Shown here: piece after piece, positions 1 to 62,456 of the stretch | Layout: every line of letters begins with the position of its first letter | Numbering within the stretch: the first letter of the stretch is position 1 | Assembly (NCBI GenBank): GCA_963590525.1 | Contig: CAVAPV010000002.1 | Location: 15,181-77,636 of the forward strand | Length of the DNA: 62,456 nucleotides | Direction: 5' to 3' | Source: Agathobacter rectalis | GTDB lineage: Bacteria > Actinomycetota > Coriobacteriia > Coriobacteriales > QAMH01 | Translations under genes and position numbers: made by a program | Notes under the pieces: generated by a model | Told to the model about the DNA's origin: nothing | Database searches by the model: none | What the model saw: the letters and a program-made list of their open reading frames with translations, nothing else

Positions 1-2
1 CT

Positions 3-380
3 CTAGTTCTCCTCAAAGGCCAAGGCGTCGACATGAACGTTGACGCACGAAGTCTGCGCGCCGATCTGGGCCATAAGCGCATCTGCGACAGCCTCGCGCA
101 CCTGCGTGGCAACATCGGAAAGACGATAGCCGTAATACGCCTGGATGGTGATATCCACGCAGACGTTACCATCCTGCTCGACTTCGAGCTTGATTCCGGC
201 TGTAGGCACGCTGCGCCCCGCATTGAGGGCAGCCGTGATGGCAGAGATCGCGCCAGCGGTGCCAACACTGGCAACGCCTTGAACCTCGGCTGCAGCCAAA
301 GAGACGATTGTCTCGACGACACCGGGAGCGATGGTGATTCCGTTTACGCAGATGCCCTGCGTGGCGCTCTTGTCTTTCAC
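3..380 (-). CDS. Asp23/Gls24-family (alkaline shock / envelope stress) protein
   Basis: 125-aa ORF with the Asp23/DUF322-type N-terminus (GITIAPGVVETIVSLAAAEVQGV). Its GTG start overlaps the stop of the upstream biotin carboxylase (GTGA). Confidence 0.8.
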   Translation of the reverse strand: MKDKSATQGICVNGITIAPGVVETIVSLAAAEVQGVASVGTAGAISAITAALNAGRSVPTAGIKLEVEQDGNVCVDITIQAYYGYRLSDVATQVREAVADALMAQIGAQTSCVNVHVDALAFEEN

Positions 381-1732
381 AGAACTCCTCCGTTCATCTG
401 AGTTTCGATGAAGTCAGTGTAAACCTCGCCGGACAAAAAGACATCGTTTTCGAGCACGGCTTTATGGAAGGGAATCGTAGTCGCAATGCCTTCGATAACG
501 AACTCGTCCAGCGCGCGCTTGCCCCTGGCAATGGCTTCTTCGCGGGTGTCGCCCCAGACGATGAGCTTTGCCAAAAGCGAGTCGTAGGTTGGCGGGACAG
601 TATAACCCGCGCGGATATGGGTGTCCACCCTAACGCCAGGGCCTCCAGGAAGATCGAAACGCGTGATCTTGCCCGGACAAGGCATGAAGCCGCGCGCAGG
701 ATCTTCTGCGTTGATGCGAAACTCGATAGCATGGGCAGCAGGCGACAGAGGAGCGCGATCTGCAATGGAGATAGGCAGGCCAGCTGCAATACGCAGCTGC
801 TCTTTGATGATATCTGCACCGGTGATCTGCTCTGACACGGGGTGCTCGACTTGAACGCGCGTGTTCATCTCCATGAAGTAGAAGCGTCCATCGGTATCGA
901 GCAGAAACTCGATCGTACCGGCGTTGACGTAATTCACACCGCGCACGGCCTTAAGCGCGGCTTCGCCCATCGCCTGACGCGTTGCCTCGTCCAACGCAGG
1001 ACTGGGTGCCTCTTCTAAGAGCTTTTGGTGGCGGCGCTGGATCGAGCAGTCGCGTTCGCACAGGTGCATGGCATTGCCGCAGGTGTCTGCAAGGACCTGA
1101 ACCTCCACATGGCGCGGATGGGAGAGGTACTTCTCGAGGTAGACCTCGTCGTTGCCAAAGGCGTTGGCTGCCTCTGTCTTGGCCGCGGTGAACATCTTCT
1201 CGAGCTCGCCGGCGTCTTGCGCTACGCGCATGCCCTTGCCGCCGCCGCCTGCAGATGCCTTGATGAGCACGGGATAGCCGACCTCGTCGGCAAAGCGTGC
1301 GGCCTCGTCTACTGTGTCAACCGCGCCGTCAGAGCCGGGAACAGTAGGCACGCCAAACTTGGCCATGGTGGCTTTGGCAGCGGCCTTATCGCCCAACTGC
1401 TCTATGGCATCGGGCGCAGGGCCGATGAAGACGATGTCGTTGTCTGCGCATGCGCGGGCAAACTCCGCGCTCTCGGACAAAAAGCCGTAGCCAGGGTGGA
1501 TGGCTTGCGCGCCCGTGATCTGGGCGGCACCGATGATGTTTTGCATCACCAGGTAGGACTTTGCCGAAGGCGCAGGGCCGATGCAGACGGCTTCATCGGA
1601 GAGCTTGACGGGAAGGGAGTCTTTGTCTGCAGTGGAGTAGACGACGACGGTCTTGACGCCCAGCTCATGGGCGGCTCTGATGATGCGTACGGCAACCTCG
1701 CCGCGGTTTGCGATGAGAATCTTGTCAAACAT
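377..1732 (-). CDS. accC: Biotin carboxylase (AccC-type; probably pyruvate carboxylase subunit A given its neighbour)
   Basis: 451 aa, MFDKILIANRGEVAVRIIRA..., ATP-grasp motifs, EMNTRVQVEHPVSE. Lies directly downstream of the carboxyltransferase/BCCP gene. Confidence 0.9.
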   Translation of the reverse strand: MFDKILIANRGEVAVRIIRAAHELGVKTVVVYSTADKDSLPVKLSDEAVCIGPAPSAKSYLVMQNIIGAAQITGAQAIHPGYGFLSESAEFARACADNDIVFIGPAPDAIEQLGDKAAAKATMAKFGVPTVPGSDGAVDTVDEAARFADEVGYPVLIKASAGGGGKGMRVAQDAGELEKMFTAAKTEAANAFGNDEVYLEKYLSHPRHVEVQVLADTCGNAMHLCERDCSIQRRHQKLLEEAPSPALDEATRQAMGEAALKAVRGVNYVNAGTIEFLLDTDGRFYFMEMNTRVQVEHPVSEQITGADIIKEQLRIAAGLPISIADRAPLSPAAHAIEFRINAEDPARGFMPCPGKITRFDLPGGPGVRVDTHIRAGYTVPPTYDSLLAKLIVWGDTREEAIARGKRALDEFVIEGIATTIPFHKAVLENDVFLSGEVYTDFIETQMNGGVL

Positions 1733-1742
1733 CTGATTGTCC

Positions 1743-3590
<1,848 letters not shown>

Positions 3591-3682
3591 CGCTTTGTTC
3601 CCCCTTCTCGAGGTCTCATCGATTCAATGTTCGCAATGCAGCCCGCAAACGGCGGGAAGACAAATCGTGTGGCAGACCTGAA

Positions 3683-3688
3683 ATTATA
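3683..3688 (-). promoter_or_regulatory. Candidate -10 box (TATAAT) for the pycB-accC operon
   Basis: Perfect TATAAT on the minus strand about 95 nt upstream of the pycB start, preceded by an A-tract. No good -35. Confidence 0.35.
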
Positions 3689-3763
3689 CCTGACGGGGCC
3701 TTGGGCGTCTTTTTTTAGGCTGTTACATCTCGATTACATGCCTCATACGGCTTGCAGGCGGCC

Positions 3764-4252
3764 CTATTCGCGCATAAAGCGCTTTGCCAAGGCCTCTTCT
3801 ACCGCCTGCGGCACCATTCCGGTGATGTTTCCACCCATGCTGGCAAGCTCTTTGACGACGCTTGAGGATATATAGGTGCAATCCGGGCTGGCAGTGACGA
3901 AGATAGTCTCGAGCTCGCTGTCAAGGCGGTAGTTGAGAGCCGCCATCTGAAACTCGTACTCGAAATCCGTCGTTGCACGCAGCCCCTTGACCACTGCCAC
4001 GGCACCGATCTGACGTGCAAAGTCCACAAGGAGATTGTCAAAGGCGACGACCTCCACGTTGTCAAGATGCGCGACAGCTTGTCGTGCAAGATCGACTCGT
4101 TCGTCAAGGGAGAAGAGGGGGCCGGATCCTTTCTTCTCTGATAAGGCGACACCGACGACAACCTGGTCAAAAAGACGGCTCGACCTCTCGACGACTTCGA
4201 GATGACCGGAGGTCATGGGGTCGAAGGTTCCAGGAACGATGACCTTGCGCAT
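3764..4252 (-). CDS. coaD: Phosphopantetheine adenylyltransferase
   Basis: 162 aa, GTFDPMTSGHLEVVERS (T/HxGH nucleotidyltransferase motif), ISSSVVKE near the C-terminus. Confidence 0.95.
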   Translation of the reverse strand: MRKVIVPGTFDPMTSGHLEVVERSSRLFDQVVVGVALSEKKGSGPLFSLDERVDLARQAVAHLDNVEVVAFDNLLVDFARQIGAVAVVKGLRATTDFEYEFQMAALNYRLDSELETIFVTASPDCTYISSSVVKELASMGGNITGMVPQAVEEALAKRFMRE

Positions 4253-4253
4253 G

Positions 4254-4853
4254 CTAGCAAACCTCCAAATACATCACAGCTACCTTGCCGTACTTCTTAT
4301 GTCCGCTTATCTGAAAGCCATCCGTACCTTCAAAGACCTCCTGCGCAACGTCCATATTTGCCGCGACGTGCTCGTAAACGACGATAGCGCCGGCGGCTAC
4401 ATCGCCATTTGCTCTGAGCTTCGTCAAAAAATCAGCTACGACAACGGGTTCTATGGCATAAGGCGGGTCGAGCAAAACCAAGTCGAAAGGCCGGCCAAAG
4501 CTCATAGGGCGCCCCGCAGCCGCCAACACGTCTCCGGATTTGCAGGCAAAGCGCCTGCTGTCCAGGCCCAAAGAGCTCGCATTGGAAAGCAAGACGCTGC
4601 GCGCTTTATCATCTTGCTCCCAGAAAGTGCACCTGTCCGCCCCGCGCGAAAGCGCCTCGAACCCCAAAGCACCGCTTCCACCAAAGGCATCTAAAACGGT
4701 CATCCCCTCAAGCGTCAGATCGTCTGTCTTTGACAAAACGGACGAGAAGATCGACTCTCTCACGCGATCTGTCGTAGGGCGCGTAGTCTGCGCGCTAGGA
4801 GATTCTATGGGCCTGCCTTTGAAGAGGCCTGCGACGATTCTCACATCAAGCAC
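4254..4853 (-). CDS. rsmD: 16S rRNA (guanine966-N2)-methyltransferase RsmD
   Basis: Conserved part starts at VRIVAGLFKGRPIESP...; DPPY motif (LLDPPYA). The track ORF extends to 5033, but that region lies inside recG. GTG starts at 4853 or 4844 fit; the exact start is uncertain. Confidence 0.8.
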   Translation of the reverse strand: MLDVRIVAGLFKGRPIESPSAQTTRPTTDRVRESIFSSVLSKTDDLTLEGMTVLDAFGGSGALGFEALSRGADRCTFWEQDDKARSVLLSNASSLGLDSRRFACKSGDVLAAAGRPMSFGRPFDLVLLDPPYAIEPVVVADFLTKLRANGDVAAGAIVVYEHVAANMDVAQEVFEGTDGFQISGHKKYGKVAVMYLEVC

Positions 4854-6999
4854 CTTTCTGTAAGGTAGCGGCAAAATCAGGAAACACCGCGTTGATATCT
4901 GCAGCAAGCGCAGCGTTTTGGCCTGCGCTAAGCGTTGGGTCGGCCGCAAGGATAGCACGGGCGTCCTCATGCGCGCACTCGACGAGCTGCGCGTCGTCGA
5001 CGACGTTGGCCAGGCGCAGATGCGCCATACCATGCTGGCGCGTGCCTAAGACGTCTCCCTCCCTGCGGCTAGCCAGATCGAGCTGGGCAAGCTTGAACCC
5101 GTCATCGCAAGACACCATCGCGTCCATTCGCGCCTTGAGCGCGTCATCGTCTTTTGCAGGATCTGCAACGAGGAAAACCTGCCCCGGATGACTGCCGCGC
5201 CCTACGCGCCCGCGCAGCTGATGGAGCTGAGACAGACCAAACCGGTCTGCGTCCTCGATCATCATCACCGTTGCGTTTGGCACGTCGATACCCACCTCTA
5301 TAACCGTTGTGCAAACCAAAACGTCGATCCGACCGGCGGCAAAATCCTCCATGACCTCTTGTTTTTGCGCGGCGCTCATCTTGCCGTGAAGCAGCCCGAC
5401 ACGAGCTTGAGTGAAGACCTTTGAGGCAAGGAAGTCTGCTTCATCTTGTGCGGCCTTGAGGTTTGCGACCTCTGTCTCACCGCGCAGCGCGCCTGCCATG
5501 CTGCCGTCCTGCAACGCATCCTCGCGCGCTTTGCGGCTAAGCCCGACAAGTGGGCAGACGACATAGGCCTGCCTTCCCTCTTTGAGCTCTTCTCGTATGG
5601 CCTCGTAAGCATGGCGGCGCCCATCGCGCGAGATGACACGTGTCGTCACAGGGGGCCTTGAGGCAGGGCGTTGCCTGATAAAACTCGTATCGAGATCTCC
5701 GTACAGCGCCAATGCCAAAGTGCGCGGGATGGGCGTAGCCGTCATCACCAAAAGGTCGCTGGCGTTGCCTTTGGAGCGCAGCGCCTGGCGCTGGTCGACG
5801 CCAAAGCGATGTTGCTCGTCGATGATAACGGCAGTGAGCTCTTTGAAGACGACATCTGGCTCTATGAGGGCGTGCGTTCCAAAGACGACGTCGAGTTCTC
5901 CCCGCGCCGCACGCTCCAGGATCGACGCGCGCTCGGACGGCTTTGTCGCCGAGGTAAGCACCGCCCAACGCACGCCGCAAGCATCGAGCATAGGGCCCAG
6001 CTTGCGTGCGTACTGGCGCGCCAGAACCTCTGTGGGCGCCATCATGGCAGCCTGGGTCTTGTTGTCTGCTGCAACGCAAAGCGCCATGCCCGCCACGACG
6101 GTCTTGCCCGTGCCCACATCTCCCAAAAGCATGCGGTTCATGGGACGCGCGGCCCGCATGTCCAAAACGATGTCTTTGGCCGCAGCTTGCTGCTCTTGTG
6201 TGAGCTCAAAGGGCAGCTGGGACAAAAACGCCTCGAGTTTTGCATGACCGGCATGCACCGTAAAACCCGCATGGGCCATCTGCGCATTGCGCCGCGCCAT
6301 CATCACAAGCTGCAGGCGCAAAAGCTCCTCATAGGCAAGGCGATAGCGCGCCTTTTGCCTGATCGAGCTACTCTGCGGAAAATGAATAGCCCTCAGCGCG
6401 GCCTTGCGCCCGATAAGCGCGTGTTTTGCACGCAAGCGGGCAGGCAGCGGGTCTTGGATGTCGCCGAGCTGCATCAAGGCATTTGAGACAAGGCGTCGCA
6501 TCCAAGACGGCTTGATAGCATCGTTTGCCTTGTGCACGGGAATCATCGCGAGCTTGAAGGAAGATTGCGATGATTCAAGCGTCTCTAGCACAGGAGAGCT
6601 TATCTGCTTCATCCCGTAGTTGAAGGCAACTTTACCCGTAGCAGTCACAAGGTCTCCGGGATGAAGCTTGTTGATCATCCACGGCTGTCTGAACCATACA
6701 AGCGAGACAGCCCCGGTCTCATCAACAACGGCAGCCTCGATGATATGGAGATTACCGCGAGGCTGCTTTTGCTTGACGCCCTCAAGACGCCCGGATACGG
6801 TAACGGTCTCGCCGATAGGCGCATCCGCACAGCTCACGGTTTTGGTGAGATCGATGTAGCGATGCGGGTAAGAGCTAACAAGGTCGCGCACCGTGGTGAT
6901 ACCGAGTTTTGAGAGAGCTTGAGCGCGCGCCGCAGCGCAACCCGCTACCTCGGTAACAGGGCTTGACAGCGTCAGATGCACGGCGTTGCCAGAAGGCAT
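4846..6999 (-). CDS. recG: ATP-dependent DNA helicase RecG
   Basis: 717 aa. Wedge domain plus SF2 helicase motifs (GDVGTGKT, DEQHRFG, TATPIPRTL, QLHQLRGRVGRG). Confidence 0.95.
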   Translation of the reverse strand: MPSGNAVHLTLSSPVTEVAGCAAARAQALSKLGITTVRDLVSSYPHRYIDLTKTVSCADAPIGETVTVSGRLEGVKQKQPRGNLHIIEAAVVDETGAVSLVWFRQPWMINKLHPGDLVTATGKVAFNYGMKQISSPVLETLESSQSSFKLAMIPVHKANDAIKPSWMRRLVSNALMQLGDIQDPLPARLRAKHALIGRKAALRAIHFPQSSSIRQKARYRLAYEELLRLQLVMMARRNAQMAHAGFTVHAGHAKLEAFLSQLPFELTQEQQAAAKDIVLDMRAARPMNRMLLGDVGTGKTVVAGMALCVAADNKTQAAMMAPTEVLARQYARKLGPMLDACGVRWAVLTSATKPSERASILERAARGELDVVFGTHALIEPDVVFKELTAVIIDEQHRFGVDQRQALRSKGNASDLLVMTATPIPRTLALALYGDLDTSFIRQRPASRPPVTTRVISRDGRRHAYEAIREELKEGRQAYVVCPLVGLSRKAREDALQDGSMAGALRGETEVANLKAAQDEADFLASKVFTQARVGLLHGKMSAAQKQEVMEDFAAGRIDVLVCTTVIEVGIDVPNATVMMIEDADRFGLSQLHQLRGRVGRGSHPGQVFLVADPAKDDDALKARMDAMVSCDDGFKLAQLDLASRREGDVLGTRQHGMAHLRLANVVDDAQLVECAHEDARAILAADPTLSAGQNAALAADINAVFPDFAATLQKGA

Positions 7000-7868
7000 C
7001 AGCGTCTAGCCGGGATATAGGAAAAGCCCACGCAACCCAATCCCACATGCGTGGCGATGATAGGGCCTACCTGCCTTTCGGAGGTCTCTGTGTAGTCGAT
7101 ACCCGCAGAGCTTATGGCCTCGCGCAGCATCTCGCAGGCCTGGGGGTTTCTCACATGCATCATGCAACCCTCCAAAGGCCCGATTTGCTCGACAAGCTGC
7201 TCGGCTTTCTTAGCGAGCTTGGAGATGGCGCGTTTCATGGATTTGGCCATAGCCACAGAGGTGACTACGCCCTCGGCACCCACCATCAAGATAGGCTTGA
7301 TGTCCAAGACATTAGCGACAAGACCCGTCGCCTTGCCCATGCGACCGCCCTTGACGAGATTTTCAAGCGTGTCTAAAGCAAAGACAACGCTCGAGTTGGG
7401 GATGATCTCCTCAAGATGTGCCACGACCTCTTCCATGGTGCATCCCTCGTCTCGCAGCTCGGATGCACGGTGGACGAGCAGCGCCTGGGTCAAGGTGTTG
7501 CGATTAAGGTTCATGACCCTGACCGGAACAGGCGCGCTTTGAGCAGCCATGCGAGCGGAGTTGACCGTGCCAGACATCGCCTCGGACATATGAAGCGACA
7601 AAATCGCATCATAGCCCTCCAAAGCGAGCTTGGAATACATATCGGCAAAATCCACAGGCGAGGGCATCGACGTCTTGGGAAGCTCATCGTGAGCTGCCAT
7701 CCAGTCGTAGAAGGCCTCGACGCTTTGGGCATCATTGTCCGAGATAAGGTCGCATCCAGCCTGATCGAGCACGCGGAGGTTAACGCACTCGACACCCCAT
7801 TGGGCAAGCTCGTCTTTGGAAATGTCACAGGCGCTATCGGTAACGATAGCGTAGCGTTGCTTTGTCAT
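6999..7868 (-). CDS. DegV-family fatty-acid-binding protein
   Basis: 289 aa, YAIVTDSACDI..., PKTSMPSP, MSGTVNSA: typical DegV signatures. Shares 1 nt with the recG start. Confidence 0.9.
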   Translation of the reverse strand: MTKQRYAIVTDSACDISKDELAQWGVECVNLRVLDQAGCDLISDNDAQSVEAFYDWMAAHDELPKTSMPSPVDFADMYSKLALEGYDAILSLHMSEAMSGTVNSARMAAQSAPVPVRVMNLNRNTLTQALLVHRASELRDEGCTMEEVVAHLEEIIPNSSVVFALDTLENLVKGGRMGKATGLVANVLDIKPILMVGAEGVVTSVAMAKSMKRAISKLAKKAEQLVEQIGPLEGCMMHVRNPQACEMLREAISSAGIDYTETSERQVGPIIATHVGLGCVGFSYIPARR

Positions 7869-7890
7869 GGCAAGCTCCTAGGGCCAAAGC

Positions 7891-9513
7891 CTACTCGATG
7901 GAAAAGATCACGGGATACAAGGGCTGATCGCCGCGTTGCGCATCGACCTCGAGGTCCTCAAAGCGCTCCTCGATCAAAGAGCTGAGCGCATCGAGCTGCT
8001 CATCGCTGTAATCTGCACCGGCAAGCAAGGTAACGGTGTCCATGTCGTCGTTTAAGGCCTCGATCAACGCCAAGGTGACCTCCTCGACGCTGGCGCCCAC
8101 AACATCCAAAGAACCGTTGGCGATGCCGATGAAGTCTCCTGGGGCAATAGGCGTGCCGTCAGAAGTCTTGGAATCCTTGATGGCAACGGTGACCTCGCCG
8201 CAGGAGACGTCCTCTAGCGCCTCGGTCATCGCCTCTACGTTGTCTTCAAGGGAAAGCTCGAGATTTGCCGCAAACAGGGCCGAGAAGGCGACGGGGACGG
8301 ACTTGGTCGCAACGACTGCCGCGGGCTTCTCGCTGCACTCGACAGCTGCCTGAGCGGCCATGATGATGTTCTTGTTGTTAGGCAGCAAGATGACGCTGTC
8401 TGCGTTGACCTGCTCGATGGCCTGCAAGAGATCTGCCGTAGAGGGGTTCATGGTCTGACCGCCGCTCACGACATAATCGACGCCAAGCGATTTGAGAATC
8501 TGTGCGGTGCCCTCGCCTGCTGCGACAGCGACAAAGCCCAAAGGCTTGCGCTCGGCTTGCGCATCTGCCTTGAGGCCCTCGTTGCGCTCCTCGGACTCGA
8601 GGATCATGTTGTGGATGAAGACCTCTGCCACCTGACCGCGTTGCGTCATGTAATTGAGCACCTCGCCGGGGGTGTCTGTGTGTACATGGACCTTGAAGTC
8701 GGGATGAGCGCCAACCATGAGCTCGCAATCGCCGAGCCCGCCTAGAAACTCGAGTGTGGCAGCCACATCGACATCGGTGCTCTTAAAGAGGAACTCGGTG
8801 CAGTACATATAGTCGGAGCCGGCCCAATCGTTGACTTGCTCGATGGCGACCTTGGGCTCGGGACGAGAGAACTGGGATGCCTCGGGCAGCTCTCCTGCAT
8901 CGCCAGTGAGTGCAGCTACAAAGGCTTGGATGAGGATGGTCAAACCAAAGCCACCGGAGTCAACTACGCCGTTTTCTTTGAGAACAGGCAAGAACTCAGG
9001 CGTGCGCTTGACAGAAGCCAATGCCTCGTCGGCGATGTCATGCAGCTGGTCGTGAACGCTTTTGCCCTCTTGCGCTGCGGTAACAGCCGCTTGGGCGCAG
9101 TCCTCCAAGACGGTGAGAATCGTGCCCTTGACCGGCTTGCGCACCGCTTGGAACGCAACCGTGACAGCAGTCTGCATGGCTACCGCGATGTCATCTGCGC
9201 TGATCTCATCCACGCCGCCTGCCTTTTGCGCGCCTTCGCAAAGGCCACGCAGGATCTGGCTCGTGATAACGCCGGAGTTGCCGCGAGCACCCATGAGGGA
9301 GCCATGGGTTACGGCCTTGGCAAGAGCCTTGCCATCTGCGTCCACAGGAAGCGCCTTGACCTCTTTGACGACGGATTCGACAGTCAGCGACATGTTCGTG
9401 CCGGTGTCTCCGTCGGGAACGGGAAACACGTTGAGGCGGTTGACCTCCTCTTTGCGATCGGACAGCGCGGTTGCTGCAGAGATGATGCACAGACGCAGTT
9501 CGGAAATATTCAT
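7891..9513 (-). CDS. DAK2-domain fusion protein YloV
   Basis: 540 aa. DhaL-like N-terminus (DGDTGTNM) plus YloV C-terminal domain. Conserved yloU-yloV-recG context. Confidence 0.9.
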   Translation of the reverse strand: MNISELRLCIISAATALSDRKEEVNRLNVFPVPDGDTGTNMSLTVESVVKEVKALPVDADGKALAKAVTHGSLMGARGNSGVITSQILRGLCEGAQKAGGVDEISADDIAVAMQTAVTVAFQAVRKPVKGTILTVLEDCAQAAVTAAQEGKSVHDQLHDIADEALASVKRTPEFLPVLKENGVVDSGGFGLTILIQAFVAALTGDAGELPEASQFSRPEPKVAIEQVNDWAGSDYMYCTEFLFKSTDVDVAATLEFLGGLGDCELMVGAHPDFKVHVHTDTPGEVLNYMTQRGQVAEVFIHNMILESEERNEGLKADAQAERKPLGFVAVAAGEGTAQILKSLGVDYVVSGGQTMNPSTADLLQAIEQVNADSVILLPNNKNIIMAAQAAVECSEKPAAVVATKSVPVAFSALFAANLELSLEDNVEAMTEALEDVSCGEVTVAIKDSKTSDGTPIAPGDFIGIANGSLDVVGASVEEVTLALIEALNDDMDTVTLLAGADYSDEQLDALSSLIEERFEDLEVDAQRGDQPLYPVIFSIE

Positions 9514-9554
9514 ACTTGGTTAATCCCTTTGCTGATTGCTACACGACAAGACGA

Positions 9555-9905
9555 CTAGGAGCGCACCTTGACGCCCTGGACATGGACGTCGACTGCCTCG
9601 ACGGGCAGCTGAGCGGAGTCTTCTAGGACATAGGTGACCTTCTCGGCGAGCATACGGGAGACCTCGGTAAGGTTCATGCCGTGCTCGATGATGACGTAGA
9701 GGTCTGCGTGGACTTTACCCTCGTCGGTCATCTTGATCGTGATGCCCTTGCGAAGGCGGTTATTGGGAAGGAGCTTGGCGATGCCGTCTGTAAGCGTGGG
9801 CGCAGCCATGCCGACGACACCGTAGCTTTCCAAAGCTGCGTAGCCAGCCATATCGGCGATGACGTCGTTGTCGACTGTCAAAGTGCCGGCGATAGTCTTG
9901 TCCAT
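9555..9905 (-). CDS. Asp23/Gls24-family protein (YloU-like)
   Basis: 116 aa, Asp23 family layout, directly upstream of the yloV homologue. Confidence 0.85.
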   Translation of the reverse strand: MDKTIAGTLTVDNDVIADMAGYAALESYGVVGMAAPTLTDGIAKLLPNNRLRKGITIKMTDEGKVHADLYVIIEHGMNLTEVSRMLAEKVTYVLEDSAQLPVEAVDVHVQGVKVRS

Positions 9906-10058
9906 GATCGGCTCCTAACGTGATTGGCCAATATCGAAACCGTTTGATTTTACCCTCTAAGCGCATATGCGCATAGCTATCGTTGATTTTTGCACAAAGT
10001 CCAAGATGGCAGATAACCAACGCAAAACAATGCCGGGACAGGCACCTTGCCCTATCTC

Positions 10059-10093
10059 AAAAAAACAGCAAGGCGCCGCAAAGGGCGCCTTGC
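10059..10093 (-). terminator. Rho-independent terminator after ppdK
   Basis: Minus strand GCAAGGCGCC-ctttgc-GGCGCCTTGC (10-bp perfect stem) followed by TGTTTTTTT, about 30 nt after the ppdK stop. Confidence 0.85.
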
Positions 10094-10124
10094 AAAAGGT
10101 TGGGCTATGCGTGTAGATACGCGC

Positions 10125-12842
10125 TTAAGCCTGCTCTTTGAGCGCTGCGTGAGCGGCAGCCAGACGAGCAACGGGGACGCGATACGGAGAGCAGCTGACG
10201 TAATCCAAACCGACCTTGTGGAACTTGGCGATGGAATCTGGGTCACCGCCGTGCTCGCCGCAAACACCCAGGCAGATGTCCGGGTTGGTTGCACGGCCAC
10301 CCTTAACTGCGATGTCAACCAGCTTGACGACGCCGTCATCGACGGTAGCAAAGGGATTGACCTTCATGATGCCGAGCTCCTCGTAATCCTTGAAGAACTT
10401 ACCCTCGACGTCGTCGCGGCTAAAGCCAAACGTGGTCTGAGTGAGGTCGTTGGTGCCAAAGGAGAAGAAGTCTGCATGCTTGGCGATCTCATCTGCAGTC
10501 ACAGCAGCGCGCGGAAGCTCGATCATAGTACCGATCTCGATGAAGGAGAGATCCACGCCCTCGCGTGCGGCAACCTCGTCGATTGCATCTTGCGCCTCTT
10601 TGCGGACATAGGTGAGCTCGTTTTCCATGGAGACCAAGGGAACCATGACCTCGGGCTTGGGATCGAAGCCTTCTTTCTTGAGCTTTGCGGTAGCCGTGGC
10701 GATCGCGCGAACCTGCATCGCGGACAGGCCGGGCATGACGATACCCAAACGGCAGCCGCGAAGGCCCAGCATGGGGTTCATCTCTGCCATGGCGTCTGCC
10801 GCGGCAAGCAGCTTGTTGGTCTCGGTTGCATCCTCGCCGCGTGCCTCGGCGGCAGCAGCCTTGACGGCCAGATCGCGCGGAGCGGGGAGGAACTCATGCA
10901 GAGGCGGATCGAGCAAGCGGATGATGACAGGCAGGCCGTCCATAGCCTTGAGCATGCCGTAGTAGTCGCCCTGCTGAAGCTCGTAGAGCTTGTCGAGTGC
11001 GGCGGTGTACTCCTGCCCGCCTTTCTCGGCCAAGATCATATCGGCGACGATCTGCTTGCGGTCGCCCAAGAACATGTGCTCGGTGCGGCACAAGCCGATA
11101 CCCTGCGCGCCCATGTCGCGGGACAGTTTTGCGTCATCGGGGTTGTCTGCGTTAGCGCGAACGCCCAGCTTGCGGTACTTATCGGCCCACTCGAGCAGCT
11201 TGCCCAAGTCGCCGGTCATCTCCGGCTCCTCGAGCTCGACTGCGCCCAGCATGACCTCGCCGGTCATACCGTCGATAGAGATGACGTCGCCTTCCTTGAT
11301 GACGATATCGGTGCCGGCGATGGCAGCGGTCTTGGTCTCTGCGTCGATCTTGAGAGCCTCGACGCCGCAGACGCAAGGAGCGCCCATGCCACGCGCGATG
11401 ACAGCGGCGTGAGAGGTCTTGCCGCCGTGGCTGGTGAGGATGCCCTCTGCAGCAATCATGCCGGAGAGATCGTCAGGAGTGGTCTCCCAACGAACCAAGA
11501 CGGTCTTGCGGCCCTCTTCTGCAGCGGCAACTGCATCTGCCGCGCTAAAGACCGCCTCGCCAACGGCAGCGCCGGGAGAAGCGTTGAGGCCCTTGGCAAC
11601 GACGTTTTTGACAGCGCCCTTGGCGATCTGGGGGTGCAAAAGCTGGTCGAGCTGCTCGGGGGCAACGCGCAAGACCGCGGTCTTCTCGTCGATCATACCC
11701 TCGTCGACCATCTCGATGGCGATACGCAAGGCAGCGGCGGCAGTGCGCTTGCCCACGCGGGTCTGGAGCATGTAGAGCTTGCCCTGCTCGATGGTGAACT
11801 CGATGTCCATCATGTCGCGGTAATGATCCTCGAGCAACGTGAAGATGTTCTCGAGCTCCTGGCCTGCCTCCTCGAGACCCGGGGTGGTCTTGAGCTCTGC
11901 GATGGGGCTGGTGTTGCGGATGCCGGCAACGACGTCTTCGCCTTGTGCGTTGACGAGGAAGTCGCCGTAGAAGACCTTCTTGCCGGTAGCGGCATCGCGC
12001 GTAAAGGCAACGCCGGTAGCAGAGGTCTCGCCCTTGTTGCCAAAGACCATGGTCTGGACATTGACGGCAGTACCCAAGTCATCGGGAATCTTGTTCTGCT
12101 TGCGGTAGATGATGGCGCGCTCGTTCATCCAAGAGCCAAAGACGGCCTTGATGGCGAGCATGAGCTGGACATCGGGGTCTTGCGGGAAGACGACCTTGCC
12201 GTCGATGACGAGGTCTGCATGCTCGTTGGCATCGACGTTTTCGGAGAAGATGCCCTTGAAAGTCGCGACGAGCTCTTCGAGGTCTGCCGCGGTGAGCTCT
12301 GTGTCCTGACGCACGCCCTTCTCCGCCTTCTTGGCGATGATGGCGTTTTCAAAGAGATCGCCGTCGACGCCCATGACGACGTTGGAGAACATCTGGATAA
12401 AGCGGCGGTAGGAGTCCCACGCAAAGCGGGGGTTGCCCGTCTGGTTGGCGATGCCCACGACGGATTGGTCGTTGAGGCCGAGGTTCAAGACGGTGTCCAT
12501 CATGCCAGGCATGGAGAACGGAGCGCCAGAGCGAACGGAGACCAGCAGCGGATCTGCGGCGTCGCCGAGCTTTTTGCCCATACGCGCCTCGAGGTCCTCG
12601 CGGTACTTTTGGATATCCTCCACAACGCCTTCGGGGAAGGTGTTGTTGTTAGAGGAGTACTCGACGCATGTCTGGCAAGAGATGGTGAATCCCGGAGGGA
12701 CAGGCAAGCCGATGTTGGCCATCTCGGCGAGGTTTGCGCCCTTGCCGCCCAGGATATAGTTCATGGACTTGTCACCTTGGGTGACGTTGTTGCCCTGTGC
12801 GTCTTTGCCAAACGCAAAAACGCGCTGAACGTTCTCAGACAC
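10125..12842 (-). CDS. ppdK: Pyruvate, phosphate dikinase
   Basis: 905 aa. GGKGANLAEM, catalytic-His region GGKTSHAAVIARGMG, PEP-utilising C-terminal TIM barrel. GTG start with AAGGAG 8 nt upstream. Confidence 0.95.
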   Translation of the reverse strand: MSENVQRVFAFGKDAQGNNVTQGDKSMNYILGGKGANLAEMANIGLPVPPGFTISCQTCVEYSSNNNTFPEGVVEDIQKYREDLEARMGKKLGDAADPLLVSVRSGAPFSMPGMMDTVLNLGLNDQSVVGIANQTGNPRFAWDSYRRFIQMFSNVVMGVDGDLFENAIIAKKAEKGVRQDTELTAADLEELVATFKGIFSENVDANEHADLVIDGKVVFPQDPDVQLMLAIKAVFGSWMNERAIIYRKQNKIPDDLGTAVNVQTMVFGNKGETSATGVAFTRDAATGKKVFYGDFLVNAQGEDVVAGIRNTSPIAELKTTPGLEEAGQELENIFTLLEDHYRDMMDIEFTIEQGKLYMLQTRVGKRTAAAALRIAIEMVDEGMIDEKTAVLRVAPEQLDQLLHPQIAKGAVKNVVAKGLNASPGAAVGEAVFSAADAVAAAEEGRKTVLVRWETTPDDLSGMIAAEGILTSHGGKTSHAAVIARGMGAPCVCGVEALKIDAETKTAAIAGTDIVIKEGDVISIDGMTGEVMLGAVELEEPEMTGDLGKLLEWADKYRKLGVRANADNPDDAKLSRDMGAQGIGLCRTEHMFLGDRKQIVADMILAEKGGQEYTAALDKLYELQQGDYYGMLKAMDGLPVIIRLLDPPLHEFLPAPRDLAVKAAAAEARGEDATETNKLLAAADAMAEMNPMLGLRGCRLGIVMPGLSAMQVRAIATATAKLKKEGFDPKPEVMVPLVSMENELTYVRKEAQDAIDEVAAREGVDLSFIEIGTMIELPRAAVTADEIAKHADFFSFGTNDLTQTTFGFSRDDVEGKFFKDYEELGIMKVNPFATVDDGVVKLVDIAVKGGRATNPDICLGVCGEHGGDPDSIAKFHKVGLDYVSCSPYRVPVARLAAAHAALKEQA

Positions 12843-13034
12843 TTGCAGCTCCTTTTACAAATAGGTTGCGGATGAGCGCGACATATGTCACGCAAACAGC
12901 GGCGCCAAAGACGGCGCGCATGCAAAGTAGATATTACTCCGTAAAAGGACCTAGTTTTGTGTCGATGCTATGCAAGTCCACAAGCGGGACGCATATAACA
13001 GCTGTAATGCTGCAGATAAACGCCAGCAGAAGCG

Positions 13035-13955
13035 CTATTTAGACGATGAACTCGCATCGGCGGCGACGCTTTTGGCAGAAAAGTTCTCGGACGGATGCAA
13101 GTTGGTAAAGTAACGCAAGATCTCTTGCGCGGTCTCTTCTATCGCGCGGTTGTCTGTACGGATGACGATGCAGCCCAGCTTTCGCATGAGGGCGCGTGCT
13201 TTCTCGAGGTCGCGGCAGACCTGCTCGTAATCGGCATAGGAGCTGGCAACGCTGTTTGCGTCTCCCAAGCGGCGGCGCCTGATATCCACGAGGACCTCCG
13301 GCACCGTCATAAGCCCAAAGATGCGGCTGGGCTCGACGTCAAAGAGCTCGGCCGGTGGCTCGGTCATCGGGTCGAGAGGGACGTTTGCCACCTTGTACCC
13401 CTGCTGCGACAGATAGATCGAAGTGGGTGTCTTGGAGGTTCTTGAGACTCCAACCAAGACGATATCGGCTTTGGTGAGCTCTTCGGGCATGCAGCCGTCG
13501 TCGTGGGCGATGGTGAACTCGATGGCCTCGATGCGCTTGAAGTAAGTATCGTTGAGCGCGCGCAAGGCACCGGCTTTGGCATGGGGCACGACACCGGTTG
13601 CCTGGATGAGCGCCTGCGTGGGGCCCTGCAGAATATCCACGGCGATGACCTCGTCGTTTTTATCGGCAAAATCGTTTATGGCGTTTGAGATATCCTTGCC
13701 GGCAGAGGTGAAAAAGACGATGAACGGCTCGATGCCGTAGTACGTGCGATGATGCTCAAGATGCGCCTCGAGCTCGGCGGCAACCATGTCGGCATCGGAG
13801 ACATCGGCCAAAAGCTCGATCGTGGGATTGGTAACGGAGTAGTTGGCGGCAGCAGCCCTTGCAGCAGTCACCGCTGTGGTGCCCGCGCCGTCAGAGACGA
13901 TATGAATGGTTGGAAAGCCCTCCACGCGATCGCCTTGGCGTATCCATTTCCTCAT
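13035..13955 (-). CDS. Bifunctional kinase/pyrophosphorylase regulator (DUF299; PPDK/PEP-synthase regulatory protein)
   Basis: 306 aa with P-loop GVSRTSKTPTS and DUF299 layout, immediately upstream of ppdK. Confidence 0.85.
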   Translation of the reverse strand: MRKWIRQGDRVEGFPTIHIVSDGAGTTAVTAARAAAANYSVTNPTIELLADVSDADMVAAELEAHLEHHRTYYGIEPFIVFFTSAGKDISNAINDFADKNDEVIAVDILQGPTQALIQATGVVPHAKAGALRALNDTYFKRIEAIEFTIAHDDGCMPEELTKADIVLVGVSRTSKTPTSIYLSQQGYKVANVPLDPMTEPPAELFDVEPSRIFGLMTVPEVLVDIRRRRLGDANSVASSYADYEQVCRDLEKARALMRKLGCIVIRTDNRAIEETAQEILRYFTNLHPSENFSAKSVAADASSSSK

Positions 13956-13997
13956 GATCTCTACCCCTTCTTAGGTCTGCGCATGCACCAGCAATGC

Positions 13998-14043
13998 AAA
14001 AAACGCAAGGCAGGAGGGGCACGTTACCCCTCCCCTACCTTGC
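13998..14043 (-). terminator. Rho-independent terminator after glyS
   Basis: Minus strand GCAAGGTAGGGGAGGGG-taacgtg-CCCCTCCTGCCTTGC followed by GTTTTTTGC. Confidence 0.8.
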
Positions 14044-14060
14044 AGACAGTACAGAGGTGT

Positions 14061-16148
14061 TTACTTGGCAGCCAGCTTGGAGATGTCTGCGACGTTGGAA
14101 AACACGCTCACGAAGCTGTTGAGGAGCTTCATGTTGGCACTGCGCACAGCGAGGTCTTCGTCTTTGACCATGACTTTGTCAAAGAACTCGTCGATGGGAG
14201 CACGCAGGGCGGCCAGGCTTGCAAGGGCGCTCGCGTAGTCGTCTTTAGACAGAGCCGCATCAACACTGCAGCGCGCCTCTTTGATGGCGCTGCTAAGAGA
14301 TGCTTGGGTATCGCTTAGAGAGGACTCGTCGTAATCGCAGCCCTCGGATGCGTCGCGCAGGTTGTTTGCGCGAGCAAAGGCAACGGCGAGGTCTGCAAAG
14401 GATTGGGCGTCGTTGCTACGAGCGGTCTCGAGCGCGTCGACGCGGGCAACAAGCTCCATAGGCTCGACGATACCTGCGGCAAGCACAGCATCGATAGCGT
14501 CTTGCGACTTGCCGGCGTCTTTGAGCATCACCTTGGTACGCGTGATAAAGAAGTCGAGCACCTGGTCGGTGACTTCTTTGACATCAAACGCAACGCCTTG
14601 GGATGCGTAGGCGCCAAGGGACGCGTGCACCAAAGGCTCGATACAGACATCAAGGCCGGATTGCAGGATGCTCAAGATGCCCAAGGCGGCACGACGCAAG
14701 GCATAGGGGTCAGAAGAGCCGGTGGGGCCCATACCGGCAGCAAAGATGCCGCAGATGGTATCCATCTTATCTGAGAGCGCAACGATCTTGCCTGCGGTGT
14801 TGGAGGGCACATCATCGCCAGAGAAACGCGGGCGGTAATGCTCGCGCACAGCCACAGCCACGTCCTCGGTCTCTCCGCTGTAGCGAGCGTAGTGGCCGCC
14901 CATAACGCCTTGAAGCGACGTGAACTCGACGACGGCACCGGTGATGAGGTCTGCTTTGCACAGGTAGGCTGCGCGCAGCGCGTCTTTGGCAGTCTGCTCC
15001 TTGGGGTCGATCGCAGCTTGGGTGCACACTGCGCTTGCAAGGTCGCAGATACGCTGGGTCTTGTCGTAGACCGTACCGAGCTTTTCTTGGAACACCACGG
15101 CCTTGAGACCCTCGACATAATCCGCAAGGGGCTTTGCGCGGTCTTCGCGCACAAAGAAGGCGGCGTCGGAGAGGCGTGCACGCACAACGCGCTCGTTGCC
15201 GTCGCGAATAGTATCTGTGCAGGCAGGGTCTCCGTTGCCGGTGACGATAAAAGCGTTGTCCAGCTGGCCGTCTGCACGATACATCGGGAAGTAGCGCTGG
15301 TGCTCGAGCATGGCGTCGGTGATGATTTCGGGCGGGACTTGCAAGAACTCCTCGTCAAAATGCGCGACGATAACCGTCGGGTACTCGACGAGGTTGACGA
15401 CCTCGTCAAAGGTGCCCTTGGGCATGTCGGCCTTAAGGCCCAGCTCCTCTTCTACGCGGGCAACCTGCTCTTTTATAGAGGCAGCGCGTTCTTGGGCGCT
15501 GGGGATGACCTTCATAGCCTCGAAGTGAGAGAAGAACTCGTCGGCATTTGCCACTTCAACCGGCTCGGGCGCCAAGAAACGATGGCCGTAAGTGGTGCGA
15601 CCTGCATGAAGGCCCGCAAACTGCACATCTACGACGTCTGCGCCAAGCAAGGCCACAAGCCAGCGAACAGGACGGGAAAAGGTGTCGCGGCCTGTGCCCC
15701 AGCGCTGGGAGCGCGGCCAAGACAAGCTGCGGACGAGGTTTTCCAAGATACCCGTGAGCAGCTCTTTGGCTTCTTGGGCAGGTTTGGACACTACGGCGTA
15801 GACATACTCGTCGCCGTTTTCATCGCATTCGCGCAAGAGATCGGAGACATCAAGCCCCTTGCCGCGGGCAAAGCCCGATGCCGCCTTGGTAGGGTTGCCG
15901 TCCGCATCGAACGCGATCTTTGCAGAAGGCCCTTTGGACTTGATCTCGACGGCCTTGGTGGAGGTTGCAAGGTCTGCCACAGACAAGATCATGCGGCGCG
16001 GCGTCGAGCAGGTCTTTACCTCGCCGTGGGCAAGACCTGCGGCGTCTAAGGCCTTGCAAGCGAGTTCTTTGAGCTGATCGGTTGCCTTGTAAAGCGCAGC
16101 GGAAGGGATCTCCTCGGTACCGATCTCGAAGATGAGGTTGCTGGTCAT
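14061..16148 (-). CDS. glyS: Glycine--tRNA ligase beta subunit
   Basis: Conserved N-terminus MTSNLIFEIGTEEIPSA starts at the ATG at 16148, 5 nt after the glyQ stop. The track ORF extension to 16346 overlaps glyQ and is not credible. Confidence 0.95.
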   Translation of the reverse strand: MTSNLIFEIGTEEIPSAALYKATDQLKELACKALDAAGLAHGEVKTCSTPRRMILSVADLATSTKAVEIKSKGPSAKIAFDADGNPTKAASGFARGKGLDVSDLLRECDENGDEYVYAVVSKPAQEAKELLTGILENLVRSLSWPRSQRWGTGRDTFSRPVRWLVALLGADVVDVQFAGLHAGRTTYGHRFLAPEPVEVANADEFFSHFEAMKVIPSAQERAASIKEQVARVEEELGLKADMPKGTFDEVVNLVEYPTVIVAHFDEEFLQVPPEIITDAMLEHQRYFPMYRADGQLDNAFIVTGNGDPACTDTIRDGNERVVRARLSDAAFFVREDRAKPLADYVEGLKAVVFQEKLGTVYDKTQRICDLASAVCTQAAIDPKEQTAKDALRAAYLCKADLITGAVVEFTSLQGVMGGHYARYSGETEDVAVAVREHYRPRFSGDDVPSNTAGKIVALSDKMDTICGIFAAGMGPTGSSDPYALRRAALGILSILQSGLDVCIEPLVHASLGAYASQGVAFDVKEVTDQVLDFFITRTKVMLKDAGKSQDAIDAVLAAGIVEPMELVARVDALETARSNDAQSFADLAVAFARANNLRDASEGCDYDESSLSDTQASLSSAIKEARCSVDAALSKDDYASALASLAALRAPIDEFFDKVMVKDEDLAVRSANMKLLNSFVSVFSNVADISKLAAK

Positions 16149-16152
16149 GGCT

Positions 16153-17085
16153 TTAGGCCTCCTGAGCACTAGATGTACGGTTGTCCACAGGTCCGTCTTG
16201 AGAGGGGATGTAAGACCCGCCTCGCTCCACGACCTCGGCCAGATAAGACACGCAGCATGCCTTGGCCACATCGCGCACGCGCAAGATATAGGCGGTGCGC
16301 TCTGTAGCAGAGATGGCACCGCGGGCGTCGAGGATGTTGAACGCATGCGAGCATTTCATGACGTTGTCGTATGCAGGCAGCGGCAAACCGAGGTCGAGCA
16401 AACGATGGCACTCTCTCTCGCATGCCTCGAAGTGCTTGAAGAGCATATCGACGTCAGCATGCTCGAAGTTGTAAGCGGATTGCTCGCGCTCGTTTTCATA
16501 AAAGACGTCGCCGTAAGTGAACACGGTGCCGTCGGGACACTTGGTCCACACGAGGTCGTAGACGCTGTCAACGCCTTGAATGTACATGGCCAGACGCTCG
16601 AGACCGTAGGTGACCTCGGCGGGGATAGGATCGCACTCGATGCCGCCTACCTGCTGGAAGTAAGTGAACTGCGTAACCTCCATGCCGTTGAGCCAGACCT
16701 CCCAGCCAAGACCCCAAGCACCCAGCGTAGGGCTTTCCCAGTCGTCTTCGACAAAGCGGATGTCATGTTTTTTGGGATCGATCCCGATGGCCTCCAAGGA
16801 ACCCAGGTAGAGGTCTTGGATGTTATCTGGGGACGGCTTCATCAAAACCTGAAACTGGTAATAGTGCTGCATGCGGTTTGGGTTTGAGGCATAGCGGCCG
16901 TCTGCAGGACGGCGGCAGGGCTGCACGTAAGCCGTGCGCCAGGTATCAGGGCCGATAGCACGCAGCGTGGTAGCCGTGTGATAAGTGCCAGCTCCTACCT
17001 CGGAGTCATAAGGCTGCAAAACAATGCAGCCCTGATCAGCCCAGTAGCGCTGCAACGTGAGGATGATGTCTTGAAACGTTAGCAT
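16153..17085 (-). CDS. glyQ: Glycine--tRNA ligase alpha subunit
   Basis: 310 aa, [20 protein letters not shown]..., highly conserved GlyQ sequence. Confidence 0.97.
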
Positions 17086-17117
17086 GTTGATTTCCTTTGT
17101 GCTGGTTTGCGGACTCT

Positions 17118-17705
17118 TTAGTTAAGGAACCCAAAAGAAGACAAGGGCCAATAAGTGAAAAACGCGTGACCGGTGACGCTCGAGACATCCACCGCGCCAA
17201 AGTAGCGGCTGTCGGCAGAGTCGGTCCTGTTATCGCCCATCACCCAGATTTTGCCTTCGGGCACGGTGTAGGGATAGGTCACGTCTTCTATAGAATCAAG
17301 CTCGTAGCTGGGTTTGCCCAAGGTGTAGGCATCCTCTTGGAGTGCCTGGCCATCGACGTAGACGATGCCGTCTTTGAGCTCTACCGTCTGACCAGCTGTT
17401 GCGATGACGCGCTTGATGAGCACGCGAGAGGAGTCCTCTGGGTCGACAAAGGTGACGATATCGCCTTGGGATGGCTCGCCAAAGTAGTAGCTGATCTTCT
17501 CGGAGAGGACGCGGTCTTCGAGCTGGATGGTCTCGAGCATCGAACCAGAGGGGATGCGATAGGGCTTGACGACAAAGGTCGTAAGCGCCCATGCCATCGC
17601 GAGCGCGACGATGATGATGACGACGAACTCGAGGATGGTGCTGCGCAAAGAGGTAGGTTTTTCCGGAGCGGGTGCGCCGGAGGTGGAGCTTTGGATATCA
17701 GACAT
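17118..17705 (-). CDS. lepB: Signal peptidase I
   Basis: 195 aa. TM segment, catalytic Ser box [10 protein letters not shown], and [14 protein letters not shown] box. Confidence 0.92.
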
Positions 17706-17771
17706 GGTATACCTGCGGTCATAAATCAGATGGCGGACACATATAAGCGTATATGATACCGCGCACCCCTG

Positions 17772-18506
17772 CTAACTGCGGGGCTTCTCCATGATTTCTT
17801 TGGCAAGCGCTCTTTCTTCTTGCGTGAGATCGGCGTCGCATAAAAGGTCCGGGCGCACCTGAGCGGTGCGGATCACAGATTGCTCGCGACGCCAAGCGGC
17901 GACCTTGCCGTGGTCCCCACTCAAAAGAACCTCTGGAACATCCATCCCCTTGTAGCTTGCCGGACGTGTGTACTGAGGATACTCGAGCAAAGAGCCCTCG
18001 AACGACTCGTCTACAGCGCTAAACTCATCGCCCAAAACGCCGTCCAAAAGACGCACGACAGCATCGGTGACCACCATCGCGGCAAGCTCGCCGCCAGTGA
18101 GCACATAATCACCAAGTGAGTAGGTTCTGTCTGCCAGGGTGTAGACACGCTCGTCAAAGCCCTCGTAGCGGCCGCAGACCATGAGCAGGCGCTCATGCGT
18201 GGCAAGCTCTTTTGCATGATCTTGGGTAAACGGGGTGCCGGTTGGCGTAAAGAACACGACTGTGGGAGCCGGTCCTGTCAAAGAAAGCTCCTCGACTGCC
18301 TCGAAAACCGGAGGACAGGTCATCAAGAGGCCCTGACCGCCGCCGTAAGGCTCGTCATCGGTGCTGCGATGCTTGTCATGGGTCCATTTTCTCAAATCAT
18401 GAGCGGCAAAACTAAATGCGCCCTTCTTTTGGGCGCGACTCATAATCGACAAGGACATGTAGTTCTCAAACATCTCTGGGAAAACAGAGAGCACATCGAC
18501 GATCAC
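17772..18506 (-). CDS. trmD: tRNA (guanine37-N1)-methyltransferase
   Basis: 244 aa, VLSVFPEMFENY..., GRYEGFDERV, SLGDYVLTGGE. Confidence 0.95.
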   Translation of the reverse strand: MIVDVLSVFPEMFENYMSLSIMSRAQKKGAFSFAAHDLRKWTHDKHRSTDDEPYGGGQGLLMTCPPVFEAVEELSLTGPAPTVVFFTPTGTPFTQDHAKELATHERLLMVCGRYEGFDERVYTLADRTYSLGDYVLTGGELAAMVVTDAVVRLLDGVLGDEFSAVDESFEGSLLEYPQYTRPASYKGMDVPEVLLSGDHGKVAAWRREQSVIRTAQVRPDLLCDADLTQEERALAKEIMEKPRS

Positions 18507-19066
18507 AGATCTTCCAACCCTTCGAGCAGGTGGACGACGATGGGCTCGTCGTCGGATTGCGGAACAGAGACGATCGTGTGAGGCAAAACGGGAACGAGCA
18601 GCTCGGAGCCGTCTGCGCGCTCAATAACCAGCACGTCGTTGGCTTTGGTGCACAGATACTCGCTCACACGTCCCAAAACGCGTCCGTCATCGCTTTCAAC
18701 GCTGCGCCCCATAACCAAGACCATGTCTTGCGAAGGATCTAAATCGAGGTCGTCCTCATGCGCAAGCAGACAGTGGCCGCTGATAGCTTGTGCGGCATCG
18801 ATGTCGTCAATGCCTGCGATTGCCGCAATGCAGCTGTCCTCCGTGTCTTGGCTGATATCTGCGATAAGACCGCATCTTGCCACGTTCAAGACAGGCGGGA
18901 CCACATGCACTTCGAGGCCCTCGTAGATACAGAAAGGAAGGCCTTCGGTGATTTGCACCAAGACCTTCCCCTCCAGACCGCGTGCTTTGACAACGCGGCC
19001 GATATTGCGATAAGGCGTACCCGACAAGGTTAGTCTGCCAGCTCGACTTCTGCATGCAGGCCGCAT
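18503..19066 (-). CDS. rimM: Ribosome maturation factor RimM
   Basis: IGRVVKARGLEGKV... plus PRC-barrel C-terminus. The longest ORF overlaps the KH gene by 37 nt; a TTG at 19027 is a plausible true start. Confidence 0.85.
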   Translation of the reverse strand: MRPACRSRAGRLTLSGTPYRNIGRVVKARGLEGKVLVQITEGLPFCIYEGLEVHVVPPVLNVARCGLIADISQDTEDSCIAAIAGIDDIDAAQAISGHCLLAHEDDLDLDPSQDMVLVMGRSVESDDGRVLGRVSEYLCTKANDVLVIERADGSELLVPVLPHTIVSVPQSDDEPIVVHLLEGLEDL

Positions 19067-19284
19067 TGTGATGCGGCTGCGCGAGCGAGCGTGCGGATAG
19101 ATTTGATGATGCGGCCCTGACGGCCGATGACCTTGCCGATATCGCCTTCGGCAACGGTAATCTGAACCTCGATCTCTCCGTTTTGACGATCGATGCTTTC
19201 TACCTCGACGGCCTCGGGCTCGTCGACGATCTGCTCGACCAGGCAGCGGACCAGTTCTGCTACATCAGTCGGGTTCTTGCTCAT
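19030..19284 (-). CDS. KH-domain RNA-binding protein (YlqC/UPF0109)
   Basis: 84 aa with GKVIGRQGRIIKSIRTL (GXXG KH motif). Classic position between rpsP and rimM. Confidence 0.9.
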   Translation of the reverse strand: MSKNPTDVAELVRCLVEQIVDEPEAVEVESIDRQNGEIEVQITVAEGDIGKVIGRQGRIIKSIRTLARAAASQCGLHAEVELAD

Positions 19285-19289
19285 GACTT

Positions 19290-19649
19290 CTACTCTTCCT
19301 CGGCCTGAGCTTCTGCAGCCTTGCGAGCAGCTTCCTCAGCTGCTGCCTTCTCTGCTGCGGCCTTCTCGGCAGCCTTCAAAGCGGCGCGAGCCTGAACCTT
19401 AGCGGGCTTGTCGGTGCCCTTGGCGATGGCGATGAGCTTGGCAACGCGCTCGGAGGGCTGAGCACCCTTGGCGATCCATGCGTCGATCGCATCGAGGTCC
19501 AGCTTGATGCCGGAGGGCTCGAGACGGGGGTCGTAGGTGCCTACGAGCTCGATGTAGCTGCCATCGCGACGCTTGCGCTGGTCTGCGACGACGACGCGGT
19601 AGAACGGGCTCTTGTGTGCACCATGACGGGCAAGACGGATAACGACCAT
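19290..19649 (-). CDS. rpsP: 30S ribosomal protein S16 (with Ala/Glu/Lys-rich C-terminal tail)
   Basis: [23 protein letters not shown]... starts at the ATG at 19649 with GGAG 8 nt upstream. The track N-terminal extension to 19730 was rejected. Confidence 0.95.
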
Positions 19650-19885
19650 TGAGAAAACTCCATTCAAATTAACCCTGCACCCTTTGTGCAGGCGCTTATT
19701 TGAGACCTTGCGTGTGGTGACGGGCCACACAGCAGCTCAATATGATACATCAACTCATACGGCTTGCGTAGAAGGTATTGCAAGGTTTTCAAGCATATCT
19801 GCCACCTGTTTTGACATCTTGGATAAACAAGCAAAATGGCAAAGCCGTATTCACGAGCTGCAAGAGCCAGATCGCGTCTCTTTGC

Positions 19886-19921
19886 AAGCAAAAGGGGCAG
19901 AAAGCCCGATGCCCCTGCCCC
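19886..19921 (-). terminator. Rho-independent terminator after proS
   Basis: Minus strand GGGGCAG-(14 nt)-CTGCCCC followed by TTTTGCTTGC, about 25 nt after the proS stop. Confidence 0.7.
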
Positions 19922-19946
19922 GTTTGAGATGACCTGTTGTCAAGCA

Positions 19947-21686
19947 CTACAGGCTTGTGGTTTTGGCCTCGCACTCCTTGCGCGCATCCAAAACAGCAGC
20001 GACGATGCGCTCTACAGCTTGGTCGACACCAAGCTCCTCCTTGGTGTTTGCCGCACGGTCCTTGAACTCGACGACGCCGCCAGCAGCGCCCTTCTTGCCC
20101 ACGACCAGCTGGAAGGGCCAGCCCACGAGGTCTGCATCGGCAAATTTGATGCCTGCGCGCTCCTTGCGGTCGTCGATGGCGACCTCGATACCAGCACAGC
20201 TCAGCTCGCAAGCCAGCTTGTTTGCCAGCGGCTCGACCAAGTCGTCGCCCTTGATAAGCGGCAGCACCACGACCTCTGCCGGGGCGATGCTCACCGGCCA
20301 GCCAGCGATACCGCTCTCATCGTTGCGCTGCTCGACCACAGCCGCCATAGAACGCGTGACGCCGATGCCATAGCAACCCATGATAAAGGGCTTCTCTTTT
20401 CCGTTTTCGTCCATGAAGGTGGCCCCCATGGCTTGGGAGTACTTGGTACCCAGCTTGAACACCTGGGAAACCTCGATGCCGCGATTGCCTGCCAGGGGCT
20501 TGCCGCACTTGGGGCAAGCATCACCGGGCTTGGCCAGACACAGGTCTGCGTATTGCTCGACGTCAAAATCACGACCGAGCTTGGCTCCCAGATAATGGAA
20601 GCCGTCCTCGTTGGCGCCAACCGTCCAGGTGGTCATACCCTGCAAAGAAACATCGGCAAAGACCTTGGCACCGCTAGGCAGGCCCACCGGGCCCATGGAG
20701 CCTTTGACCAAGCCGCGCTCTATCATCTCTTCGTCTGTGAACAAGCGCCAGCCTTTAACCAAAGCCTCGATCTTGATCTCATTGAGCTCGTGGTCGCCGG
20801 GGATGAAGAGCACGTAGGTCTCGCCGTCGTCTCCCGTACCGCTCAAGGCCTTGGCCAAAGAGTTTGCAGGCACGTCCAAGAAGGAAGCCAGCTCGTCGAT
20901 GGTATGGACGTTTGGCGTGGCGATCTTCTCAAGCTCACAATCCGGATTATCCGTGCAAGCGATGCCGGCAGCCGAGGCCTCTGCGTCGGCCGCATAACCG
21001 CAGGCGCAATGGAGCAAGTCGCTTTCGCCGGCATCTGCAATAGCCATGAACTCGCAGGTCTCGCTGCCACCGATCTGGCCGCTATCGGCCTCGACCATGC
21101 AGTACTCCATGCCAAGACGCTCGCACACACGTGCATAAGCCACGCTCATCGTCTTGTAGCGCTCGTCCAAGCTTTCCTCATCTGCAGAGAAGCTGTAAGC
21201 GTCCTTCATGATGAACTCGCGCGTGCGCAGCAGGCCAAAGCGGGGGCGGCGCTCATCACGGTACTTATCTTGCATCTGGTAAAGCGTCACGGGAAGCTCT
21301 TTGTAAGAGCGCAACTCGTTGCGCACAAGATCGGTTATGAGCTCCTCGTGCGTGGGGCCGAGGCAGTACTCGACGTCGTGGCGGTCTTTGACGCGCATCA
21401 TCTCGGGGCCGTAGGCGTCCCAGCGGCCAGACTCGTGCCACAGCTCGGCCGGCTGAAGCATGGGCATGAGCACCTCTTGGCAACCCGCAGCTTCCATCTC
21501 CTCGCGGATAATCTGCTCGATCTTGCCCAAGACCTTGCGACCCAAAGGCAAAAACGTGTACATGCCGCTGCCGTTCTTGCGGATCATGCCTGCACGCAAA
21601 AGCAGCTTGTGGCTGGCGATCTCTGCGTCGGAAGGATCCTCTTTGAGCGTGGGAGCGTAGGTGAGGCTAAGCTTCATGATCGACAT
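19947..21686 (-). CDS. proS: Proline--tRNA ligase (bacterial type with INS editing domain)
   Basis: 579 aa. Class II motifs, YKELPVTLYQMQDKYRDERRPRFGLLRTREF. Confidence 0.95.
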   Translation of the reverse strand: MSIMKLSLTYAPTLKEDPSDAEIASHKLLLRAGMIRKNGSGMYTFLPLGRKVLGKIEQIIREEMEAAGCQEVLMPMLQPAELWHESGRWDAYGPEMMRVKDRHDVEYCLGPTHEELITDLVRNELRSYKELPVTLYQMQDKYRDERRPRFGLLRTREFIMKDAYSFSADEESLDERYKTMSVAYARVCERLGMEYCMVEADSGQIGGSETCEFMAIADAGESDLLHCACGYAADAEASAAGIACTDNPDCELEKIATPNVHTIDELASFLDVPANSLAKALSGTGDDGETYVLFIPGDHELNEIKIEALVKGWRLFTDEEMIERGLVKGSMGPVGLPSGAKVFADVSLQGMTTWTVGANEDGFHYLGAKLGRDFDVEQYADLCLAKPGDACPKCGKPLAGNRGIEVSQVFKLGTKYSQAMGATFMDENGKEKPFIMGCYGIGVTRSMAAVVEQRNDESGIAGWPVSIAPAEVVVLPLIKGDDLVEPLANKLACELSCAGIEVAIDDRKERAGIKFADADLVGWPFQLVVGKKGAAGGVVEFKDRAANTKEELGVDQAVERIVAAVLDARKECEAKTTSL

Positions 21687-21695
21687 GGGCTACCC

Positions 21696-23483
21696 CTACA
21701 GATCCAGGCTCAAGGAGACTTCCTTGAGCTGACGACGCGTGACGGCTGCCGGCGCGCCGGTCATGGCATCGGAGCCAGAAGAGGTCTTGGGGAAGGCGAT
21801 GACGTCGCGGATAGAGTCAAAGCCGCCGATGAGCATGACGAGGCGATCGAGACCCAAGGCGATGCCGCCATGAGGGGGCGCGCCAAAGCCCAAGGCCTTG
21901 ACGAGGAAGCCAAACTGCTCGTCGATCTCCTCATCGGACATGCCGATGCGCTTGAGGATGCGGCGCTGCAGCTCGGCAGTGTGGATACGCACGGTGCCGC
22001 CACCGACTTCGAAGCCGTCCATGACCAAGTCGTAGGAGTAGCTGCCGCATGCCATGGGGTCGTCCTCGATCTTGTCGAGGTCCTCGTCGCGCACACGGGT
22101 AAACGGATGGTGCTCTGCGACGTAGCGCTTCTCGTCTTCGTCGTAATGGAACATCGGGAAGTTGACGACCCAGTGCATGTCATGTTTGCCGGCGGGGATG
22201 AGGTCGAGCTTTTTGGCCATATGAAGCCTGATCACGCCCAAGACCTCGTTGACGACAGAGGCGCTGTCGGCGCCAAACATCACCAAGTCGCCGGCCTCGA
22301 TGTTCAAGGCGGCCTTCATGGCCTCGATCTCATCGTCGGTGAAGAACTTGAGGATGGGGCTTGTGACAGAACCGTCGCCGCGATAGGCGATCCAAGCCAT
22401 GCCCTTGGCGCCGGCCTTGACAGCAAGCTCGCCGATCTTGTCGATCTGAGCGCGCGGCATATCGCCTGCGCCCTTGGCGTTGATGGCCTTGACGACGCCG
22501 CCGCTTGCAAGCGCGCTGCTAAAGACCTTGAAGCCGCAGTCAGAGACGATGTCGCTCAAGTCGACGAGCTCCATGCCAAAGCGGCGGTCAGGGCGGTCGA
22601 TACCGTAGGTGCTCATCGCATCGGCATACTGAACGCGGTCAAGCGGGAAGGTGATATCGGTGATACCGACCTCTTCCAAGACCTCGGCCATGACGTCTTC
22701 CATCATCTGCATGACGTCGTCTTCGGTGATGTAGGACATCTCGATATCGATCTGAGTGAACTCGGGCTGGCGATCGGCGCGCAGATCCTCGTCGCGGAAG
22801 CACTTGGCAACCTGGTAGTAGCGCTCCATGCCACCCACCATGAGCAGCTGCTTGAACAGCTGGGGAGACTGCGGCAGGGCATAGAAGTCGCCAGCGCTCA
22901 GGCGCGAGGGAACGATGAAGTCACGTGCGCCCTCGGGGGTGGACTTGCCCAAGATGGGGGTTTCGACCTCGGTGAAACCACGCTTGTGCAAAGCGCTGCG
23001 CAGCGACCAAGTCACCGTGTCGCGCAGGCGCAAAGCGCCAGCGACCTCAGGCCGGCGGATATCGAGATAGCGCCACTTCATGCGCGTGAGCTCATCGGTC
23101 TCCACACCGTCTTCCAACGGGAACGGGGGCGTGGCAGACTCGTTGAGGATGACGCACTCCGTCACGACAACCTCTACCTCGCCGGTGGGCAGGTTGGGGT
23201 TAGCGGTGTCTTCGGGGCGCATGCGCACAAAGCCGGTGATCTTGATGGACCACTCGGGGCGCATCTTCTCGCCCAAGGTAAAGCATTCCTTTGCGTGATC
23301 GGGGTCGAAGACGCACTGAGTGATTCCGGCGCGGTCGCGCAGGTCCACAAAGATGAGTCCGCCATGATCGCGGCGCTTGCCAACCCAACCGCAAAGCGTG
23401 ACCGTCGAATCGACGTCTGCTGCAGTGAGCTGACCGCAAGTGTGGGAATGCATGGAATATGCGTTGAGAAAATCAGTAGGCAC
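21696..23483 (-). CDS. aspS: Aspartate--tRNA ligase
   Basis: 595 aa. OB-fold N-terminus, FYALPQSPQLFKQLLM, GGGTVRIH, bacterial GAD insertion. GTG start with GGAGG 7 nt upstream. Confidence 0.95.
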   Translation of the reverse strand: MPTDFLNAYSMHSHTCGQLTAADVDSTVTLCGWVGKRRDHGGLIFVDLRDRAGITQCVFDPDHAKECFTLGEKMRPEWSIKITGFVRMRPEDTANPNLPTGEVEVVVTECVILNESATPPFPLEDGVETDELTRMKWRYLDIRRPEVAGALRLRDTVTWSLRSALHKRGFTEVETPILGKSTPEGARDFIVPSRLSAGDFYALPQSPQLFKQLLMVGGMERYYQVAKCFRDEDLRADRQPEFTQIDIEMSYITEDDVMQMMEDVMAEVLEEVGITDITFPLDRVQYADAMSTYGIDRPDRRFGMELVDLSDIVSDCGFKVFSSALASGGVVKAINAKGAGDMPRAQIDKIGELAVKAGAKGMAWIAYRGDGSVTSPILKFFTDDEIEAMKAALNIEAGDLVMFGADSASVVNEVLGVIRLHMAKKLDLIPAGKHDMHWVVNFPMFHYDEDEKRYVAEHHPFTRVRDEDLDKIEDDPMACGSYSYDLVMDGFEVGGGTVRIHTAELQRRILKRIGMSDEEIDEQFGFLVKALGFGAPPHGGIALGLDRLVMLIGGFDSIRDVIAFPKTSSGSDAMTGAPAAVTRRQLKEVSLSLDL

Positions 23484-23508
23484 TGTATGCCCTCCTCAGA
23501 TCTTGGGG

Positions 23509-23883
23509 CTAAACCATAGACTGTGGCCCGCCCATCCAATAAAAACACGTCCTTATAGGATACCCCCTGTTACGCTGATAAAGACGCAAAACTTGATGGT
23601 TCTGCAACGTTAGAGAGCACCGCAACGGCATGCAAGCCAAAGTAAACAGCAACAAGGGACAAGCAACCTGCATAAGAAAAAAGGGCCCCTCTTGGGAGCC
23701 CTCCGTGCCAAAGTCTTTGCGCCATGCGTTTTTTGCCTTGGCGCGGTTGTATTTGGCATCGCCGTGCTTGCCGTATCCGCAAGCAAAGCCGTTGTAGCGC
23801 GGTTTTTTGACTTGCCACACCAGACGGCCATCGATAACGAGCGGGCCGTTTTTTGCGACATGCTGTCGCTTTTTCTTAGCCAT
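23509..23883 (-). CDS. Small, very basic ArfA/BrfA-like protein; the formal ORF runs through an internal intrinsic terminator, so the functional product is probably about 66-69 aa made from a non-stop mRNA
   Basis: ATG at 23883 with a strong SD (GGAGGTGAGGAT-ATG). Sequence: MAKKKRQHVAKNGPLVIDGRLVWQVKKPRYNGFACGYGKHGDAKYNRAKAKNAWRKDFGTEGSQEGPFF.... There is no in-frame stop until 23509, yet the terminator lies at 23674-23702. Confidence 0.6.
   Translation of the reverse strand: MAKKKRQHVAKNGPLVIDGRLVWQVKKPRYNGFACGYGKHGDAKYNRAKAKNAWRKDFGTEGSQEGPFFLMQVACPLLLFTLACMPLRCSLTLQNHQVLRLYQRNRGYPIRTCFYWMGGPQSMV
23674..23702 (-). terminator. Rho-independent terminator located inside the small ORF reading frame
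   Basis: Minus strand AGGGCUCC-caaga-GGGGCCCU (8 bp including one G:U) followed by UUUUUUCUU. It covers the codons for EGSQEGPFFL. Confidence 0.8.
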
Positions 23884-23985
23884 ATCCTCACCTCCCCTGC
23901 TACACAGTGCCGCTAGGGCCAAGCAGAATATAGCCAAAGGTCGCAAGCAAAAAGACGCGCCGCTTGCGCAACCGCGAGGCGCTGC

Positions 23986-25299
23986 TTAAGCAAGCATGCG
24001 TGCAACAGCCGATGCAACGTCTTTGACAGAGACAAGGGTCTCCTCATGCGTTGCAAAGTCGCGAATCTTGACATCACCTTTTGCAAGCTCGTCAGGCCCG
24101 ACGACGACGGCGAGGGCGGCACCGCTTTTGCCAGCGACTTTGAACTGGCTTTTGAGGCTTCTTCCTTGCGTGTCAGACAGCGCGGCCACACCGGCATCGC
24201 GCAGCTGCTGCAAGACGGTAAAGGCTTGGGGGCGCACAGATTCATCCACGCAGGCAACGTAGACGCTTGAGGGAGCGCCGGGGTCCAAACTGATACCTTG
24301 AGCCTCCAAGGCCAGCATGATGCGCTCGAAGCCAACGGCAAAACCCAAGCCCGGCAAATCCTTGTCTCCTACCTCGCCCATGAGCCCATCGTAGCGGCCA
24401 CCGCCACCTATGGCGCTTTGCGAGCCTAGGCCTTCTGTCACCTGGACCTCGAAGACAGTGCCGGTGTAGTAGTCGAAGCCTCGGACCAGGCGCGGGTCTT
24501 CCACAAAGGTGATGTTGGCGGCGGCAAGGTAGGCCTTGACCTGCTCATGGCGGGCAAGGCAATCATCGCACAGATGATCGCTAAAACGAGGGGCACCTTC
24601 CATAACCTCAAAGCACGCGGGGTTCTTGCAGTCAAAAGCGCGCAACGGGTTGGTCTGGATACGGCGGCGGCACTCCTCGCACAGCTCGTCTTCATGATCG
24701 GCCATATAGGACTTGACGGCCTGCGTGTAGGCAGGACGGCACTTGTCGTCGCCCATCGAGTTGATAAGCAGCCTCATGGACTGGGGTTTGATACCCAGCG
24801 CCTCAAAGAAACGCATGCACATGATGATCATCTCTGCATCCGCCGAGGCATCTGTTGCCCCCAAGCACTCGACACCCACTTGGTGGAACTGCCTCAAACG
24901 CCCTTTTTGTGGTCGCTCGCACCTGAACATGGGACCAGCGTAGAAGAGCTTTGCCGGAGCCGCACCCTGAGGCACGAGGTTGTGCTCGGCGATGGCGCGC
25001 ACAACGCTTGCCGTACCCTCTGGCCTCAAAGCGAGCTTTTGATCGGATTTGAGGGCAGCTCCCTCTTTGAGGCTTGCCACCGCTCCCACAGAAAACACCG
25101 AGAAGATCTCTTTAGTGGCAGCGTCGCAGGTCTCGCCGCAACCGCGCAAGAAGAGCTCCGATTTCTCAAACGTAGGGGTCTCGATGGGCTCGTACCCATA
25201 GAGAGTAAAGATTTCACGTGCTTTGGCAGTAAACGCATCCCAAGCGCGTGCCTGCGGCGGAAGCAGGTCCTGTGTTCCCTTTGGTGCTTTGTAAGCCAT
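23986..25299 (-). CDS. hisS: Histidine--tRNA ligase
   Basis: MAYKAPKGTQDLLPP... from the ATG at 25299. Class II motifs, FRCERPQKGRLRQFHQ, GGGGRYDGL. Confidence 0.95.
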   Translation of the reverse strand: MAYKAPKGTQDLLPPQARAWDAFTAKAREIFTLYGYEPIETPTFEKSELFLRGCGETCDAATKEIFSVFSVGAVASLKEGAALKSDQKLALRPEGTASVVRAIAEHNLVPQGAAPAKLFYAGPMFRCERPQKGRLRQFHQVGVECLGATDASADAEMIIMCMRFFEALGIKPQSMRLLINSMGDDKCRPAYTQAVKSYMADHEDELCEECRRRIQTNPLRAFDCKNPACFEVMEGAPRFSDHLCDDCLARHEQVKAYLAAANITFVEDPRLVRGFDYYTGTVFEVQVTEGLGSQSAIGGGGRYDGLMGEVGDKDLPGLGFAVGFERIMLALEAQGISLDPGAPSSVYVACVDESVRPQAFTVLQQLRDAGVAALSDTQGRSLKSQFKVAGKSGAALAVVVGPDELAKGDVKIRDFATHEETLVSVKDVASAVARMLA

Positions 25300-25370
25300 G
25301 CTCTTTTGCCTCTCAAACAACAAGAGGCCCTCTCAGGCCTCTTGAAACTAGCAGGTATGACGCGAGAAAC

Positions 25371-25562
25371 TTAGCCGCGGACGACCTTGCCGGCCTTCAG
25401 GCACTTGGTGCAGACGTTGGCCTTGTGCTTGTGACCGTTGGGCTCAACAACCGTGACGCGCTGGATGTTGGGACGGAAGGTGCGGTTGGTCACACGATGG
25501 GAGTGGCTGATGCTACGACCAGCAACGGGGTGCTTACCACAAACAGAGCAAACCTTAGACAT
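25371..25562 (-). CDS. rpmB: 50S ribosomal protein L28
   Basis: MSKVCSVCGKHPVAGRSISHSHRVTNRTFRPNIQ... ATG at 25562 with AAGGAG 8 nt upstream. Confidence 0.95.
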   Translation of the reverse strand: MSKVCSVCGKHPVAGRSISHSHRVTNRTFRPNIQRVTVVEPNGHKHKANVCTKCLKAGKVVRG

Positions 25563-25656
25563 TTCTCGATCTCCTTGCTTCATAAACGGCTCAAGGCCGC
25601 TGATTACCTAAAAAATCGCACGGCCGAGCCACGCGGATTCAGTACTATACCACAAT

Positions 25657-26619
25657 CTAAGCTCTTGGGTGAGCTTGTTTTATGGTATCTCGCATGCGCG
25701 ACAAAGACAGGTGCGTGTAGATCTGGGTTGTAGACAGGCTGGCATGGCCTAACATCTCTTGAACGCTGCGCAGATCTGCCCCGCCTTCCAAAAGATCTGT
25801 GGCAAAGCTGTGGCGCATGTCATGCGGATGAAGCGAAGGGTCGAGCCCTGCTTGGGCGGCACGTGCCTTGAAGACCTTGCGCAAGGCATCTGCGCTCATC
25901 GGGTTGCCGCGCACAGACACAAAAAGCGACGAAACTGGCCTGTCGCCCAAAAGCTGCTCGCGTCCAAAACGCAGATAGCGTTGCAGCGCACAGACGGCTT
26001 TGTCATAAACAGGCACGATGCGTTCCTTAGAGCCCTTGCCCATAAGACGCACCTCATGCTTTTTGCAGTCGACATCGCAAACAGCCAGGCCCGCAATCTC
26101 GCTGATGCGGGCTCCCGTTGCATACAAAAGCTCGAGAAAGGCAGTGTCGCGCAAGCTCACGGGATCGTCTTTTGAAGCGCATATCTCCACTAGACGGTAC
26201 ACGTCCGAAACCGAGGTCTTTCTGGGAAGCGGCTTAGATGGTTTGGGGCTCGACGTGGCAGCAGCGGGATTGTTGCATGTGACCTCTCTCATATTGAGAA
26301 AGGAAAAAAACGTACGGACGGCAGACAAGCGGCGGCTCACTGTTTTCTTGTTCAGACCGTCTTGGTCCATCTGCACCACAAAGCGCCTGAACTCCTTATA
26401 GCTAAGCTCGAAAGGATCGTACCCAACCGCTTGCACCCAGGTAAAGTAGCTATCGATGTCTATCGCATACGAGCGCACTGTATTAAGCGAGTAGCCGCGC
26501 TCGGCATAAAGGTAGCGCAAGAACTCCTTGGCCCAACGCACTGTCTTGGCATCTGCACCGCTTCTGTCAAAACGTGCGGCGATTTCGTCAAACGACGTCA
26601 CAGGTCCTCCGCACGACAT
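25657..26619 (-). CDS. xerC: Tyrosine recombinase XerC/XerD family (chromosome dimer resolution)
   Basis: 320 aa. SAM-like N-domain plus catalytic RHSFATDLLEGGADLRSVQEMLGHASLSTTQIYTH. Follows trmFO, as codV does in Firmicutes. Confidence 0.8.
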   Translation of the reverse strand: MSCGGPVTSFDEIAARFDRSGADAKTVRWAKEFLRYLYAERGYSLNTVRSYAIDIDSYFTWVQAVGYDPFELSYKEFRRFVVQMDQDGLNKKTVSRRLSAVRTFFSFLNMREVTCNNPAAATSSPKPSKPLPRKTSVSDVYRLVEICASKDDPVSLRDTAFLELLYATGARISEIAGLAVCDVDCKKHEVRLMGKGSKERIVPVYDKAVCALQRYLRFGREQLLGDRPVSSLFVSVRGNPMSADALRKVFKARAAQAGLDPSLHPHDMRHSFATDLLEGGADLRSVQEMLGHASLSTTQIYTHLSLSRMRDTIKQAHPRA

Positions 26620-27962
26620 GCAGCGCTCGATACGGCCGACGCGAAGACGTCACCACGGCTAGCAACATAAGCGCTCAGCTCATCCAACGCACGCTGTGCA
26701 TTGGCAAGCTGGCGTTGCGTCTTGTTCTTGATCTTGGGCTGTATGGGCTCCAAGATGCCATGGTTGACATGCATGGGCTGGTAATCCTCGCAAGCAGGAT
26801 CTGTCGCATAGTCAAACAACGCACCCAAAAACGAATGCTTGGGCAAGATGACGCCGGGCATGCCCGAAACCTGAGCATAGACGTTGAGGGCAACGTACAA
26901 GCCAGATGCAACGGCCTCAAGATAGCCTTCGGTACCTGTGAGCTGCCCCGCCAGATGCACCTTGGGACGTCTCGGCAAGGCGAGGCTTTTGGTGAGCACA
27001 TGCGGCGTGTCCACAAAGGTGTTGCGGTGCATCACGCCGTAACGAGAGAACTCGGCGTGTTCCAAACCCGGAATCATCCGAAAGACGCGCTGCTGCTCTC
27101 CAAAACGCAGGTTGGTCTGGAATCCCACAAGGTTGTATGCGGTTGCCTGGGCGTTCTCTGCACGCAGCTGCACTGCAGCCCAAGGGCGCCTGTCGCTTCT
27201 TGGATCGGTAAGCCCCACGGGCTTAAGCGCCCCAAAGCGCAGCGCGTCAAGCCCCGTGCGCGCCACCTCCTCGACAGGTTGGCAAGCGGCAAAGAGCTCT
27301 CTGCGCTTGAAGTGTTTGTCGATGACGCGATCGGCGGCGACAAGCTCGGTGACAAAGGCCTCGTAGCTCTCCTTGTCAAAGGGCGCGTTGAGATAGTCTG
27401 CCGCGCCGCCCTTGTCATAGCGAGACTGCGCAAAGACGACCTCGCGGTCAATCGAATCCGCCTCGATGATGGGGGCCGCCGCGTCATAGAAGGCAAGGCT
27501 GTCACACCCAAGCTCTGCCGAAAGCTCCAAAGCCAAGGCATCGGAGGTCAAAGGGCCCGTGGCGATGATGGCGTAGCCGCTTGGAATGGAGGTAACCTCG
27601 CGGCGCTCGACAGTGATTAGGGGCTCTTGCTCTATCAGACGCTCGACCAGGGCGCTAAAGACCTTTCTGTCTACCGCCAAGGCACCGCCAGCCGGTATGG
27701 CCGCGCGCTTGGCGCACTCGAGCAAAACAGAGCCCATGCAAGAAAGCTCTTCTTTGATGCCGTTTGCCGCAGAGCCAGGCGTAGTGCCCTTTAGCGAGTT
27801 CGAGCAGACAAGCTGGGCAAAGGAGCCTCCCTCATGCACGGCGGTTTGCACCCCGGGGCGCATCTCAACAAGCCTCACAGGCACGCCGCGCCGCGCAAGC
27901 TGCAGCGCCGCCTCGCAGCCAGCAAGGCCCGCGCCTACAACCTCTACCTCGTCAAACGCCAT
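26598..27962 (-). CDS. trmFO: Methylenetetrahydrofolate--tRNA-(uracil54-C5)-methyltransferase TrmFO
   Basis: MAFDEVEVVGAGLAGCEAALQLARRG... from the ATG at 27962. GidA-related FAD fold. The longer track ORF overlaps dprA. Confidence 0.92.
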   Translation of the reverse strand: MAFDEVEVVGAGLAGCEAALQLARRGVPVRLVEMRPGVQTAVHEGGSFAQLVCSNSLKGTTPGSAANGIKEELSCMGSVLLECAKRAAIPAGGALAVDRKVFSALVERLIEQEPLITVERREVTSIPSGYAIIATGPLTSDALALELSAELGCDSLAFYDAAAPIIEADSIDREVVFAQSRYDKGGAADYLNAPFDKESYEAFVTELVAADRVIDKHFKRRELFAACQPVEEVARTGLDALRFGALKPVGLTDPRSDRRPWAAVQLRAENAQATAYNLVGFQTNLRFGEQQRVFRMIPGLEHAEFSRYGVMHRNTFVDTPHVLTKSLALPRRPKVHLAGQLTGTEGYLEAVASGLYVALNVYAQVSGMPGVILPKHSFLGALFDYATDPACEDYQPMHVNHGILEPIQPKIKNKTQRQLANAQRALDELSAYVASRGDVFASAVSSAACRAEDL

Positions 27963-28005
27963 ATGGCTCCCTTCATGGTGTCGCTTTAAGCCCTCAAGTA
28001 TAGCC

Positions 28006-28938
28006 TCAAGCATCCAAAGTTCCCCTAACCGCTTGGTAGCGGCCATCGCGACCGCGCTCCACGAGCCCGTCTATCTCGTAATGCGCCAAGCGGCTCGAGA
28101 GCTGGGAAGCGCTAAAGCCAAAGTATGCGCAAAGCTCCCCTGCAGAAAACGGCTCGGCGGCAAGCGCCGCAAGCACAGGGTCTGCCTTCATAAGAGACTC
28201 CCATCCCTTGGCACCCGCTGGCAAGCCGCAAGGCTCCATAACGCTTAGCGGCAGATGCGCAAAAGCGGCATCGATGGCAATATCGAGCGATTCCTCGTCT
28301 AGCAAGGGAACAGCACCTTGTGCAATGAGGTGGTTTGAGCCCTTGGAGTTAGGCGAAGTGATAGAGCCCGGCACCGCGGCAACGATCCTATCGCAACCCA
28401 ACGCCGCATCCGCAGTAGTGAAGGTCCCGCTGGGAAGGCCGGCCTCGGCGATGATGACGAGCATGGCCAAGCCGGCGATGATGCGATTGCGACGCGTGAA
28501 GGTAAAACCCAACGGCTGCGTATCGGGTGGGTTTTCAGATATGACCGCACCGCCCTTGTCTATCACCTCTTGGAACAGCGAAAACCCACTGGAAGGATAG
28601 ACTACATCTACCCCCGACCCAAAGACAACAACCGTAGGCGTGCCGGCATCTAGCGACGCGCGATGCGCCTCTTGATCGCAACCACGTGCACCGCCAGAGA
28701 TGATCGGGACGCCTCTGCGTGCCGCATGGCGCGCAAAGCGTCTGGCAGCCGCGAGCCCGTATGGAGTTGCCTTCCTGGCCCCGATCACCGCGATGCCCGT
28801 CTGCAAAGCCTCCACACACCCGATGCCAAACAGACGTCTTGGAGGATCGTCGATACCAGCCAGGCTATCCGGATAACCGTCTTGGCCCAAGCAAAGCTCG
28901 AAGCGCGGGCCCGAAAGCACCTTCTTGCCCATGGTCAC
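28006..28938 (-). CDS. dprA: DNA-processing protein DprA (Smf)
   Basis: 310 aa. IAVIGARKATPYG, IISGGARGCDQEAH, RNRIIAGLA, C-terminal wHTH. Confidence 0.92.
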   Translation of the reverse strand: MTMGKKVLSGPRFELCLGQDGYPDSLAGIDDPPRRLFGIGCVEALQTGIAVIGARKATPYGLAAARRFARHAARRGVPIISGGARGCDQEAHRASLDAGTPTVVVFGSGVDVVYPSSGFSLFQEVIDKGGAVISENPPDTQPLGFTFTRRNRIIAGLAMLVIIAEAGLPSGTFTTADAALGCDRIVAAVPGSITSPNSKGSNHLIAQGAVPLLDEESLDIAIDAAFAHLPLSVMEPCGLPAGAKGWESLMKADPVLAALAAEPFSAGELCAYFGFSASQLSSRLAHYEIDGLVERGRDGRYQAVRGTLDA

Positions 28939-30440
28939 TCCCCTATCCCCGCACCGCGATACATCAGCGCCTCGAGCAAGAAATCGTCTTTTACGGATTC
29001 GCTTTGCTCGATATCGGCAATCGTTCTCGCAACGCGCAACGTTCTTATGATGCCCCGCCCAGAAAGATGCTGCCTGTTTGCCATGTCCTCTAGCAGATGG
29101 CGTTGCCTGTCACTGAGCTTGCAGGCATCGAGCACGCTTTTGGGCGTTGTGACAGACAGGGCCTTGCCCCATCCCGCACGGTGCATGGCACGCTCGCGAG
29201 CACACGACACCTTGTCGCGCAAATGAGCTGAGCTCTCACCCTTGCCCGTGCCCATGACCTTGGCCGGGTCTATACGCGCAACCTCGCACGATAGGTCAAT
29301 GCGATCTGCAAACGGACCGCTTATCTTGGATTGATAGCGGCTTATCTGCAGATCCGTGCATTTGCAGCTGACATCCCTGTCTCCCAAGTACCCACATGGG
29401 CACGGATTAGACGCAGCGACGAGCTGGAAGTTTGCAGGAAAAACGCATCTGCCGTCTGCCCGACACAAGGCGATCTCTCCATCTTCGAGCGGCTGTCTGA
29501 GCCCCTGCAAAGCCGCAGAGGAAAACTCGCCCAGCTCGTCTAAGAAAAGCACCCCGTTGTGGGCAAGCGAGGCCTCTCCCGGCCTCAGAGGACTGCCGCC
29601 ACCGACCAGCGACGCTATCGTCGCACTGTGATGGGGGCTTCTAAAAGGGCGGATGCCCGCCTCGATACCCGAGATGTCGTATCCAGCCACAGAGTGGATG
29701 ATGGCAGACTCAACTTGTTCTTGAGGAGTCAACGGCGGCAGTATGGACGGCAGCCTGCGCGCGAGCATGCTCTTGCCAGAACCAGGCGCCCCAACGAGCA
29801 TGACACCGTGGCGTCCCGCCGCCGCAATGAGCATGGCGCGCACAGCGCGCTCTTGCCCCACGACGTCGGCATAATCCATGGCTTCGAGCGCGCAAGGGCG
29901 CTTTAGGGGTTTGGCAGCATCGAGCTTTCCTGTGTGCAGGCGCCCCAAGTTGGCAACGCATAGGTGCGTAAGCCCGCCCAAGTCCGGCAAAGCCATCTCT
30001 ACTGGCGCCGACAATAACGCCATACCTGCCTCATGGGCGCATTTTGCATAGGCGATGAGCCCATCTACAGGATGCACGCTGCCCTCAAGACCCAACTCCC
30101 CCACCGCGATGGCGTTTGCAAAGGGAGCAGCCGGTATCTGCCTTGTGGCAAGCAGGTACGCAATCGCGATAGGCAGATCGTAGGCAGAGCCTGACTTGCG
30201 CAGATCTGCAGGTGCGAGGTTTACGACGATGTGCCTTTCTGAGGACATGTCAAAACCCGCCGCCCTAACAGCAGAGCGCACGCGATGCCGTGCCTCTTGC
30301 ACAGCGGTGTCCACCATTCCGACGATATGCATGCCGGGCAGACCGCCGCCAACCTCGATCTCAACCGTTACGAGCACAGGCGTAACGCCCTTGAGCGCGC
30401 AGGTCTTCATGCGCGCCCGCGTTGTCTTAACGGCAGGCAT
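28935..30440 (-). CDS. comM: YifB/ComM family Mg-chelatase-like AAA+ ATPase
   Basis: Lon-like N-domain (VNLAPADLRKSGSAYDLPIAIAYL), AAA+ Walker A GAPGSGKSM, C-terminal Mg_chelatase_C. Start ambiguous (30410, 30440 or 30509). Confidence 0.88.
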   Translation of the reverse strand: MPAVKTTRARMKTCALKGVTPVLVTVEIEVGGGLPGMHIVGMVDTAVQEARHRVRSAVRAAGFDMSSERHIVVNLAPADLRKSGSAYDLPIAIAYLLATRQIPAAPFANAIAVGELGLEGSVHPVDGLIAYAKCAHEAGMALLSAPVEMALPDLGGLTHLCVANLGRLHTGKLDAAKPLKRPCALEAMDYADVVGQERAVRAMLIAAAGRHGVMLVGAPGSGKSMLARRLPSILPPLTPQEQVESAIIHSVAGYDISGIEAGIRPFRSPHHSATIASLVGGGSPLRPGEASLAHNGVLFLDELGEFSSAALQGLRQPLEDGEIALCRADGRCVFPANFQLVAASNPCPCGYLGDRDVSCKCTDLQISRYQSKISGPFADRIDLSCEVARIDPAKVMGTGKGESSAHLRDKVSCARERAMHRAGWGKALSVTTPKSVLDACKLSDRQRHLLEDMANRQHLSGRGIIRTLRVARTIADIEQSESVKDDFLLEALMYRGAGIGE

Positions 30441-31161
30441 CGAAAAACCCGATATGGTGACGGAGCATGGCGCGATTGTGGTCTTTGACGCAGATGGCGA
30501 TGGCGTCAAAGCGCACGGGCGTCCCGTCTTCCCAGTCGGCGTTGCTCATATACTCGAGTGCGATGTTTTCATACCTGCGGCGCTTGGCGCTGCTTACGGC
30601 TTCTTCTGGGAAACCAGCGTTGAGGCTGCGTCTCGTCTTAACCTCTACAAAGACGATAGCGCCGTTTTTATCCAAGGCGATGATGTCTGCCTCGCCCCAG
30701 CGGCAAGACCAGTTGCGCTCGAGTATCTCGTAGCCTTTGGACTCCAGGCAGCGGCAAGCGGCGTCCTCTCCGCGCGAGCCCAACCCGATGTTGCTCTCAT
30801 CGTAGGCGCTCTTGCGATGCTGCGGGCATGTGTCCACGCATTCCCAGCAACTTGACACGCCCTCGTCTTCAAGAAGGCTAAGCAGGGCCTCTGTGAACTC
30901 CTCGCCCTCTGCGCCGTTTGCAAACTCGTCGTAGAGGATCTCTACAGCCTCTGTGGGGCTGTCAAAATATGCAGCGCTATTGCGCACTGCCATAGCCGCC
31001 GCGGCAAACCAGCCTTGCGTATAAGCCGCATCCTCGAGGTCTTGCGCGCTCATGCAACTGTGGGTGCTGTTGTTGGACGAATCCTCCTCAAGCGTGATGA
31101 TCATCTGCAGTGTCTCCATATAATCCATCGCCAATCTCGCTTCCTCAAACGGCCTTGTCAA
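30427..31161 (-). CDS. yraN: YraN-family (UPF0102) endonuclease-like protein with a long acidic N-terminal extension
   Basis: The C-terminal approx 115 aa match YraN (GEDAACRCLESKGYEILERNW...GEADIIA...VFVEVKTRRS). The N-terminal approx 125 aa are not YraN-like. Start uncertain. Confidence 0.75.
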   Translation of the reverse strand: MTRPFEEARLAMDYMETLQMIITLEEDSSNNSTHSCMSAQDLEDAAYTQGWFAAAAMAVRNSAAYFDSPTEAVEILYDEFANGAEGEEFTEALLSLLEDEGVSSCWECVDTCPQHRKSAYDESNIGLGSRGEDAACRCLESKGYEILERNWSCRWGEADIIALDKNGAIVFVEVKTRRSLNAGFPEEAVSSAKRRRYENIALEYMSNADWEDGTPVRFDAIAICVKDHNRAMLRHHIGFFDACR

Positions 31162-31378
31162 AACCCGGCTTGCCAGCGCCGGACCAGACCATCTTCGCAG
31201 GCAAATCTAAGCAGGATTCAGACCAAACCAAGACCGATTTCAGACTAAAGAGAGGTTAAATACAGCCTTAACACTCCAAGATGCAATGCCAAAACAAGCA
31301 AGCGCTATACTGCAGCCCATATGTTGTCGCAGGTCATGACGACATACCTTAATAAAATGATAAGAGAGGGTATACCCT

Positions 31379-32707
31379 ATGCTACATGAGCGCCAAGAAT
31401 GGATAGACATCGTCAAAGACCTTGACGGCGACAAAGCGGGAAGAAAGACTTCGCTTGAGGCAATAGAGGCATCCGATGCCTGGGTCCATGGTGCGCCCGT
31501 GGCGTTTTCCTACGTGCCAAACCTCTTTAACAAAGACGACATGGACTACCTGCAAAAGGTATGCACGACAACGCATACGATCTTGTCCAAGGTCATCAGG
31601 CATTATCTAGACGATGTCTCCTACCGCGAGCTGTTCTGTTTTCCAAAAGAGGTAGAGCGCCTCATCTGCCTGCCGTGTGCCTACAGCGAGCTGCTTCCCA
31701 TGGGACGTTTTGACATCTTCCTAGACGAGAAAGACGGCTCCTTCAAGTTCTGCGAGTTCAACACCGACGGCTCCGGCGCCATGAGCCGCGACCTTTTGGT
31801 GAGCGAAGCCATGATGCAGACCAAGACCTTTGAGCGCTTTGCGCAAAACCACAAAGTCGAGCGTTTTGAGCTATTTGACAGCTGGGTCGAAGCCTTCATG
31901 AAAAGCTTTAGAGAAGACCCATGCTATGTGCCAAACCCCACCGTCTGCGTTACCGACTTTAAGGAAAGCGGCGTCTTCAGCGATTTCAACCGCTTTATCG
32001 ACGCCTTCAAGAAAGCAGGGGTCAACGCGCGCTTTGTCGATGTAAGGAGCTTTGTCTTTGACGGCGAGCATTTGATCGACCCAAGCGACAACACCGTCAT
32101 CAACGCCATCTACCGCCGAAGCGTCACAAGCGAGATTTTGCAGCACCCAGGCGAATGCGATGCCCTCATCAACGCCGTCGAGGCAGGCAAGGTCTGCCTT
32201 ATCGGCCACTTTAGAACGACAGTCGTCCACTCCAAGATGGTCAACGTCGCCTTGTTCGACCCGCGCACGCGAGAGTTTCTCACCGATGAGGAGTGGGAGT
32301 TTATCCAAGCGCATGTGCCAGCCACCTATCGCTTGCGCCACGACACAAAAGACCTGGACATCGATGAGGTCAAAGCCAACAAGGATGCATGGATTATCAA
32401 GCCAGAAGACGACTACGGCGCAAGCGGCGTCTATCCTGGAGTTGACTTTGACCAAAAGCGCTGGGAAGAACTCGTGGATGCCAACACAGACAGATCCTAC
32501 ATCGCCCAAGAGTTCTACACCCCGCGCAAGGTCGATATCATCTTGCCGGGCGATGAGCAAGCAAAGGTGCAAAGCTGGCAGCAGATGCCCGGTTTCTACC
32601 AGTACAACGGCAAAATCTGCGGCTTCTACGTAAGGCTTGGGCAAGAGGGAGTGATAGCGCTCGACCATGGCGGCATCATCGCCAACAGCTTCAAAGTCGA
32701 TTGTTAA
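31379..32707 (+). CDS. Glutathionylspermidine-synthase-family ATP-grasp ligase (unknown substrates)
   Basis: 442 aa. GSP_synth signature GRFDIFLDEKDGSFKFCEFNTDGSG, and later IIKPEDDYGASGV. SD GAGAGGG upstream. One of only two plus-strand genes. Confidence 0.75.
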   Translation: MLHERQEWIDIVKDLDGDKAGRKTSLEAIEASDAWVHGAPVAFSYVPNLFNKDDMDYLQKVCTTTHTILSKVIRHYLDDVSYRELFCFPKEVERLICLPCAYSELLPMGRFDIFLDEKDGSFKFCEFNTDGSGAMSRDLLVSEAMMQTKTFERFAQNHKVERFELFDSWVEAFMKSFREDPCYVPNPTVCVTDFKESGVFSDFNRFIDAFKKAGVNARFVDVRSFVFDGEHLIDPSDNTVINAIYRRSVTSEILQHPGECDALINAVEAGKVCLIGHFRTTVVHSKMVNVALFDPRTREFLTDEEWEFIQAHVPATYRLRHDTKDLDIDEVKANKDAWIIKPEDDYGASGVYPGVDFDQKRWEELVDANTDRSYIAQEFYTPRKVDIILPGDEQAKVQSWQQMPGFYQYNGKICGFYVRLGQEGVIALDHGGIIANSFKVDC

Positions 32708-32827
32708 GAGGCAGCGCGGCTAAAGGAGAGCCCTGCGTGTTCGGACGGCCAAGCAAGCATCCGCGCCATGCACCCAAAACCATGGCAGCAAGACATGGCA
32801 AATCCACTGCAACATAAAGCGTCAACA

Positions 32828-32860
32828 AGAAAGCCTCCCTTGAAGGGAGGCTTTCTTTTG
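32828..32860. terminator. Bidirectional hairpin terminator between the convergent GSP-synthase-like gene and gltX
   Basis: AGAAAGCCTCCC-ttgaa-GGGAGGCTTTCT (12-bp perfect stem) followed by TTTTG on the plus strand, with T-containing tails on both sides. Confidence 0.8.
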
Positions 32861-32885
32861 CATTGCAGGTAAAAAGTGCCGGATC

Positions 32886-34337
32886 TTAGTCGACGGCTAT
32901 CTGAGCAGCCGCAGCGATACGAGAGGCGACTTGCTCGCGCGTGAGCAGCTCCATGGACTCGCACAGAGGAGGGCTCACCTGGCTGCCGGTGACGGCAACG
33001 CGAACGGGCTGGAAGACGAACTTGACCTTGACACCCAGCTCGTCGACGACAGAGCGCATCGCTGCCTCGATAGAAGCACAATCCCAATCGCAGCTCTCGA
33101 GCACAGAGGCGACCTTGAGCAAGTTGCTCTTGGCGCCCGCGCCCTCTTTTTGCAAGATCTTGGCGACGGATTTCTCGTCGTAGGAAAGCTCGTCTACAAA
33201 GAGGTAGGAAAGCATGTCGACAGCTTGGTTGACGAGCTTGACGCGCTCCATGACCAGCGGGTACATCTTCTTGATGCGGTCTGCATCAGAGACATCGTAG
33301 CCAGCCTTCTCAAGCAGCGGGATCAAGAGCTCGGTAAACTTATCGGCACCCATCATCTGGATGTACTGGCCGTTTACCCAGTCCAGTTTTTCGGGGTCGA
33401 GGCTTGCGGGGTTCTTGCTCAAGCGATCGAGTGAGAAGCGCTGCGCCATCTCATCGCGGCTGAATATCGTGGTCTCGCCATCGGGCGCCCACCCAAGCAG
33501 AGCAAGGTAGTTGAACAAGCCGTCTTTGAGATAGCCCATATCGCGGTATTCCTCGACGCTGGCTGCCCCATGGCGCTTGGAGAGCTTTTTGCCATCAGGT
33601 CCGCAGATCATGGGGATGTGCGCAAAGACGGGCGTGGGGTAACCCAGCGCCTCGTAGACGAGGATCTGACGCGGCGTGTTGGAGAAGTGGTCGTCACCGC
33701 GGATGATATGGGTCATCTGCATATTGACGTCATCGCAGACAACAGCAAAGTTGTAAGTGGGGCTGCCGTCGCTTCGGACGATGATCATATCGTCTTGCAA
33801 AGCAGCGTCAAAGTCGACATCGCCGTGAACAGCGTCGTGCACCGTGATCATGCCACGGTCTTGAGGGACCTTGAGACGCCATACATAAGTCTCGCCTGCG
33901 GCCATGCGCTCGTCGCGCTCTTTGCAACTCAGGCAACGGCAGGGGTCAGGATGTGCTGCAAGACCGTCTGCTTGGATGGCTTCACGGCGCATCTCGTTTT
34001 GCTCTGCCGTGCAAAAGCAGGGGTACGCGTTGCCGCTTGCGGCAAGCTTATCGAGCGCGGCCGTGTAGGTGTCAAAGCGCTTGGTCTGCAGATACGGACC
34101 AAAGTCTCCCCCAACCTCGGGGCCCTCGTCCCAGTCAAGCCCCAACCAGCGCATAGCGCGGACGATGAGATCGATGTTTTCTTGCGTGGAACGCTCTGGA
34201 TCGGTGTCCTCGATACGCAAGATGAACTTGCCGCCAGTGGCCCTAGCGTAGGCCCAGTTGTAGATAGCAGTGCGGGCACCGCCGATATGCAGCTTGCCCG
34301 TAGGCGACGGGGCAAAACGCACGCGAACTTCAGACAT
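32886..34337 (-). CDS. gltX: Glutamate--tRNA ligase
   Basis: 483 aa. VRVRFAPSPTGKLHIGGARTA (HIGH) and KLSKRHG (KMSKS). AAGGAG 6 nt upstream of the ATG. Confidence 0.95.
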   Translation of the reverse strand: MSEVRVRFAPSPTGKLHIGGARTAIYNWAYARATGGKFILRIEDTDPERSTQENIDLIVRAMRWLGLDWDEGPEVGGDFGPYLQTKRFDTYTAALDKLAASGNAYPCFCTAEQNEMRREAIQADGLAAHPDPCRCLSCKERDERMAAGETYVWRLKVPQDRGMITVHDAVHGDVDFDAALQDDMIIVRSDGSPTYNFAVVCDDVNMQMTHIIRGDDHFSNTPRQILVYEALGYPTPVFAHIPMICGPDGKKLSKRHGAASVEEYRDMGYLKDGLFNYLALLGWAPDGETTIFSRDEMAQRFSLDRLSKNPASLDPEKLDWVNGQYIQMMGADKFTELLIPLLEKAGYDVSDADRIKKMYPLVMERVKLVNQAVDMLSYLFVDELSYDEKSVAKILQKEGAGAKSNLLKVASVLESCDWDCASIEAAMRSVVDELGVKVKFVFQPVRVAVTGSQVSPPLCESMELLTREQVASRIAAAAQIAVD

Positions 34338-34382
34338 CGATGTCTCCTTGGTAGCTGATGTGCTTGATACATAAACCTGTTA

Positions 34383-34412
34383 AGTATAGCGCCCCAACCG
34401 CAAGCAAGGCAA
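34383..34412 (-). promoter_or_regulatory. Candidate sigma-70-type promoter for gltX
   Basis: Minus strand TTGCCT - 18 nt - TATACT, about 45 nt upstream of the gltX ATG. Confidence 0.4.
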
Positions 34413-34480
34413 AAAATGCTCTGCCATCACCGTGGCAACAAAAGGCAATCATCGTAAAACTGCAAAGCAGTATCAGACGA

Positions 34481-35992
34481 TCAAAGGACCGAGATGCGCC
34501 CAGCACCGTCTGGATTGGCATAGCGGCCGCAGAGTTCTTCTTGGCTGATCTTTACAAGATAACGCGCCAGCGCATCGACATCGCGCACCGTATCGCAATC
34601 TACAGGCTGTGACGCAGCAAACATCTCATAGGCGCCCTTGCCTGCCTTGACCATGAAATCAACGCCTGCGACGGTATAAGCGTCTCGCGCGCAAATGGGT
34701 TTACCACCAACACAAACGTTAGAAACCATGCCGCAAGAAGCGTCAAAGGCAAAGCTCAAAGAAGACGATACTTGCAGCCAATAGCGATTGGGTTTGGGAT
34801 AGGCGCAAACGGCAAAGGCGAGTGCATCGCAGATGACCTGGCCGCTTACCTTGACGCAGGTGAGGTTATGACCCAAGCAAAGCACTTCGTAAAGCTGATG
34901 CATGCTCACTTGTCCAGATGCAAGGTTATCGCGGATAACCCAGCTAGGGACCAAGGCGATATCAGCATCAAGCGCATCACACCAGGCATCGGCCACAAGA
35001 TCGCCCAAGTTGGTCTCCTGTCTCCTGACAAGCCACGAGCCAGCCTCGTCTTGCGCACTAAGAAAGCACGGCAAAACGCAGATCTCTTTATCCAGACGGC
35101 TTTTCCATGGGTCGATACAGCTATCTATAAAATGCGACATAGTGTCGTCTGGCTGAACAGAGGACGCATCTACAGCAGTGACCTTGATCTCATGAGATTG
35201 GACGTCTATCTCTACAACGTTTGTGCAAGCGAGCTTGAGACCTCCCTGCACGATAACCACCTCGTGCCCATGCAAATCATGTACGCGCCGGCAGTAGCGC
35301 TCGTGAGAATGGCCATCGCAGACAAGGTCTATGCCATGCGTGTTTGCCACCACAACATTGCTTCTAAACGCGCTGTGCTCGCCTGCCTGCCCCAGATGCG
35401 ACAAGAGAACCACTATGTCCGCCCCATGCGTTCTAGCATCGTCTACAGCGCTTTGGACAGCACCGTAAAGCTTGCGTCCGTCGCCATCGCTAGAGCAGTC
35501 CCACATGAGGGATTGCGAATGGGCCGCAAAGGCGCTTGCCTCAAAAGCGCTGGCGGCCAAAGGCGTTACAACCCCCACAAAGGCAACGTGCAAACCGCCG
35601 ACGTCGCACAGCCGATACGAGGCAAAGACAGGTTTTGAGCTATCAAGGTCTATAAGGTTTGAGCAGACAAACTCAAACGAAGCAGCGCGTGACAGCTCGA
35701 GCATGCGCGCAGGCCCAAAGGTAAGGTCTGCGTTTCCCGGGCAGGCGGCAACATAGCCAGCACGATTCATAGCTGCAAGCGGTATCTCACCTGCGCTTAT
35801 GCAACCCAACGCCCCCACGCCCAAAGCGTCTCCGCTATCCACAAGACATACGTTTTGGGCACCATAGCGCCGACGTGCCTTTGCGGCCACAGCCGCCACG
35901 CCGTCAAAGCCAATGCCTTGCGGCCCGTAACTTAGCGCGCAATGAGCGTCGTTAGTGCATATGATGCATATCTTGTGTCCCATGCGTTTCAT
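34481..35992 (-). CDS. Metallophosphatase / 5'-nucleotidase-family protein, cytoplasmic, with a degenerate GNH motif
   Basis: 503 aa, no signal peptide. TNDAHC, DSGDAL, GNADL (in place of GNHEF), LSHLG, DGHSHE, plus a 5'-nucleotidase C-terminal domain. Confidence 0.75.
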   Translation of the reverse strand: MKRMGHKICIICTNDAHCALSYGPQGIGFDGVAAVAAKARRRYGAQNVCLVDSGDALGVGALGCISAGEIPLAAMNRAGYVAACPGNADLTFGPARMLELSRAASFEFVCSNLIDLDSSKPVFASYRLCDVGGLHVAFVGVVTPLAASAFEASAFAAHSQSLMWDCSSDGDGRKLYGAVQSAVDDARTHGADIVVLLSHLGQAGEHSAFRSNVVVANTHGIDLVCDGHSHERYCRRVHDLHGHEVVIVQGGLKLACTNVVEIDVQSHEIKVTAVDASSVQPDDTMSHFIDSCIDPWKSRLDKEICVLPCFLSAQDEAGSWLVRRQETNLGDLVADAWCDALDADIALVPSWVIRDNLASGQVSMHQLYEVLCLGHNLTCVKVSGQVICDALAFAVCAYPKPNRYWLQVSSSLSFAFDASCGMVSNVCVGGKPICARDAYTVAGVDFMVKAGKGAYEMFAASQPVDCDTVRDVDALARYLVKISQEELCGRYANPDGAGRISVL

Positions 35993-36081
35993 GGTAAACC
36001 CTCATGCGCGATGGCAAAACCAAGCTTATGCGATTGCTCTTCAAGCAGGAGAAGTTATCGCGGCTAACGATATGAAGATGC

Positions 36082-36167
36082 AGACATCGCAATTTGCTCG
36101 CGCACGGGCCAAGGGCAAAACGACGTAGACATTGCAATTTGCACGCACACACCCCAGGGGCAAAACG
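36082..36167. repeat. Two tandem 45-bp-period repeats, each carrying the palindrome GCAATTTGC
   Basis: 36082-36122 and 36127-36167 are 34/41 identical (AGACATyGCAATTTGC...GGGCAAAACG). They lie 90-175 nt upstream of the metallophosphatase start. Confidence 0.85.
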
Positions 36168-36187
36168 CATCCCATAGAGCACTCCAA

Positions 36188-36221
36188 ACAAAAAAGCAGC
36201 CGCCCCCAAAGGGACGGCTGC
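36188..36221 (-). terminator. Rho-independent terminator after tsf
   Basis: Minus strand GCAGCCGTCCC-tttg-GGGGCGGCTGC followed by TTTTTTGTTTGG. Confidence 0.85.
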
Positions 36222-36254
36222 AAAAGGCACAGCAGTTAAGCTACGTAAGAAGGT

Positions 36255-37127
36255 TTAGGCACCCAGTGCGATGCGAGCATAGCCCGCGATCTTGATGGTG
36301 TCGCCCAGCTCCTTGGCAACGCTGGCAACGTACTGCTCGACGGTCTTGTCGGGATCTTTGACAAAGTCCTGAGCAACGAGGCAGTTCTCCTTGTAGAACT
36401 TCTCCATACGGCCAGAAGCGATCTTCTCCTGGATAGCCTCGGGCTTGCCGGACTCGGCAGCCTGAGCCTTGTAGATGGACATCTCGTGCTCGGCGACCTC
36501 GGCAGGGACGGAATCCTTGTCCAAGGAGACGGGGTTGGTAGCAGCGATCTGCATCGCAACGTCCTTGCCCATAGCCTGGAAGGCATCCGTAGCAGCGGTA
36601 TCGGCATTGCCGCACTCGAAGGAAACGAGAACGCCGATCTTGTTGTTCATGTGGTTGTAGGAAACCACACCGCCGTTGGCAGGGATCTCGACACGCTCAA
36701 AACGAGCGATCTGGATGTTCTCACCGATGACGTGGATAGCGTCGGTCACGATGTCTGCAACCTTGGCGCCGTCGAACTCGGACTCCTTGAGAGCCTCGAC
36801 GTCGGCGGGGTTGTTCTTGATGACGGCAGCAGCGAACTTATCGCAGTACTCGCCAAACTTGTCGTTGATGGCGACGAAGTCCGTCTCGCAGTTGACCTCG
36901 ACGACTGCGGCAGCACCGCAGGTGTCGCAGACCTTGGCGACGACGCGACCCTCGTTGGTGGCACGGCCGGCCTTCTTGGCGGCAGCAGCCAGACCACGGG
37001 TACGCAGGATGTCTGCAGCAGCATCCAAGTTGCCGTCGGCCTCGACGAGTGCCTTCTTGCACTCCATCATGCCGGCGCCAGTGGACTCGCGCAGCTCTTT
37101 GACCATTGCAGCAGTGACGTTTGCCAT
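36255..37127 (-). CDS. tsf: Elongation factor Ts
   Basis: 290 aa, VTAAMVKELRESTGAGMMECKKALVEADGN (UBA-like N-terminus). ATG overlaps the rpsB stop (TAATG). Confidence 0.95.
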   Translation of the reverse strand: MANVTAAMVKELRESTGAGMMECKKALVEADGNLDAAADILRTRGLAAAAKKAGRATNEGRVVAKVCDTCGAAAVVEVNCETDFVAINDKFGEYCDKFAAAVIKNNPADVEALKESEFDGAKVADIVTDAIHVIGENIQIARFERVEIPANGGVVSYNHMNNKIGVLVSFECGNADTAATDAFQAMGKDVAMQIAATNPVSLDKDSVPAEVAEHEMSIYKAQAAESGKPEAIQEKIASGRMEKFYKENCLVAQDFVKDPDKTVEQYVASVAKELGDTIKIAGYARIALGA

Positions 37128-37870
37128 TACTCAGCAGCCTCCTCGGTAGTCTCTTCTTGAGCGGTCATCTCAGCCTCGGTGACCTCTGCGCCGGCGCCAG
37201 CGATGATGGCGTCTGCAGCAACGGTGCACAGCAGGTTGACAGAGCGGATGGCATCGTCGTTTGCGGGGATGCCGATCTGGACCTCATCGGGATCTGCGTT
37301 GGTGTCGATCAAACCGATGACGGGGATGCCGAGGCGCTTGGCCTCCTTGATTGCGTTTTCCTCGTGCTTGGTGTCGACAACGAAGATCGCGGAGGGCAGG
37401 TCGCCCATCTCGCGGATGCCGCCGAGAGCGGCCTGGAGCTTAGCGAGCTCCTTCTTCATCACGGCCTGCTCCTTCTTGGGGCGCTTCTCCATAATGCCGT
37501 TGGCGATCTCGAGCTCGATCTCCTCCATGCGGCGCACGCGGGTGCGGATGGTCTGGAAGTTGGTAAGCATGCCGCCCATCCAGCGGTAGTTGACATAGGG
37601 CATGCCGCAGCGAGCAGCCTGGGTCTTGATGGGCTCTTGAGCCTGCTTCTTGGTGCCGACGAAGAGGACCTTCTTGCCCTGGGCAGCGATGTTGCCCAAG
37701 AAGGTGTAGGCATCGTCGACAGCGACCAGGGTCTGCTTGAGGTCGAGGATGTAGATGCCGTTGCGCTCGCCAAAGATGTAAGGCTTCATCTTGGGGTTCC
37801 AGCGGCGGGTCTGGTGGCCGAAGTGAACGCCGGCCTCCAGCAGGGACTTGATGGACACGGTTGTTGCCAT
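37127..37870 (-). CDS. rpsB: 30S ribosomal protein S2
   Basis: MATTVSIKSLLEAGVHFGHQTRRWNPKM... from the ATG at 37870 with AAGGAGG 8 nt upstream. Confidence 0.95.
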   Translation of the reverse strand: MATTVSIKSLLEAGVHFGHQTRRWNPKMKPYIFGERNGIYILDLKQTLVAVDDAYTFLGNIAAQGKKVLFVGTKKQAQEPIKTQAARCGMPYVNYRWMGGMLTNFQTIRTRVRRMEEIELEIANGIMEKRPKKEQAVMKKELAKLQAALGGIREMGDLPSAIFVVDTKHEENAIKEAKRLGIPVIGLIDTNADPDEVQIGIPANDDAIRSVNLLCTVAADAIIAGAGAEVTEAEMTAQEETTEEAAE

Positions 37871-38007
37871 GGTCCATACCTCCTTCATTTGTTGTTCCTT
37901 GGTCCGGATCTACGCCTTGTATCCCGCAACCGCGAATGCGGCCACTAGCGGTAAGGCTCCCCTTTCCTGTGAGCTAATCGGGTACTTGATTTAACACAAG
38001 CCGTATT

Positions 38008-38036
38008 AGTATATGCGCTGCAAAGGGCATGGGCAA
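38008..38036 (-). promoter_or_regulatory. Candidate sigma-70-type promoter for rpsB-tsf
   Basis: Minus strand TTGCCC (38036-38031) - 17 nt - TATACT (38013-38008), giving an approx 130-nt structured leader. Confidence 0.5.
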
Positions 38037-38112
38037 GAAGAATTTACGCTGTTTTTCATGCCATCGCCCAAGTCAAACATTGTCATCAGCGCAGGGCATG
38101 CCCGTCTTTCCA

Positions 38113-38152
38113 ATAAAACGACAGCATGTCTAATATGCAACATGCTGTCGTC
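38113..38152 (-). terminator. Rho-independent terminator after the 515-aa secreted protein gene
   Basis: Minus strand CGACAGCATGT-(10 nt)-ACATGCTGTCG followed by TTTTATTGG. Confidence 0.8.
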
Positions 38153-38224
38153 ACAATCAAATCACTGCTGTCTCGGCGCCCTCTGGCAATACCTCCAAAA
38201 CGGACAGCATCGCCAAGTCAGGCT

Positions 38225-39772
38225 TTAGGCAAAGTCGCTTAAGGCAACATATCCGCTCTTGTTGTTATAGGTAGCCTTGGCAAAGTACTCACCGTAAGCG
38301 TTCTTGACAAGTTTTTTGACCTTTACCTTTTTTCCCGCGGCGATCTTTTGAACCTTTGATGAGGCAGCATAGGCGGCTTTTCTCATCGTCGTCTTTGAAG
38401 CAAGTTCATATGTACCTGCCTTAAGGCCACTTGCAAGCTTGCGCGGGATGTCGCATAGCGTGCAGACATCGTTGACAAACTCGTGGCTGCTTGAGCAGGC
38501 AGAGCCATGAGACGACAACAGGCTCATCTTTACATAGCCCGTCTTGCCGTTAACGGTGAACTTGCCCCAATACAGCCCGTCGTTTTTGAGCGCGACTTTG
38601 CTGGGTTTGTAGACGCCGCCTTTGGTCATGGCCACAACGGTTTTGGCGTTGTCTTTTGCCTTGGCCAAAACCTTGGTCTTAGAGGTGGCAACATAGCAGC
38701 GCACCGAGTGCACCACACCGTTATGCCCGCATTCGCAATACCACTTGGCGTCTTTGTAGACCCAAGTATGCGCGACGTTTTTCTTCTTTGTAGCGCCGCT
38801 TAAGACCGCACCGCACGATGCGCAGGTTGTCTTGGTTGTCTTGACCGTATGGGTTGCATCTGTCTGCGCCGAGTAGACGGCCTTTCCGCCCTTTGTCTTT
38901 GCGTGCTTGCATGTGACCCCCTTTTTGACGAGGAGCTCTTGGGCGTCTTTTCGCTCGCTGTTATGCAGTCTGTTGTAGACGGAGATCTGCACAGCAGATG
39001 AGCATGAGTAGAAATGCGACAGGTACTTGCCGGCGATGCCATAGGATTTTGCCGTGGCATCCGAGGCTGATATCTGCGTAGCAGAATCTGCTGGAGCCTT
39101 CTTTTGCGTACGCGACCTCTCGTAGTAGATGAGGTCGATGAGCACGCTTTCTGCCAAGCCGCTCGTATAACCGCCGACCTCCTCTAGCGCAGGTTGCATG
39201 ATGTAGTAGACGCACCCGTAGGGACCATGTTGGATGGCTGTGGAGAAGATGGCGTTTTTGAGAGCGGCGGTGTACTTGCTCAGATCAAGATCCGGTATGG
39301 CGATGGCGATGTACTTGAGAGCCTCTTTGTAGTAATGCTCTTTGCAATAGTTGTACTGCGCGTCAAAGAAGAGGCTCTCGTCTTGCTTGGCACAGTTTTT
39401 CCAAGCTTTGTCAAAGCTTGCGCCTGTCTCTTTTCCATCGCTTTTGTAAGCGCTGGCAAGCGCCTTGCCCCAGGTTGCATACGTTGCAAGCTGGTCATCA
39501 GAAGAAGCCTTTACCTCTTTTGCCTTGAGTTCCTTTGCAAAGGTATAGGCGTTTCCGGGGCTCATCTGATAGGCACCGTACGCGCTGTTGGGATCGATTT
39601 CTGCGGGATCGTTTCCGCTTTCGTATTTGGAGCATAGCTGGCCAAAATCGCGCGCAGCATAGGCGCAATCGGGCTGTGCGATAGCAAACGACCCGGCAAG
39701 GGCAAGCGATGCAAGAAGACCCAAGGCGGCAAAGCGCGTTGCACGTTGCATGAAAGACGTCGTCATGGGCAC
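38225..39772 (-). CDS. Secreted lysozyme/transglycosylase-like cell-wall protein with a Cys-rich insert and two SH3b-like domains
   Basis: Signal peptide (RFAALGLLASLALAGSFAIA). YESGNDP...AYGAYQMSP resembles the E-S / G-x-x-Q lytic transglycosylase signature. C-terminal GKTGYVKMSLL and NKSGYVALSDF are SH3b-type. Start codon ambiguous (39772, 39766 or 39751). Confidence 0.6.
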   Translation of the reverse strand: MPMTTSFMQRATRFAALGLLASLALAGSFAIAQPDCAYAARDFGQLCSKYESGNDPAEIDPNSAYGAYQMSPGNAYTFAKELKAKEVKASSDDQLATYATWGKALASAYKSDGKETGASFDKAWKNCAKQDESLFFDAQYNYCKEHYYKEALKYIAIAIPDLDLSKYTAALKNAIFSTAIQHGPYGCVYYIMQPALEEVGGYTSGLAESVLIDLIYYERSRTQKKAPADSATQISASDATAKSYGIAGKYLSHFYSCSSAVQISVYNRLHNSERKDAQELLVKKGVTCKHAKTKGGKAVYSAQTDATHTVKTTKTTCASCGAVLSGATKKKNVAHTWVYKDAKWYCECGHNGVVHSVRCYVATSKTKVLAKAKDNAKTVVAMTKGGVYKPSKVALKNDGLYWGKFTVNGKTGYVKMSLLSSHGSACSSSHEFVNDVCTLCDIPRKLASGLKAGTYELASKTTMRKAAYAASSKVQKIAAGKKVKVKKLVKNAYGEYFAKATYNNKSGYVALSDFA

Positions 39773-40014
39773 CTGGTTTCGTTTGAGTTGCGTTTAGGTA
39801 CGACAGATGAAACGATAGCCCATAAGGACGCGTTTCACAATCGGCACCATAGATTCAAGCAAAGTACCGTTAAGGCGACGTTAAGCGCAATCACGCCCAA
39901 ACGCGCGGCGGCAGGCCAGGCACAGATGCGACGACCCCAAGAAACACAAAGCGCCGCCAGAAACCAGATTCAACCGTACCGAACCTGCCCGACGGCGCTT
40001 GCTTGCACCAAAGC

Positions 40015-40698
40015 CTAGCCGATAATTGCAAGCAGACGGCCCTCGCCAACGCTTAACGTGGGATGCTCGCTAACAGAGACATTGCTCACGCCCAGATGAT
40101 CGTCTGCCAAAAGCGTGGCATCAAAAAGCTCCCATTCAAGGCCGCTCTCGCACACGCCGTGCGCATCGCCACCGTAGGCAAAGACGCTTACGCGCGTACC
40201 AAGCTTGAGGTTGCGCTCTGGGTGGCTCACAAGACACCCCGGCGCCACCTTGCCCAAGTCAACGGGGCCGTCTTGCGGGGTGATGATGACCGCAGCCTGA
40301 CAGCAGCCGCATACCGTGCCCTTGGCGCCTTGCTCGCGCAGCCAGCCCAGGCAGCGAATAGCGGCGATGCTATGACCCATATCGCCGCCTAAAGCGCGAC
40401 GGATGCCAAAGTCGCGGTAGCCGCGCTCAAGCCCTTGCTTGAGGCAGACCATAAGATCAGTCTCGTCCTTTTTGCAAGGCAGCTCAACCACAGGGCAGAC
40501 GGGGTCTTTAGGCTTGCCCCCTGGCAATGAGTCAAAGTCTGCCACAAGCAGATCGGGTTTGGTTCCAACCTCCAAGCAAGATGCGTAGCCGGAATCAGCC
40601 GCGATGACGATATCGCCTTCTCCCAACTTGAACCCAAAGCTCTCCTTGCTGTTCTCGCAAGCAGGGCCACCGCAGATGATATGTGCTTTGCTAACCAT
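40015..40698 (-). CDS. thiN: Thiamine diphosphokinase
   Basis: 227 aa. IVIAADSGY, LLVADFDSL (GDFDS-type motif), C-terminal thiamine-binding domain. Lies in the thi cluster. Confidence 0.8.
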   Translation of the reverse strand: MVSKAHIICGGPACENSKESFGFKLGEGDIVIAADSGYASCLEVGTKPDLLVADFDSLPGGKPKDPVCPVVELPCKKDETDLMVCLKQGLERGYRDFGIRRALGGDMGHSIAAIRCLGWLREQGAKGTVCGCCQAAVIITPQDGPVDLGKVAPGCLVSHPERNLKLGTRVSVFAYGGDAHGVCESGLEWELFDATLLADDHLGVSNVSVSEHPTLSVGEGRLLAIIG

Positions 40699-40990
40699 CG
40701 AGCCTCTCCTCCAAGCGTTCGACCTTGCCGTCCATCATATCAACGTAGCCTGGGCGGATGTCGGCTTTGAGGACGACCTCGCAGCGAATACCCTTATCTG
40801 CGAGCGCAAACGTCGCCTGCTTGACCACGTCCATGACCTCGTCCCATTCGCCTTCGATTTCTGTGAACATGGAGTACGTGCGGTTCTTAAGACCGCTATC
40901 CCGGATGACAGAGACACACTCGGCCACATAAGCAGAGAGCTCCTCGCCTTCTCCAAACGGCGCGATGGCAACCGCTACCAGCGTGTTCAT
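40691..40990 (-). CDS. MTH1187/YkoF-family thiamine-binding protein (DUF77)
   Basis: 99 aa, VAVAIAPFGEGEELSAYVAECVSVIRDSGLKN...TEIEGEWDEVMDVV, typical ferredoxin-like DUF77. Confidence 0.8.
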   Translation of the reverse strand: MNTLVAVAIAPFGEGEELSAYVAECVSVIRDSGLKNRTYSMFTEIEGEWDEVMDVVKQATFALADKGIRCEVVLKADIRPGYVDMMDGKVERLEERLDG

Positions 40991-40996
40991 GGATGC

Positions 40997-42505
40997 TTAG
41001 GCCTCCTCGACAGCAAAGGGGTAGGCGGCGATGTCTGAGGCAGAAGCGTTGTAGAGCGCATCGATGAAGGCGACCTTGAAGCTTGCGGGGCCATGGGCAT
41101 CGCACTCGGCATCGACACCGGCAAGATCGTAGGCAATCGTTGCGGCAAGCGCGGCTGTGAAGGCGTCGCCGCAGGCAGCGTATACGGCCATGACGCCGCC
41201 CAAGCTGCAGCCGCAACCCGTAACAAGCGGCATGAAAGCGCTGCCGCCTTGTACCATAGCCACGACATGGCCATCGGTGACGAGGTCTTGCTCGCCGCTC
41301 ACGGCAACGGCACCGCCTGTAAAACGCGCAAGCGCGACAGCTGCGGCACGTGCATCGTCCACAGAGTCCGTCGAATCCACGCCACGCACACCGTCTGCCG
41401 CGGCGCGTTTGAGACCCCAGAGGTCTGCAAGCGCGATAGCCTCGCTCGCATTGCAGCGGATAACGGTGGGCTTGCAGCCCTTGCAGTGCTCAAGCAGCTT
41501 GGTGCGCAAGCTGCCGATCCCCAATCCCACCGGGTCGACGACCCACGGCGTGCCCGCCTCGTGCAACGCGGTCATGGTCGCCGGGATAGTCTGCTCGTAA
41601 ACGGGCATGAGCGTACCCATGTTGAGGTACATTGCCTGGCTTGCAGCCAGTTGCACGCCCTCATCGGGCATGTAGACCATGGCCGCACTGCCGCCGACGG
41701 CCAGCTGGGCGTTGGCCACAAAGTCGACAGTGACAAAATTGGTGATACTGGGCGCCATGGGATTAGTCGCCTTCACCTGCTCGACGCAAGCGGCGAGGTT
41801 GGCGCGGATGTCTTTCTCGTTAAGCATGTGGCTCTCCTGTTCGTTGATGACCGCAAGCAAGTCGCGTGCCGCTTGCTCGATGTCGGGCTGCGCGATAATG
41901 GCACTTACCACGGCGTAACCGGCAAAAGGATGGCTTTTGCACTGCGGAATCGTCTTCTTGTTGACGCCGCCGATAGCCACGCATGGCAGTTGGCTTGCAT
42001 CCATGATGGCGTCGAGCTCCTCAAAGCTCAAAGCAGTGGCCTCGGGTTTGGTAGCTGTGGGCGTGATGCCGCCGATACCTAAGTAGTCGGCCCCCTCCTG
42101 ACGCGCCCTGACGGCTTCTTCTACGCTATGGACGCTCACGCCGATGATGGCGTCAGGGCCCACGATATCGCGCACCTGCGGCACGGGCGTATCGTCTTGC
42201 CCCACATGCACGCCCAATGCGCCTACCGCAGCTGCAACGTGAGGGTTGTCGTTGATGATAAGCCCCACGCTGTATGCGTCTGTGACCTCCTTGCAGCGGC
42301 GAGCGACATCGAGGAACTCCTCGTTACTTGCGTGCTTCTCACGGATCTGGACGAGCGTCACTCCGCCCTTGCAGGCAGCCTCGACAGCCTCCTCGAGCGT
42401 TGAGGTGCTCATAAGGTCTTGATCGGTGACCCATAAAACGGCAAGGACAATCGGCGATAAATGCTTTGGCTGTGCATCACATGCTTTGCACTCATGACTT
42501 CGCAC
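40997..42505 (-). CDS. thiE: Bifunctional thiamine-phosphate synthase (ThiE, N-terminal) / hydroxyethylthiazole kinase (ThiM, C-terminal)
   Basis: 502 aa. N-half VTLVQIREKH...GADYLGIGG...VAIGGV (ThiE). C-half ITNFVTVDFVANAQLAVGGSAAM...VVDPVG...TGCGCSLGGV (ThiM). Confidence 0.88.
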   Translation of the reverse strand: MRSHECKACDAQPKHLSPIVLAVLWVTDQDLMSTSTLEEAVEAACKGGVTLVQIREKHASNEEFLDVARRCKEVTDAYSVGLIINDNPHVAAAVGALGVHVGQDDTPVPQVRDIVGPDAIIGVSVHSVEEAVRARQEGADYLGIGGITPTATKPEATALSFEELDAIMDASQLPCVAIGGVNKKTIPQCKSHPFAGYAVVSAIIAQPDIEQAARDLLAVINEQESHMLNEKDIRANLAACVEQVKATNPMAPSITNFVTVDFVANAQLAVGGSAAMVYMPDEGVQLAASQAMYLNMGTLMPVYEQTIPATMTALHEAGTPWVVDPVGLGIGSLRTKLLEHCKGCKPTVIRCNASEAIALADLWGLKRAAADGVRGVDSTDSVDDARAAAVALARFTGGAVAVSGEQDLVTDGHVVAMVQGGSAFMPLVTGCGCSLGGVMAVYAACGDAFTAALAATIAYDLAGVDAECDAHGPASFKVAFIDALYNASASDIAAYPFAVEEA

Positions 42506-42768
42506 CCGAATGCACCTTCGTCCTCTGCAGCTGCGGATCTCGCGAGCTACGCTCGCTCAGACAGTCCTCGCTCCCGCAGAGGACTCGGGTGCATTCTGCT
42601 CCGTAAATCGTGCAAAGCTCGTGATGCCCAACCACGCTAGCAACCCGCTGTTACCCGCTTGTAGATCCTTCGACTCCGCTCGCTACGCTCGCTTCGCTCA
42701 GGATGACACGGCGGGGCGCTCGTCGTGCACGCTATGCTTAAGGCAACACGGCGGGAGCGCTCTAACCC
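42506..42768. repeat. REP-like GC-rich palindromic / direct-repeat elements filling the thiC to thiE-thiM intergenic region
   Basis: Long imperfect inverted repeat GAATGCACC..GTCCTCTGC / GCAGAGGAC..GGGTGCATTC (42506-42595). Two copies of GCTACGCTCGCT(TCGCT)CAG. Two 17-nt direct repeats ACACGGCGGGrGCGCTC (42707-42723 and 42746-42762). Confidence 0.8.
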
Positions 42769-44076
42769 CTAGATGTAGTTGCCGGGAATCTCTGCCAAGG
42801 CATCGTTGACGGTTTTGACGGCACACATCTTGCCGCACATGGTGCAGGTGCCCTCCTCTGTGGGCGGGGCGCTCTCGAGGATGCTACGTGCGGTGTCGCC
42901 GTCGATGGCAAGCTCGAACATCCCCTCCCAGTCAAAGGAATGACGAGCATCGGCCATAGCGTTGTCGCGTTCGCGCGCCCCGGGGATGCCCTTGGCGATA
43001 TCTGCGGCGTGCGCTGCAATGCGCGCAGCCACGATGCCCTCGTGCACGTCGTGAACGTCCGGCAGGCGCAGATGCTCGGCCGGCGTCACGTAGCACAGAA
43101 AATCTGCGCCGTTGCTTGCAGCGATCGCCCCGCCGATGGCGCAGGCGATATGGTCGTAGCCGGCGGCGACGTCGGTCACCAACGGCCCCAGCACATAAAA
43201 CGGAGCATTGTGGCATAGGCGCTTCTCGAGCTTCATGTTGGCCACGATCTCATCGATTGCCATGTGGCCGGGGCCTTCGATCATCACCTGAACGTTTTTA
43301 TCCCAAGCGCGCTTGGTAAGGTTGCCCAGCTCGATGAGCTCTTGGATCTGACCGGCATCGCTAGAATCATCCAAGCAACCGGGGCGCAATGCATCGCCCA
43401 AGCTGATGGTCATGTCGTACTTGTAGAGCAAGTCGCACAGCTCGTCGAAATGCTCATAGAAGGGGTTCTCGTTGCCGGTGATGCGCATCCAGGCAAAAAG
43501 CAGGCTGCCGCCGCGGCTCACAATGTTCATGCGGCGACCAGCGCGCATGAAGCTCTCCACAGCGCGACGGTTGATGCCGGCATGGATGGTGACAAAGTCC
43601 ACGCCATCTTTGGCATGCGCCTCCACGACCTCAAAGAGGTCTTCCCAGGTCATGTCCGCCAGCGGCTTGTCCAGATAGCCGATGGCATCGTACATAGGCA
43701 CGGTGCCCACCATGGCAGTGGATTTTGCGATGAGGTCGCGGCGGAACTTAGAGGTCTTGCCGCAATTGGAGAGGTCCATGATGCCCTCGACGCCAAAGTC
43801 GAGCGCCATCTGCACTTTTTGCATCTCGACGTCGTAGTCATGCAAGTCGCCTGACACACCCAAGTTCACGTTGATCTTGGTGGACATGCCCTCGCCCACA
43901 CCCCACGCGTCAAGCGAGGTGTGGTTGTGGTTGGCCGGGATGGCTATGCGCCCGGCAGCGACACCTTGGCGCACGAAATCTGCGCTGCGATGCTCCTTTT
44001 GGGCGACGCGTTCCATCTGCGGTGTGATGATGCCGGCCTTTGCGGCTTCCATCTGCGTTGAGTAGCTTAACGTCAT
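42769..44076 (-). CDS. thiC: Phosphomethylpyrimidine synthase (radical SAM)
   Basis: 435 aa, highly conserved ThiC sequence (VNLGVSGD..., TIHAGI..., C-terminal CTMCGKMCA cluster motif). Confidence 0.95.
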
Positions 44077-45068
44077 TGGTTGCTCCTAACGGGGTCGATG
44101 ATCTTTGAGCCGTGTCCCAGCTCTTGGGCGTTTTGCAACGAAGACTCCAAAAGGCGCCTGGCATGGCCTATGGCATGCGCAAGCGGTGCTCCTGTGGCGA
44201 TGTTGCAGGCGATTGCGGTGGCAAGCACGCAGCCCGTGCCATGAAACTCGCCGGCAAGGCGCTTGGAAGCGTAGGCGATGGGACGCGCCATGAAGGCGTC
44301 TCTGGTTCCCGGTCCCACGACGACGCGTACCTCTCCCACCAGCTGCTCGTCAGAGCTGATGCCCTCAGACGGCACACCCAGCAAGATGCTTGCAGCCGGG
44401 CCAAAGAGAAGGTCTTGGACAGCGTGCTCATCGGTGCCATGACCGCCTTTGACCAGGACGCTTTGCGCACCCGCAGCCACCAGAGTACGCGCCGCCCACG
44501 AGGACAGCACGTCGTCGGTTGCCTGCTGGGGGGCATGGTTGGTCTTGTTGTCCGCCGTCGTCGAGCCCGACAGTATCTGCTGGCAGCAGTTTGCGAGCAT
44601 GCGCGCTTCTACAAGATTGGGCGTGACTAGCGTGGCGATTGGGATCAGATGCCGGCAGATAGCACGAGCCACAACCTCTTTTGCCCCTTGGGCATCTGTC
44701 GTTGCGGCAAGCACCGGATCGACGATCAAAGGCAGGTCAGGATGCACGCTACGCTGCCTGTTGACAGCACGCGCAACAGCGATGGCGGCCTCGGGGCTTG
44801 CCAACATGCCCACCTTGACCGCGGCGATGTCAAAATCCGCAAAGCAAGACTCCATCTGCGCCTCTATGAGCGTCGCATCAACCAGCTGACATGCTGTAAA
44901 GCTCGTTGTGTTTTGAGCCGTAACGCAGGTGATGGCGCATGTTGCATGCACGCCCAAAGAAGCCGCGGTCTTTATATCTGCCTGAATGCCGGCGCCGGCG
45001 CTTGAGTCGGACCCTCCTATGCACAAGATGCACGTGTCCAAAAAGCTCTTCACCTCCAAACCCTGCAT
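44073..45068 (-). CDS. thiD: Hydroxymethylpyrimidine / phosphomethylpyrimidine kinase
   Basis: [22 protein letters not shown]..., [11 protein letters not shown]. The longest-ORF ATG (45068) lies inside the TPP aptamer; the TTG at 45041 downstream of GGAGG is the more likely start. Confidence 0.9.
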
Positions 45069-45145
45069 TACCAGGGCCGTGACAAACGGTCGGGGCGGCG
45101 CAAGCCCCCTCTCAGCCGCCTGCCGGCAGCTCCCGTGCGCTTAAG
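45043..45145 (-). promoter_or_regulatory. TPP (THI-box) riboswitch
   Basis: Minus strand CACGGGAGC...GGCTGAGAGGGGG...CCCCGACCGTTTGTCACGGCCCTGGTAATGCAGGGTTTGGAGGTG has the CUGAGA, ACC and CCUGG-UAAUGC-CAGG-like THI elements. The 3' P1 strand overlaps the SD GGAGG. Confidence 0.7.
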
Positions 45146-45164
45146 TAACAGGGCAGATACTAGC

Positions 45165-45200
45165 ACGAACGCGGCGCTGTCTTGATCGGCAACGCCGCGC
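45165..45200 (-). terminator. Possible terminator hairpin after the GH25 gene (weak U-tail)
   Basis: Minus strand CGCGGCGTTG-(10 nt)-CAGCGCCGCG (10 bp, one G:U) followed by TTCGTGC. Confidence 0.4.
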
Positions 45201-45238
45201 CATGTCTGTCAAAGCGCTATGCAACATGCCTTGCGGCT

Positions 45239-46975
45239 TTATGCACCAGCGGTTGCAGTGATGTTTACATCGGCAAGCTTGATCCATCCGACTTTGTAGA
45301 CTTTGCCCCAGGCACCGTCATCGCTTTTCTTGGAGATGCACAAGGCATCGCCTTTCTTGAAGGTAGCCTTTGCTGCGGCAGAGTCAGACGTGTCGGCACG
45401 AGCTGTTACGCTACTGGCGGTGACGACGGCGTTTTGGTACTTGTCGCTCCATTTGCCGTAGAACGTCTTTTTGCCCGTGGCGCCCTTGGCGATGACAAAG
45501 GTGGGCGTGCCCGTGCAAGCCTTGTCTGAATACCAGCCCATAAACGCATAGCCAGACCTCGTGGGCAAAGGCAGCGCTACGCGCTTGGTGGTCTTGTAGC
45601 TTGTAGCGTAGGAGTCAGGCATGCTGCCCTTGGAAAGCTGATAAGCCAGTTTATAGCTTTTTGCCTTCCACTTGGCATACACCGTGATCGTCTGGTTCTT
45701 CTTGCCCGCAACGCTTGTAACCTTCGAGCTTGCGGCAAAGTCCTTGCTTGTATACCAGCCCTTGAAGGTGTAACCGCTCCTTGTGGGATCATTGAGCGCA
45801 AAAGCGCCCTTTGAGACTTTATAGCTCGTGACGTTTTTGGTGTTGTTGGTGCCGCCGTCGAGTTTGTAGTCGATCTTGTACTTGTTGGCTTTCCATTTGG
45901 CAACAAGCGTCACCGCGGGATAATCCGACGCAGAGATAGTCGTGACCTTAGTGCCGTTTGCATACCAACCCATGAAGGTATAGCCGGACTTTGTGGGCTT
46001 GGAAAGCGTGATGGTTTGAGAGTTTGAAGAGAATTTCTTGGGGTTGCTTGCGTTGTTAGTGCCACCGCCCAGATCGTATCTAATCTGGTTTCCGGGGATG
46101 GAGAGCTTCTTTGATAGCGTTTTAAAGCTATCGGCAAAGATGATGTTGGTGTCCACGCGGTTGATGCCGTTGACCGTGCCGTTGGACCAGCCCCTGCTCG
46201 TAAACTGCCATATATCCAGATAATCGCCGTAGTTCTTCATCGCGACGACCTTGCCCGAGTCATCACGGCAATACGTGCAGGCAGAGTTGTAGTTAGCAAC
46301 CCACTTGCTCAAACCGCTGGTGTCAAAGACATCGTTGGTGAGATAGCTCATGTACCAGTAAGCCCCAGCGTAGACACCCACCTTGAAGCCCTCTTTGTAC
46401 AAGGCGTTGCACCAAACGGCAGTCATGCGCGCAAGCATCTTGTTGCCAGGGCGGCAGCTTTCCTCTTCCAAATCGTAGTAGACGGGAAGCTCCACGTCGT
46501 CAGGCTCAAGACCGGCTTCTTTGAGGCAGCGGATGACGTGCTTTGCCTCACCATAAGCCTTGACCTCGTTATCTGCATAGGAATACAGGTAGACGCCTAT
46601 CTTGATGCCGTACTTCTTGGCGTACTTGGCATTGCGCAGCCATTGGTCATCGTCTTGAGACTCATAATCTTGACCATAACCGCAGCGGATGATCGCATAC
46701 TCTATGCCATCGGCTTTGAGCTTTTTCCACTTGACTTTGCCGTTGTGCTCGGAGACATCGACGCAGATGCCCTTGGAGCCGGATATGGACACCTTGAGGT
46801 TGCCACTGTAGAAGCGGTCTTGCCCGTAGGTATAGTGCCAAGTCGTGGGGCATCCGTCAGACGAGCCCCCAACAGCTATGGGCTCTGAGGTTTTTGCCAA
46901 CGCGCTGCCGGCGGCAGCAGTCGTCAAAGCAAGGGCAGCAGCGGTTGCAAGGCAGAGAATGCGTGTGCGTTTCAT
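45239..46975 (-). CDS. Secreted GH25 muramidase with Listeria/Bacteroides-type (Flg_new) repeats and a C-terminal SH3b-like domain
   Basis: Signal peptide. GICVDVSEHNGKVKWKKLKADGIEYAIIRCGYG (GH25). Four repeats of the type Y.L.GG......SGYTF.GWY. C-terminal GAWGKVYKVGWIKL. Confidence 0.85.
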   Translation of the reverse strand: MKRTRILCLATAAALALTTAAAGSALAKTSEPIAVGGSSDGCPTTWHYTYGQDRFYSGNLKVSISGSKGICVDVSEHNGKVKWKKLKADGIEYAIIRCGYGQDYESQDDDQWLRNAKYAKKYGIKIGVYLYSYADNEVKAYGEAKHVIRCLKEAGLEPDDVELPVYYDLEEESCRPGNKMLARMTAVWCNALYKEGFKVGVYAGAYWYMSYLTNDVFDTSGLSKWVANYNSACTYCRDDSGKVVAMKNYGDYLDIWQFTSRGWSNGTVNGINRVDTNIIFADSFKTLSKKLSIPGNQIRYDLGGGTNNASNPKKFSSNSQTITLSKPTKSGYTFMGWYANGTKVTTISASDYPAVTLVAKWKANKYKIDYKLDGGTNNTKNVTSYKVSKGAFALNDPTRSGYTFKGWYTSKDFAASSKVTSVAGKKNQTITVYAKWKAKSYKLAYQLSKGSMPDSYATSYKTTKRVALPLPTRSGYAFMGWYSDKACTGTPTFVIAKGATGKKTFYGKWSDKYQNAVVTASSVTARADTSDSAAAKATFKKGDALCISKKSDDGAWGKVYKVGWIKLADVNITATAGA

Positions 46976-47116
46976 GGGTGTGTTTTCTCCTACGTAAAGG
47001 CGCTTTGCGCAAGCAATGATAGCAAGGCATGAGACGCTCCTGCAAAATCATCAGCTTACGTCCACATATCTTAACCAGCCCTTGTTAAGGAGCCATGAGA
47101 ACGGCGGCGCTCTACG

Positions 47117-47428
47117 TCAGGCGCTATGCAAACCCTGCGTGTCGATGTTTCCGATATGACGGTTGGTATTGAGCGTAAAGGAGACTTTGTCGTCTGCGAC
47201 GATGGCAGGAGTGGTGACGATGACCTCTATGCCATCTGCATTCCAGATAGCCGCCGCCTTATCGCGCAGGCGCTTTGCAAGCATCCCCTTTGGCTCGTAA
47301 GCGAAGACCTCGCTTAGATGCCTGCCTCAATTGACACAGTCGATGATATCTACAGCGATAACATCTGCGCCTTTTGAGGCAAGATGCTCGCGAAGCTTTG
47401 GGTCTATGCAGACACGTGGGGCGTTCAC
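47117..47428 (-). CDS. Thioredoxin-fold selenoprotein candidate (C-V-N-U redox motif; TGA at 47327-47329 read as Sec)
   Basis: GTG at 47428 follows the rluD TAA directly, with GGAG 6 nt upstream. 33 sense codons, TGA, then 69 more in-frame sense codons. SECIS hairpin 10 nt after the TGA. SKGADVIAVDIIDCVNUG and GIEVIVTTPAIVADDKV mimic thioredoxin beta-CxxC and cis-Pro segments at the right spacing. selB is in the same window. Confidence 0.75.
47292..47326 (-). promoter_or_regulatory. Bacterial SECIS element
   Basis: UGA-GGCAGGCAUC-UAAGCGA-GGUCU-UCGCUUA: 7-bp perfect upper stem and GGUCU apical loop (G-U at +22/+23 from the U of UGA). Lower stem GGC/GCC with an internal loop. Confidence 0.75.
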
Positions 47429-48475
47429 TTAGCGCTCCGCCTGGTCAAAGGCTTGGCGGCCGTAATCGGTCATGCCCTCGCTGCGATCGGCGATCAAGCA
47501 CAAAACGTTTTCGAGGTCCCAAGGCAGCTCGTCGGCAAAGCTCATCTGCTCGCCGGTAATAGGATGCGTAAAGCTCAGCTTGCAGCTGTGCAGAAACTGC
47601 CTTGAAAGGCCCAGCTCAGTGCGTTGGGCGTTGTCGCGGTTGCGTGCCTTGACGTTGGCGGCGCGCCCGTAGACCGGGTCTCCAACAACGGGATGCCCGG
47701 TATAGGACATGTGCACGCGGATCTGATGCGTGCGCCCCGTGTAGAGCTTGCACTCCAGCAGGCTGTAGCCATCGTCGATACGGCTTGCCTCAAAGCGTTC
47801 GAGCACGTTGAAGGTAGTGATGGAGCTGCGGCTGCTTGCGTCGATGGTCACGGCCATGCGCGTGCGGTCGCGGTCATGGCGGCCAATCGGTGCATCGACC
47901 ATGCCGTTATCAGCGGCAAAGCTACCATGCACGAGCGTGCAATAGCGCCTATCCACCAAACGCAGCCGGATATCGTCTTGGAGCTTGGCCGCGGCAAGGT
48001 CCGTCTTGGCGGCAAGCATAAGCCCGCTTGTGTCGCGGTCGAGCCTGTGCACGATGCCGGGCCTGTCCTCGCCCTGTACAACGCCCAGGTTGGAGATACC
48101 GCAATGCGCGACAAGCGCGTTAGCCAGCGTGTCGTCGTAATGACCGCGCGCAGGATGGCATACAAGACCCGCCTGCTTGGACAAGACGATGATATGTTCA
48201 TCCTCATAGCGGATATCCAAGGGGATATCGTAGGCAGGCTTGATGGCCGCAGGCTCGCCGCTACGAGGCGGAACCTCTATGTGCAGCACATCGCCTGCCA
48301 AAACCAAGCGCTTCTTGGTTGCAGCTTGGTCGTTTACGAGGATGCGCCCGCTTTCTATCAGGCGCACGACGGCGCTGCGGCTGGCAATGGCCTCTATGCC
48401 CAAACCTGCCACCAAAGCGTCAAGGCGCGTACCCTGCTCCTCATCGGTAACGATATGCGTAAACGACTCTGTCAC
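47429..48475 (-). CDS. rluD: 23S rRNA pseudouridine synthase, RluD subfamily
   Basis: 348 aa. S4 N-domain plus HRLDRDTSGL and TGRTHQIRVH motifs. Confidence 0.92.
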   Translation of the reverse strand: MTESFTHIVTDEEQGTRLDALVAGLGIEAIASRSAVVRLIESGRILVNDQAATKKRLVLAGDVLHIEVPPRSGEPAAIKPAYDIPLDIRYEDEHIIVLSKQAGLVCHPARGHYDDTLANALVAHCGISNLGVVQGEDRPGIVHRLDRDTSGLMLAAKTDLAAAKLQDDIRLRLVDRRYCTLVHGSFAADNGMVDAPIGRHDRDRTRMAVTIDASSRSSITTFNVLERFEASRIDDGYSLLECKLYTGRTHQIRVHMSYTGHPVVGDPVYGRAANVKARNRDNAQRTELGLSRQFLHSCKLSFTHPITGEQMSFADELPWDLENVLCLIADRSEGMTDYGRQAFDQAER

Positions 48476-48523
48476 TGCTTAAATGCCCTTTGCTTGCCTG
48501 TATCCCGTCTGTTTGCCTTAACC

Positions 48524-49033
48524 TTACTTGTTGCGCGATGCGCCGTCTTTATCATCTTGGTCGAAGTCCATGAAAAACAAGACGTAGATGACAAAGAGCG
48601 CGACCCCGGTGCAAACGCAGATGTCGGCCACGTTGAAAACCGGAAAGTCGATAAAGGTCGTTGCGATCATATCGACGACATAACCGTCGCAGACGCGATC
48701 TATCACGTTGCCCACAGCCCCTGCCGCTATAAGCCCCAAGCCGACCACCTCGATGAGCTTGTGCTCTTTGATGATAACCAAGCTGGCGATAATCCCGGCA
48801 ACGATAACAGCAGCGAGCACGACGAAGACGGTTTGATGGCCCTGCCCTATGGAAAACGCCGCGCCCTCGTTGTGGACGAGCATCATCTTGACAAGCCCAA
48901 AATCGGGCCCGCCAACCGCATCGTTCAAGGTCAGGCTGTTTGCGGCCCAAACCTTGACGATGCGGTCCAAAGCGATGCCTGCCGCCGCAAGGACGGCAAA
49001 CAACGCAAGGCTAGTCTTGCGGTTCAAATGCAT
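48524..49033 (-). CDS. lspA: Lipoprotein signal peptidase (signal peptidase II)
   Basis: MHLNRKTSLALFAVLAAAGIALDRIVK... from the ATG at 49033 (overlaps the ileS 3' end by 23 nt). NEGAAFS and FNVADI motifs. Confidence 0.9.
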   Translation of the reverse strand: MHLNRKTSLALFAVLAAAGIALDRIVKVWAANSLTLNDAVGGPDFGLVKMMLVHNEGAAFSIGQGHQTVFVVLAAVIVAGIIASLVIIKEHKLIEVVGLGLIAAGAVGNVIDRVCDGYVVDMIATTFIDFPVFNVADICVCTGVALFVIYVLFFMDFDQDDKDGASRNK

Positions 49034-51851
49034 CGACAACCTCGTGGCAACGGGGGCAAAGACCGTCTGCCCCCAGATCGCGGACATTCCAGCAGCGCGG
49101 GCACTTGTCGCCAGCCGCAACGCTCACCGTAGCGGCAAGCTCGTCTGCTTCCTCCAAAGTGACCTTGGAGACGATGAAGAGCTCCGCCAAAGCCTCGCAG
49201 CCACGTGCGGTAAGCACAGCCAACTGGTCTGCGGGCGCACTGATGCAAACGGCCGCTTCTTGCGTCTTGGTGATGCCCAAGGCGGCCTTGTTGTCCTCCA
49301 TGGCCTTGGTTGCGGCGGCGCGGGCGCTCATAACGACCTCGAAGTCTGCGAGCAGCTGCTCGCGCTCTTGCGCATCGATCTGCGGCTTGAAGTCCTCTTG
49401 ACCAAACCAACCGGCCAGCTGCACGCTTGCGGCGTGGTCCTTGCCGCGCAAGCCCTGCGGGTAGTCCTCCCAGACCTCGTCTGCCGTAAAGGTGAGGATA
49501 GGTGCCAGCTGGCGCACCATGACCTCGAGCATGTTAGCCAGCACCGTTTGGGCGCTGCGGCGCTCGACGCTTTTTGCGGCATCGGAGTACAGGCGGTCTT
49601 TGACAGCGTCAAAGTACTCGGAGCTGATGGCCACGATGAAGTCGTACCAAGCGTGGTAGACGGTGTGGAAGCTGTAGTTGTCGTAGAAGGAGGTCACCTT
49701 GGCGGCAAGCTCCATCAAACGCGCAAGCGCCCACTTGTCCGTCTCGAGCATCTCGTCTGCGCTCACGTAATCATCGGCCGTGAAGTCGTAGAGGTTGGAG
49801 AGCAGGTAGCGGTATGTGTTGCGGATACGACGGTAGGCCTCGCTGGTGCGCTGCAAGATCTCGTCGCCGATGCAGACGTCTTGGCTGTAGTCGATAGACC
49901 CAACCCACAAACGCAAGACATCGGCACCCAAGGTAGAGGTGACATCTGCCGGGTCGACGGTGTTGCCCAGGCTCTTGGACATCTTTCGGCCGTCTTTATC
50001 CAAAGTAAAGCCGCAGCTGATGACGTTTTTATACGGCGGGATGCCGTAGGCTGCCACGCTTGTGAGCAGCGAGGACTGGAACCAGCCGCGGTGCTGATCG
50101 CTGCCCTCGAGGTAGACGTCTGCAGGGCGGCGCAGGTAATCGCGCGCCTCGCAAACGCTGGTGTGGCTCACGCCGCTCTCCCACCAAACGTCCAAAACGT
50201 CGTTTTCCGGCTTGATGCTGGCGATGCCGGCACCGCAATGGGGGCAGCAGGTATCTGCAGGCAGATACTCTGCAGGCTCGCAGCTGTACCAAGCATCCGC
50301 GCCCTTGGTCTTGAAGAGCTCGATGACGGCGTCAAAGGTGGACTCGGTTGCCACGGTCTCGCCGCAGGCATCGCACTTGAACACGGGGATGGGCACGCCC
50401 CAATAGCGTTGGCGGCTGATGCACCAATCCGGGCGGTCGGCCACCATGGCGCCGATGCGGTTGGAAGCCCAGTTGGGATACCACTTGACGTCGTTTTGGA
50501 TGGCGTCTGTTGCCTTAGCGCGCAGGCCGGTGTCGTCCATAGAGACAAACCACTGGGTGGTGGCACGGAAGATTACCGGCTCGTGGCAGCGCCAGCAGTG
50601 CGGGTAGCTGTGGTTGATATTGACATGCGCCACCAGCGTGCCCTGCTCGCGCAGATAATCGATGATCTGGGGATTGGCCTCGTCTGTGGTCAGGCCCTCC
50701 CAACGGCAGCTGCCGGCATAGAAGCGGCCCTCGTCGTCCACGGGCATCTTGATGTCCTTGATGCCGTGGGCCTGGCAGACCTTGTAGTCGTCAACGCCAT
50801 GGCCGGGAGCCGTATGGACAGCGCCGGTGCCGGCGTCGAGCGTGACATGCGTGCCGCAGATGACCACGCCGCACTCACCGTCGAGCACAGGATGAGCATA
50901 AGTGCAGCCCTCAAGCGCCGTGCCCTTGAAACGCAGGGTATCGCCATCGGCCTGCAAGAAGGCAAGCTCTCCCCAACCAGCCGTTTGGGCCAAAGCACCA
51001 GAGAGCTCCTCGGCCATGACCAAAAGCTGGCCGTCGACGATGGCGACCACGTAATCGGCATCGGGAGACAGGCTCACGGCTTGGTTAGCGGGAAGCGTCC
51101 ACGGCGTGGTAGTCCAGATGACCACAGCAGCGCGGGCATCGCCCAAACCGGCTGCTTGTGCAGAAGCAGCAAAGGCGGCAGGCATCTGCGTGAAGAAGAA
51201 CTTGACGTAGACGGAGGGGCTCACCTCGTCGCCGTACTCGATCTCTGCCTCGGCCAAAGCAGTATGGCAGTGGCTGCACCAGTGGATGGGCTTGCGGCCG
51301 CGGTACACGCTGCCGTCAAGATAGAGCTTCTTGAAGATCTGGATATTGCCGGCCTCGTACTCGGGCAGGTAGGTGAGATAGGGGTTGTTCCACTCGCCGC
51401 CCACGCCCAGGCGCACAAAACCCTTGCGCTGGCCGTCGAGCTGCTTGGTGGCATAGTCGCGGCAGATCTTGCGGAAGGTGGGCGTGTCGATCTTGGCCAT
51501 CTTCTCTTTGCCCAGCTGGTCTTCGACCTTGTTCTCTATAGGCAGGCCATGGCAGTCCCAGCCCGGCACGTACGGGGCAAAATAGCCGCGCATGGACTTG
51601 TACTTGACGATGATGTCTTTGAGGATCTTGTTGAAGGCATGGCCGATGTGGATGGGGCCGTTGGCATACGGCGGGCCGTCGTGCAAGATGAACGGCTCGT
51701 TGTCCTTGTTGGCCTCCAAGACCTTGGCGTAAAGATCCATCTCCTCCCACTTCTTGAGACGCTCGGGCTCGCGCTGGGGCAAGCCTGCCTTCATCTTGAA
51801 GGAGGTCTTGGGGAGGTTCATCGTGTTCTTGTAGTTTGGTTTGTCAGACAT
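49011..51851 (-). CDS. ileS: Isoleucine--tRNA ligase (type 1, C-terminal Zn finger)
   Basis: MSDKPNYKNTMNLPKTSFKMKAGL... from the ATG at 51851. HDGPPYANGPIHIGH, KMSKSLGN, C-terminal CPRCW...CPRCH. Confidence 0.95.
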   Translation of the reverse strand: MSDKPNYKNTMNLPKTSFKMKAGLPQREPERLKKWEEMDLYAKVLEANKDNEPFILHDGPPYANGPIHIGHAFNKILKDIIVKYKSMRGYFAPYVPGWDCHGLPIENKVEDQLGKEKMAKIDTPTFRKICRDYATKQLDGQRKGFVRLGVGGEWNNPYLTYLPEYEAGNIQIFKKLYLDGSVYRGRKPIHWCSHCHTALAEAEIEYGDEVSPSVYVKFFFTQMPAAFAASAQAAGLGDARAAVVIWTTTPWTLPANQAVSLSPDADYVVAIVDGQLLVMAEELSGALAQTAGWGELAFLQADGDTLRFKGTALEGCTYAHPVLDGECGVVICGTHVTLDAGTGAVHTAPGHGVDDYKVCQAHGIKDIKMPVDDEGRFYAGSCRWEGLTTDEANPQIIDYLREQGTLVAHVNINHSYPHCWRCHEPVIFRATTQWFVSMDDTGLRAKATDAIQNDVKWYPNWASNRIGAMVADRPDWCISRQRYWGVPIPVFKCDACGETVATESTFDAVIELFKTKGADAWYSCEPAEYLPADTCCPHCGAGIASIKPENDVLDVWWESGVSHTSVCEARDYLRRPADVYLEGSDQHRGWFQSSLLTSVAAYGIPPYKNVISCGFTLDKDGRKMSKSLGNTVDPADVTSTLGADVLRLWVGSIDYSQDVCIGDEILQRTSEAYRRIRNTYRYLLSNLYDFTADDYVSADEMLETDKWALARLMELAAKVTSFYDNYSFHTVYHAWYDFIVAISSEYFDAVKDRLYSDAAKSVERRSAQTVLANMLEVMVRQLAPILTFTADEVWEDYPQGLRGKDHAASVQLAGWFGQEDFKPQIDAQEREQLLADFEVVMSARAAATKAMEDNKAALGITKTQEAAVCISAPADQLAVLTARGCEALAELFIVSKVTLEEADELAATVSVAAGDKCPRCWNVRDLGADGLCPRCHEVVDAFEPQD

Positions 51852-52000
51852 TCTCTCAACCTTTTGCTGTATCGCGCTTGATTTGCTGCGGGCACGGCTG
51901 CCCATCAAACTCGTGCAAACCTATGTAGGGGCGTCCCGCTAGCCGTGCCTTGCAGCACAAGGTAGCGAAGCGTCCCTACACAGTTTGCGCAAGCAGATGG

Positions 52001-52032
52001 AAAGGGGCTGCACCAAGGCAGCCCCTCGCCTT
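52001..52032 (-). terminator. Hairpin terminator after the DUF3467 gene
   Basis: Minus strand AGGGGCTGC-cttggt-GCAGCCCCT followed by TTCCATCTGCTT (moderate U-tail). Confidence 0.55.
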
Positions 52033-52050
52033 CCCTCGGCAGGCCGTGTC

Positions 52051-52302
52051 CTACATGCCCTGCTCGAGGTGCTTGGCAATATGGTCGTTGAGGGTCTCGG
52101 CCAGGTGGGCAAGCTCGGTAGTGGGCATGATCACGCGGCTGACGAGATACGCGGGAACCTCGCCGTCGTCGGCGTTGGCATGGTCGACATAAAGAAAGTC
52201 GACGCGGCTCTCGGCGCCGGTGGTAGAGACGATAGATGCGTTGGCGTAGACGCCACCGAGCTTCTCGGGGGAAGCCTCAACGGAAAGCTGCATTTCTTCC
52301 AC
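52051..52302 (-). CDS. DUF3467-family protein
   Basis: MQLSVEASPEKLGGVYANASIVSTTGAESRVDFLYVD matches the DUF3467 pattern (G.YAN...E...DF). Start is the GTG at 52302 (AAAGGAA upstream) or the ATG at 52293. Confidence 0.7.
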   Translation of the reverse strand: MEEMQLSVEASPEKLGGVYANASIVSTTGAESRVDFLYVDHANADDGEVPAYLVSRVIMPTTELAHLAETLNDHIAKHLEQGM

Positions 52303-52380
52303 GGTCTGTTCCTTTCCAAAGGATTGTGTACAGATGCTCAAAATTGTACCGCAAAGCGCAAGCGCTTGGGTTGGCAAGCG

Positions 52381-54684
52381 CTACTTGACCTTGACAGCCT
52401 TGACCTTGGACCACGCGGAGTAACAGGTCTTGCCGTCTATAACCTTGTAAGCGCGCACCTTGAAGAAGCGCTTCTCACCGCTTTTGAGGCCTTTGACGGT
52501 GACGGTCTTCTTGCCAGCGCCCTTTGCTTTGACCAGCTTGCCCTTGTTGTTGGAGAGCTTTGCCTTGCTAGAAGCGCAGCGTACTTTGAAGCCATCCACC
52601 TTGACGGCAAACGTGCTCCAGGAAACCTTGACCTTGCCCTTCTTGGTAGAGGCGAGCTTGACGCCAGCTACCTTGATGCTAGCCATGTACTTGGCAAGGA
52701 CCTCGTCGCTTATGCCATCTGTGCCGTCGGGGTAATCGCCACCGGGATACAGATCACTGGGGTCAAAGTCTATAGAGGGAAAGTCGTAGCCCTCTTTGAC
52801 CACAAGGCTATCCTCTTGGCGCACTACCTTGTGGTATGTGTCGTCGCAGGCAAACACCGTGGTATATGCAGAGTCGAGCTTGTCCAGCTGGCCCTTGTTG
52901 GAAAAAACGGTCCAGACAACGTTTTTGCCGGAGCGACCGGATCCCGCAACGTCGAGGCCTATACGGCTGGCAGACGTGATGTAGTTAGAGCTGTCCAGCA
53001 AAAGATACGCGTTGATGATGGCAAGGTCGCTTTTCTTGCCGTCTGCGTAGTTGCCGCTGATCTTTACCGTGCCCCTAAGCGTGCAGCCGGAGTGGTAGGC
53101 AGAGTAATAGCCGCCATGTTCCTTGGTTGCGCTGTTGCCGGTTATGGAGATATCGGTGAGACAAACAGCATCCCTGTCTGCGTAAAAACCAGCGCCTTTG
53201 TTGGCTTTGTTGCCGCTTATAGCGCCCGTCTTGTCATTGGAGTAGACATGGGTATGGTTAGAGAACTCGTCGTAGACGCCGCCGCCTTTTTGTGATGCCG
53301 TGTTGCCTGAGATAGAGCTCGAATCTTCCAGCTGGATGCGGATGTTGCCGTTATACATCGATCCGCCATACGCGATATACACTCCGGCGCCGTTGACGGC
53401 AGTGTTGCCGCAGATCTTAGAGCCGCCCTTCATCACGATGGTCTGCATGTCTTGCATAAGGCACACGCCGCCAGCGTCCTCTGTGGCAGCGTTGTTCTCT
53501 ATAACGCTTGCGCCGTCCATAATCAGGTGCGAGTCTTCTTCCTCCATGCTGATGCCGGCAGCGATCCTGGCGCTGTTGGAGCTTATCTTGGAACCCTTGG
53601 TCATGCTAAAGGTCGCAGTGTCGCCCAGGTACACGCCGCCGGCGTCGCCCCTAAGATCTGCCACCATCCACGAATAGGTGCCGGTGTTGACGTTTTTGGA
53701 GATAGAGGAATTCTCCAGCGCATAGGTAGTTCCCGCACCGGTGTCGTAGATGCCAGCTCCGGTGCCGTTGGCGATGTTGTTGGCGATCGCGCTGTCTGTG
53801 AAGGTAATCGATCCACCCTTGGCGTCATGCGAGATGCCGCCGCCAAACTGCTCGGCCGAGTTGCTGCTCACCGAGCTGCCGTTTTTGGCGACGACGGTGG
53901 CGTTCTTGCCATCCGCGTAGATGCCGCCGCCGGAGAGCTCCGCGTGGTTGTAGACGATTTTGGCGCAGTCGAGCTCCAGGTAGCTGTTGTCCCCGTGCAG
54001 GTAGACGCCGCCGCCCAGGCCATGCACGCCCAAGAGGGTGTCTGCCACGTTGCCGGCCAGGGTGACGTTTTTGAGGTAGGCCTTGGAGTTTTCGCCATAA
54101 AGGGATATGCCTCCCGCAGCGTCGAGGGTGTCGTTGGCACCGCCGGCGATAAGACCGCCAAAGATCAGGTCGCTGCCGTTGGAGCTGCTCTCCCAAAACC
54201 TGCCGTTATGGCTGAGCGTGCCCTTGTGGTAGTAATCCATGCCACCGCCGTCAACGGAAAGCGTCGCGTTCTTGCGCACGCGAAACACCTCGCCGCTACC
54301 CTTGCCGTAGTAGGTGCTGTCTGCAAGGTCGCGGTCGAGCATGTGGCCGTTGAGGCGGAACTCCACGTTGGAGCCCTCCGGGATGTCGATCATGCCGTAG
54401 TTGCGGGTGTTCCAATCGGCATTGAGCGTGAAGACCACCTTGTAGGTGCCCGAGTCCTTGGCGATGCTCAGACCCTTGCTCAAAAGGTCGTCGACGCTGG
54501 TAAAGGTGCCGACGATGGGAAGCGCCATCCCGTCTTTGGATTTGTAGTAGCAAGCGGACCCCACGCTGTCTGCCGCCATGGCAGATGCGGGCACAGCCAA
54601 CGCGGCAGACGCGGCAACGGCAACCGTCGCAAAGGCCAAAACCGCTGTGCGCCTCATGCACAAGGCAAACGAGCCTTTTCTCAT
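52381..54684 (-). CDS. Large secreted parallel beta-helix (polymorphic-membrane-protein-type GGxIY repeats) putative adhesin with a C-terminal Fn3/Ig-like module
   Basis: ATG at 54684 with GGAGGAG upstream. Signal peptide (AVLAFATVAVAASAALAVPASAMA). Many GGG(I/V)Y..., N(S/T)A..GGG repeats. Lys-rich C-terminal beta module. Confidence 0.7.
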   Translation of the reverse strand: MRKGSFALCMRRTAVLAFATVAVAASAALAVPASAMAADSVGSACYYKSKDGMALPIVGTFTSVDDLLSKGLSIAKDSGTYKVVFTLNADWNTRNYGMIDIPEGSNVEFRLNGHMLDRDLADSTYYGKGSGEVFRVRKNATLSVDGGGMDYYHKGTLSHNGRFWESSSNGSDLIFGGLIAGGANDTLDAAGGISLYGENSKAYLKNVTLAGNVADTLLGVHGLGGGVYLHGDNSYLELDCAKIVYNHAELSGGGIYADGKNATVVAKNGSSVSSNSAEQFGGGISHDAKGGSITFTDSAIANNIANGTGAGIYDTGAGTTYALENSSISKNVNTGTYSWMVADLRGDAGGVYLGDTATFSMTKGSKISSNSARIAAGISMEEEDSHLIMDGASVIENNAATEDAGGVCLMQDMQTIVMKGGSKICGNTAVNGAGVYIAYGGSMYNGNIRIQLEDSSSISGNTASQKGGGVYDEFSNHTHVYSNDKTGAISGNKANKGAGFYADRDAVCLTDISITGNSATKEHGGYYSAYHSGCTLRGTVKISGNYADGKKSDLAIINAYLLLDSSNYITSASRIGLDVAGSGRSGKNVVWTVFSNKGQLDKLDSAYTTVFACDDTYHKVVRQEDSLVVKEGYDFPSIDFDPSDLYPGGDYPDGTDGISDEVLAKYMASIKVAGVKLASTKKGKVKVSWSTFAVKVDGFKVRCASSKAKLSNNKGKLVKAKGAGKKTVTVKGLKSGEKRFFKVRAYKVIDGKTCYSAWSKVKAVKVK

Positions 54685-54850
54685 TAAGAACTCCTCCATC
54701 TTCAAGTGGCCGATAAAAGTCACAACTCCATCATATGAGATTGACGTAGGTAGGCACGTTCCAATCGGCGATATGTGCAAGAAGAGAGCAGAGCGCAACA
54801 ATTGGCGCATCGCAACCAGCAAAGACCTACTCGAGAGAGCTGCGATACCC

Positions 54851-56203
54851 TTAGCTCTCCAGCTGGGTTTGAGCCCAAGCGATAAGGTCCTCGCGCATGT
54901 TGGCAAGCTCACCGTCTACCACGAGAGAGAACATCTCGCGCTTGATACGTCCCAAAACAGGTCCAGCCTCAAAACCCAATTGGATAAGATCGCGGCCGTC
55001 GATGGCGAGGTCTCGCTCGGAAAACGCAGTCATGCTCGCCAGCGTGAGCTCGAAGAGCTCCTTGGAGCGCTCAAGTGCCTGCATGTTCTCTACCTGGTTA
55101 AGCCCGCTATGAGTAAGCTTGTCGGCAGCAAAGAGCGCATAGAGGTCACGACAGGCATCAGGCCCCAGGGCAACTATCATGCGCCGCATGGACTTTGCCG
55201 TCTGCGGCAGGTTGCGATCATGGTTTTCTACCAACGTGACCACGCTTTTGCGCATCGCGTTGGAGAGCTTGAGCGTGCGGCAGATGTCATCTGCTATGGG
55301 GGCGCCAGCCTGTGCATGGCCGTAGAAATGCCCGCAGCCGTTATCATCGGTAAAAAAGCACGAGGGCTTGCCCACATCGTGGAGCAAGGCCGCCAAGCGC
55401 AGGTGCGGCTGCGGCGCTATGACTCCGCAGGTACGCACGCTGTGCTCCCAGACATCGTAGATGTGGTAGGGGCTAAGCTGTTTGAAGCCAAACTCAGGCT
55501 CAAGTTGCGGCAGGAAAACCGCTACCACATCGCGGTATTCGAGCAACATCCTAACAGCCGCAGGCCCGCAGATGAGCTTGATAAACTCCGCGCTGGTGCG
55601 CTCAAGCGCCACTTGCTCTAATAGGTGACGGTCCTCATGTATCGCCTGGGCCGTGTTTAGCTCTATCTCAAACCCCAATACGCTTGCAAAGCGTACGCCG
55701 CGGATGATGCGCAGGCCGTCTTCAGCAAAGCGCTTATGTGCATCGCCCACGCAACGCAAACGGCGGCGATGCAGATCCTCCTGGCCACCCGTCACGTCTA
55801 CCAGGCCCCGTGCAGGGGAGTATGCCATGGCGTTTACCGTAAAGTCACGACGCAAAAGGTCGCCTTCAATGCTTTGCAAGAACGTGACGCTGTCTGGATG
55901 GCGACCATCGCTATAGGAGCCGTCGGCACGGTAGGTGGTCACCTCAAAGGGCTCATGGTCGACATGCACGGTAACAGTACCGTGTTCTATGCCGGTGTCA
56001 AAGACCGCAAAGCCAGCAGCATCGCAAACCTCACGCACCTGATGCGGCAGCGCGTTAGTGGTGATATCCCAATCGTTGGGGGTACGGCCCATGAGGGCGT
56101 CGCGCACGCATCCTCCCACAACATATGCCTCAAAGCCCGCCTGTTCCAGCATGTCAAGGACCGCCTGGGCTTTAGGCGGCATATCGATGATTGCATCCAA
56201 CAT
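54851..56203 (-). CDS. cca: CCA-adding tRNA nucleotidyltransferase with HD domain
   Basis: MLDAIIDMPPKAQAVLDMLEQAGFEAYVVGGCVRDALMG, RRDFTVNAMA, HD region LLHDVGKP. ATG at 56203 with GAGGGGGA upstream. Confidence 0.9.
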   Translation of the reverse strand: MLDAIIDMPPKAQAVLDMLEQAGFEAYVVGGCVRDALMGRTPNDWDITTNALPHQVREVCDAAGFAVFDTGIEHGTVTVHVDHEPFEVTTYRADGSYSDGRHPDSVTFLQSIEGDLLRRDFTVNAMAYSPARGLVDVTGGQEDLHRRRLRCVGDAHKRFAEDGLRIIRGVRFASVLGFEIELNTAQAIHEDRHLLEQVALERTSAEFIKLICGPAAVRMLLEYRDVVAVFLPQLEPEFGFKQLSPYHIYDVWEHSVRTCGVIAPQPHLRLAALLHDVGKPSCFFTDDNGCGHFYGHAQAGAPIADDICRTLKLSNAMRKSVVTLVENHDRNLPQTAKSMRRMIVALGPDACRDLYALFAADKLTHSGLNQVENMQALERSKELFELTLASMTAFSERDLAIDGRDLIQLGFEAGPVLGRIKREMFSLVVDGELANMREDLIAWAQTQLES

Positions 56204-56410
56204 GTGCGCTATCCCCCTCTCCCACAGATGCGTTCTCTTTAAGCCTACAGTAAAGCGCGCGGACGGGCAGTGCAAAGGGTTGCAAGCGCATGTGCGCACG
56301 CAAAGCTCGCAAGCGGCAGCAAACCGCGCTCATGCAGATCGCAAGAGCGCGTTCTTACCAACGCACCACCCAGCACGCTCAAGAACCAAAACCTCCCCTG
56401 TGCCAGATAC

Positions 56411-56446
56411 ACAAAGAGCGGCTGCAGCCTCAAGGCCGCAGCCGCC
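56411..56446 (-). terminator. Rho-independent terminator after the frameshifted surface-protein gene
   Basis: Minus strand GCGGCTGCGGCC-ttga-GGCTGCAGCCGC followed by TCTTTGTGT. Confidence 0.65.
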
Positions 56447-56474
56447 CAAAACCTACGCTATACGCAGCGTAAAT

Positions 56475-57469
56475 CTAATGAGAGTAGCAATAGTAGAAAG
56501 CAGGCGAGGTGTAGGTCTTGCCCTTGTACTTGGCATTTGCGACAACGTAGTAGTAATACTCTTTGCCAGCTTTCATGGCTTTACCGGCTACCTTCTTGAT
56601 GGTGCAGCTGGTCTTGGCGGTGGAGGTCACCTTCTTGTAGCCCTTGTTGGACTTGGTAGAGGCATAGACAGTGTAGCTTTTGGCACCCTTGATCTTGTTC
56701 CAGGTTGCCTTGGCATAGGTGGAATACTTCTTACCGCTCATGCTGGGTTGCGGCACCAGCAGCGTAGTGTCAGACCACTCGGAATACTTCTTGGTCTTCT
56801 TGTCCTCTCCTACCTTGATGTAGGTACGCACTTGAGCCGTATAAACCTGGTTAAGTGCCGTCTTGAGCGAGTTTGTCTGAACTGTTTTAGATGAGTTAGG
56901 CACCATATAGCCGGAGTCGTATTTGAGCGTCTTCTTCTTGCCGTCTTTGCCTGTGAGCTTGACCTCGTAGCCAAAGTAGCTACCCGGGTTCTTGAAGCTA
57001 AAGTACAAATTCTTGGAGGCGTTGTACTGGCTCATGATCTTCAAGTTGCTAGTCTTATCGGCAACGGTAACAGGACTCAACAGCGTGATGACGTCATCAC
57101 CAGAGATTCCACCGTTGTTATAGACATAGTGGTAGTAGATCTTAAAACAGTAGTGAGAAGACCCCTCGGGAAGGTCCGTGAAGACAGCGCGCTCGGGCGT
57201 GAGCTCTTGGATGTATTCAACAGGAACTTCAACGCCCTTTTTGTCCGCATAATCTTGAGCGGTCTTATAGGCGACGACTTTGCCCATGGTGATGGTGCAG
57301 TTTTCTCGCAAGTTAGAAAACTCGCAAGTGACGGTGCTGGTGTTGCATCGGTCTGCACGGCTACACCGGTTGCAAAAGCCGTGCCGGCCCCCAGGCAGGT
57401 AAAAGCACCGCAGGCAAAAGCCAAGGCGGCAACACGAGAAAAGCGATGCAAAGAAACGTTGTGCATCAT
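56475..57469 (-). pseudogene. Secreted Lys-rich Fn3/Ig-like surface protein interrupted by a frameshift between signal peptide and mature region
   Basis: Signal peptide MMHNVSLHRFSRVAALAFACGAFTCLGAGTAFA (frame of track ORF 57077-57625, SD AAGGGA) is out of frame with the 356-aa body (track ORF 56475-57545). The junction is near 57320-57345. Confidence 0.6.
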
Positions 57470-57575
57470 GAGAGATCCCTTCATAACGGGCCTGCAGCAT
57501 CGTGAGTGCAGGCGCGTCTTCCCTTGAAGCATATGGTAAAGGCAAAAACAGCTTAAATTAAAAGAAGATTGAGAA

Positions 57576-57618
57576 TTAATGCAAAAGACACCGCCTGGAA
57601 GATCCCAGACGGTGTCTT
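57576..57618 (-). terminator. Rho-independent terminator after the DUF3343 / yedF / desulfurase operon
   Basis: Minus strand AAGACACCGTCTGG-gatctt-CCAGGCGGTGTCTT (14 bp, one G:U) followed by TTGCATTAATT. Confidence 0.85.
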
Positions 57619-57652
57619 GAAACACACGGTTGCTGTAAGTGCCGGCTTGCCT

Positions 57653-57865
57653 TTAGCGGTAATGCCAGCTTGCCTGGCAGGCAATGTCCGGGCGCTCATC
57701 AAGGCACGAGAGCGCCTCTTCTATCAGATCATCTGCGATGCGCAGCGATATCCCGCAGCTAGCCGAGATATCAGACGGCGTGGGAATGACGTCAAACCTG
57801 ATGCCTGCCAAAAGCTTTTGAGCGGCCATAGCCGCATGCGTCGACTCAAACGCGATGACGACCAC
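57653..57865 (-). CDS. DUF3343-domain protein (selenium-metabolism-associated)
   Basis: 70 aa, VVIAFESTHAAMAAQKLL...IPTPSDISASCGISL matches the DUF3343 pattern. Lies next to yedF. Confidence 0.8.
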   Translation of the reverse strand: MVVIAFESTHAAMAAQKLLAGIRFDVIPTPSDISASCGISLRIADDLIEEALSCLDERPDIACQASWHYR

Positions 57866-57877
57866 AAGCAGCCCCTC

Positions 57878-58483
57878 TTACAGCGTAATGACCTTGGAGG
57901 ACTCGTGCATGCGCTCCAAGATGTCATACATGTTGGAAACCTCACCCACCTTGAGCTCGTCGGTGATGCCAAAGAAGTTGAGGCAGGTGCCGCAGACCAA
58001 GACGTCCGTGCCCTTCTCCATCATCTCTTTGACGCTGTCGATGACCTGGGGCTCGTCGCCGCACAAGAGCTTGACGCCGGCGTTCATAAACAGGAGGTTC
58101 ATAGGGGCGACCTCTGCCTGGTTGAGCGTGTAGATGGCCATCTTCATGAGGTTACGGCCAAGCTCGCGGTCTCCATCGCCCACAAAGTCCTTGCCGATAA
58201 AGACGCTGTAGCCGCATGCGTTACCGCTCACACCGCAGCTAGCAGGCACTTGCTCTGCTGCGGCCTCTGGGCCAAGCTCGCCGCCGATAGTGATCGCAAA
58301 GCCGCCGTCGATGGCCTCGACCGCATGGCCCAGACCCTTCTTCTTTGCCAAGCGGGTGATGTTTTTGACTGCGGTGTCGTTGTCAACCTTGATGCAGATG
58401 TCTGTGTTGCCCTTGTCGATCTCTTTTTTGACCATGACCAAGGGCATGGGGCAAGCCTTGCCAAAACCGTCGAGTTCTACCAT
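57878..58483 (-). CDS. yedF: Selenium metabolism protein YedF (SirA/TusA-like N-domain plus DsrE-like C-domain)
   Basis: 201 aa. GKACPMPLVMVKKEI (CPxP), C-terminal VLVCGTCLNFFG. Confidence 0.85.
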   Translation of the reverse strand: MVELDGFGKACPMPLVMVKKEIDKGNTDICIKVDNDTAVKNITRLAKKKGLGHAVEAIDGGFAITIGGELGPEAAAEQVPASCGVSGNACGYSVFIGKDFVGDGDRELGRNLMKMAIYTLNQAEVAPMNLLFMNAGVKLLCGDEPQVIDSVKEMMEKGTDVLVCGTCLNFFGITDELKVGEVSNMYDILERMHESSKVITL

Positions 58484-58582
58484 GAGATGTCCTTTCTAGA
58501 ACGAGCAGGCGCGCACCTTGGCGCCATGTTGCCTTATGCCAAAGCCCAATGCCGCAAAGCGGAGCTGGGTAGTATCGCTATC

Positions 58583-59725
58583 CTAACGGTTATCCGCTGC
58601 AATATGGGCCAGCGCGTTAAGCGCCGCGTCCACGTCTTGCGGCGTGTTATACCACCCAAAGCTAAAGCGCACCGCACCTTGGTCGCAGGTTCCGATGGCC
58701 TTGTGCATGAGCGGGGCGCAGTGGGCGCCGGCGCGCGTGCAGATGCCGTAGTCGTTGGCAAGCGCGTCTGCCACAAAGGCCGAGTCCAAAGAGCCGATGT
58801 TCATGGCCACGACGCCGGTCCTGGCAGATATGGCGCCGCCATAGTGCTTGGCGCCGGGGATGCACTCGAGCCCATCGCAAAAACGCTGCGCGAGCTTGCG
58901 GTCGTGCTTGGCGATGGTCTCGATGCCCGTCTGCCTCACAAAACGCACACCGGCAGCCAAACCGGCGATGCCATGGCTGTTGAGCGTGCCTGCCTCGAGA
59001 TGATCCGGATACTCTGCGGGATGCTCCATCTCGAAGCTGTGAGAGCCGGAGCCGCCCACCATAAGCGGTCTTATCTCGACGTCGCGGCCAAAAACGAGGC
59101 CTCCTGTGCCCTGAGGCCCCATAAGGCCCTTATGGCCGGTAAAGCAGATGACATCGGCACCCAGCTCGCGCATGTCGACGTTTTCGACACCGGCTGTCTG
59201 GGCAGCATCCACGATAACGCGGGCGCCGTAGGCATGGGCGACCTCTGCCAATGCAGCAACATCGTAGATGTCTCCGGTGAGGTTGGAAGCATGGGTGATG
59301 ACGACGAGCCTCGTGCTCGACTCGAAAGCGCGCTCAAAGGCCCCCAGGTCCAAAGAGCCGTCTGGGGCATGCTTTACCGCGGCTATGCCGTTGCCGTAAA
59401 GCTCGTTGAGATAATAGAGCGGGCGCAACACGGAGTTGTGGCTCGCATAGGTGGTGACGATGTGATCGCCGGGGTCTGCCATGCCAAAGATGGCGGTGTT
59501 CAAAGCTTGGGTGGCGTTTGCGCAAAAGCAAACGCGGCTCGCATCAGGTGCGCCAAAAAGCTCTGCGACTTGCTCGCGCGCCTCGAAGACGGCCATGGCG
59601 GCCGATAAGGAGGCGCTGTGCACACCGCGGCCTACCCCGCCAAAGCTCTGCATCGCCGTCGTCACGGCTTCGATGACCTCGGGTGGCTTGACCATGGTCG
59701 TTGCAGCGTTATCGAGATAGATCAT
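58583..59725 (-). CDS. Class-V PLP-dependent cysteine desulfurase / selenocysteine-lyase-family protein
   Basis: MIYLDNAATTMVKPPEV... from the ATG at 59725. ITHASNLTGD, DAAQTAG, FTGHKGLMGPQGTGGL (PLP Lys), C-terminal RAGAHCAP. Confidence 0.88.
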   Translation of the reverse strand: MIYLDNAATTMVKPPEVIEAVTTAMQSFGGVGRGVHSASLSAAMAVFEAREQVAELFGAPDASRVCFCANATQALNTAIFGMADPGDHIVTTYASHNSVLRPLYYLNELYGNGIAAVKHAPDGSLDLGAFERAFESSTRLVVITHASNLTGDIYDVAALAEVAHAYGARVIVDAAQTAGVENVDMRELGADVICFTGHKGLMGPQGTGGLVFGRDVEIRPLMVGGSGSHSFEMEHPAEYPDHLEAGTLNSHGIAGLAAGVRFVRQTGIETIAKHDRKLAQRFCDGLECIPGAKHYGGAISARTGVVAMNIGSLDSAFVADALANDYGICTRAGAHCAPLMHKAIGTCDQGAVRFSFGWYNTPQDVDAALNALAHIAADNR

Positions 59726-59959
59726 CAAGCACCTTTCCGCTATGAAGCGCCCTTCCCCTTTGGACATAGCTCAAAGCAAATCCGCCTGCAAAAAAGCATG
59801 GCAGACGTTTCCCCTTTGGATGACAAGGTAACGCGATATCACGCGCATACGGCTCCAGCAGCGCATGGCATAACGCAGCCGCGAGCAATACAGACGCAAG
59901 CGGCGCGCCAACCGCAAGGCCAGCGCGCCGCCAATAATCAATGCTTATCGAGAAGGAGC

Positions 59960-61426
59960 TTAGTCCCTGGGAGCAGCAGCAGGATAGTCCAAATGCGCGA
60001 ACTTATCCGGGTCCCCTGTCTCGCCGATCTCGGTCTTGCCCTCGTCGGGCACGACGTAATCGTCGTAATCGGCGGGGTCGGTTGCCTCGAGATCGTCTGC
60101 GTTGACCTCGGCGATGGTGTCGTCGCGGAACACGTCGCGATCAAGCATGCCCACCATGTTGGCGATGGCCGTGGTGCACACGGCGTCGCCGGTGATGTTG
60201 ATGGCGGTACGGCCCATGTCAAGGATGCGGTCGATGCCCATGATCATGGCCACAGCCTCGACAGGCAGGCCAACGGAGCTAAAGACCATGGTGAGCATGA
60301 TGGTACCAACGCCAGGAACGCCTGCCGTTCCGATAGAGGCCGCAGTGGCCGTGACGACGACGGTGACGAGCTGGGACATGGTGAGGTCGATGCCAAAGGC
60401 CTGGGCGGCAAAGACGACTGCCACGCCCTGCATGATAGCCGTGCCGTTCATGTTGATGGTAGCGCCCAAGGGGATGGTAAACGAAGAGATCCTGGGGTCG
60501 ACGCCAACGCGCTTGTTAAGCGTCTCCATGTTGAGCGGGATGGTTGCGTTAGAGGAGCTGGTAGAAAACGCGAAGACCATGACGGGCCAGAACTTCTTGA
60601 GGAAGTGCAGAGGGTTGAGGCGCGTGAACACGAAGAGGATGAGCATGAAGACCACGAGCAGCATGAAAAGCAAGCCAATGTAGGTGGTCACGATAAAGTT
60701 GAGCATGGGCAGGATGCCGGAGATGCCCAGGTTGGCAAAGGTACGCGTGATCAGGCAGAAGATGCCCAAGGGTGCAACCTTGAGGATGAGGCTGATCATA
60801 GCCATCATGATGGAGTTGAACTGGGTGAAGAAGCGGTTGACGGTGGCCACCTTCTTGCCCAGCATGCCCAGCAAGAAGCCCAAGATGAGCGCAAAGAAGA
60901 TGATCTGCAGCATGGTGCCGTCGGCCAGCGCGCCAAAGATGTTGGTGGGGATGATGTTGAGCAGCGTGGTCTTGAAGTCTGTATCCTCGGCCGTTGTCGT
61001 AACCTCGCTTTGGGAGATGGAGCCTAGATCCAGACCCAGACCGGGGTTGGTGATGTTGGCCAGGGCGATGGCGATGCAGATCGACACAGCCGTGGTGATC
61101 AAGTACATGAGGATGGTGCCGCCGCCCACTTTGCCCAGCATCTTAGGATCGGACATAGACGCTGCACCGCACACGATGGAGCAAAGAACCAGCGGGGCAA
61201 CGATCATCTGCATGAGGCGGATAAATCCCTGGCCGATCACATAGCAGATGCCATCGATGAAGATGTCGCTAAAGGCGGACTCCTCGGGCAAAATCGAGTT
61301 GAGCACCAGGCCAAAAACAATGCCGGCAGCCAACGAGATGAGAATCCACGTCGTCATGCTCAGCTTCTTTTTCTTAGGCGCGGACTGCTTGGCTTTCAAG
61401 TCCTTGCCGGTATCGGTGTCTGACAT
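59960..61426 (-). CDS. Dicarboxylate/amino-acid:cation symporter (DAACS/SLC1 family) with an approx 70-aa acidic C-terminal tail
   Basis: ATG at 61426 with GGAG 8 nt upstream. Multiple TMs. SSSNATIPL, GATINMNGTA and VDRILDMGRTAINITGD motifs. Confidence 0.85.
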   Translation of the reverse strand: MSDTDTGKDLKAKQSAPKKKKLSMTTWILISLAAGIVFGLVLNSILPEESAFSDIFIDGICYVIGQGFIRLMQMIVAPLVLCSIVCGAASMSDPKMLGKVGGGTILMYLITTAVSICIAIALANITNPGLGLDLGSISQSEVTTTAEDTDFKTTLLNIIPTNIFGALADGTMLQIIFFALILGFLLGMLGKKVATVNRFFTQFNSIMMAMISLILKVAPLGIFCLITRTFANLGISGILPMLNFIVTTYIGLLFMLLVVFMLILFVFTRLNPLHFLKKFWPVMVFAFSTSSSNATIPLNMETLNKRVGVDPRISSFTIPLGATINMNGTAIMQGVAVVFAAQAFGIDLTMSQLVTVVVTATAASIGTAGVPGVGTIMLTMVFSSVGLPVEAVAMIMGIDRILDMGRTAINITGDAVCTTAIANMVGMLDRDVFRDDTIAEVNADDLEATDPADYDDYVVPDEGKTEIGETGDPDKFAHLDYPAAAPRD

Positions 61427-61615
61427 GAGGTTTACTCCCAAACTAGATGTCGCAAATGCAAAACGCGTGTGAGTATATAGCCTTGGCTAGCTGCTCGCAG
61501 CCGTTATTTACCTATTTAGCAGCCGTGCGGGGCAATTTAACACGGACGATACCTTATAGTCGCCTGTAGCAAACAGGCACCGCAGGCGTGCAAACCCTCT
61601 TTAGGAGCAAACCCC

Positions 61616-62456
61616 ATGGCAAAGACCGACCTCATCTTGGGCACCGCAGGCCACATCGACCACGGCAAGTCGTCCCTGGTCAAGGCCCTCACCGGAACAG
61701 ACCCAGACCGCTTGGCAGAAGAAAAGGAGCGCGGCATCACCATCGCCTTGGGCTTTGCCCAGCTCACCTTGCCCAGCGGGCGCAAAGTGGGCGTGGTAGA
61801 CGTCCCCGGACACGAGCGCTTTGTGAGGCAGATGGTATCCGGTGCCACGGGAATCGACGTCGCCTTGCTCGTCATCGCAGCAGACGACGGCGTCATGCCC
61901 CAAACGGTTGAGCACATCGCCGTGCTGGAGCTTTTGGGCGTGCAAAACGTCGTCGTAGCCTTGACCAAGGTCGATATGGTCGATGAGGACTGGGCGCAGT
62001 TTGTAGCCGAGGAAGTCTCTACCGCGCTTGAGAAGACCTCGTTTGCAGGCGCGCCTGTCGTATGCTGCTCAAGTATCACCGGCCAAGGGCTTGACGAGCT
62101 CAAGCAAGTCTTAGACGACACCTTGTCGCATTCCGAGCGTACCAAGCCCCAAGGCAAGGTGCGTTACCCCATAGACCGCGTGTTCACCGTCAAGGGCTTT
62201 GGCACCGTGGTCACCGGCACCTTGTGGTCGGGCACGGTGCACGTGGGAGACGAGCTTGAGATCTTGCCCCAGCAAAAACGCAGCAAGGTCAGGTCTATCC
62301 AGGTGCACGGCAAAGACACCTCATCTGCATGCGCGGGAAACCGCGTGGCTATCTGCCTTGCAGACCTCTCCTGCGACGAAGTCAGACCCGGGGATTTTGC
62401 TGCGGCCCCCGGATGCGTCGAGGCAACAGATCGCTTTGACGCCGAGCTCTTCTTGA
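61616..62456 (+). CDS. selB: Selenocysteine-specific elongation factor SelB (5' part; runs off the window)
   Basis: Not in the ORF track because it has no stop in the window. ATG at 61616, MAKTDLILGTAGHIDHGKSSLVKALTG, DVPGHERFV, LTKVD, domain II IDRVFTVKGFGTVVTGT. Confidence 0.9.
   Translation, partial: MAKTDLILGTAGHIDHGKSSLVKALTGTDPDRLAEEKERGITIALGFAQLTLPSGRKVGVVDVPGHERFVRQMVSGATGIDVALLVIAADDGVMPQTVEHIAVLELLGVQNVVVALTKVDMVDEDWAQFVAEEVSTALEKTSFAGAPVVCCSSITGQGLDELKQVLDDTLSHSERTKPQGKVRYPIDRVFTVKGFGTVVTGTLWSGTVHVGDELEILPQQKRSKVRSIQVHGKDTSSACAGNRVAICLADLSCDEVRPGDFAAAPGCVEATDRFDAELFL

Follow-up and report, generated by a model that had tools for sequence, protein, structure and literature searches.

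Based on our comparative analysis, we describe a real, conserved and previously undescribed family of small basic proteins, mainly from Coriobacteriia, that is not homologous to the ribosome rescue factors ArfA and BrfA and shares their gene design: the reading frame runs through an intrinsic terminator before it meets any stop codon. This non-stop, tmRNA-gated design is well supported, and we consider it highly probable. For the protein itself we propose, as the reading towards which we lean, that it may be a tmRNA-gated, release factor (RF)-dependent back-up rescue factor of Coriobacteriia, made from an obligately non-stop mRNA; this assignment is drawn from the analogy with ArfA and BrfA.

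Anatomy of the gene

The gene lies on the minus strand of the window, by which we mean the whole stretch of 62,456 nucleotides that was analysed, between hisS (25323..23986) upstream and aspS, which starts at 23483, downstream. Just after the hisS stop codon, the terminator scan found a terminator-like hairpin with a T-run (23947..23972, minus strand), which is kept in the syntenic relative L087 and sets hisS apart from the small gene. It is followed by a candidate -10 hexamer, TATATT (23927..23932, minus strand), identical in L087, which may mark a promoter of the gene's own; a scan with the sigma-70 consensus gave neither a full promoter nor a -35 element for the small gene. The sequence ahead of the start codon is GGGGAGGTGAGGAT, with a perfect Shine-Dalgarno (SD) element, GGAGGTGAGG (23886..23895, minus strand), 2 nt before the ATG. 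This ATG, at 23883-23881, opens a frame of 124 codons whose translation begins MAKKKRQHVAKNGPLVIDGRLVWQVKKPRYNGFACGYGKHGDAKYNRAKAKNAWRKDFGTEGSQEGPFFL and whose sole end is a TAG at 23511-23509. The sequence-only reading had described this start, its strong SD and a frame open to 23509, and all of this agrees with the sequence.

Codons 1-59 (23705..23883, minus strand) form the conserved coding core, as delimited by alignments and codon-position entropy. In the alignments, the core has a basic N-terminus and an invariant block, W23..P28-x-Y-N-G..C35-G-x-G38-x-H40-G41..K44..R47. Codons 60-70 are hairpin and T-tract. The hairpin, GGAGGGCUCC / CAAGA / GGGGCCCUUU, takes up codons 60-68 (23680..23704, minus strand); a canonical terminator within codons 60-70 had been claimed earlier, and both the terminator scan, with 10 pairs between 23704 and 23680, and the RNA fold, whose centroid contains nothing but this hairpin, at -16.2 kcal/mol, recover it. 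The T-tract, TTTTTTCTT, covers codons 68-70 (23674..23682, minus strand), with UUUCUU running to 23674. From this arrangement we infer that the transcript would end within the T-tract, at 23680-23674, and that the mRNA would thus carry no stop codon. What remains of the frame, codons 71-124 and the TAG (23509..23673, minus strand), is an unconserved open tail that differs in every homologue and is expected to be absent from the terminated transcript. At 58% GC, a long open tail is unremarkable when taken alone; it is the comparative result that is non-chance. ARAGORN detected no tRNA or tmRNA in the window, and Rfam gave no match over the whole window at gathering thresholds; at permissive E-values, the locus itself returned only sub-threshold terminator-like noise.

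A conserved protein family of Coriobacteriia

An indexed search returned 20 relatives of the protein, an exhaustive HMMER search extended the family to 173 representative clusters at 50% identity, and the family profile yielded 637 clusters at 90% identity. In any source, the only name given to these proteins is "hypothetical protein." The window protein had no match in Pfam or NCBIfam even at E<=10, and when 70 family members were searched together with it against Pfam, NCBIfam, PHROGs and PADLOC, only scattered noise was obtained. Against all PDB sequences, the family profile gave two noise matches, at E of about 0.8, to the pyruvate dehydrogenase E2 component.

The Coriobacteriia-like character of the genome, which had been recognised from the sequence, is upheld, and the family has much the same home: when the alignment was used to scan GTDB at one genome per species, 80 loci were found, nearly all in Eggerthellaceae or other Coriobacteriia. 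Within the class, the family is mainly one of Eggerthellaceae. The same scan with the single window protein as query gave no matches. Carriers include Slackia, Adlercreutzia, Enterorhabdus, Ellagibacter, Cryptobacterium and MAGs labelled Eggerthella. The non-stop design is also present on a contig labelled Oribacterium, which has 41.5% GC and ordinary chromosomal neighbours; therefore, the design is not strictly confined to Coriobacteriia.

Across the family, the aligned core reads W..(K)P-R/K-Y/F-N-G/A-x-A-C-G-x-G-x-H-G-D-x-K-Y-N-R-x-K-x-K-R-x-W, followed by about ten variable residues, then E-G-x-x-x-G-x-F-x-F, and beyond this by dissimilar tails of a few to hundreds of residues. The codon-position entropy of the core (0.52/0.55/1.28 for the three positions) argues that it is protein-coding and has been kept by purifying selection over about 60 codons. 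In 76 of the 79 distinct loci, a GGAGG stands within the 18 nt ahead of the start codon, with the near-invariant consensus AAGGAGGTGAGG. Taking the codon-position pattern together with this conserved SD, the idea that the locus encodes a noncoding RNA and not a protein was rejected. The subgroup to which the window protein belongs has an N-terminal half (PLVIDxRxVWQ) closer to that of phage-type members than to the main Eggerthellaceae type (VWxxSAEEATL).

The predicted product has about 68-70 residues and a pI of about 10.3 (family median, 10.5), and the GGQ motif occurs in none of 70 members. The AF2 model (pLDDT 71, pTM 0.29) has no compact fold and contains two short helices, at residues 19-26 and 47-61, the second corresponding to the basic KYNRAKAKRAW region. 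A Foldseek search of the PDB with this low-confidence model gave no match. At the extreme C-terminus of the predicted product, the hairpin dictates the residues EG..G.FF, which are not basic; the basic stretch immediately precedes them.

Conservation of the hairpin and of the missing stop codon

A GC-rich hairpin is present in 78 of 78 distinct loci, where it begins 91-102 nt past the Pro codon of the PRYNG motif. The median folding energy of the 40-nt hairpin windows is -19.9 kcal/mol, compared with -10.5 kcal/mol for control windows within the same coding sequences, and 98.7% of the former but 34% of the latter reach -12 kcal/mol or lower. A T-tract (at least 5 T within the 8 nt right after the hairpin) is found at 70 of the 78 loci and at 0 of 78 in the control stretch. 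The letters of the stem vary from lineage to lineage while the pairing is kept, as in GGAGCC/GGCTCC, GGGACC/GGTCCC, GAGACCCGC/GCGGGTCTC, AGGCGCTCGC/GCGAGCGCCT and AGAGGGCCTC/GAGGCCCTCT. For 33 diverse members, RNAalifold gave a stem of 11 pairs with compensatory double changes in 9 of them. In this alignment, 94.5% of the cells are paired, compared with 83.2% in column shuffles, and the covariation score is 0.459, compared with 0.245; neither value was reached in any of 500 shuffles. When the 3' arm was slid by 1-3 columns, only 44-67% of the cells paired. The protein segment EGxxxGxF is thus best read, on the strength of these alignments, as the translated terminator.

No in-frame stop precedes the hairpin at any of the 78 loci. 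The first one comes 13 to 1144 nt past the end of the stem or, counted from the motif, after 44 to 423 codons. The resulting tails are unconserved, and their frame differs between close relatives: P0002, whose protein is 89% identical to that of the window, reads the same DNA in a different frame past the T-tract; protein selection therefore does not act on the tail. The comparative check that had been suggested, whether the N-terminal core and hairpin are conserved and the sequence after the hairpin is not, thus came out as the sequence-only reading had anticipated, and the non-stop design that it inferred from one gene, a frame running through an intrinsic terminator, proves to be kept family-wide with covariation. 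Since the design recurs at all 78 distinct loci, a sequencing error or local indel as the cause of the missing stop was rejected. Sequence comparison thus shows the anatomy of the gene, coding selection on its core and structural selection on its hairpin, and shows that no stop comes ahead of the hairpin.

These data also bear on a reading in which the terminator is weak, or is an RNA-processing site, so that the protein comes from read-through transcripts and the missing early stop is tolerated, not selected. Such a reading could draw on the eight of 78 loci with a weak T-tract and on the few loci where a stop follows just 13-17 nt past the stem. However, tails that change frame and whose length varies between a few codons and more than 380 would hardly be tolerable for a functional protein, and no locus has acquired a stop between core and hairpin although one point mutation would suffice, while stop-bearing relatives do exist and lack the hairpin. 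We therefore regard this reading as improbable.

Genomic neighbourhood

The gene order of the window, rpmB-hisS-X-aspS-proS, where X is the small gene, is shared with two relatives, L087 and L088. Compared with the window, both align through the SD, the coding sequence and the hairpin, show indels and divergence right after the T-tract, and become conserved again only in a block of about 95 nt before aspS. In Slackia faecicanis, the gene stands between def and rpsO-pnp, and at other loci the neighbours include higB/HTH genes and aldose epimerase, often on the opposite strand. Clustering of the flanking ORFs over all loci revealed no recurrent architecture. Because the neighbours are not conserved, the gene is an autonomous unit and not a leader for a particular gene. 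Signature motifs of RF, ArfB and SmpB were absent from the flanks of the fetched loci.

One reading to be weighed here takes the hairpin for a simple terminator, or for a leader or attenuator element of the gene downstream (here aspS), and the ORF for a leader peptide that modulates read-through. The overlap of ORF and terminator would indeed let a translating ribosome disturb the hairpin, and aspS with its strongly conserved leader lies downstream in the window and in the two syntenic relatives. The flanking genes, however, differ in almost all species, sequence conservation is lost between the terminator and the aspS leader, the roughly 60 codons under purifying protein selection with their invariant residues are unlike a leader peptide, and some relatives have a stop and no hairpin. 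The idea of a leader peptide or attenuator was rejected on the ground that synteny is not conserved, and we hold it to be very improbable.

Relatives with an ordinary stop codon

About one in ten of the representatives (some 19 of 163) has an ordinary stop codon 32-42 residues after the motif and no hairpin, the stop falling near the place where the hairpin would begin. Homologues with a normal stop had been named beforehand as a possible sign of a local error here. They do occur, in this minority; in them, however, the stop replaces the hairpin, and none was found with a stop upstream of a kept hairpin. They therefore give no pointer to a sequencing error in the window. Some of the stop-bearing relatives are short (51-63 aa) and low in GC and come from contigs of phage-like character, among them L084, whose neighbours are PHROG-positive, L085, with a GC content of 30%, and L090, on an IMG/VR contig of 139.8 kb. 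Others, L091 and L092, bear a stop as well and are high-GC and chromosomal. A tblastn search with a short stop-bearing homologue against annotated phages gave no match.

Since such relatives exist, the activity of the protein would be independent of the non-stop design. These relatives show the core of about 55 residues to be the functional unit and the in-ORF terminator to be a regulatory addition, either gained or lost. The function could be something that phages also want.

The same relatives speak in favour of another reading, in which the gating is real and the protein is some other small basic effector that binds nucleic acid or the ribosome and is used by the cell and by some phages, for example a translation-silencing or hibernation factor, or a stress or abortive-infection signal given when trans-translation is overwhelmed. 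Besides the short stop-bearing homologues in low-GC phage-like contigs (L084, L090), the highly variable genomic position, one chromosomal copy that adjoins a HigB-type toxin and HTH genes, and the lack of similarity to the known rescue factors searched would fit such an effector. On the other hand, models of defence systems were unmatched and the PHROGs matches were weak; the size, the charge and the absence of a stable fold in the AF2 model fit rescue factors; and in-ORF terminators have been characterised only in the genes of rescue factors (PMC6881298, PMC8012679). We take an effector of this other kind to be rather unlikely, though it is the rival to which we give most weight.

Comparison with known rescue systems

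The tmRNA-SmpB system acts on ribosomes at the 3' end of mRNAs that lack a stop codon and tags the product for proteolysis. ArfA and BrfA, both small and basic, detect the empty mRNA channel and bring in RF2. To our knowledge, the RF-dependent back-up rescue factors comprise only three unrelated small-protein families, which came from genetic screens in proteobacteria and Bacillus. The alternative rescue factors found in the literature searched to 2026 are ArfA, ArfB, ArfT, BrfA and PrfH, and the present family is absent from it; the earlier remark that a factor of this kind would be new for Coriobacteriia stands for that literature.

The design seen here recalls that of BrfA (YqkK) of B. subtilis, whose gene likewise has a rho-independent terminator within its ORF, giving an mRNA without a stop codon. 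Trans-translation represses brfA, 62 of its 71 codons are expressed, and BrfA recruits RF2 (PMC6881298); about 68-70 of 124 codons are predicted to be expressed here. The brfA product was seen only in an smpB deletion strain, and mutations in the terminator abolished the regulation (PMC6881298). Further points of likeness are a dispensable tail after the terminator, the basic character, the lack of a GGQ motif, the narrow phylogenetic range and a stand-alone gene. BrfA differs in belonging to another phylum and in sequence: no BrfA match was obtained in NCBIfam or Pfam, and neither ArfA nor BrfA chains were found when the family profile was run against all PDB sequences at E<=10, 6SZS being a BrfA complex (cited in PMC12829566).

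For arfA, hairpin-based non-stop regulation has been demonstrated likewise (PMC8012679), and the likeness extends to a truncated non-stop mRNA, here predicted, made through an in-ORF hairpin and to a basic protein of about 55-72 residues. ArfA, a protein of E. coli and other beta/gamma-proteobacteria, is tmRNA-repressed, is active only when truncated at its C-terminus, and is unstructured off the ribosome. The hairpin of E. coli arfA is mainly an RNase III site, whereas that of the present gene is a canonical terminator with a T-tract. ArfA and BrfA both end in a basic C-terminal segment; in the present protein, the hairpin encodes the final 10 or so residues, and the predicted basic helix precedes them.

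The resemblance to ArfA in sequence that the sequence-only reading had suggested did not hold. The window protein does contain the ArfA pentapeptide GKHG(D/N), but the Lys of this peptide is missing in 97% of the family. H40-G41 is invariant or nearly so, and the residue before the His is mostly Ala, Val or Pro, with Lys there in just 5 of the 161 representatives; in ArfA and BrfA, the conserved Lys-His contacts U534 of 16S rRNA in the mRNA channel (PMC6881298). When the family profile was aligned to E. coli ArfA with hhalign, using a query identical to PDB 5H5U, the probability was 0.24% over 9 columns (GYGKHGDAK against RKGKHGNRG). The Pfam model of ArfA (PF03889) matched neither the window protein nor any of 70 members at E<=10. 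Hence the matches to ArfA or BrfA that the sequence-only reading looked to from profile searches are lacking in Pfam, NCBIfam and the PDB even at E<=10. By descent, the family would accordingly not be "ArfA/BrfA-like," and it would be at most a functional analogue. A review expects that more small RF-recruiting proteins exist that are invisible to sequence similarity (PMC8012679).

ArfT of Francisella tularensis is a small charged RF recruiter for which a non-stop mRNA is not described (PMC6514570), and the minority of the present family with an ordinary stop resembles it in that respect. ArfT-like proteins are made up of a charged helix repeat that occurs one to eight times (PMC6514570); such a repeat is not seen in the alignment of the present family, which is set apart from ArfT by this description. 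Of the two remaining systems, ArfB has a GGQ hydrolase domain of its own, and SmpB, which is folded and OB-like, acts in partnership with tmRNA. In both, a basic and partly helical C-terminal segment senses the empty mRNA channel, and the basic helix at residues 47-61 of the AF2 model invites comparison with it. With the ArfB and SmpB sequences used as queries, hhalign gave a probability of 0.13% for ArfB and no similarity for SmpB.

Discussion

From these findings, we propose a mechanism for the expression and action of the protein. The gene is a stand-alone unit, with a putative promoter of its own, a very strong SD and an ORF of some 60 conserved codons that has an intrinsic terminator built into it. 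Transcription would stop in the T-tract, at about 23680-23674, ahead of any stop codon, and each translating ribosome would then reach the 3' end of the mRNA and stall on a non-stop message. A ribosome close behind the polymerase could, however, keep the hairpin from forming and let transcription read through. Since ribosomes on stop-less mRNAs are substrates of tmRNA-SmpB, the gene would be silent as long as trans-translation has capacity to spare: with tmRNA-SmpB functional, the product of about 68-70 residues would be tagged and degraded. With tmRNA saturated or missing, the very basic protein would escape tagging and accumulate. By analogy with ArfA and BrfA, it may then bind ribosomes whose mRNA channel is empty and recruit a class-I release factor, by which the peptide would be freed. 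The steps that we infer are that transcription terminates at the hairpin in vivo, that tmRNA tags the product, and that the protein binds ribosomes and recruits a release factor. The only characterised genes with a terminator inside the ORF encode rescue factors (PMC6881298, PMC8012679), and this is the analogy from which the proposed function of the protein is drawn. The protein would have evolved independently of ArfA, of BrfA and, judged by its published description, of ArfT.

In a wider form, the proposal is that a tmRNA-gated, RF-dependent rescue factor of independent origin exists in Coriobacteriia and in at least one Firmicutes-like lineage of low GC and that phages carry stop-bearing relatives of it, for which we would put the chances slightly below even. 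If this is true, a further family of this kind would follow ArfA, ArfT and BrfA, the first for Actinobacteria in the literature searched. In that case, either a phage gene was domesticated as a cellular factor by means of non-stop control, or phages bring a ribosome-rescue activity with them into infected cells; if the proposed function is confirmed, the phage-borne relatives would raise the question of ribosome rescue by phages.

Even by itself, the architecture flags a candidate family across a class of gut Actinobacteria that includes the Eggerthellaceae Slackia and Adlercreutzia. If its function is confirmed, it would provide a third independent circuit in which a non-stop mRNA serves as the sensor of tmRNA capacity, and the design of an ORF running through a covarying terminator could be used as a general search key. 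It would also bear on the efficacy of trans-translation inhibitors against the bacteria that carry the gene.

Sequence conservation in front of aspS

Immediately upstream of aspS, abutting its GTG at 23483, lies a block of about 95 nt (window 23484-23575, minus strand) that is near-identical in the three syntenic loci that we compared, the window and its relatives L087 and L088, which share the gene order. In the same comparison, the coding sequence of the small gene differs at synonymous sites and the region just 3' of the terminator is unconserved. In the predicted fold of the block, the SD sequence of aspS is paired with a U-rich segment upstream. The block had no match in Rfam, and we regard it as a candidate regulatory leader of aspS. 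On the opposite strand, a 1227-aa open frame (window 19836-23519, plus strand) runs antisense to proS and aspS; this is not a gene but an artefact of high GC.

Genomic settings and range of the family

The gene occurs twice in one Eggerthellaceae MAG (JAFUBE01, RGIG4335), on separate contigs (L070 and L075). In one Eggerthellaceae-type genome (L003, 4001-4912), the arbitrary tail of the small ORF ends at a stop codon that overlaps the beginning of a gene for a HigB-like toxin. An HTH antitoxin-like gene comes next, and the terminator of the small ORF precedes both genes.

A member with the full non-stop design was found on a contig labelled Oribacterium sp. with 41.5% GC (L066, 2966-3200), where its neighbours are ordinary chromosomal genes (URO-D, YqeY, PIN and TrkA); therefore, the family is not strictly confined to Coriobacteriia. 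Four "cleanbin" contigs of 58-65% GC (L023, L037, L043 and L079) carry an Eggerthellaceae-type gene under the labels Bacteroidaceae, Prevotella sp. CAG:279 and Eubacterium sp. CAG:786, and look like mis-binned Coriobacteriia contigs.

Homologues with an ordinary stop codon

Three phage-like contigs carry short homologues (51-61 aa) that end in an ordinary stop codon and lack the hairpin: L084 (3001-3177), L085 (3001-3186) and L090 (4001-4156). These contigs are low in GC and tightly packed, with all listed genes on the same strand; the neighbours in L084 match PHROG families, and L090 is a 139.8-kb IMG/VR viral contig (IMGVR_UViG_3300012344_000011). Normal stop codons are also present in two members from high-GC chromosomal loci, L091 (2501-2740, ending in KDTGLV) and L092 (1925-2110, ending in KDAGLL), and here the stop sits where the hairpin of other members starts. 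Some lineages are without the non-stop design, which they either lost or never acquired.

What the first reader, a model, noticed from the sequence alone, without database searches (positions are those of the whole stretch)
47117..47428. Unannotated selenoprotein gene: thioredoxin-fold ORF with a C-V-N-U motif and a textbook SECIS, coupled to rluD
**What the sequence shows.** The approx 310 nt after rluD look non-coding to a stop-to-stop ORF finder. The track lists only a 63-aa antisense ORF there.
- On the minus strand, a GTG at 47428 follows the rluD TAA directly, with GGAG 6 nt upstream.
- It opens a frame of 33 sense codons, then TGA (47329-47327), then 69 further sense codons before a TGA stop at 47119-47117.
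- The translation is VNAPRVCIDPKLREHLASKGADVIAVDIIDCVN-U-GRHLSEVFAYEPKGMLAKRLRDKAAAIWNADGIEVIVTTPAIVADDKVSFTLNTNRHIGNIDTQGLHSA.
- The TGA sits in a C-x-x-U arrangement.
- Ten nt after the TGA there is a perfect 7-bp hairpin, UAAGCGA-GGUCU-UCGCUUA. Its apical loop carries G-U about 22-23 nt from the UGA, and a lower stem (GGC/GCC) extends the helix.

**Established knowledge.**
- This is the geometry of bacterial fdhF-type SECIS elements recognised by SelB.
- CxxU/UxxC at the end of a beta strand is the hallmark of thioredoxin-fold selenoproteins.

**Inference.**
- KGADVIAVDIID-CVNU aligns in style with thioredoxin (GAILVDFWAEW-CGPC).
- GIEVIVTTPAIV sits 43 residues later, where the cis-Pro loop (GIRGIPTLLLF) lies in thioredoxin.
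- selB, yedF, DUF3343 and a selenocysteine-lyase-like gene are in the same window, so the organism decodes Sec.
- A Sec-thioredoxin-like gene translationally coupled to the ileS-lspA-rluD operon is an unusual context.
Basis: partly seen in the sequence, partly recalled or inferred. Interest (0 to 1): 0.85.

Follow-up and report, generated by a model that had tools for sequence, protein, structure and literature searches.

The report
Unannotated HesB-like selenoprotein after rluD
A small gene directly after rluD, missed by gene callers because it has an in-frame UGA, almost certainly encodes a 103-residue selenocysteine protein of a previously undescribed family from gut Coriobacteriales, and its predicted fold resembles the iron-sulfur carrier IscA/HesB, not thioredoxin.

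Summary
On the minus strand, 47428-47117 reads GTG, 33 codons, UGA, 69 codons, stop. A perfect 7-bp hairpin with a GGUCU loop starts 10 nt after the UGA.

Relatives in gut Coriobacteriales contigs keep the same frame, the same UGA and the same hairpin. This includes a tandem paralogue only about 25-30% identical. Substitutions are biased to the third codon position on both sides of the UGA. The a and b paralogues differ by two compensatory changes in the hairpin stem. selB, yedF, DUF3343 and an SclA-like gene are in the window.

All public homologues are fragments. The 19 N-terminal clusters end exactly at the UGA, and the C-terminal hits (55-69 aa, one 97-aa exception) begin after it. No Cys form was found.

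The thioredoxin-fold reading is not supported. AlphaFold2 gave pLDDT 91 and places Sec in a beta-hairpin turn. Foldseek's top hits in two libraries are IscA/SufA/YneR/DsrR (TM 0.42-0.59). No Pfam or NCBIfam model matches, including the models for known selenoprotein families.

Verdict: a real selenoprotein gene from a new, apparently all-Sec, HesB/IscA-fold family. Its function is unknown. A redox or carrier role is suggested by one lineage where the gene is coupled to an Hdr-like reductase pair.

The parts
47117..47428 (-). Selenoprotein coding sequence: 103 aa with Sec at residue 34, GTG start and TGA stop
   Evidence: Read directly. In-frame conservation on both sides of the UGA in relatives. 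Homology to paralogue b runs across the UGA (tblastn 7e-10). AF2 pLDDT 91.4.
47327..47329 (-). In-frame UGA, read as the Sec codon
   Evidence: Present at the same position in all 13 distinct relatives. All 19 N-terminal fragment clusters end here.
47292..47322 (-). SECIS element: upper stem-loop 47316-47298 (7 bp, loop GGUCU at 47309-47305) and lower stem GGC/GCC (47322-47320 with 47294-47292)
   Evidence: GCGAGGUCUUCGC is invariant in 13 sequences. 82.7% of cells are paired in register against 22-44% when slid. Two pairs show compensatory change.
47435..47438 (-). GGAG Shine-Dalgarno-like motif 6 nt before the GTG, inside the 3' end of rluD
   Evidence: sequence only.
47429..48475 (-). rluD (pseudouridine synthase). 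Its TAA abuts the GTG of the selenoprotein gene.
   Evidence: PF00849, 1.3e-29. The same upstream neighbour occurs in the loci with called genes or ORFs inspected there: L001-L011, L015, L019, L020. L012 and L013 have a 348-370 aa ORF in that position that was not scanned.
61616..62456 (+). selB, N-terminal part (runs off the window end): the Sec-specific elongation factor needed to decode the UGA
   Evidence: TIGR00475, 308.9 bits against a cutoff of 242. Located.
57653..59767 (-). Selenium-handling genes: DUF3343/Se_S_carrier (57653-57865), YedF (57878-58483) and an SclA-like cysteine desulfurase / selenocysteine lyase (58583-59767)
   Evidence: PF11823, 8.9e-18. TIGR03527, 173 bits. TIGR01977, 413.8 bits, and NF040779 below its cutoff.

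Best explanation
Window 47428-47117 (minus strand) is one gene, not two small ORFs.

It is most likely transcribed with ileS-lspA-rluD, and translation starts at the GTG that abuts the rluD stop. At UGA34 the hairpin that starts 10 nt downstream (loop GGUCU) recruits SelB carrying Sec-tRNA(Sec). Selenocysteine is inserted and translation continues to the TGA at 47119-47117.

The product is a 103-residue protein with a HesB/IscA-like alpha/beta fold. C31-V-N-U34 sits at the tip of the beta2-beta3 hairpin, which by order of secondary-structure elements is the place of the first cluster-ligand Cys of IscA.

The protein belongs to a small, previously undescribed family. It is confined, as far as was seen, to gut Coriobacteriales and has no detectable Cys-containing members.

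Shown here: gene continuity, conservation of the UGA and the hairpin, presence of selB, the fold prediction, and the lack of any curated family match.

Inferred: its biochemical role. My best guess, at about 0.3, is a small redox-active or Se/metal-carrying protein whose Sec (with Cys31 in the main subfamily) cycles through a selenylsulfide. In one lineage this would be reduced by an adjacent NADH-flavoprotein plus 4Fe-4S/CCG (Hdr-like) pair.
For: - Frame and UGA: identical architecture in L001-L023.
- Codon-position bias: window vs L001 gives 12/10/21 substitutions before the UGA and 12/11/21 after it.
- Paralogue b (about 25-30% identity) aligns over 100 residues across the UGA, E = 7e-10.
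- The 'start codons' of the downstream fragments differ between relatives: TTG or ATG at residue 38, GTG at 45, ATG at 49. Conservation continues upstream of each of them.
- All 19 N-terminal clusters end at DCV[SN] or AQAS[TS], which is exactly at the UGA.
- All 12 hits to the full-length profile are downstream fragments. The exhaustive C-terminal profile search of 1.84e9 representatives returned only such fragments plus repeat-protein noise.
- SECIS: the 13-nt core is invariant. The A-U to G-C and C-G to G-C compensatory changes separate the a and b paralogues. 82.7% of cells pair in register against at most 44% when slid.
- The geometry is within 1 nt of the E. coli fdhF element, which has its upper stem-loop at nt 15-31 and G23/U24 in the loop (PMC8659212).
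- selB is in the window.
- The sense translation is more conserved than the antisense one: 141 vs 87, 130 vs 59, 99 vs 45 and 50 vs 26 bits.
- Fold: AF2 pLDDT 91.4, pTM 0.83. In PDB, ranks 1-9 and 11 are IscA, SufA, YneR, AQ_1857, DsrR and 2qgo, with probabilities between 0.33 and 0.99. The top BFVD hit is an 'iron-sulfur cluster assembly protein', E = 4e-4, TMq 0.59.
- Function hint: in L016 and L022 the gene overlaps (ATGA) the end of a PadH/CoADR-like flavoprotein gene. That gene follows a dicluster plus 2xCCG protein whose best NCBIfam match is the below-cutoff 'diclust_near_Sec' model.
Against: - No experimental evidence exists: no 75Se labelling and no peptide.
- selA, selD and tRNA-Sec are not in the window (one search found no tRNA).
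- No Cys homologue aligns with the Sec. This is the usual independent criterion for a selenoprotein, and it is absent here.
- The hairpin varies little, and its covariation rests on essentially one evolutionary split (a vs b).
- The hairpin's nucleotides also encode the invariant E-V-F-A, so RNA and protein constraints cannot be separated.
- The fold match is moderate: TM 0.42-0.48 in PDB, rmsd about 6 Å.
- Profile-profile comparison with IscA/SufA/ErpA is not significant, so homology to HesB is not shown.
- The AF2 alignment was made of N- and C-terminal fragments only, so it carries no co-variation between the two halves.
- The family lacks the C-terminal Cys pair of A-type carriers.
- Paralogue b lacks Cys at position -3, which weakens a general selenylsulfide mechanism.
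- The Hdr-like neighbourhood was seen in only one lineage (two near-identical pairs of contigs).
Confidence: 0.82

Rival explanations
1. There are two independent small genes (a 33-aa peptide and a 55-65-aa protein), or a gene inactivated by a nonsense mutation. The UGA is an ordinary stop and the hairpin is incidental.
For: Gene callers in every public assembly annotate the region this way. Taken alone, the hairpin is not statistically exceptional.
Against: - The UGA is kept in all 13 distinct sequences and in both paralogues. A pseudogene would not keep a third-position substitution bias on both sides of it.
- The downstream piece has no conserved start codon or SD. Amino-acid conservation (G-R-H-x-S-E-V-F-A-Y) runs from the UGA to the various called starts.
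- AF2 folds the two pieces into one compact domain, with beta2 and beta3 paired across the UGA.
Confidence: 0.06
2. The real gene is the antisense ORF (47126-47317, plus strand, 63 aa), and the sense-strand features are by-products of it.
For: The codon-aligned antisense frame is open for 66-124 codons in all relatives.
Against: - Open antisense frames are a common by-product of coding sequence in G+C-rich genomes (my own knowledge).
- Substitutions concentrate at sense position 3, which is antisense position 1.
- The antisense translations are much less conserved than the sense ones: 87 vs 141 and 26 vs 50 bits.
- In the window and in several relatives the antisense frame is open for only 66-68 of about 103 codons.
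- The sense product folds confidently into a known fold.
Confidence: 0.02
3. It is a genuine selenoprotein, but it is a thioredoxin-fold CxxU oxidoreductase.
For: The main subfamily has a C-x-x-U motif after a hydrophobic strand. The review PMC13188914 states that most characterised selenoproteins contain a thioredoxin-like fold.
Against: - The AF2 topology is beta-alpha-beta-[U turn]-beta-alpha-beta-beta-beta-beta, and no helix follows the Sec.
- No thioredoxin-fold protein appears in the 50 rows listed for either Foldseek library.
- There is no Pfam thioredoxin-clan hit at E <= 10.
- Paralogue b lacks the Cys of the CxxU motif.
Confidence: 0.04
4. It is a genuine HesB/IscA-fold selenoprotein that works as a metal, Fe-S(e) or selenium carrier, for example by handing Se or a cluster to a partner, and not as a selenylsulfide redox protein.
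For: - The fold is that of A-type Fe-S carriers, and Sec sits where their first ligand Cys is inferred to lie.
- His37 and His91 are invariant in six of the seven a-type sequences of A4 (His91 is Pro in the L016 type).
- The genome carries YedF, DUF3343 (Se/S carrier) and SclA-like selenium-handling genes.
- Paralogue b has no Cys at -3, so a two-residue redox couple is not universal.
Against: - The C-terminal C-G-C ligand pair of IscA/SufA/ErpA is absent.
- The gene is not adjacent to the Se-handling genes, which lie about 10 kb away.
- The only informative alternative neighbourhood is a reductase pair.
Confidence: 0.25

Closest known systems
HesB-like selenoprotein family (TIGR01911; motif UxGP; listed as experimentally verified in PMC13188914 Table 1; PMC1794560)
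   Same: - It is a small single-domain bacterial selenoprotein of about 100 aa.
- It has a HesB/IscA-type fold by prediction.
- Its single Sec is in the N-terminal third, in what appears to be the same hairpin turn as the conserved HesB Cys.
- Its function is likewise unknown.
   Different: - No member of the family matches any NCBIfam or Pfam model at E <= 10, so neither TIGR01911 nor PF01521 matches, assuming both are in the copies searched.
- The motif is C-V-[NS]-U-G-R-H or A-S-T-U-G-G, not U-x-G-P.
- It has an extra helix (49-56) between beta3 and beta4.
- HesB-like selenoproteins have Cys forms (PMC1794560), while none was found here.
- Its distribution is restricted to Coriobacteriales.
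A-type iron-sulfur carriers IscA / SufA / ErpA (PDB 1s98, 1r94, 1x0g, 2d2a) and the Cys-less relatives YneR and DsrR (9a4q_B, 2k4z)
   Same: These are the best structural matches in PDB, with E from 5e-3 to 0.1 and TM 0.36-0.46 for the named entries. The order of elements is the same: beta1-alpha1-beta2-turn-beta3, followed by beta-strands.
   Different: - No significant sequence or profile similarity.
- It lacks the C-terminal Cys-Gly-Cys ligands.
- It has Sec instead of Cys in the turn.
- It is not in an isc or suf operon.
E. coli fdhF-type bacterial SECIS
   Same: - The hairpin lies inside the coding region immediately 3' of the UGA.
- The upper stem-loop occupies nt 14-32, against 15-31 in fdhF.
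- G and U in the apical loop are at nt 22-23, against G23/U24 in fdhF (PMC8659212).
- The loop sequence is GGUC(U).
   Different: - The window's upper stem is a perfect 7-bp helix, with no equivalent of the bulged U17.
- The lower stem is variable between relatives.
- SelB binding was not tested.
CC/Se motif family selenoprotein (NF041239; CxxU; Moorella) and the 'diclust_near_Sec' reductase family (NF045663)
   Same: - Both are small CxxU selenoproteins of unknown function.
- In L016 and L022 our family sits next to a dicluster/CCG protein whose best NCBIfam match is NF045663 (2.8e-23). The name of that model implies a selenoprotein neighbour.
   Different: - NF041239 does not match any of the 8 family members.
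- The NF045663 match is far below its cutoff (82 vs 530 bits) and covers only the dicluster/CCG part. The flavoprotein is a separate gene.
- I could not read the paper that describes these neighbourhoods, which is not held.

Membership tests
Bacterial SelB/SECIS-decoded selenoprotein gene | An in-frame UGA conserved among orthologues, with coding conservation continuing in frame on both sides | tested here: met
   13 distinct sequences and 2 paralogues. Third-position bias on both sides of the UGA. tblastn aligns across the UGA.
Bacterial SelB/SECIS-decoded selenoprotein gene | A stem-loop immediately 3' of the UGA, with conserved G (and U) in the apical loop about 16-37 nt from the UGA (range as I recall the bSECISearch model) | tested here: met
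   7-bp stem, loop GGUCU, 17 nt between the UGA and the loop. The core is invariant and two pairs are compensatory. The geometry was compared with fdhF.
Bacterial SelB/SECIS-decoded selenoprotein gene | Sec-decoding machinery in the genome (selA, selB, selD, tRNA-Sec) | tested here: inconclusive
   selB is present (TIGR00475, 308.9 bits). selA, selD and tRNA-Sec were not found in the 62-kb window, and the rest of the genome is not available.
Bacterial SelB/SECIS-decoded selenoprotein gene | Cys-containing homologues with Cys aligned to the UGA (the usual bioinformatic criterion, per PMC12013277) | tested here: not met
   None was found among 5.8e9 proteins or 1.84e9 representatives, nor with Cys-codon patterns in metagenome contigs. 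This is not strictly defining: (PMC12013277) quotes 'almost all' selenoproteins as having Cys homologues, and from my own knowledge GrdA lacks them.
Bacterial SelB/SECIS-decoded selenoprotein gene | Selenium incorporation shown experimentally | not testable with these tools
   Needs 75Se labelling or mass spectrometry.
Thioredoxin-fold CxxU/UxxC selenoproteins | A beta-alpha-beta core with the redox motif at the N-terminus of helix alpha1, plus a cis-Pro loop before beta3 | tested here: not met
   In the AF2 model Sec34 lies in a beta-hairpin turn between strands 23-32 and 37-44. No thioredoxin-fold hit appears in the rows listed by Foldseek. There is no Pfam thioredoxin-clan hit.
HesB-like selenoprotein (TIGR01911) / Fe-S_biosyn (PF01521) | A match to the family HMM above its cutoff | tested here: not met
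   No hit at E <= 10 for any of the 8 members in NCBIfam or Pfam. I did not check separately that the two models are in the copies searched.
HesB-like selenoprotein (TIGR01911) / Fe-S_biosyn (PF01521) | The HesB/IscA three-dimensional fold | tested here: met
   In PDB, ranks 1-9 and 11 are HesB/IscA-fold proteins, TM 0.32-0.47. The top BFVD hit has TMq 0.59. The similarity is moderate and comes from a predicted model only.
HesB-like selenoprotein (TIGR01911) / Fe-S_biosyn (PF01521) | Sec in a U-x-G-P motif aligned with the conserved HesB Cys | tested here: inconclusive
   The motif is U-G-R-H or U-G-G-A, not U-x-G-P (motif taken from PMC13188914). Equivalence of Sec34 with IscA Cys35 is inferred from the order of secondary-structure elements. 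No residue-level structural alignment was available.
A-type Fe-S carrier (IscA/SufA/ErpA) | Three conserved Cys ligands: one in the N-terminal turn and a C-terminal C-G-C | tested here: not met
   No C-terminal Cys pair in any member. hhalign is not significant.
CC/Se motif family selenoprotein (NF041239) | A match to NF041239 | tested here: not met
   No NCBIfam hit for any member.

The most novel reading that the evidence does not exclude
This is a lineage-restricted, obligately Sec-containing HesB/IscA-fold protein family with no Cys form anywhere. It would have a dedicated job in gut Coriobacteriales. One candidate job is to be the selenylsulfide substrate or carrier of a new NADH-dependent Hdr-like (flavoprotein plus dicluster/CCG) reductase. 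The other is to be a selenium or Fe-Se cluster carrier. Its placement behind ileS-lspA-rluD would make it a constitutively expressed housekeeping selenoprotein. Because it lacks Cys homologues, it belongs to a class of selenoproteins that homology-based pipelines systematically miss.
Probability: 0.25. Interest if true: 0.72.

Novelty: new variant of a known kind. Interest (0 to 1): 0.62.

Why it matters
- It adds a selenoprotein family that matches none of the Pfam or NCBIfam models. Those models include the ones tied to the families in the 2026 inventory of 119 prokaryotic selenoprotein families (PMC13188914).
- Public records hold it only as truncated, mostly unnamed fragments. The single name found is 'hypothetical protein'.
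- It is carried by Coriobacteriales recovered largely from gut metagenomes, including a Hadza stool sample, so it bears on selenium use in the gut microbiome.
- No Cys form was found. Current predictors such as deep-Sep filter out candidates that lack Cys homologues, by their authors' own statement (PMC12013277). This is a concrete case of what such pipelines miss.
- It shows that pairs of fragment clusters, one ending at a UGA and one starting just after it, can be used to find such genes.
- It would be a second, sequence-unrelated case of Sec in a HesB/IscA-type fold. That gives a new handle on what that Sec/Cys position does in proteins lacking the other cluster ligands.

Tried and rejected
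- Pfam and NCBIfam scans of the window protein and of 8 family members found nothing.
- A profile search of PDB sequences gave only noise.
- An Rfam scan of the whole window gave no hits. I do not know whether Rfam holds a model for bacterial SECIS elements.
- Single-sequence AF2 failed, with pLDDT 41.8.
I used X at the Sec position and a fragment alignment instead.
- MAFFT repeatedly overlaid the N- and C-terminal fragments. I chose a subset that aligned correctly. Whether this overlay reflects a weak internal repeat was not pursued.
- The exhaustive C-terminal profile search returned mostly WD40 and repeat-protein noise besides the true fragments.
- The GTDB and metagenome scans gave few loci (3 and 2). 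They rely on exact short patterns, and one metagenome pattern carried my artificial Cys codon.
- The promoter/terminator scan of 46850-47600 found nothing.
- Haft & Tolstoy 2025, which probably describes 'diclust_near_Sec', is not held.
- I considered and rejected these readings: pseudogene, two ORFs, antisense ORF, and an rluD terminator (the hairpin is not followed by a U-tract).
- Global UGA reassignment is also rejected, because UGA ends this gene and ends rluD in relatives.
Full report
**1. The observation**

On the minus strand the rluD stop (TAA, 47431-47429) is followed directly by GTG at 47428. GGAG lies 6 nt upstream of that GTG. The frame runs for 33 sense codons to TGA (47329-47327), then 69 more codons to TGA (47119-47117).

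The ORF list splits the region into a 33-aa piece and a 55-aa piece on the minus strand, plus a 63-aa antisense ORF. Ten nucleotides after the UGA lies UAAGCGA-GGUCU-UCGCUUA (47316-47298), and RNAfold recovers this hairpin.

Taken alone, the hairpin is weak evidence:
- The z-score of the 66-nt segment is only -1.4.
- A loose 'hairpin with a G..GU loop 14-24 nt after TGA' filter hits 3 sites among the 1700 TGA triplets in the window.

**2. Comparative evidence that this is one gene read through the UGA**

A search with the U->C protein found only three clusters. All are 65-aa proteins covering the C-terminal 63% of the query. Their contigs carry ileS-lspA-rluD, then a 33-aa ORF, a stop, the 65-aa ORF, and a GH25/Flg_new gene. 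This is the window's own gene order.

The DNA alignment shows that the TGA is conserved in frame. The roughly 70 nt from the TGA through the hairpin are almost invariant. Substitutions are biased to the third codon position, in the same frame, both before and after the TGA. For window vs L001 the counts are 12/10/21 before and 12/11/21 after.

An exhaustive profile search with the C-terminal part found more distant members: P0004, P0013 and P0017. P0004 and P0013 are short downstream fragments, and P0017 is a 97-aa product that starts after the UGA and diverges at its C-terminus. Their contigs again have the in-frame TGA and the hairpin upstream.

L015, L019, L020 and L021 carry a second, tandem paralogue ('b'), with the sequence ...VDVAQAST-U-GGAIGEVFAF... 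It is about 25-30% identical to the window protein, depending on the aligner. It aligns with the window protein over 100 residues across the UGA (tblastn 7e-10).

The 'start codons' that gene callers used for the downstream fragments differ between relatives: residue 38, 45 or 49. Conservation (G-R-H-x-S-E-V-F-A-Y) continues upstream of all of them.

A profile of the N-terminal part retrieved 19 clusters of 31-54 aa. Every one ends at ...DCV[SN] or ...AQAS[TS], which is exactly at the UGA. A profile of the full-length family retrieved 12 proteins, all downstream fragments.

No Cys-containing full-length form was found in 5.8e9 proteins or in 1.84e9 representatives. A Cys-codon pattern scan of metagenome contigs also found none.

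The antisense frame is open in most relatives, as is common in G+C-rich coding DNA. Its translation is much less conserved than the sense one, for example 87 vs 141 bits and 26 vs 50 bits. The wobble bias also fits the sense frame.

**3. The SECIS**

In 13 distinct sequences the core GCGAGGUCUUCGC is invariant. For a 12-pair structure, 82.7% of cells are paired in register, against 22-44% when the 3' partners are slid by 1-3 nt.

Two pairs change on both sides: A-U to G-C directly below the core, and C-G to G-C in the lower stem. One pair alternates between A-U and G-U. Both double changes separate the a paralogues from the b paralogues, so they amount to about one evolutionary event each.

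The E/V and L/T amino-acid alternatives in the a group (H-L...Y-E-P vs H-T...Y-V-P) trade one lower-stem pair for another (my reading).

In E. coli fdhF the upper stem-loop spans nt 15-31, and U17, G23 and U24 are conserved (PMC8659212). Here it spans nt 14-32, with G22/U23 in a GGUCU loop. The window's stem has no bulged U.

The invariant E-V-F-A residues are encoded by the hairpin itself. RNA constraint and protein constraint are therefore confounded there.

**4. Sec machinery**

The N-terminal 275 residues translated from 61631 to the window end score 308.9 bits against TIGR00475 (selB), whose cutoff is 242; from the upstream residues shown I place the start at 61616. The window also holds:
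- YedF (TIGR03527, 173 bits).
- DUF3343/Se_S_carrier (PF11823).
- A cysteine desulfurase closest to TIGR01977, with a below-cutoff match to the SclA model.

These lie at 57653-59767 on the minus strand. No tRNA gene is in the window. selA and selD were not seen.

UGA is a normal stop in this lineage. It ends this gene, and it ends rluD in relatives.

**5. What the protein is**

No Pfam or NCBIfam model matches the window protein or any of 8 family members at E <= 10. A profile search of PDB sequences gives only noise.

AF2 on the single sequence failed, with pLDDT 41.8. I therefore built an alignment of the window protein (X at the Sec position) with 12 N-terminal and 10 C-terminal database fragments. 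This gave pLDDT 91.4 and pTM 0.83, and all five models scored 88-91.

The predicted topology is:
- beta1 5-8
- alpha1 10-18
- beta2 23-32
- turn N33-U34-G35-R36
- beta3 37-44
- alpha2 49-56
- beta4 60-64
- beta5 67-71
- beta6 76-86
- beta7 95-102

Foldseek against PDB puts IscA (1x0g, 1s98, 1r94), YneR (9a4q_B), SufA (2d2a), AQ_1857 (1nwb), DsrR (2k4z) and 2qgo at ranks 1-9 and 11. Their E-values run from 5e-3 to 0.7, their probabilities from 0.33 to 0.99, and their TM-scores from 0.32 to 0.47. The unrelated rows below them have probabilities of 0.23 or less.

Against BFVD the top hit is an 'iron-sulfur cluster assembly protein' (E = 4e-4, TMq 0.59). Second is another protein annotated with a 'Core domain', which I take from memory to be the HesB/FeS-biogenesis core domain. 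No thioredoxin-fold protein appears in the rows listed for either search.

In a thioredoxin fold the CxxC/U motif caps the helix after beta1. Here the Sec is at the tip of a beta-hairpin. The thioredoxin reading is therefore not supported.

By the order of elements, Sec34 falls where IscA has Cys35, in the G-C-S-G turn between beta2 and beta3. This is my inference. I recalled the IscA secondary structure from memory and had no residue-level superposition.

Homology to HesB is not demonstrated. hhalign against IscA, or against IscA/SufA/ErpA, aligns only D-G-I-E-V-I-V with K-G-V-K-V-V-V, at negligible probability. The family also lacks the C-terminal C-G-C ligands.

Residues invariant across both paralogues are L12, V26, D27, U34, G35, E40, V41, F42, A43, P46, G48, G66 and G99. 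Cys31 (the CxxU motif) and His37 are conserved in all seven a-type sequences of A4, and His91 in six of them.

**6. Genomic contexts and a mechanism**

Context (i) is directly after ileS-lspA-rluD. It occurs in the window, L001-L011, L015, L019 and L020; L012 and L013 have a 348-370 aa ORF in the rluD position that I did not scan. The junction varies: TAA-GTG abutting in the window, TGATG overlap in L001, TAG-ATG in L012, and a 63-nt gap in L015. The position is therefore conserved, but tight coupling is not.

No promoter-like or terminator-like site lies between rluD and the gene, or just after it.

Context (ii) is seen in L016/L017 and L022/L023. The gene order is:
- a PGA_cap-like gene;
- a protein with two 4Fe-4S motifs and two CCG domains, whose best NCBIfam match is NF045663 'diclust_near_Sec' (2.8e-23, far below its cutoff);
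- a PadH/CoA-disulfide-reductase-like flavoprotein that lacks the CoADR active-site Cys;
- the selenoprotein, overlapping the flavoprotein stop by ATGA.

This is documented. It suggests an electron path from NADH through FAD, the Fe-S clusters and the CCG site to a selenylsulfide on the small protein, by analogy with heterodisulfide reductases. This is guilt by association in a single lineage. I rate the redox-substrate reading at about 0.3 and a metal/Se-carrier reading at about 0.25.

**7. Comparison with what is known, and novelty**

The 2026 inventory of 119 prokaryotic selenoprotein families gives a domain identifier, in most cases a Pfam or NCBIfam model, for each (PMC13188914). None of those models matches here.

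The closest kind is the HesB-like selenoprotein (TIGR01911, motif UxGP). It shares the fold class, the size and probably the Sec position. It differs in sequence, in motif, in lacking the extra helix, and in having Cys homologues (PMC1794560).

The only public name I found for any piece of this family is 'MAG: hypothetical protein' on a 58-aa fragment.

The labelled relatives are Coriobacteriales or Coriobacteriaceae MAGs. One contig is labelled as part of an Akkermansia muciniphila genome bin and is probably mis-binned.

The authors of deep-Sep state that selenoproteins without Cys homologues may be filtered out by their method (PMC12013277). This would explain why the family has been missed.

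I classify it as a new variant of a known kind. It is a genuine selenoprotein of a new, apparently all-Sec family with a HesB/IscA-like fold.

**8. Verdict**

The selenoprotein and SECIS interpretation is strongly supported, at about 0.82 in the absence of any experiment. The thioredoxin-fold claim is rejected in favour of a HesB/IscA-like fold. The function is unresolved. Interest is 0.62.

Noticed in passing
L015:791-1162; L019:8174-~8545; L020:2754 onward; L021:360-730: A tandem second selenoprotein paralogue ('b') sits directly after the first. It has its own UGA and its own SECIS (GGCGA-GGUCU-UCGCC), and no Cys at position -3 (A-S-T-U-G-G). The window has only one copy.
   Followed up: partly
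L019:8640-16177 (GCA_051876075.1, Coriobacteriales MAG): Immediately downstream of the two selenoprotein genes lies a RiPP-like cluster. It has a Nif11-like leader peptide (86 aa), a radical SAM/SPASM maturase, a second rSAM/SPASM gene, and two ABC transporters, one with a C39 peptidase domain. Whether it is linked to the selenoproteins is unknown.
   Followed up: no
L016:509-3192; L022:58-4315: This looks like an operon: PGA_cap-like, a dicluster plus 2xCCG protein (best match NF045663 'diclust_near_Sec', below cutoff), a PadH/CoADR-like flavoprotein, then the selenoprotein with an ATGA overlap. It may be a split version of a reductase family that NCBI named for its selenoprotein neighbour.
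   Followed up: partly
window 57653-62456: A selenium-utilisation cluster: DUF3343/Se_S_carrier, YedF, an SclA-like desulfurase (minus strand), an SDF-family symporter (59960-61441, minus strand), then selB on the plus strand, running off the window end.
   Followed up: partly
window 52381-54912 (-) and 56475-57545 (-): Two long ORFs (843 aa and 356 aa) have no Pfam or NCBIfam match. The C-terminal half of the 356-aa product is rich in K, Y, T and S. In this G+C-rich DNA the ORFs may be spurious or mis-started.
   Followed up: no
window 47117-47428 (-); alignments A7 and A8: MAFFT repeatedly aligned the N-terminal fragments (…ALREHLAAKG..IAVDIID) onto the C-terminal half (…LAKRLRDKAAA..DGIEVIVT). 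This hints at a weak internal repeat (beta-alpha-beta twice) in the protein.
   Followed up: no
L012 (CAVCDT010000094.1): A contig labelled as part of an Akkermansia muciniphila genome bin carries a 348-370 aa ORF in the rluD position followed by a family member 75% identical to the window protein. By gene content it looks like the Coriobacteriales loci, so it is probably a binning contaminant.
   Followed up: no
L018:269-727: One member (P0017, 97-aa fragment) diverges after residue ~85 into an unrelated hydrophobic C-terminus. This may be a frameshift, an assembly chimera, or a fusion to a membrane anchor.
   Followed up: no
window 38225-39772 (-): A 515-aa protein has a T6SS VgrG3-like C-terminal (lysozyme-like) domain and an SH3_3 domain. 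Together with the GH25/Flg_new protein at 45239-46975, this makes two cell-wall hydrolase-type genes near the locus.
   Followed up: no
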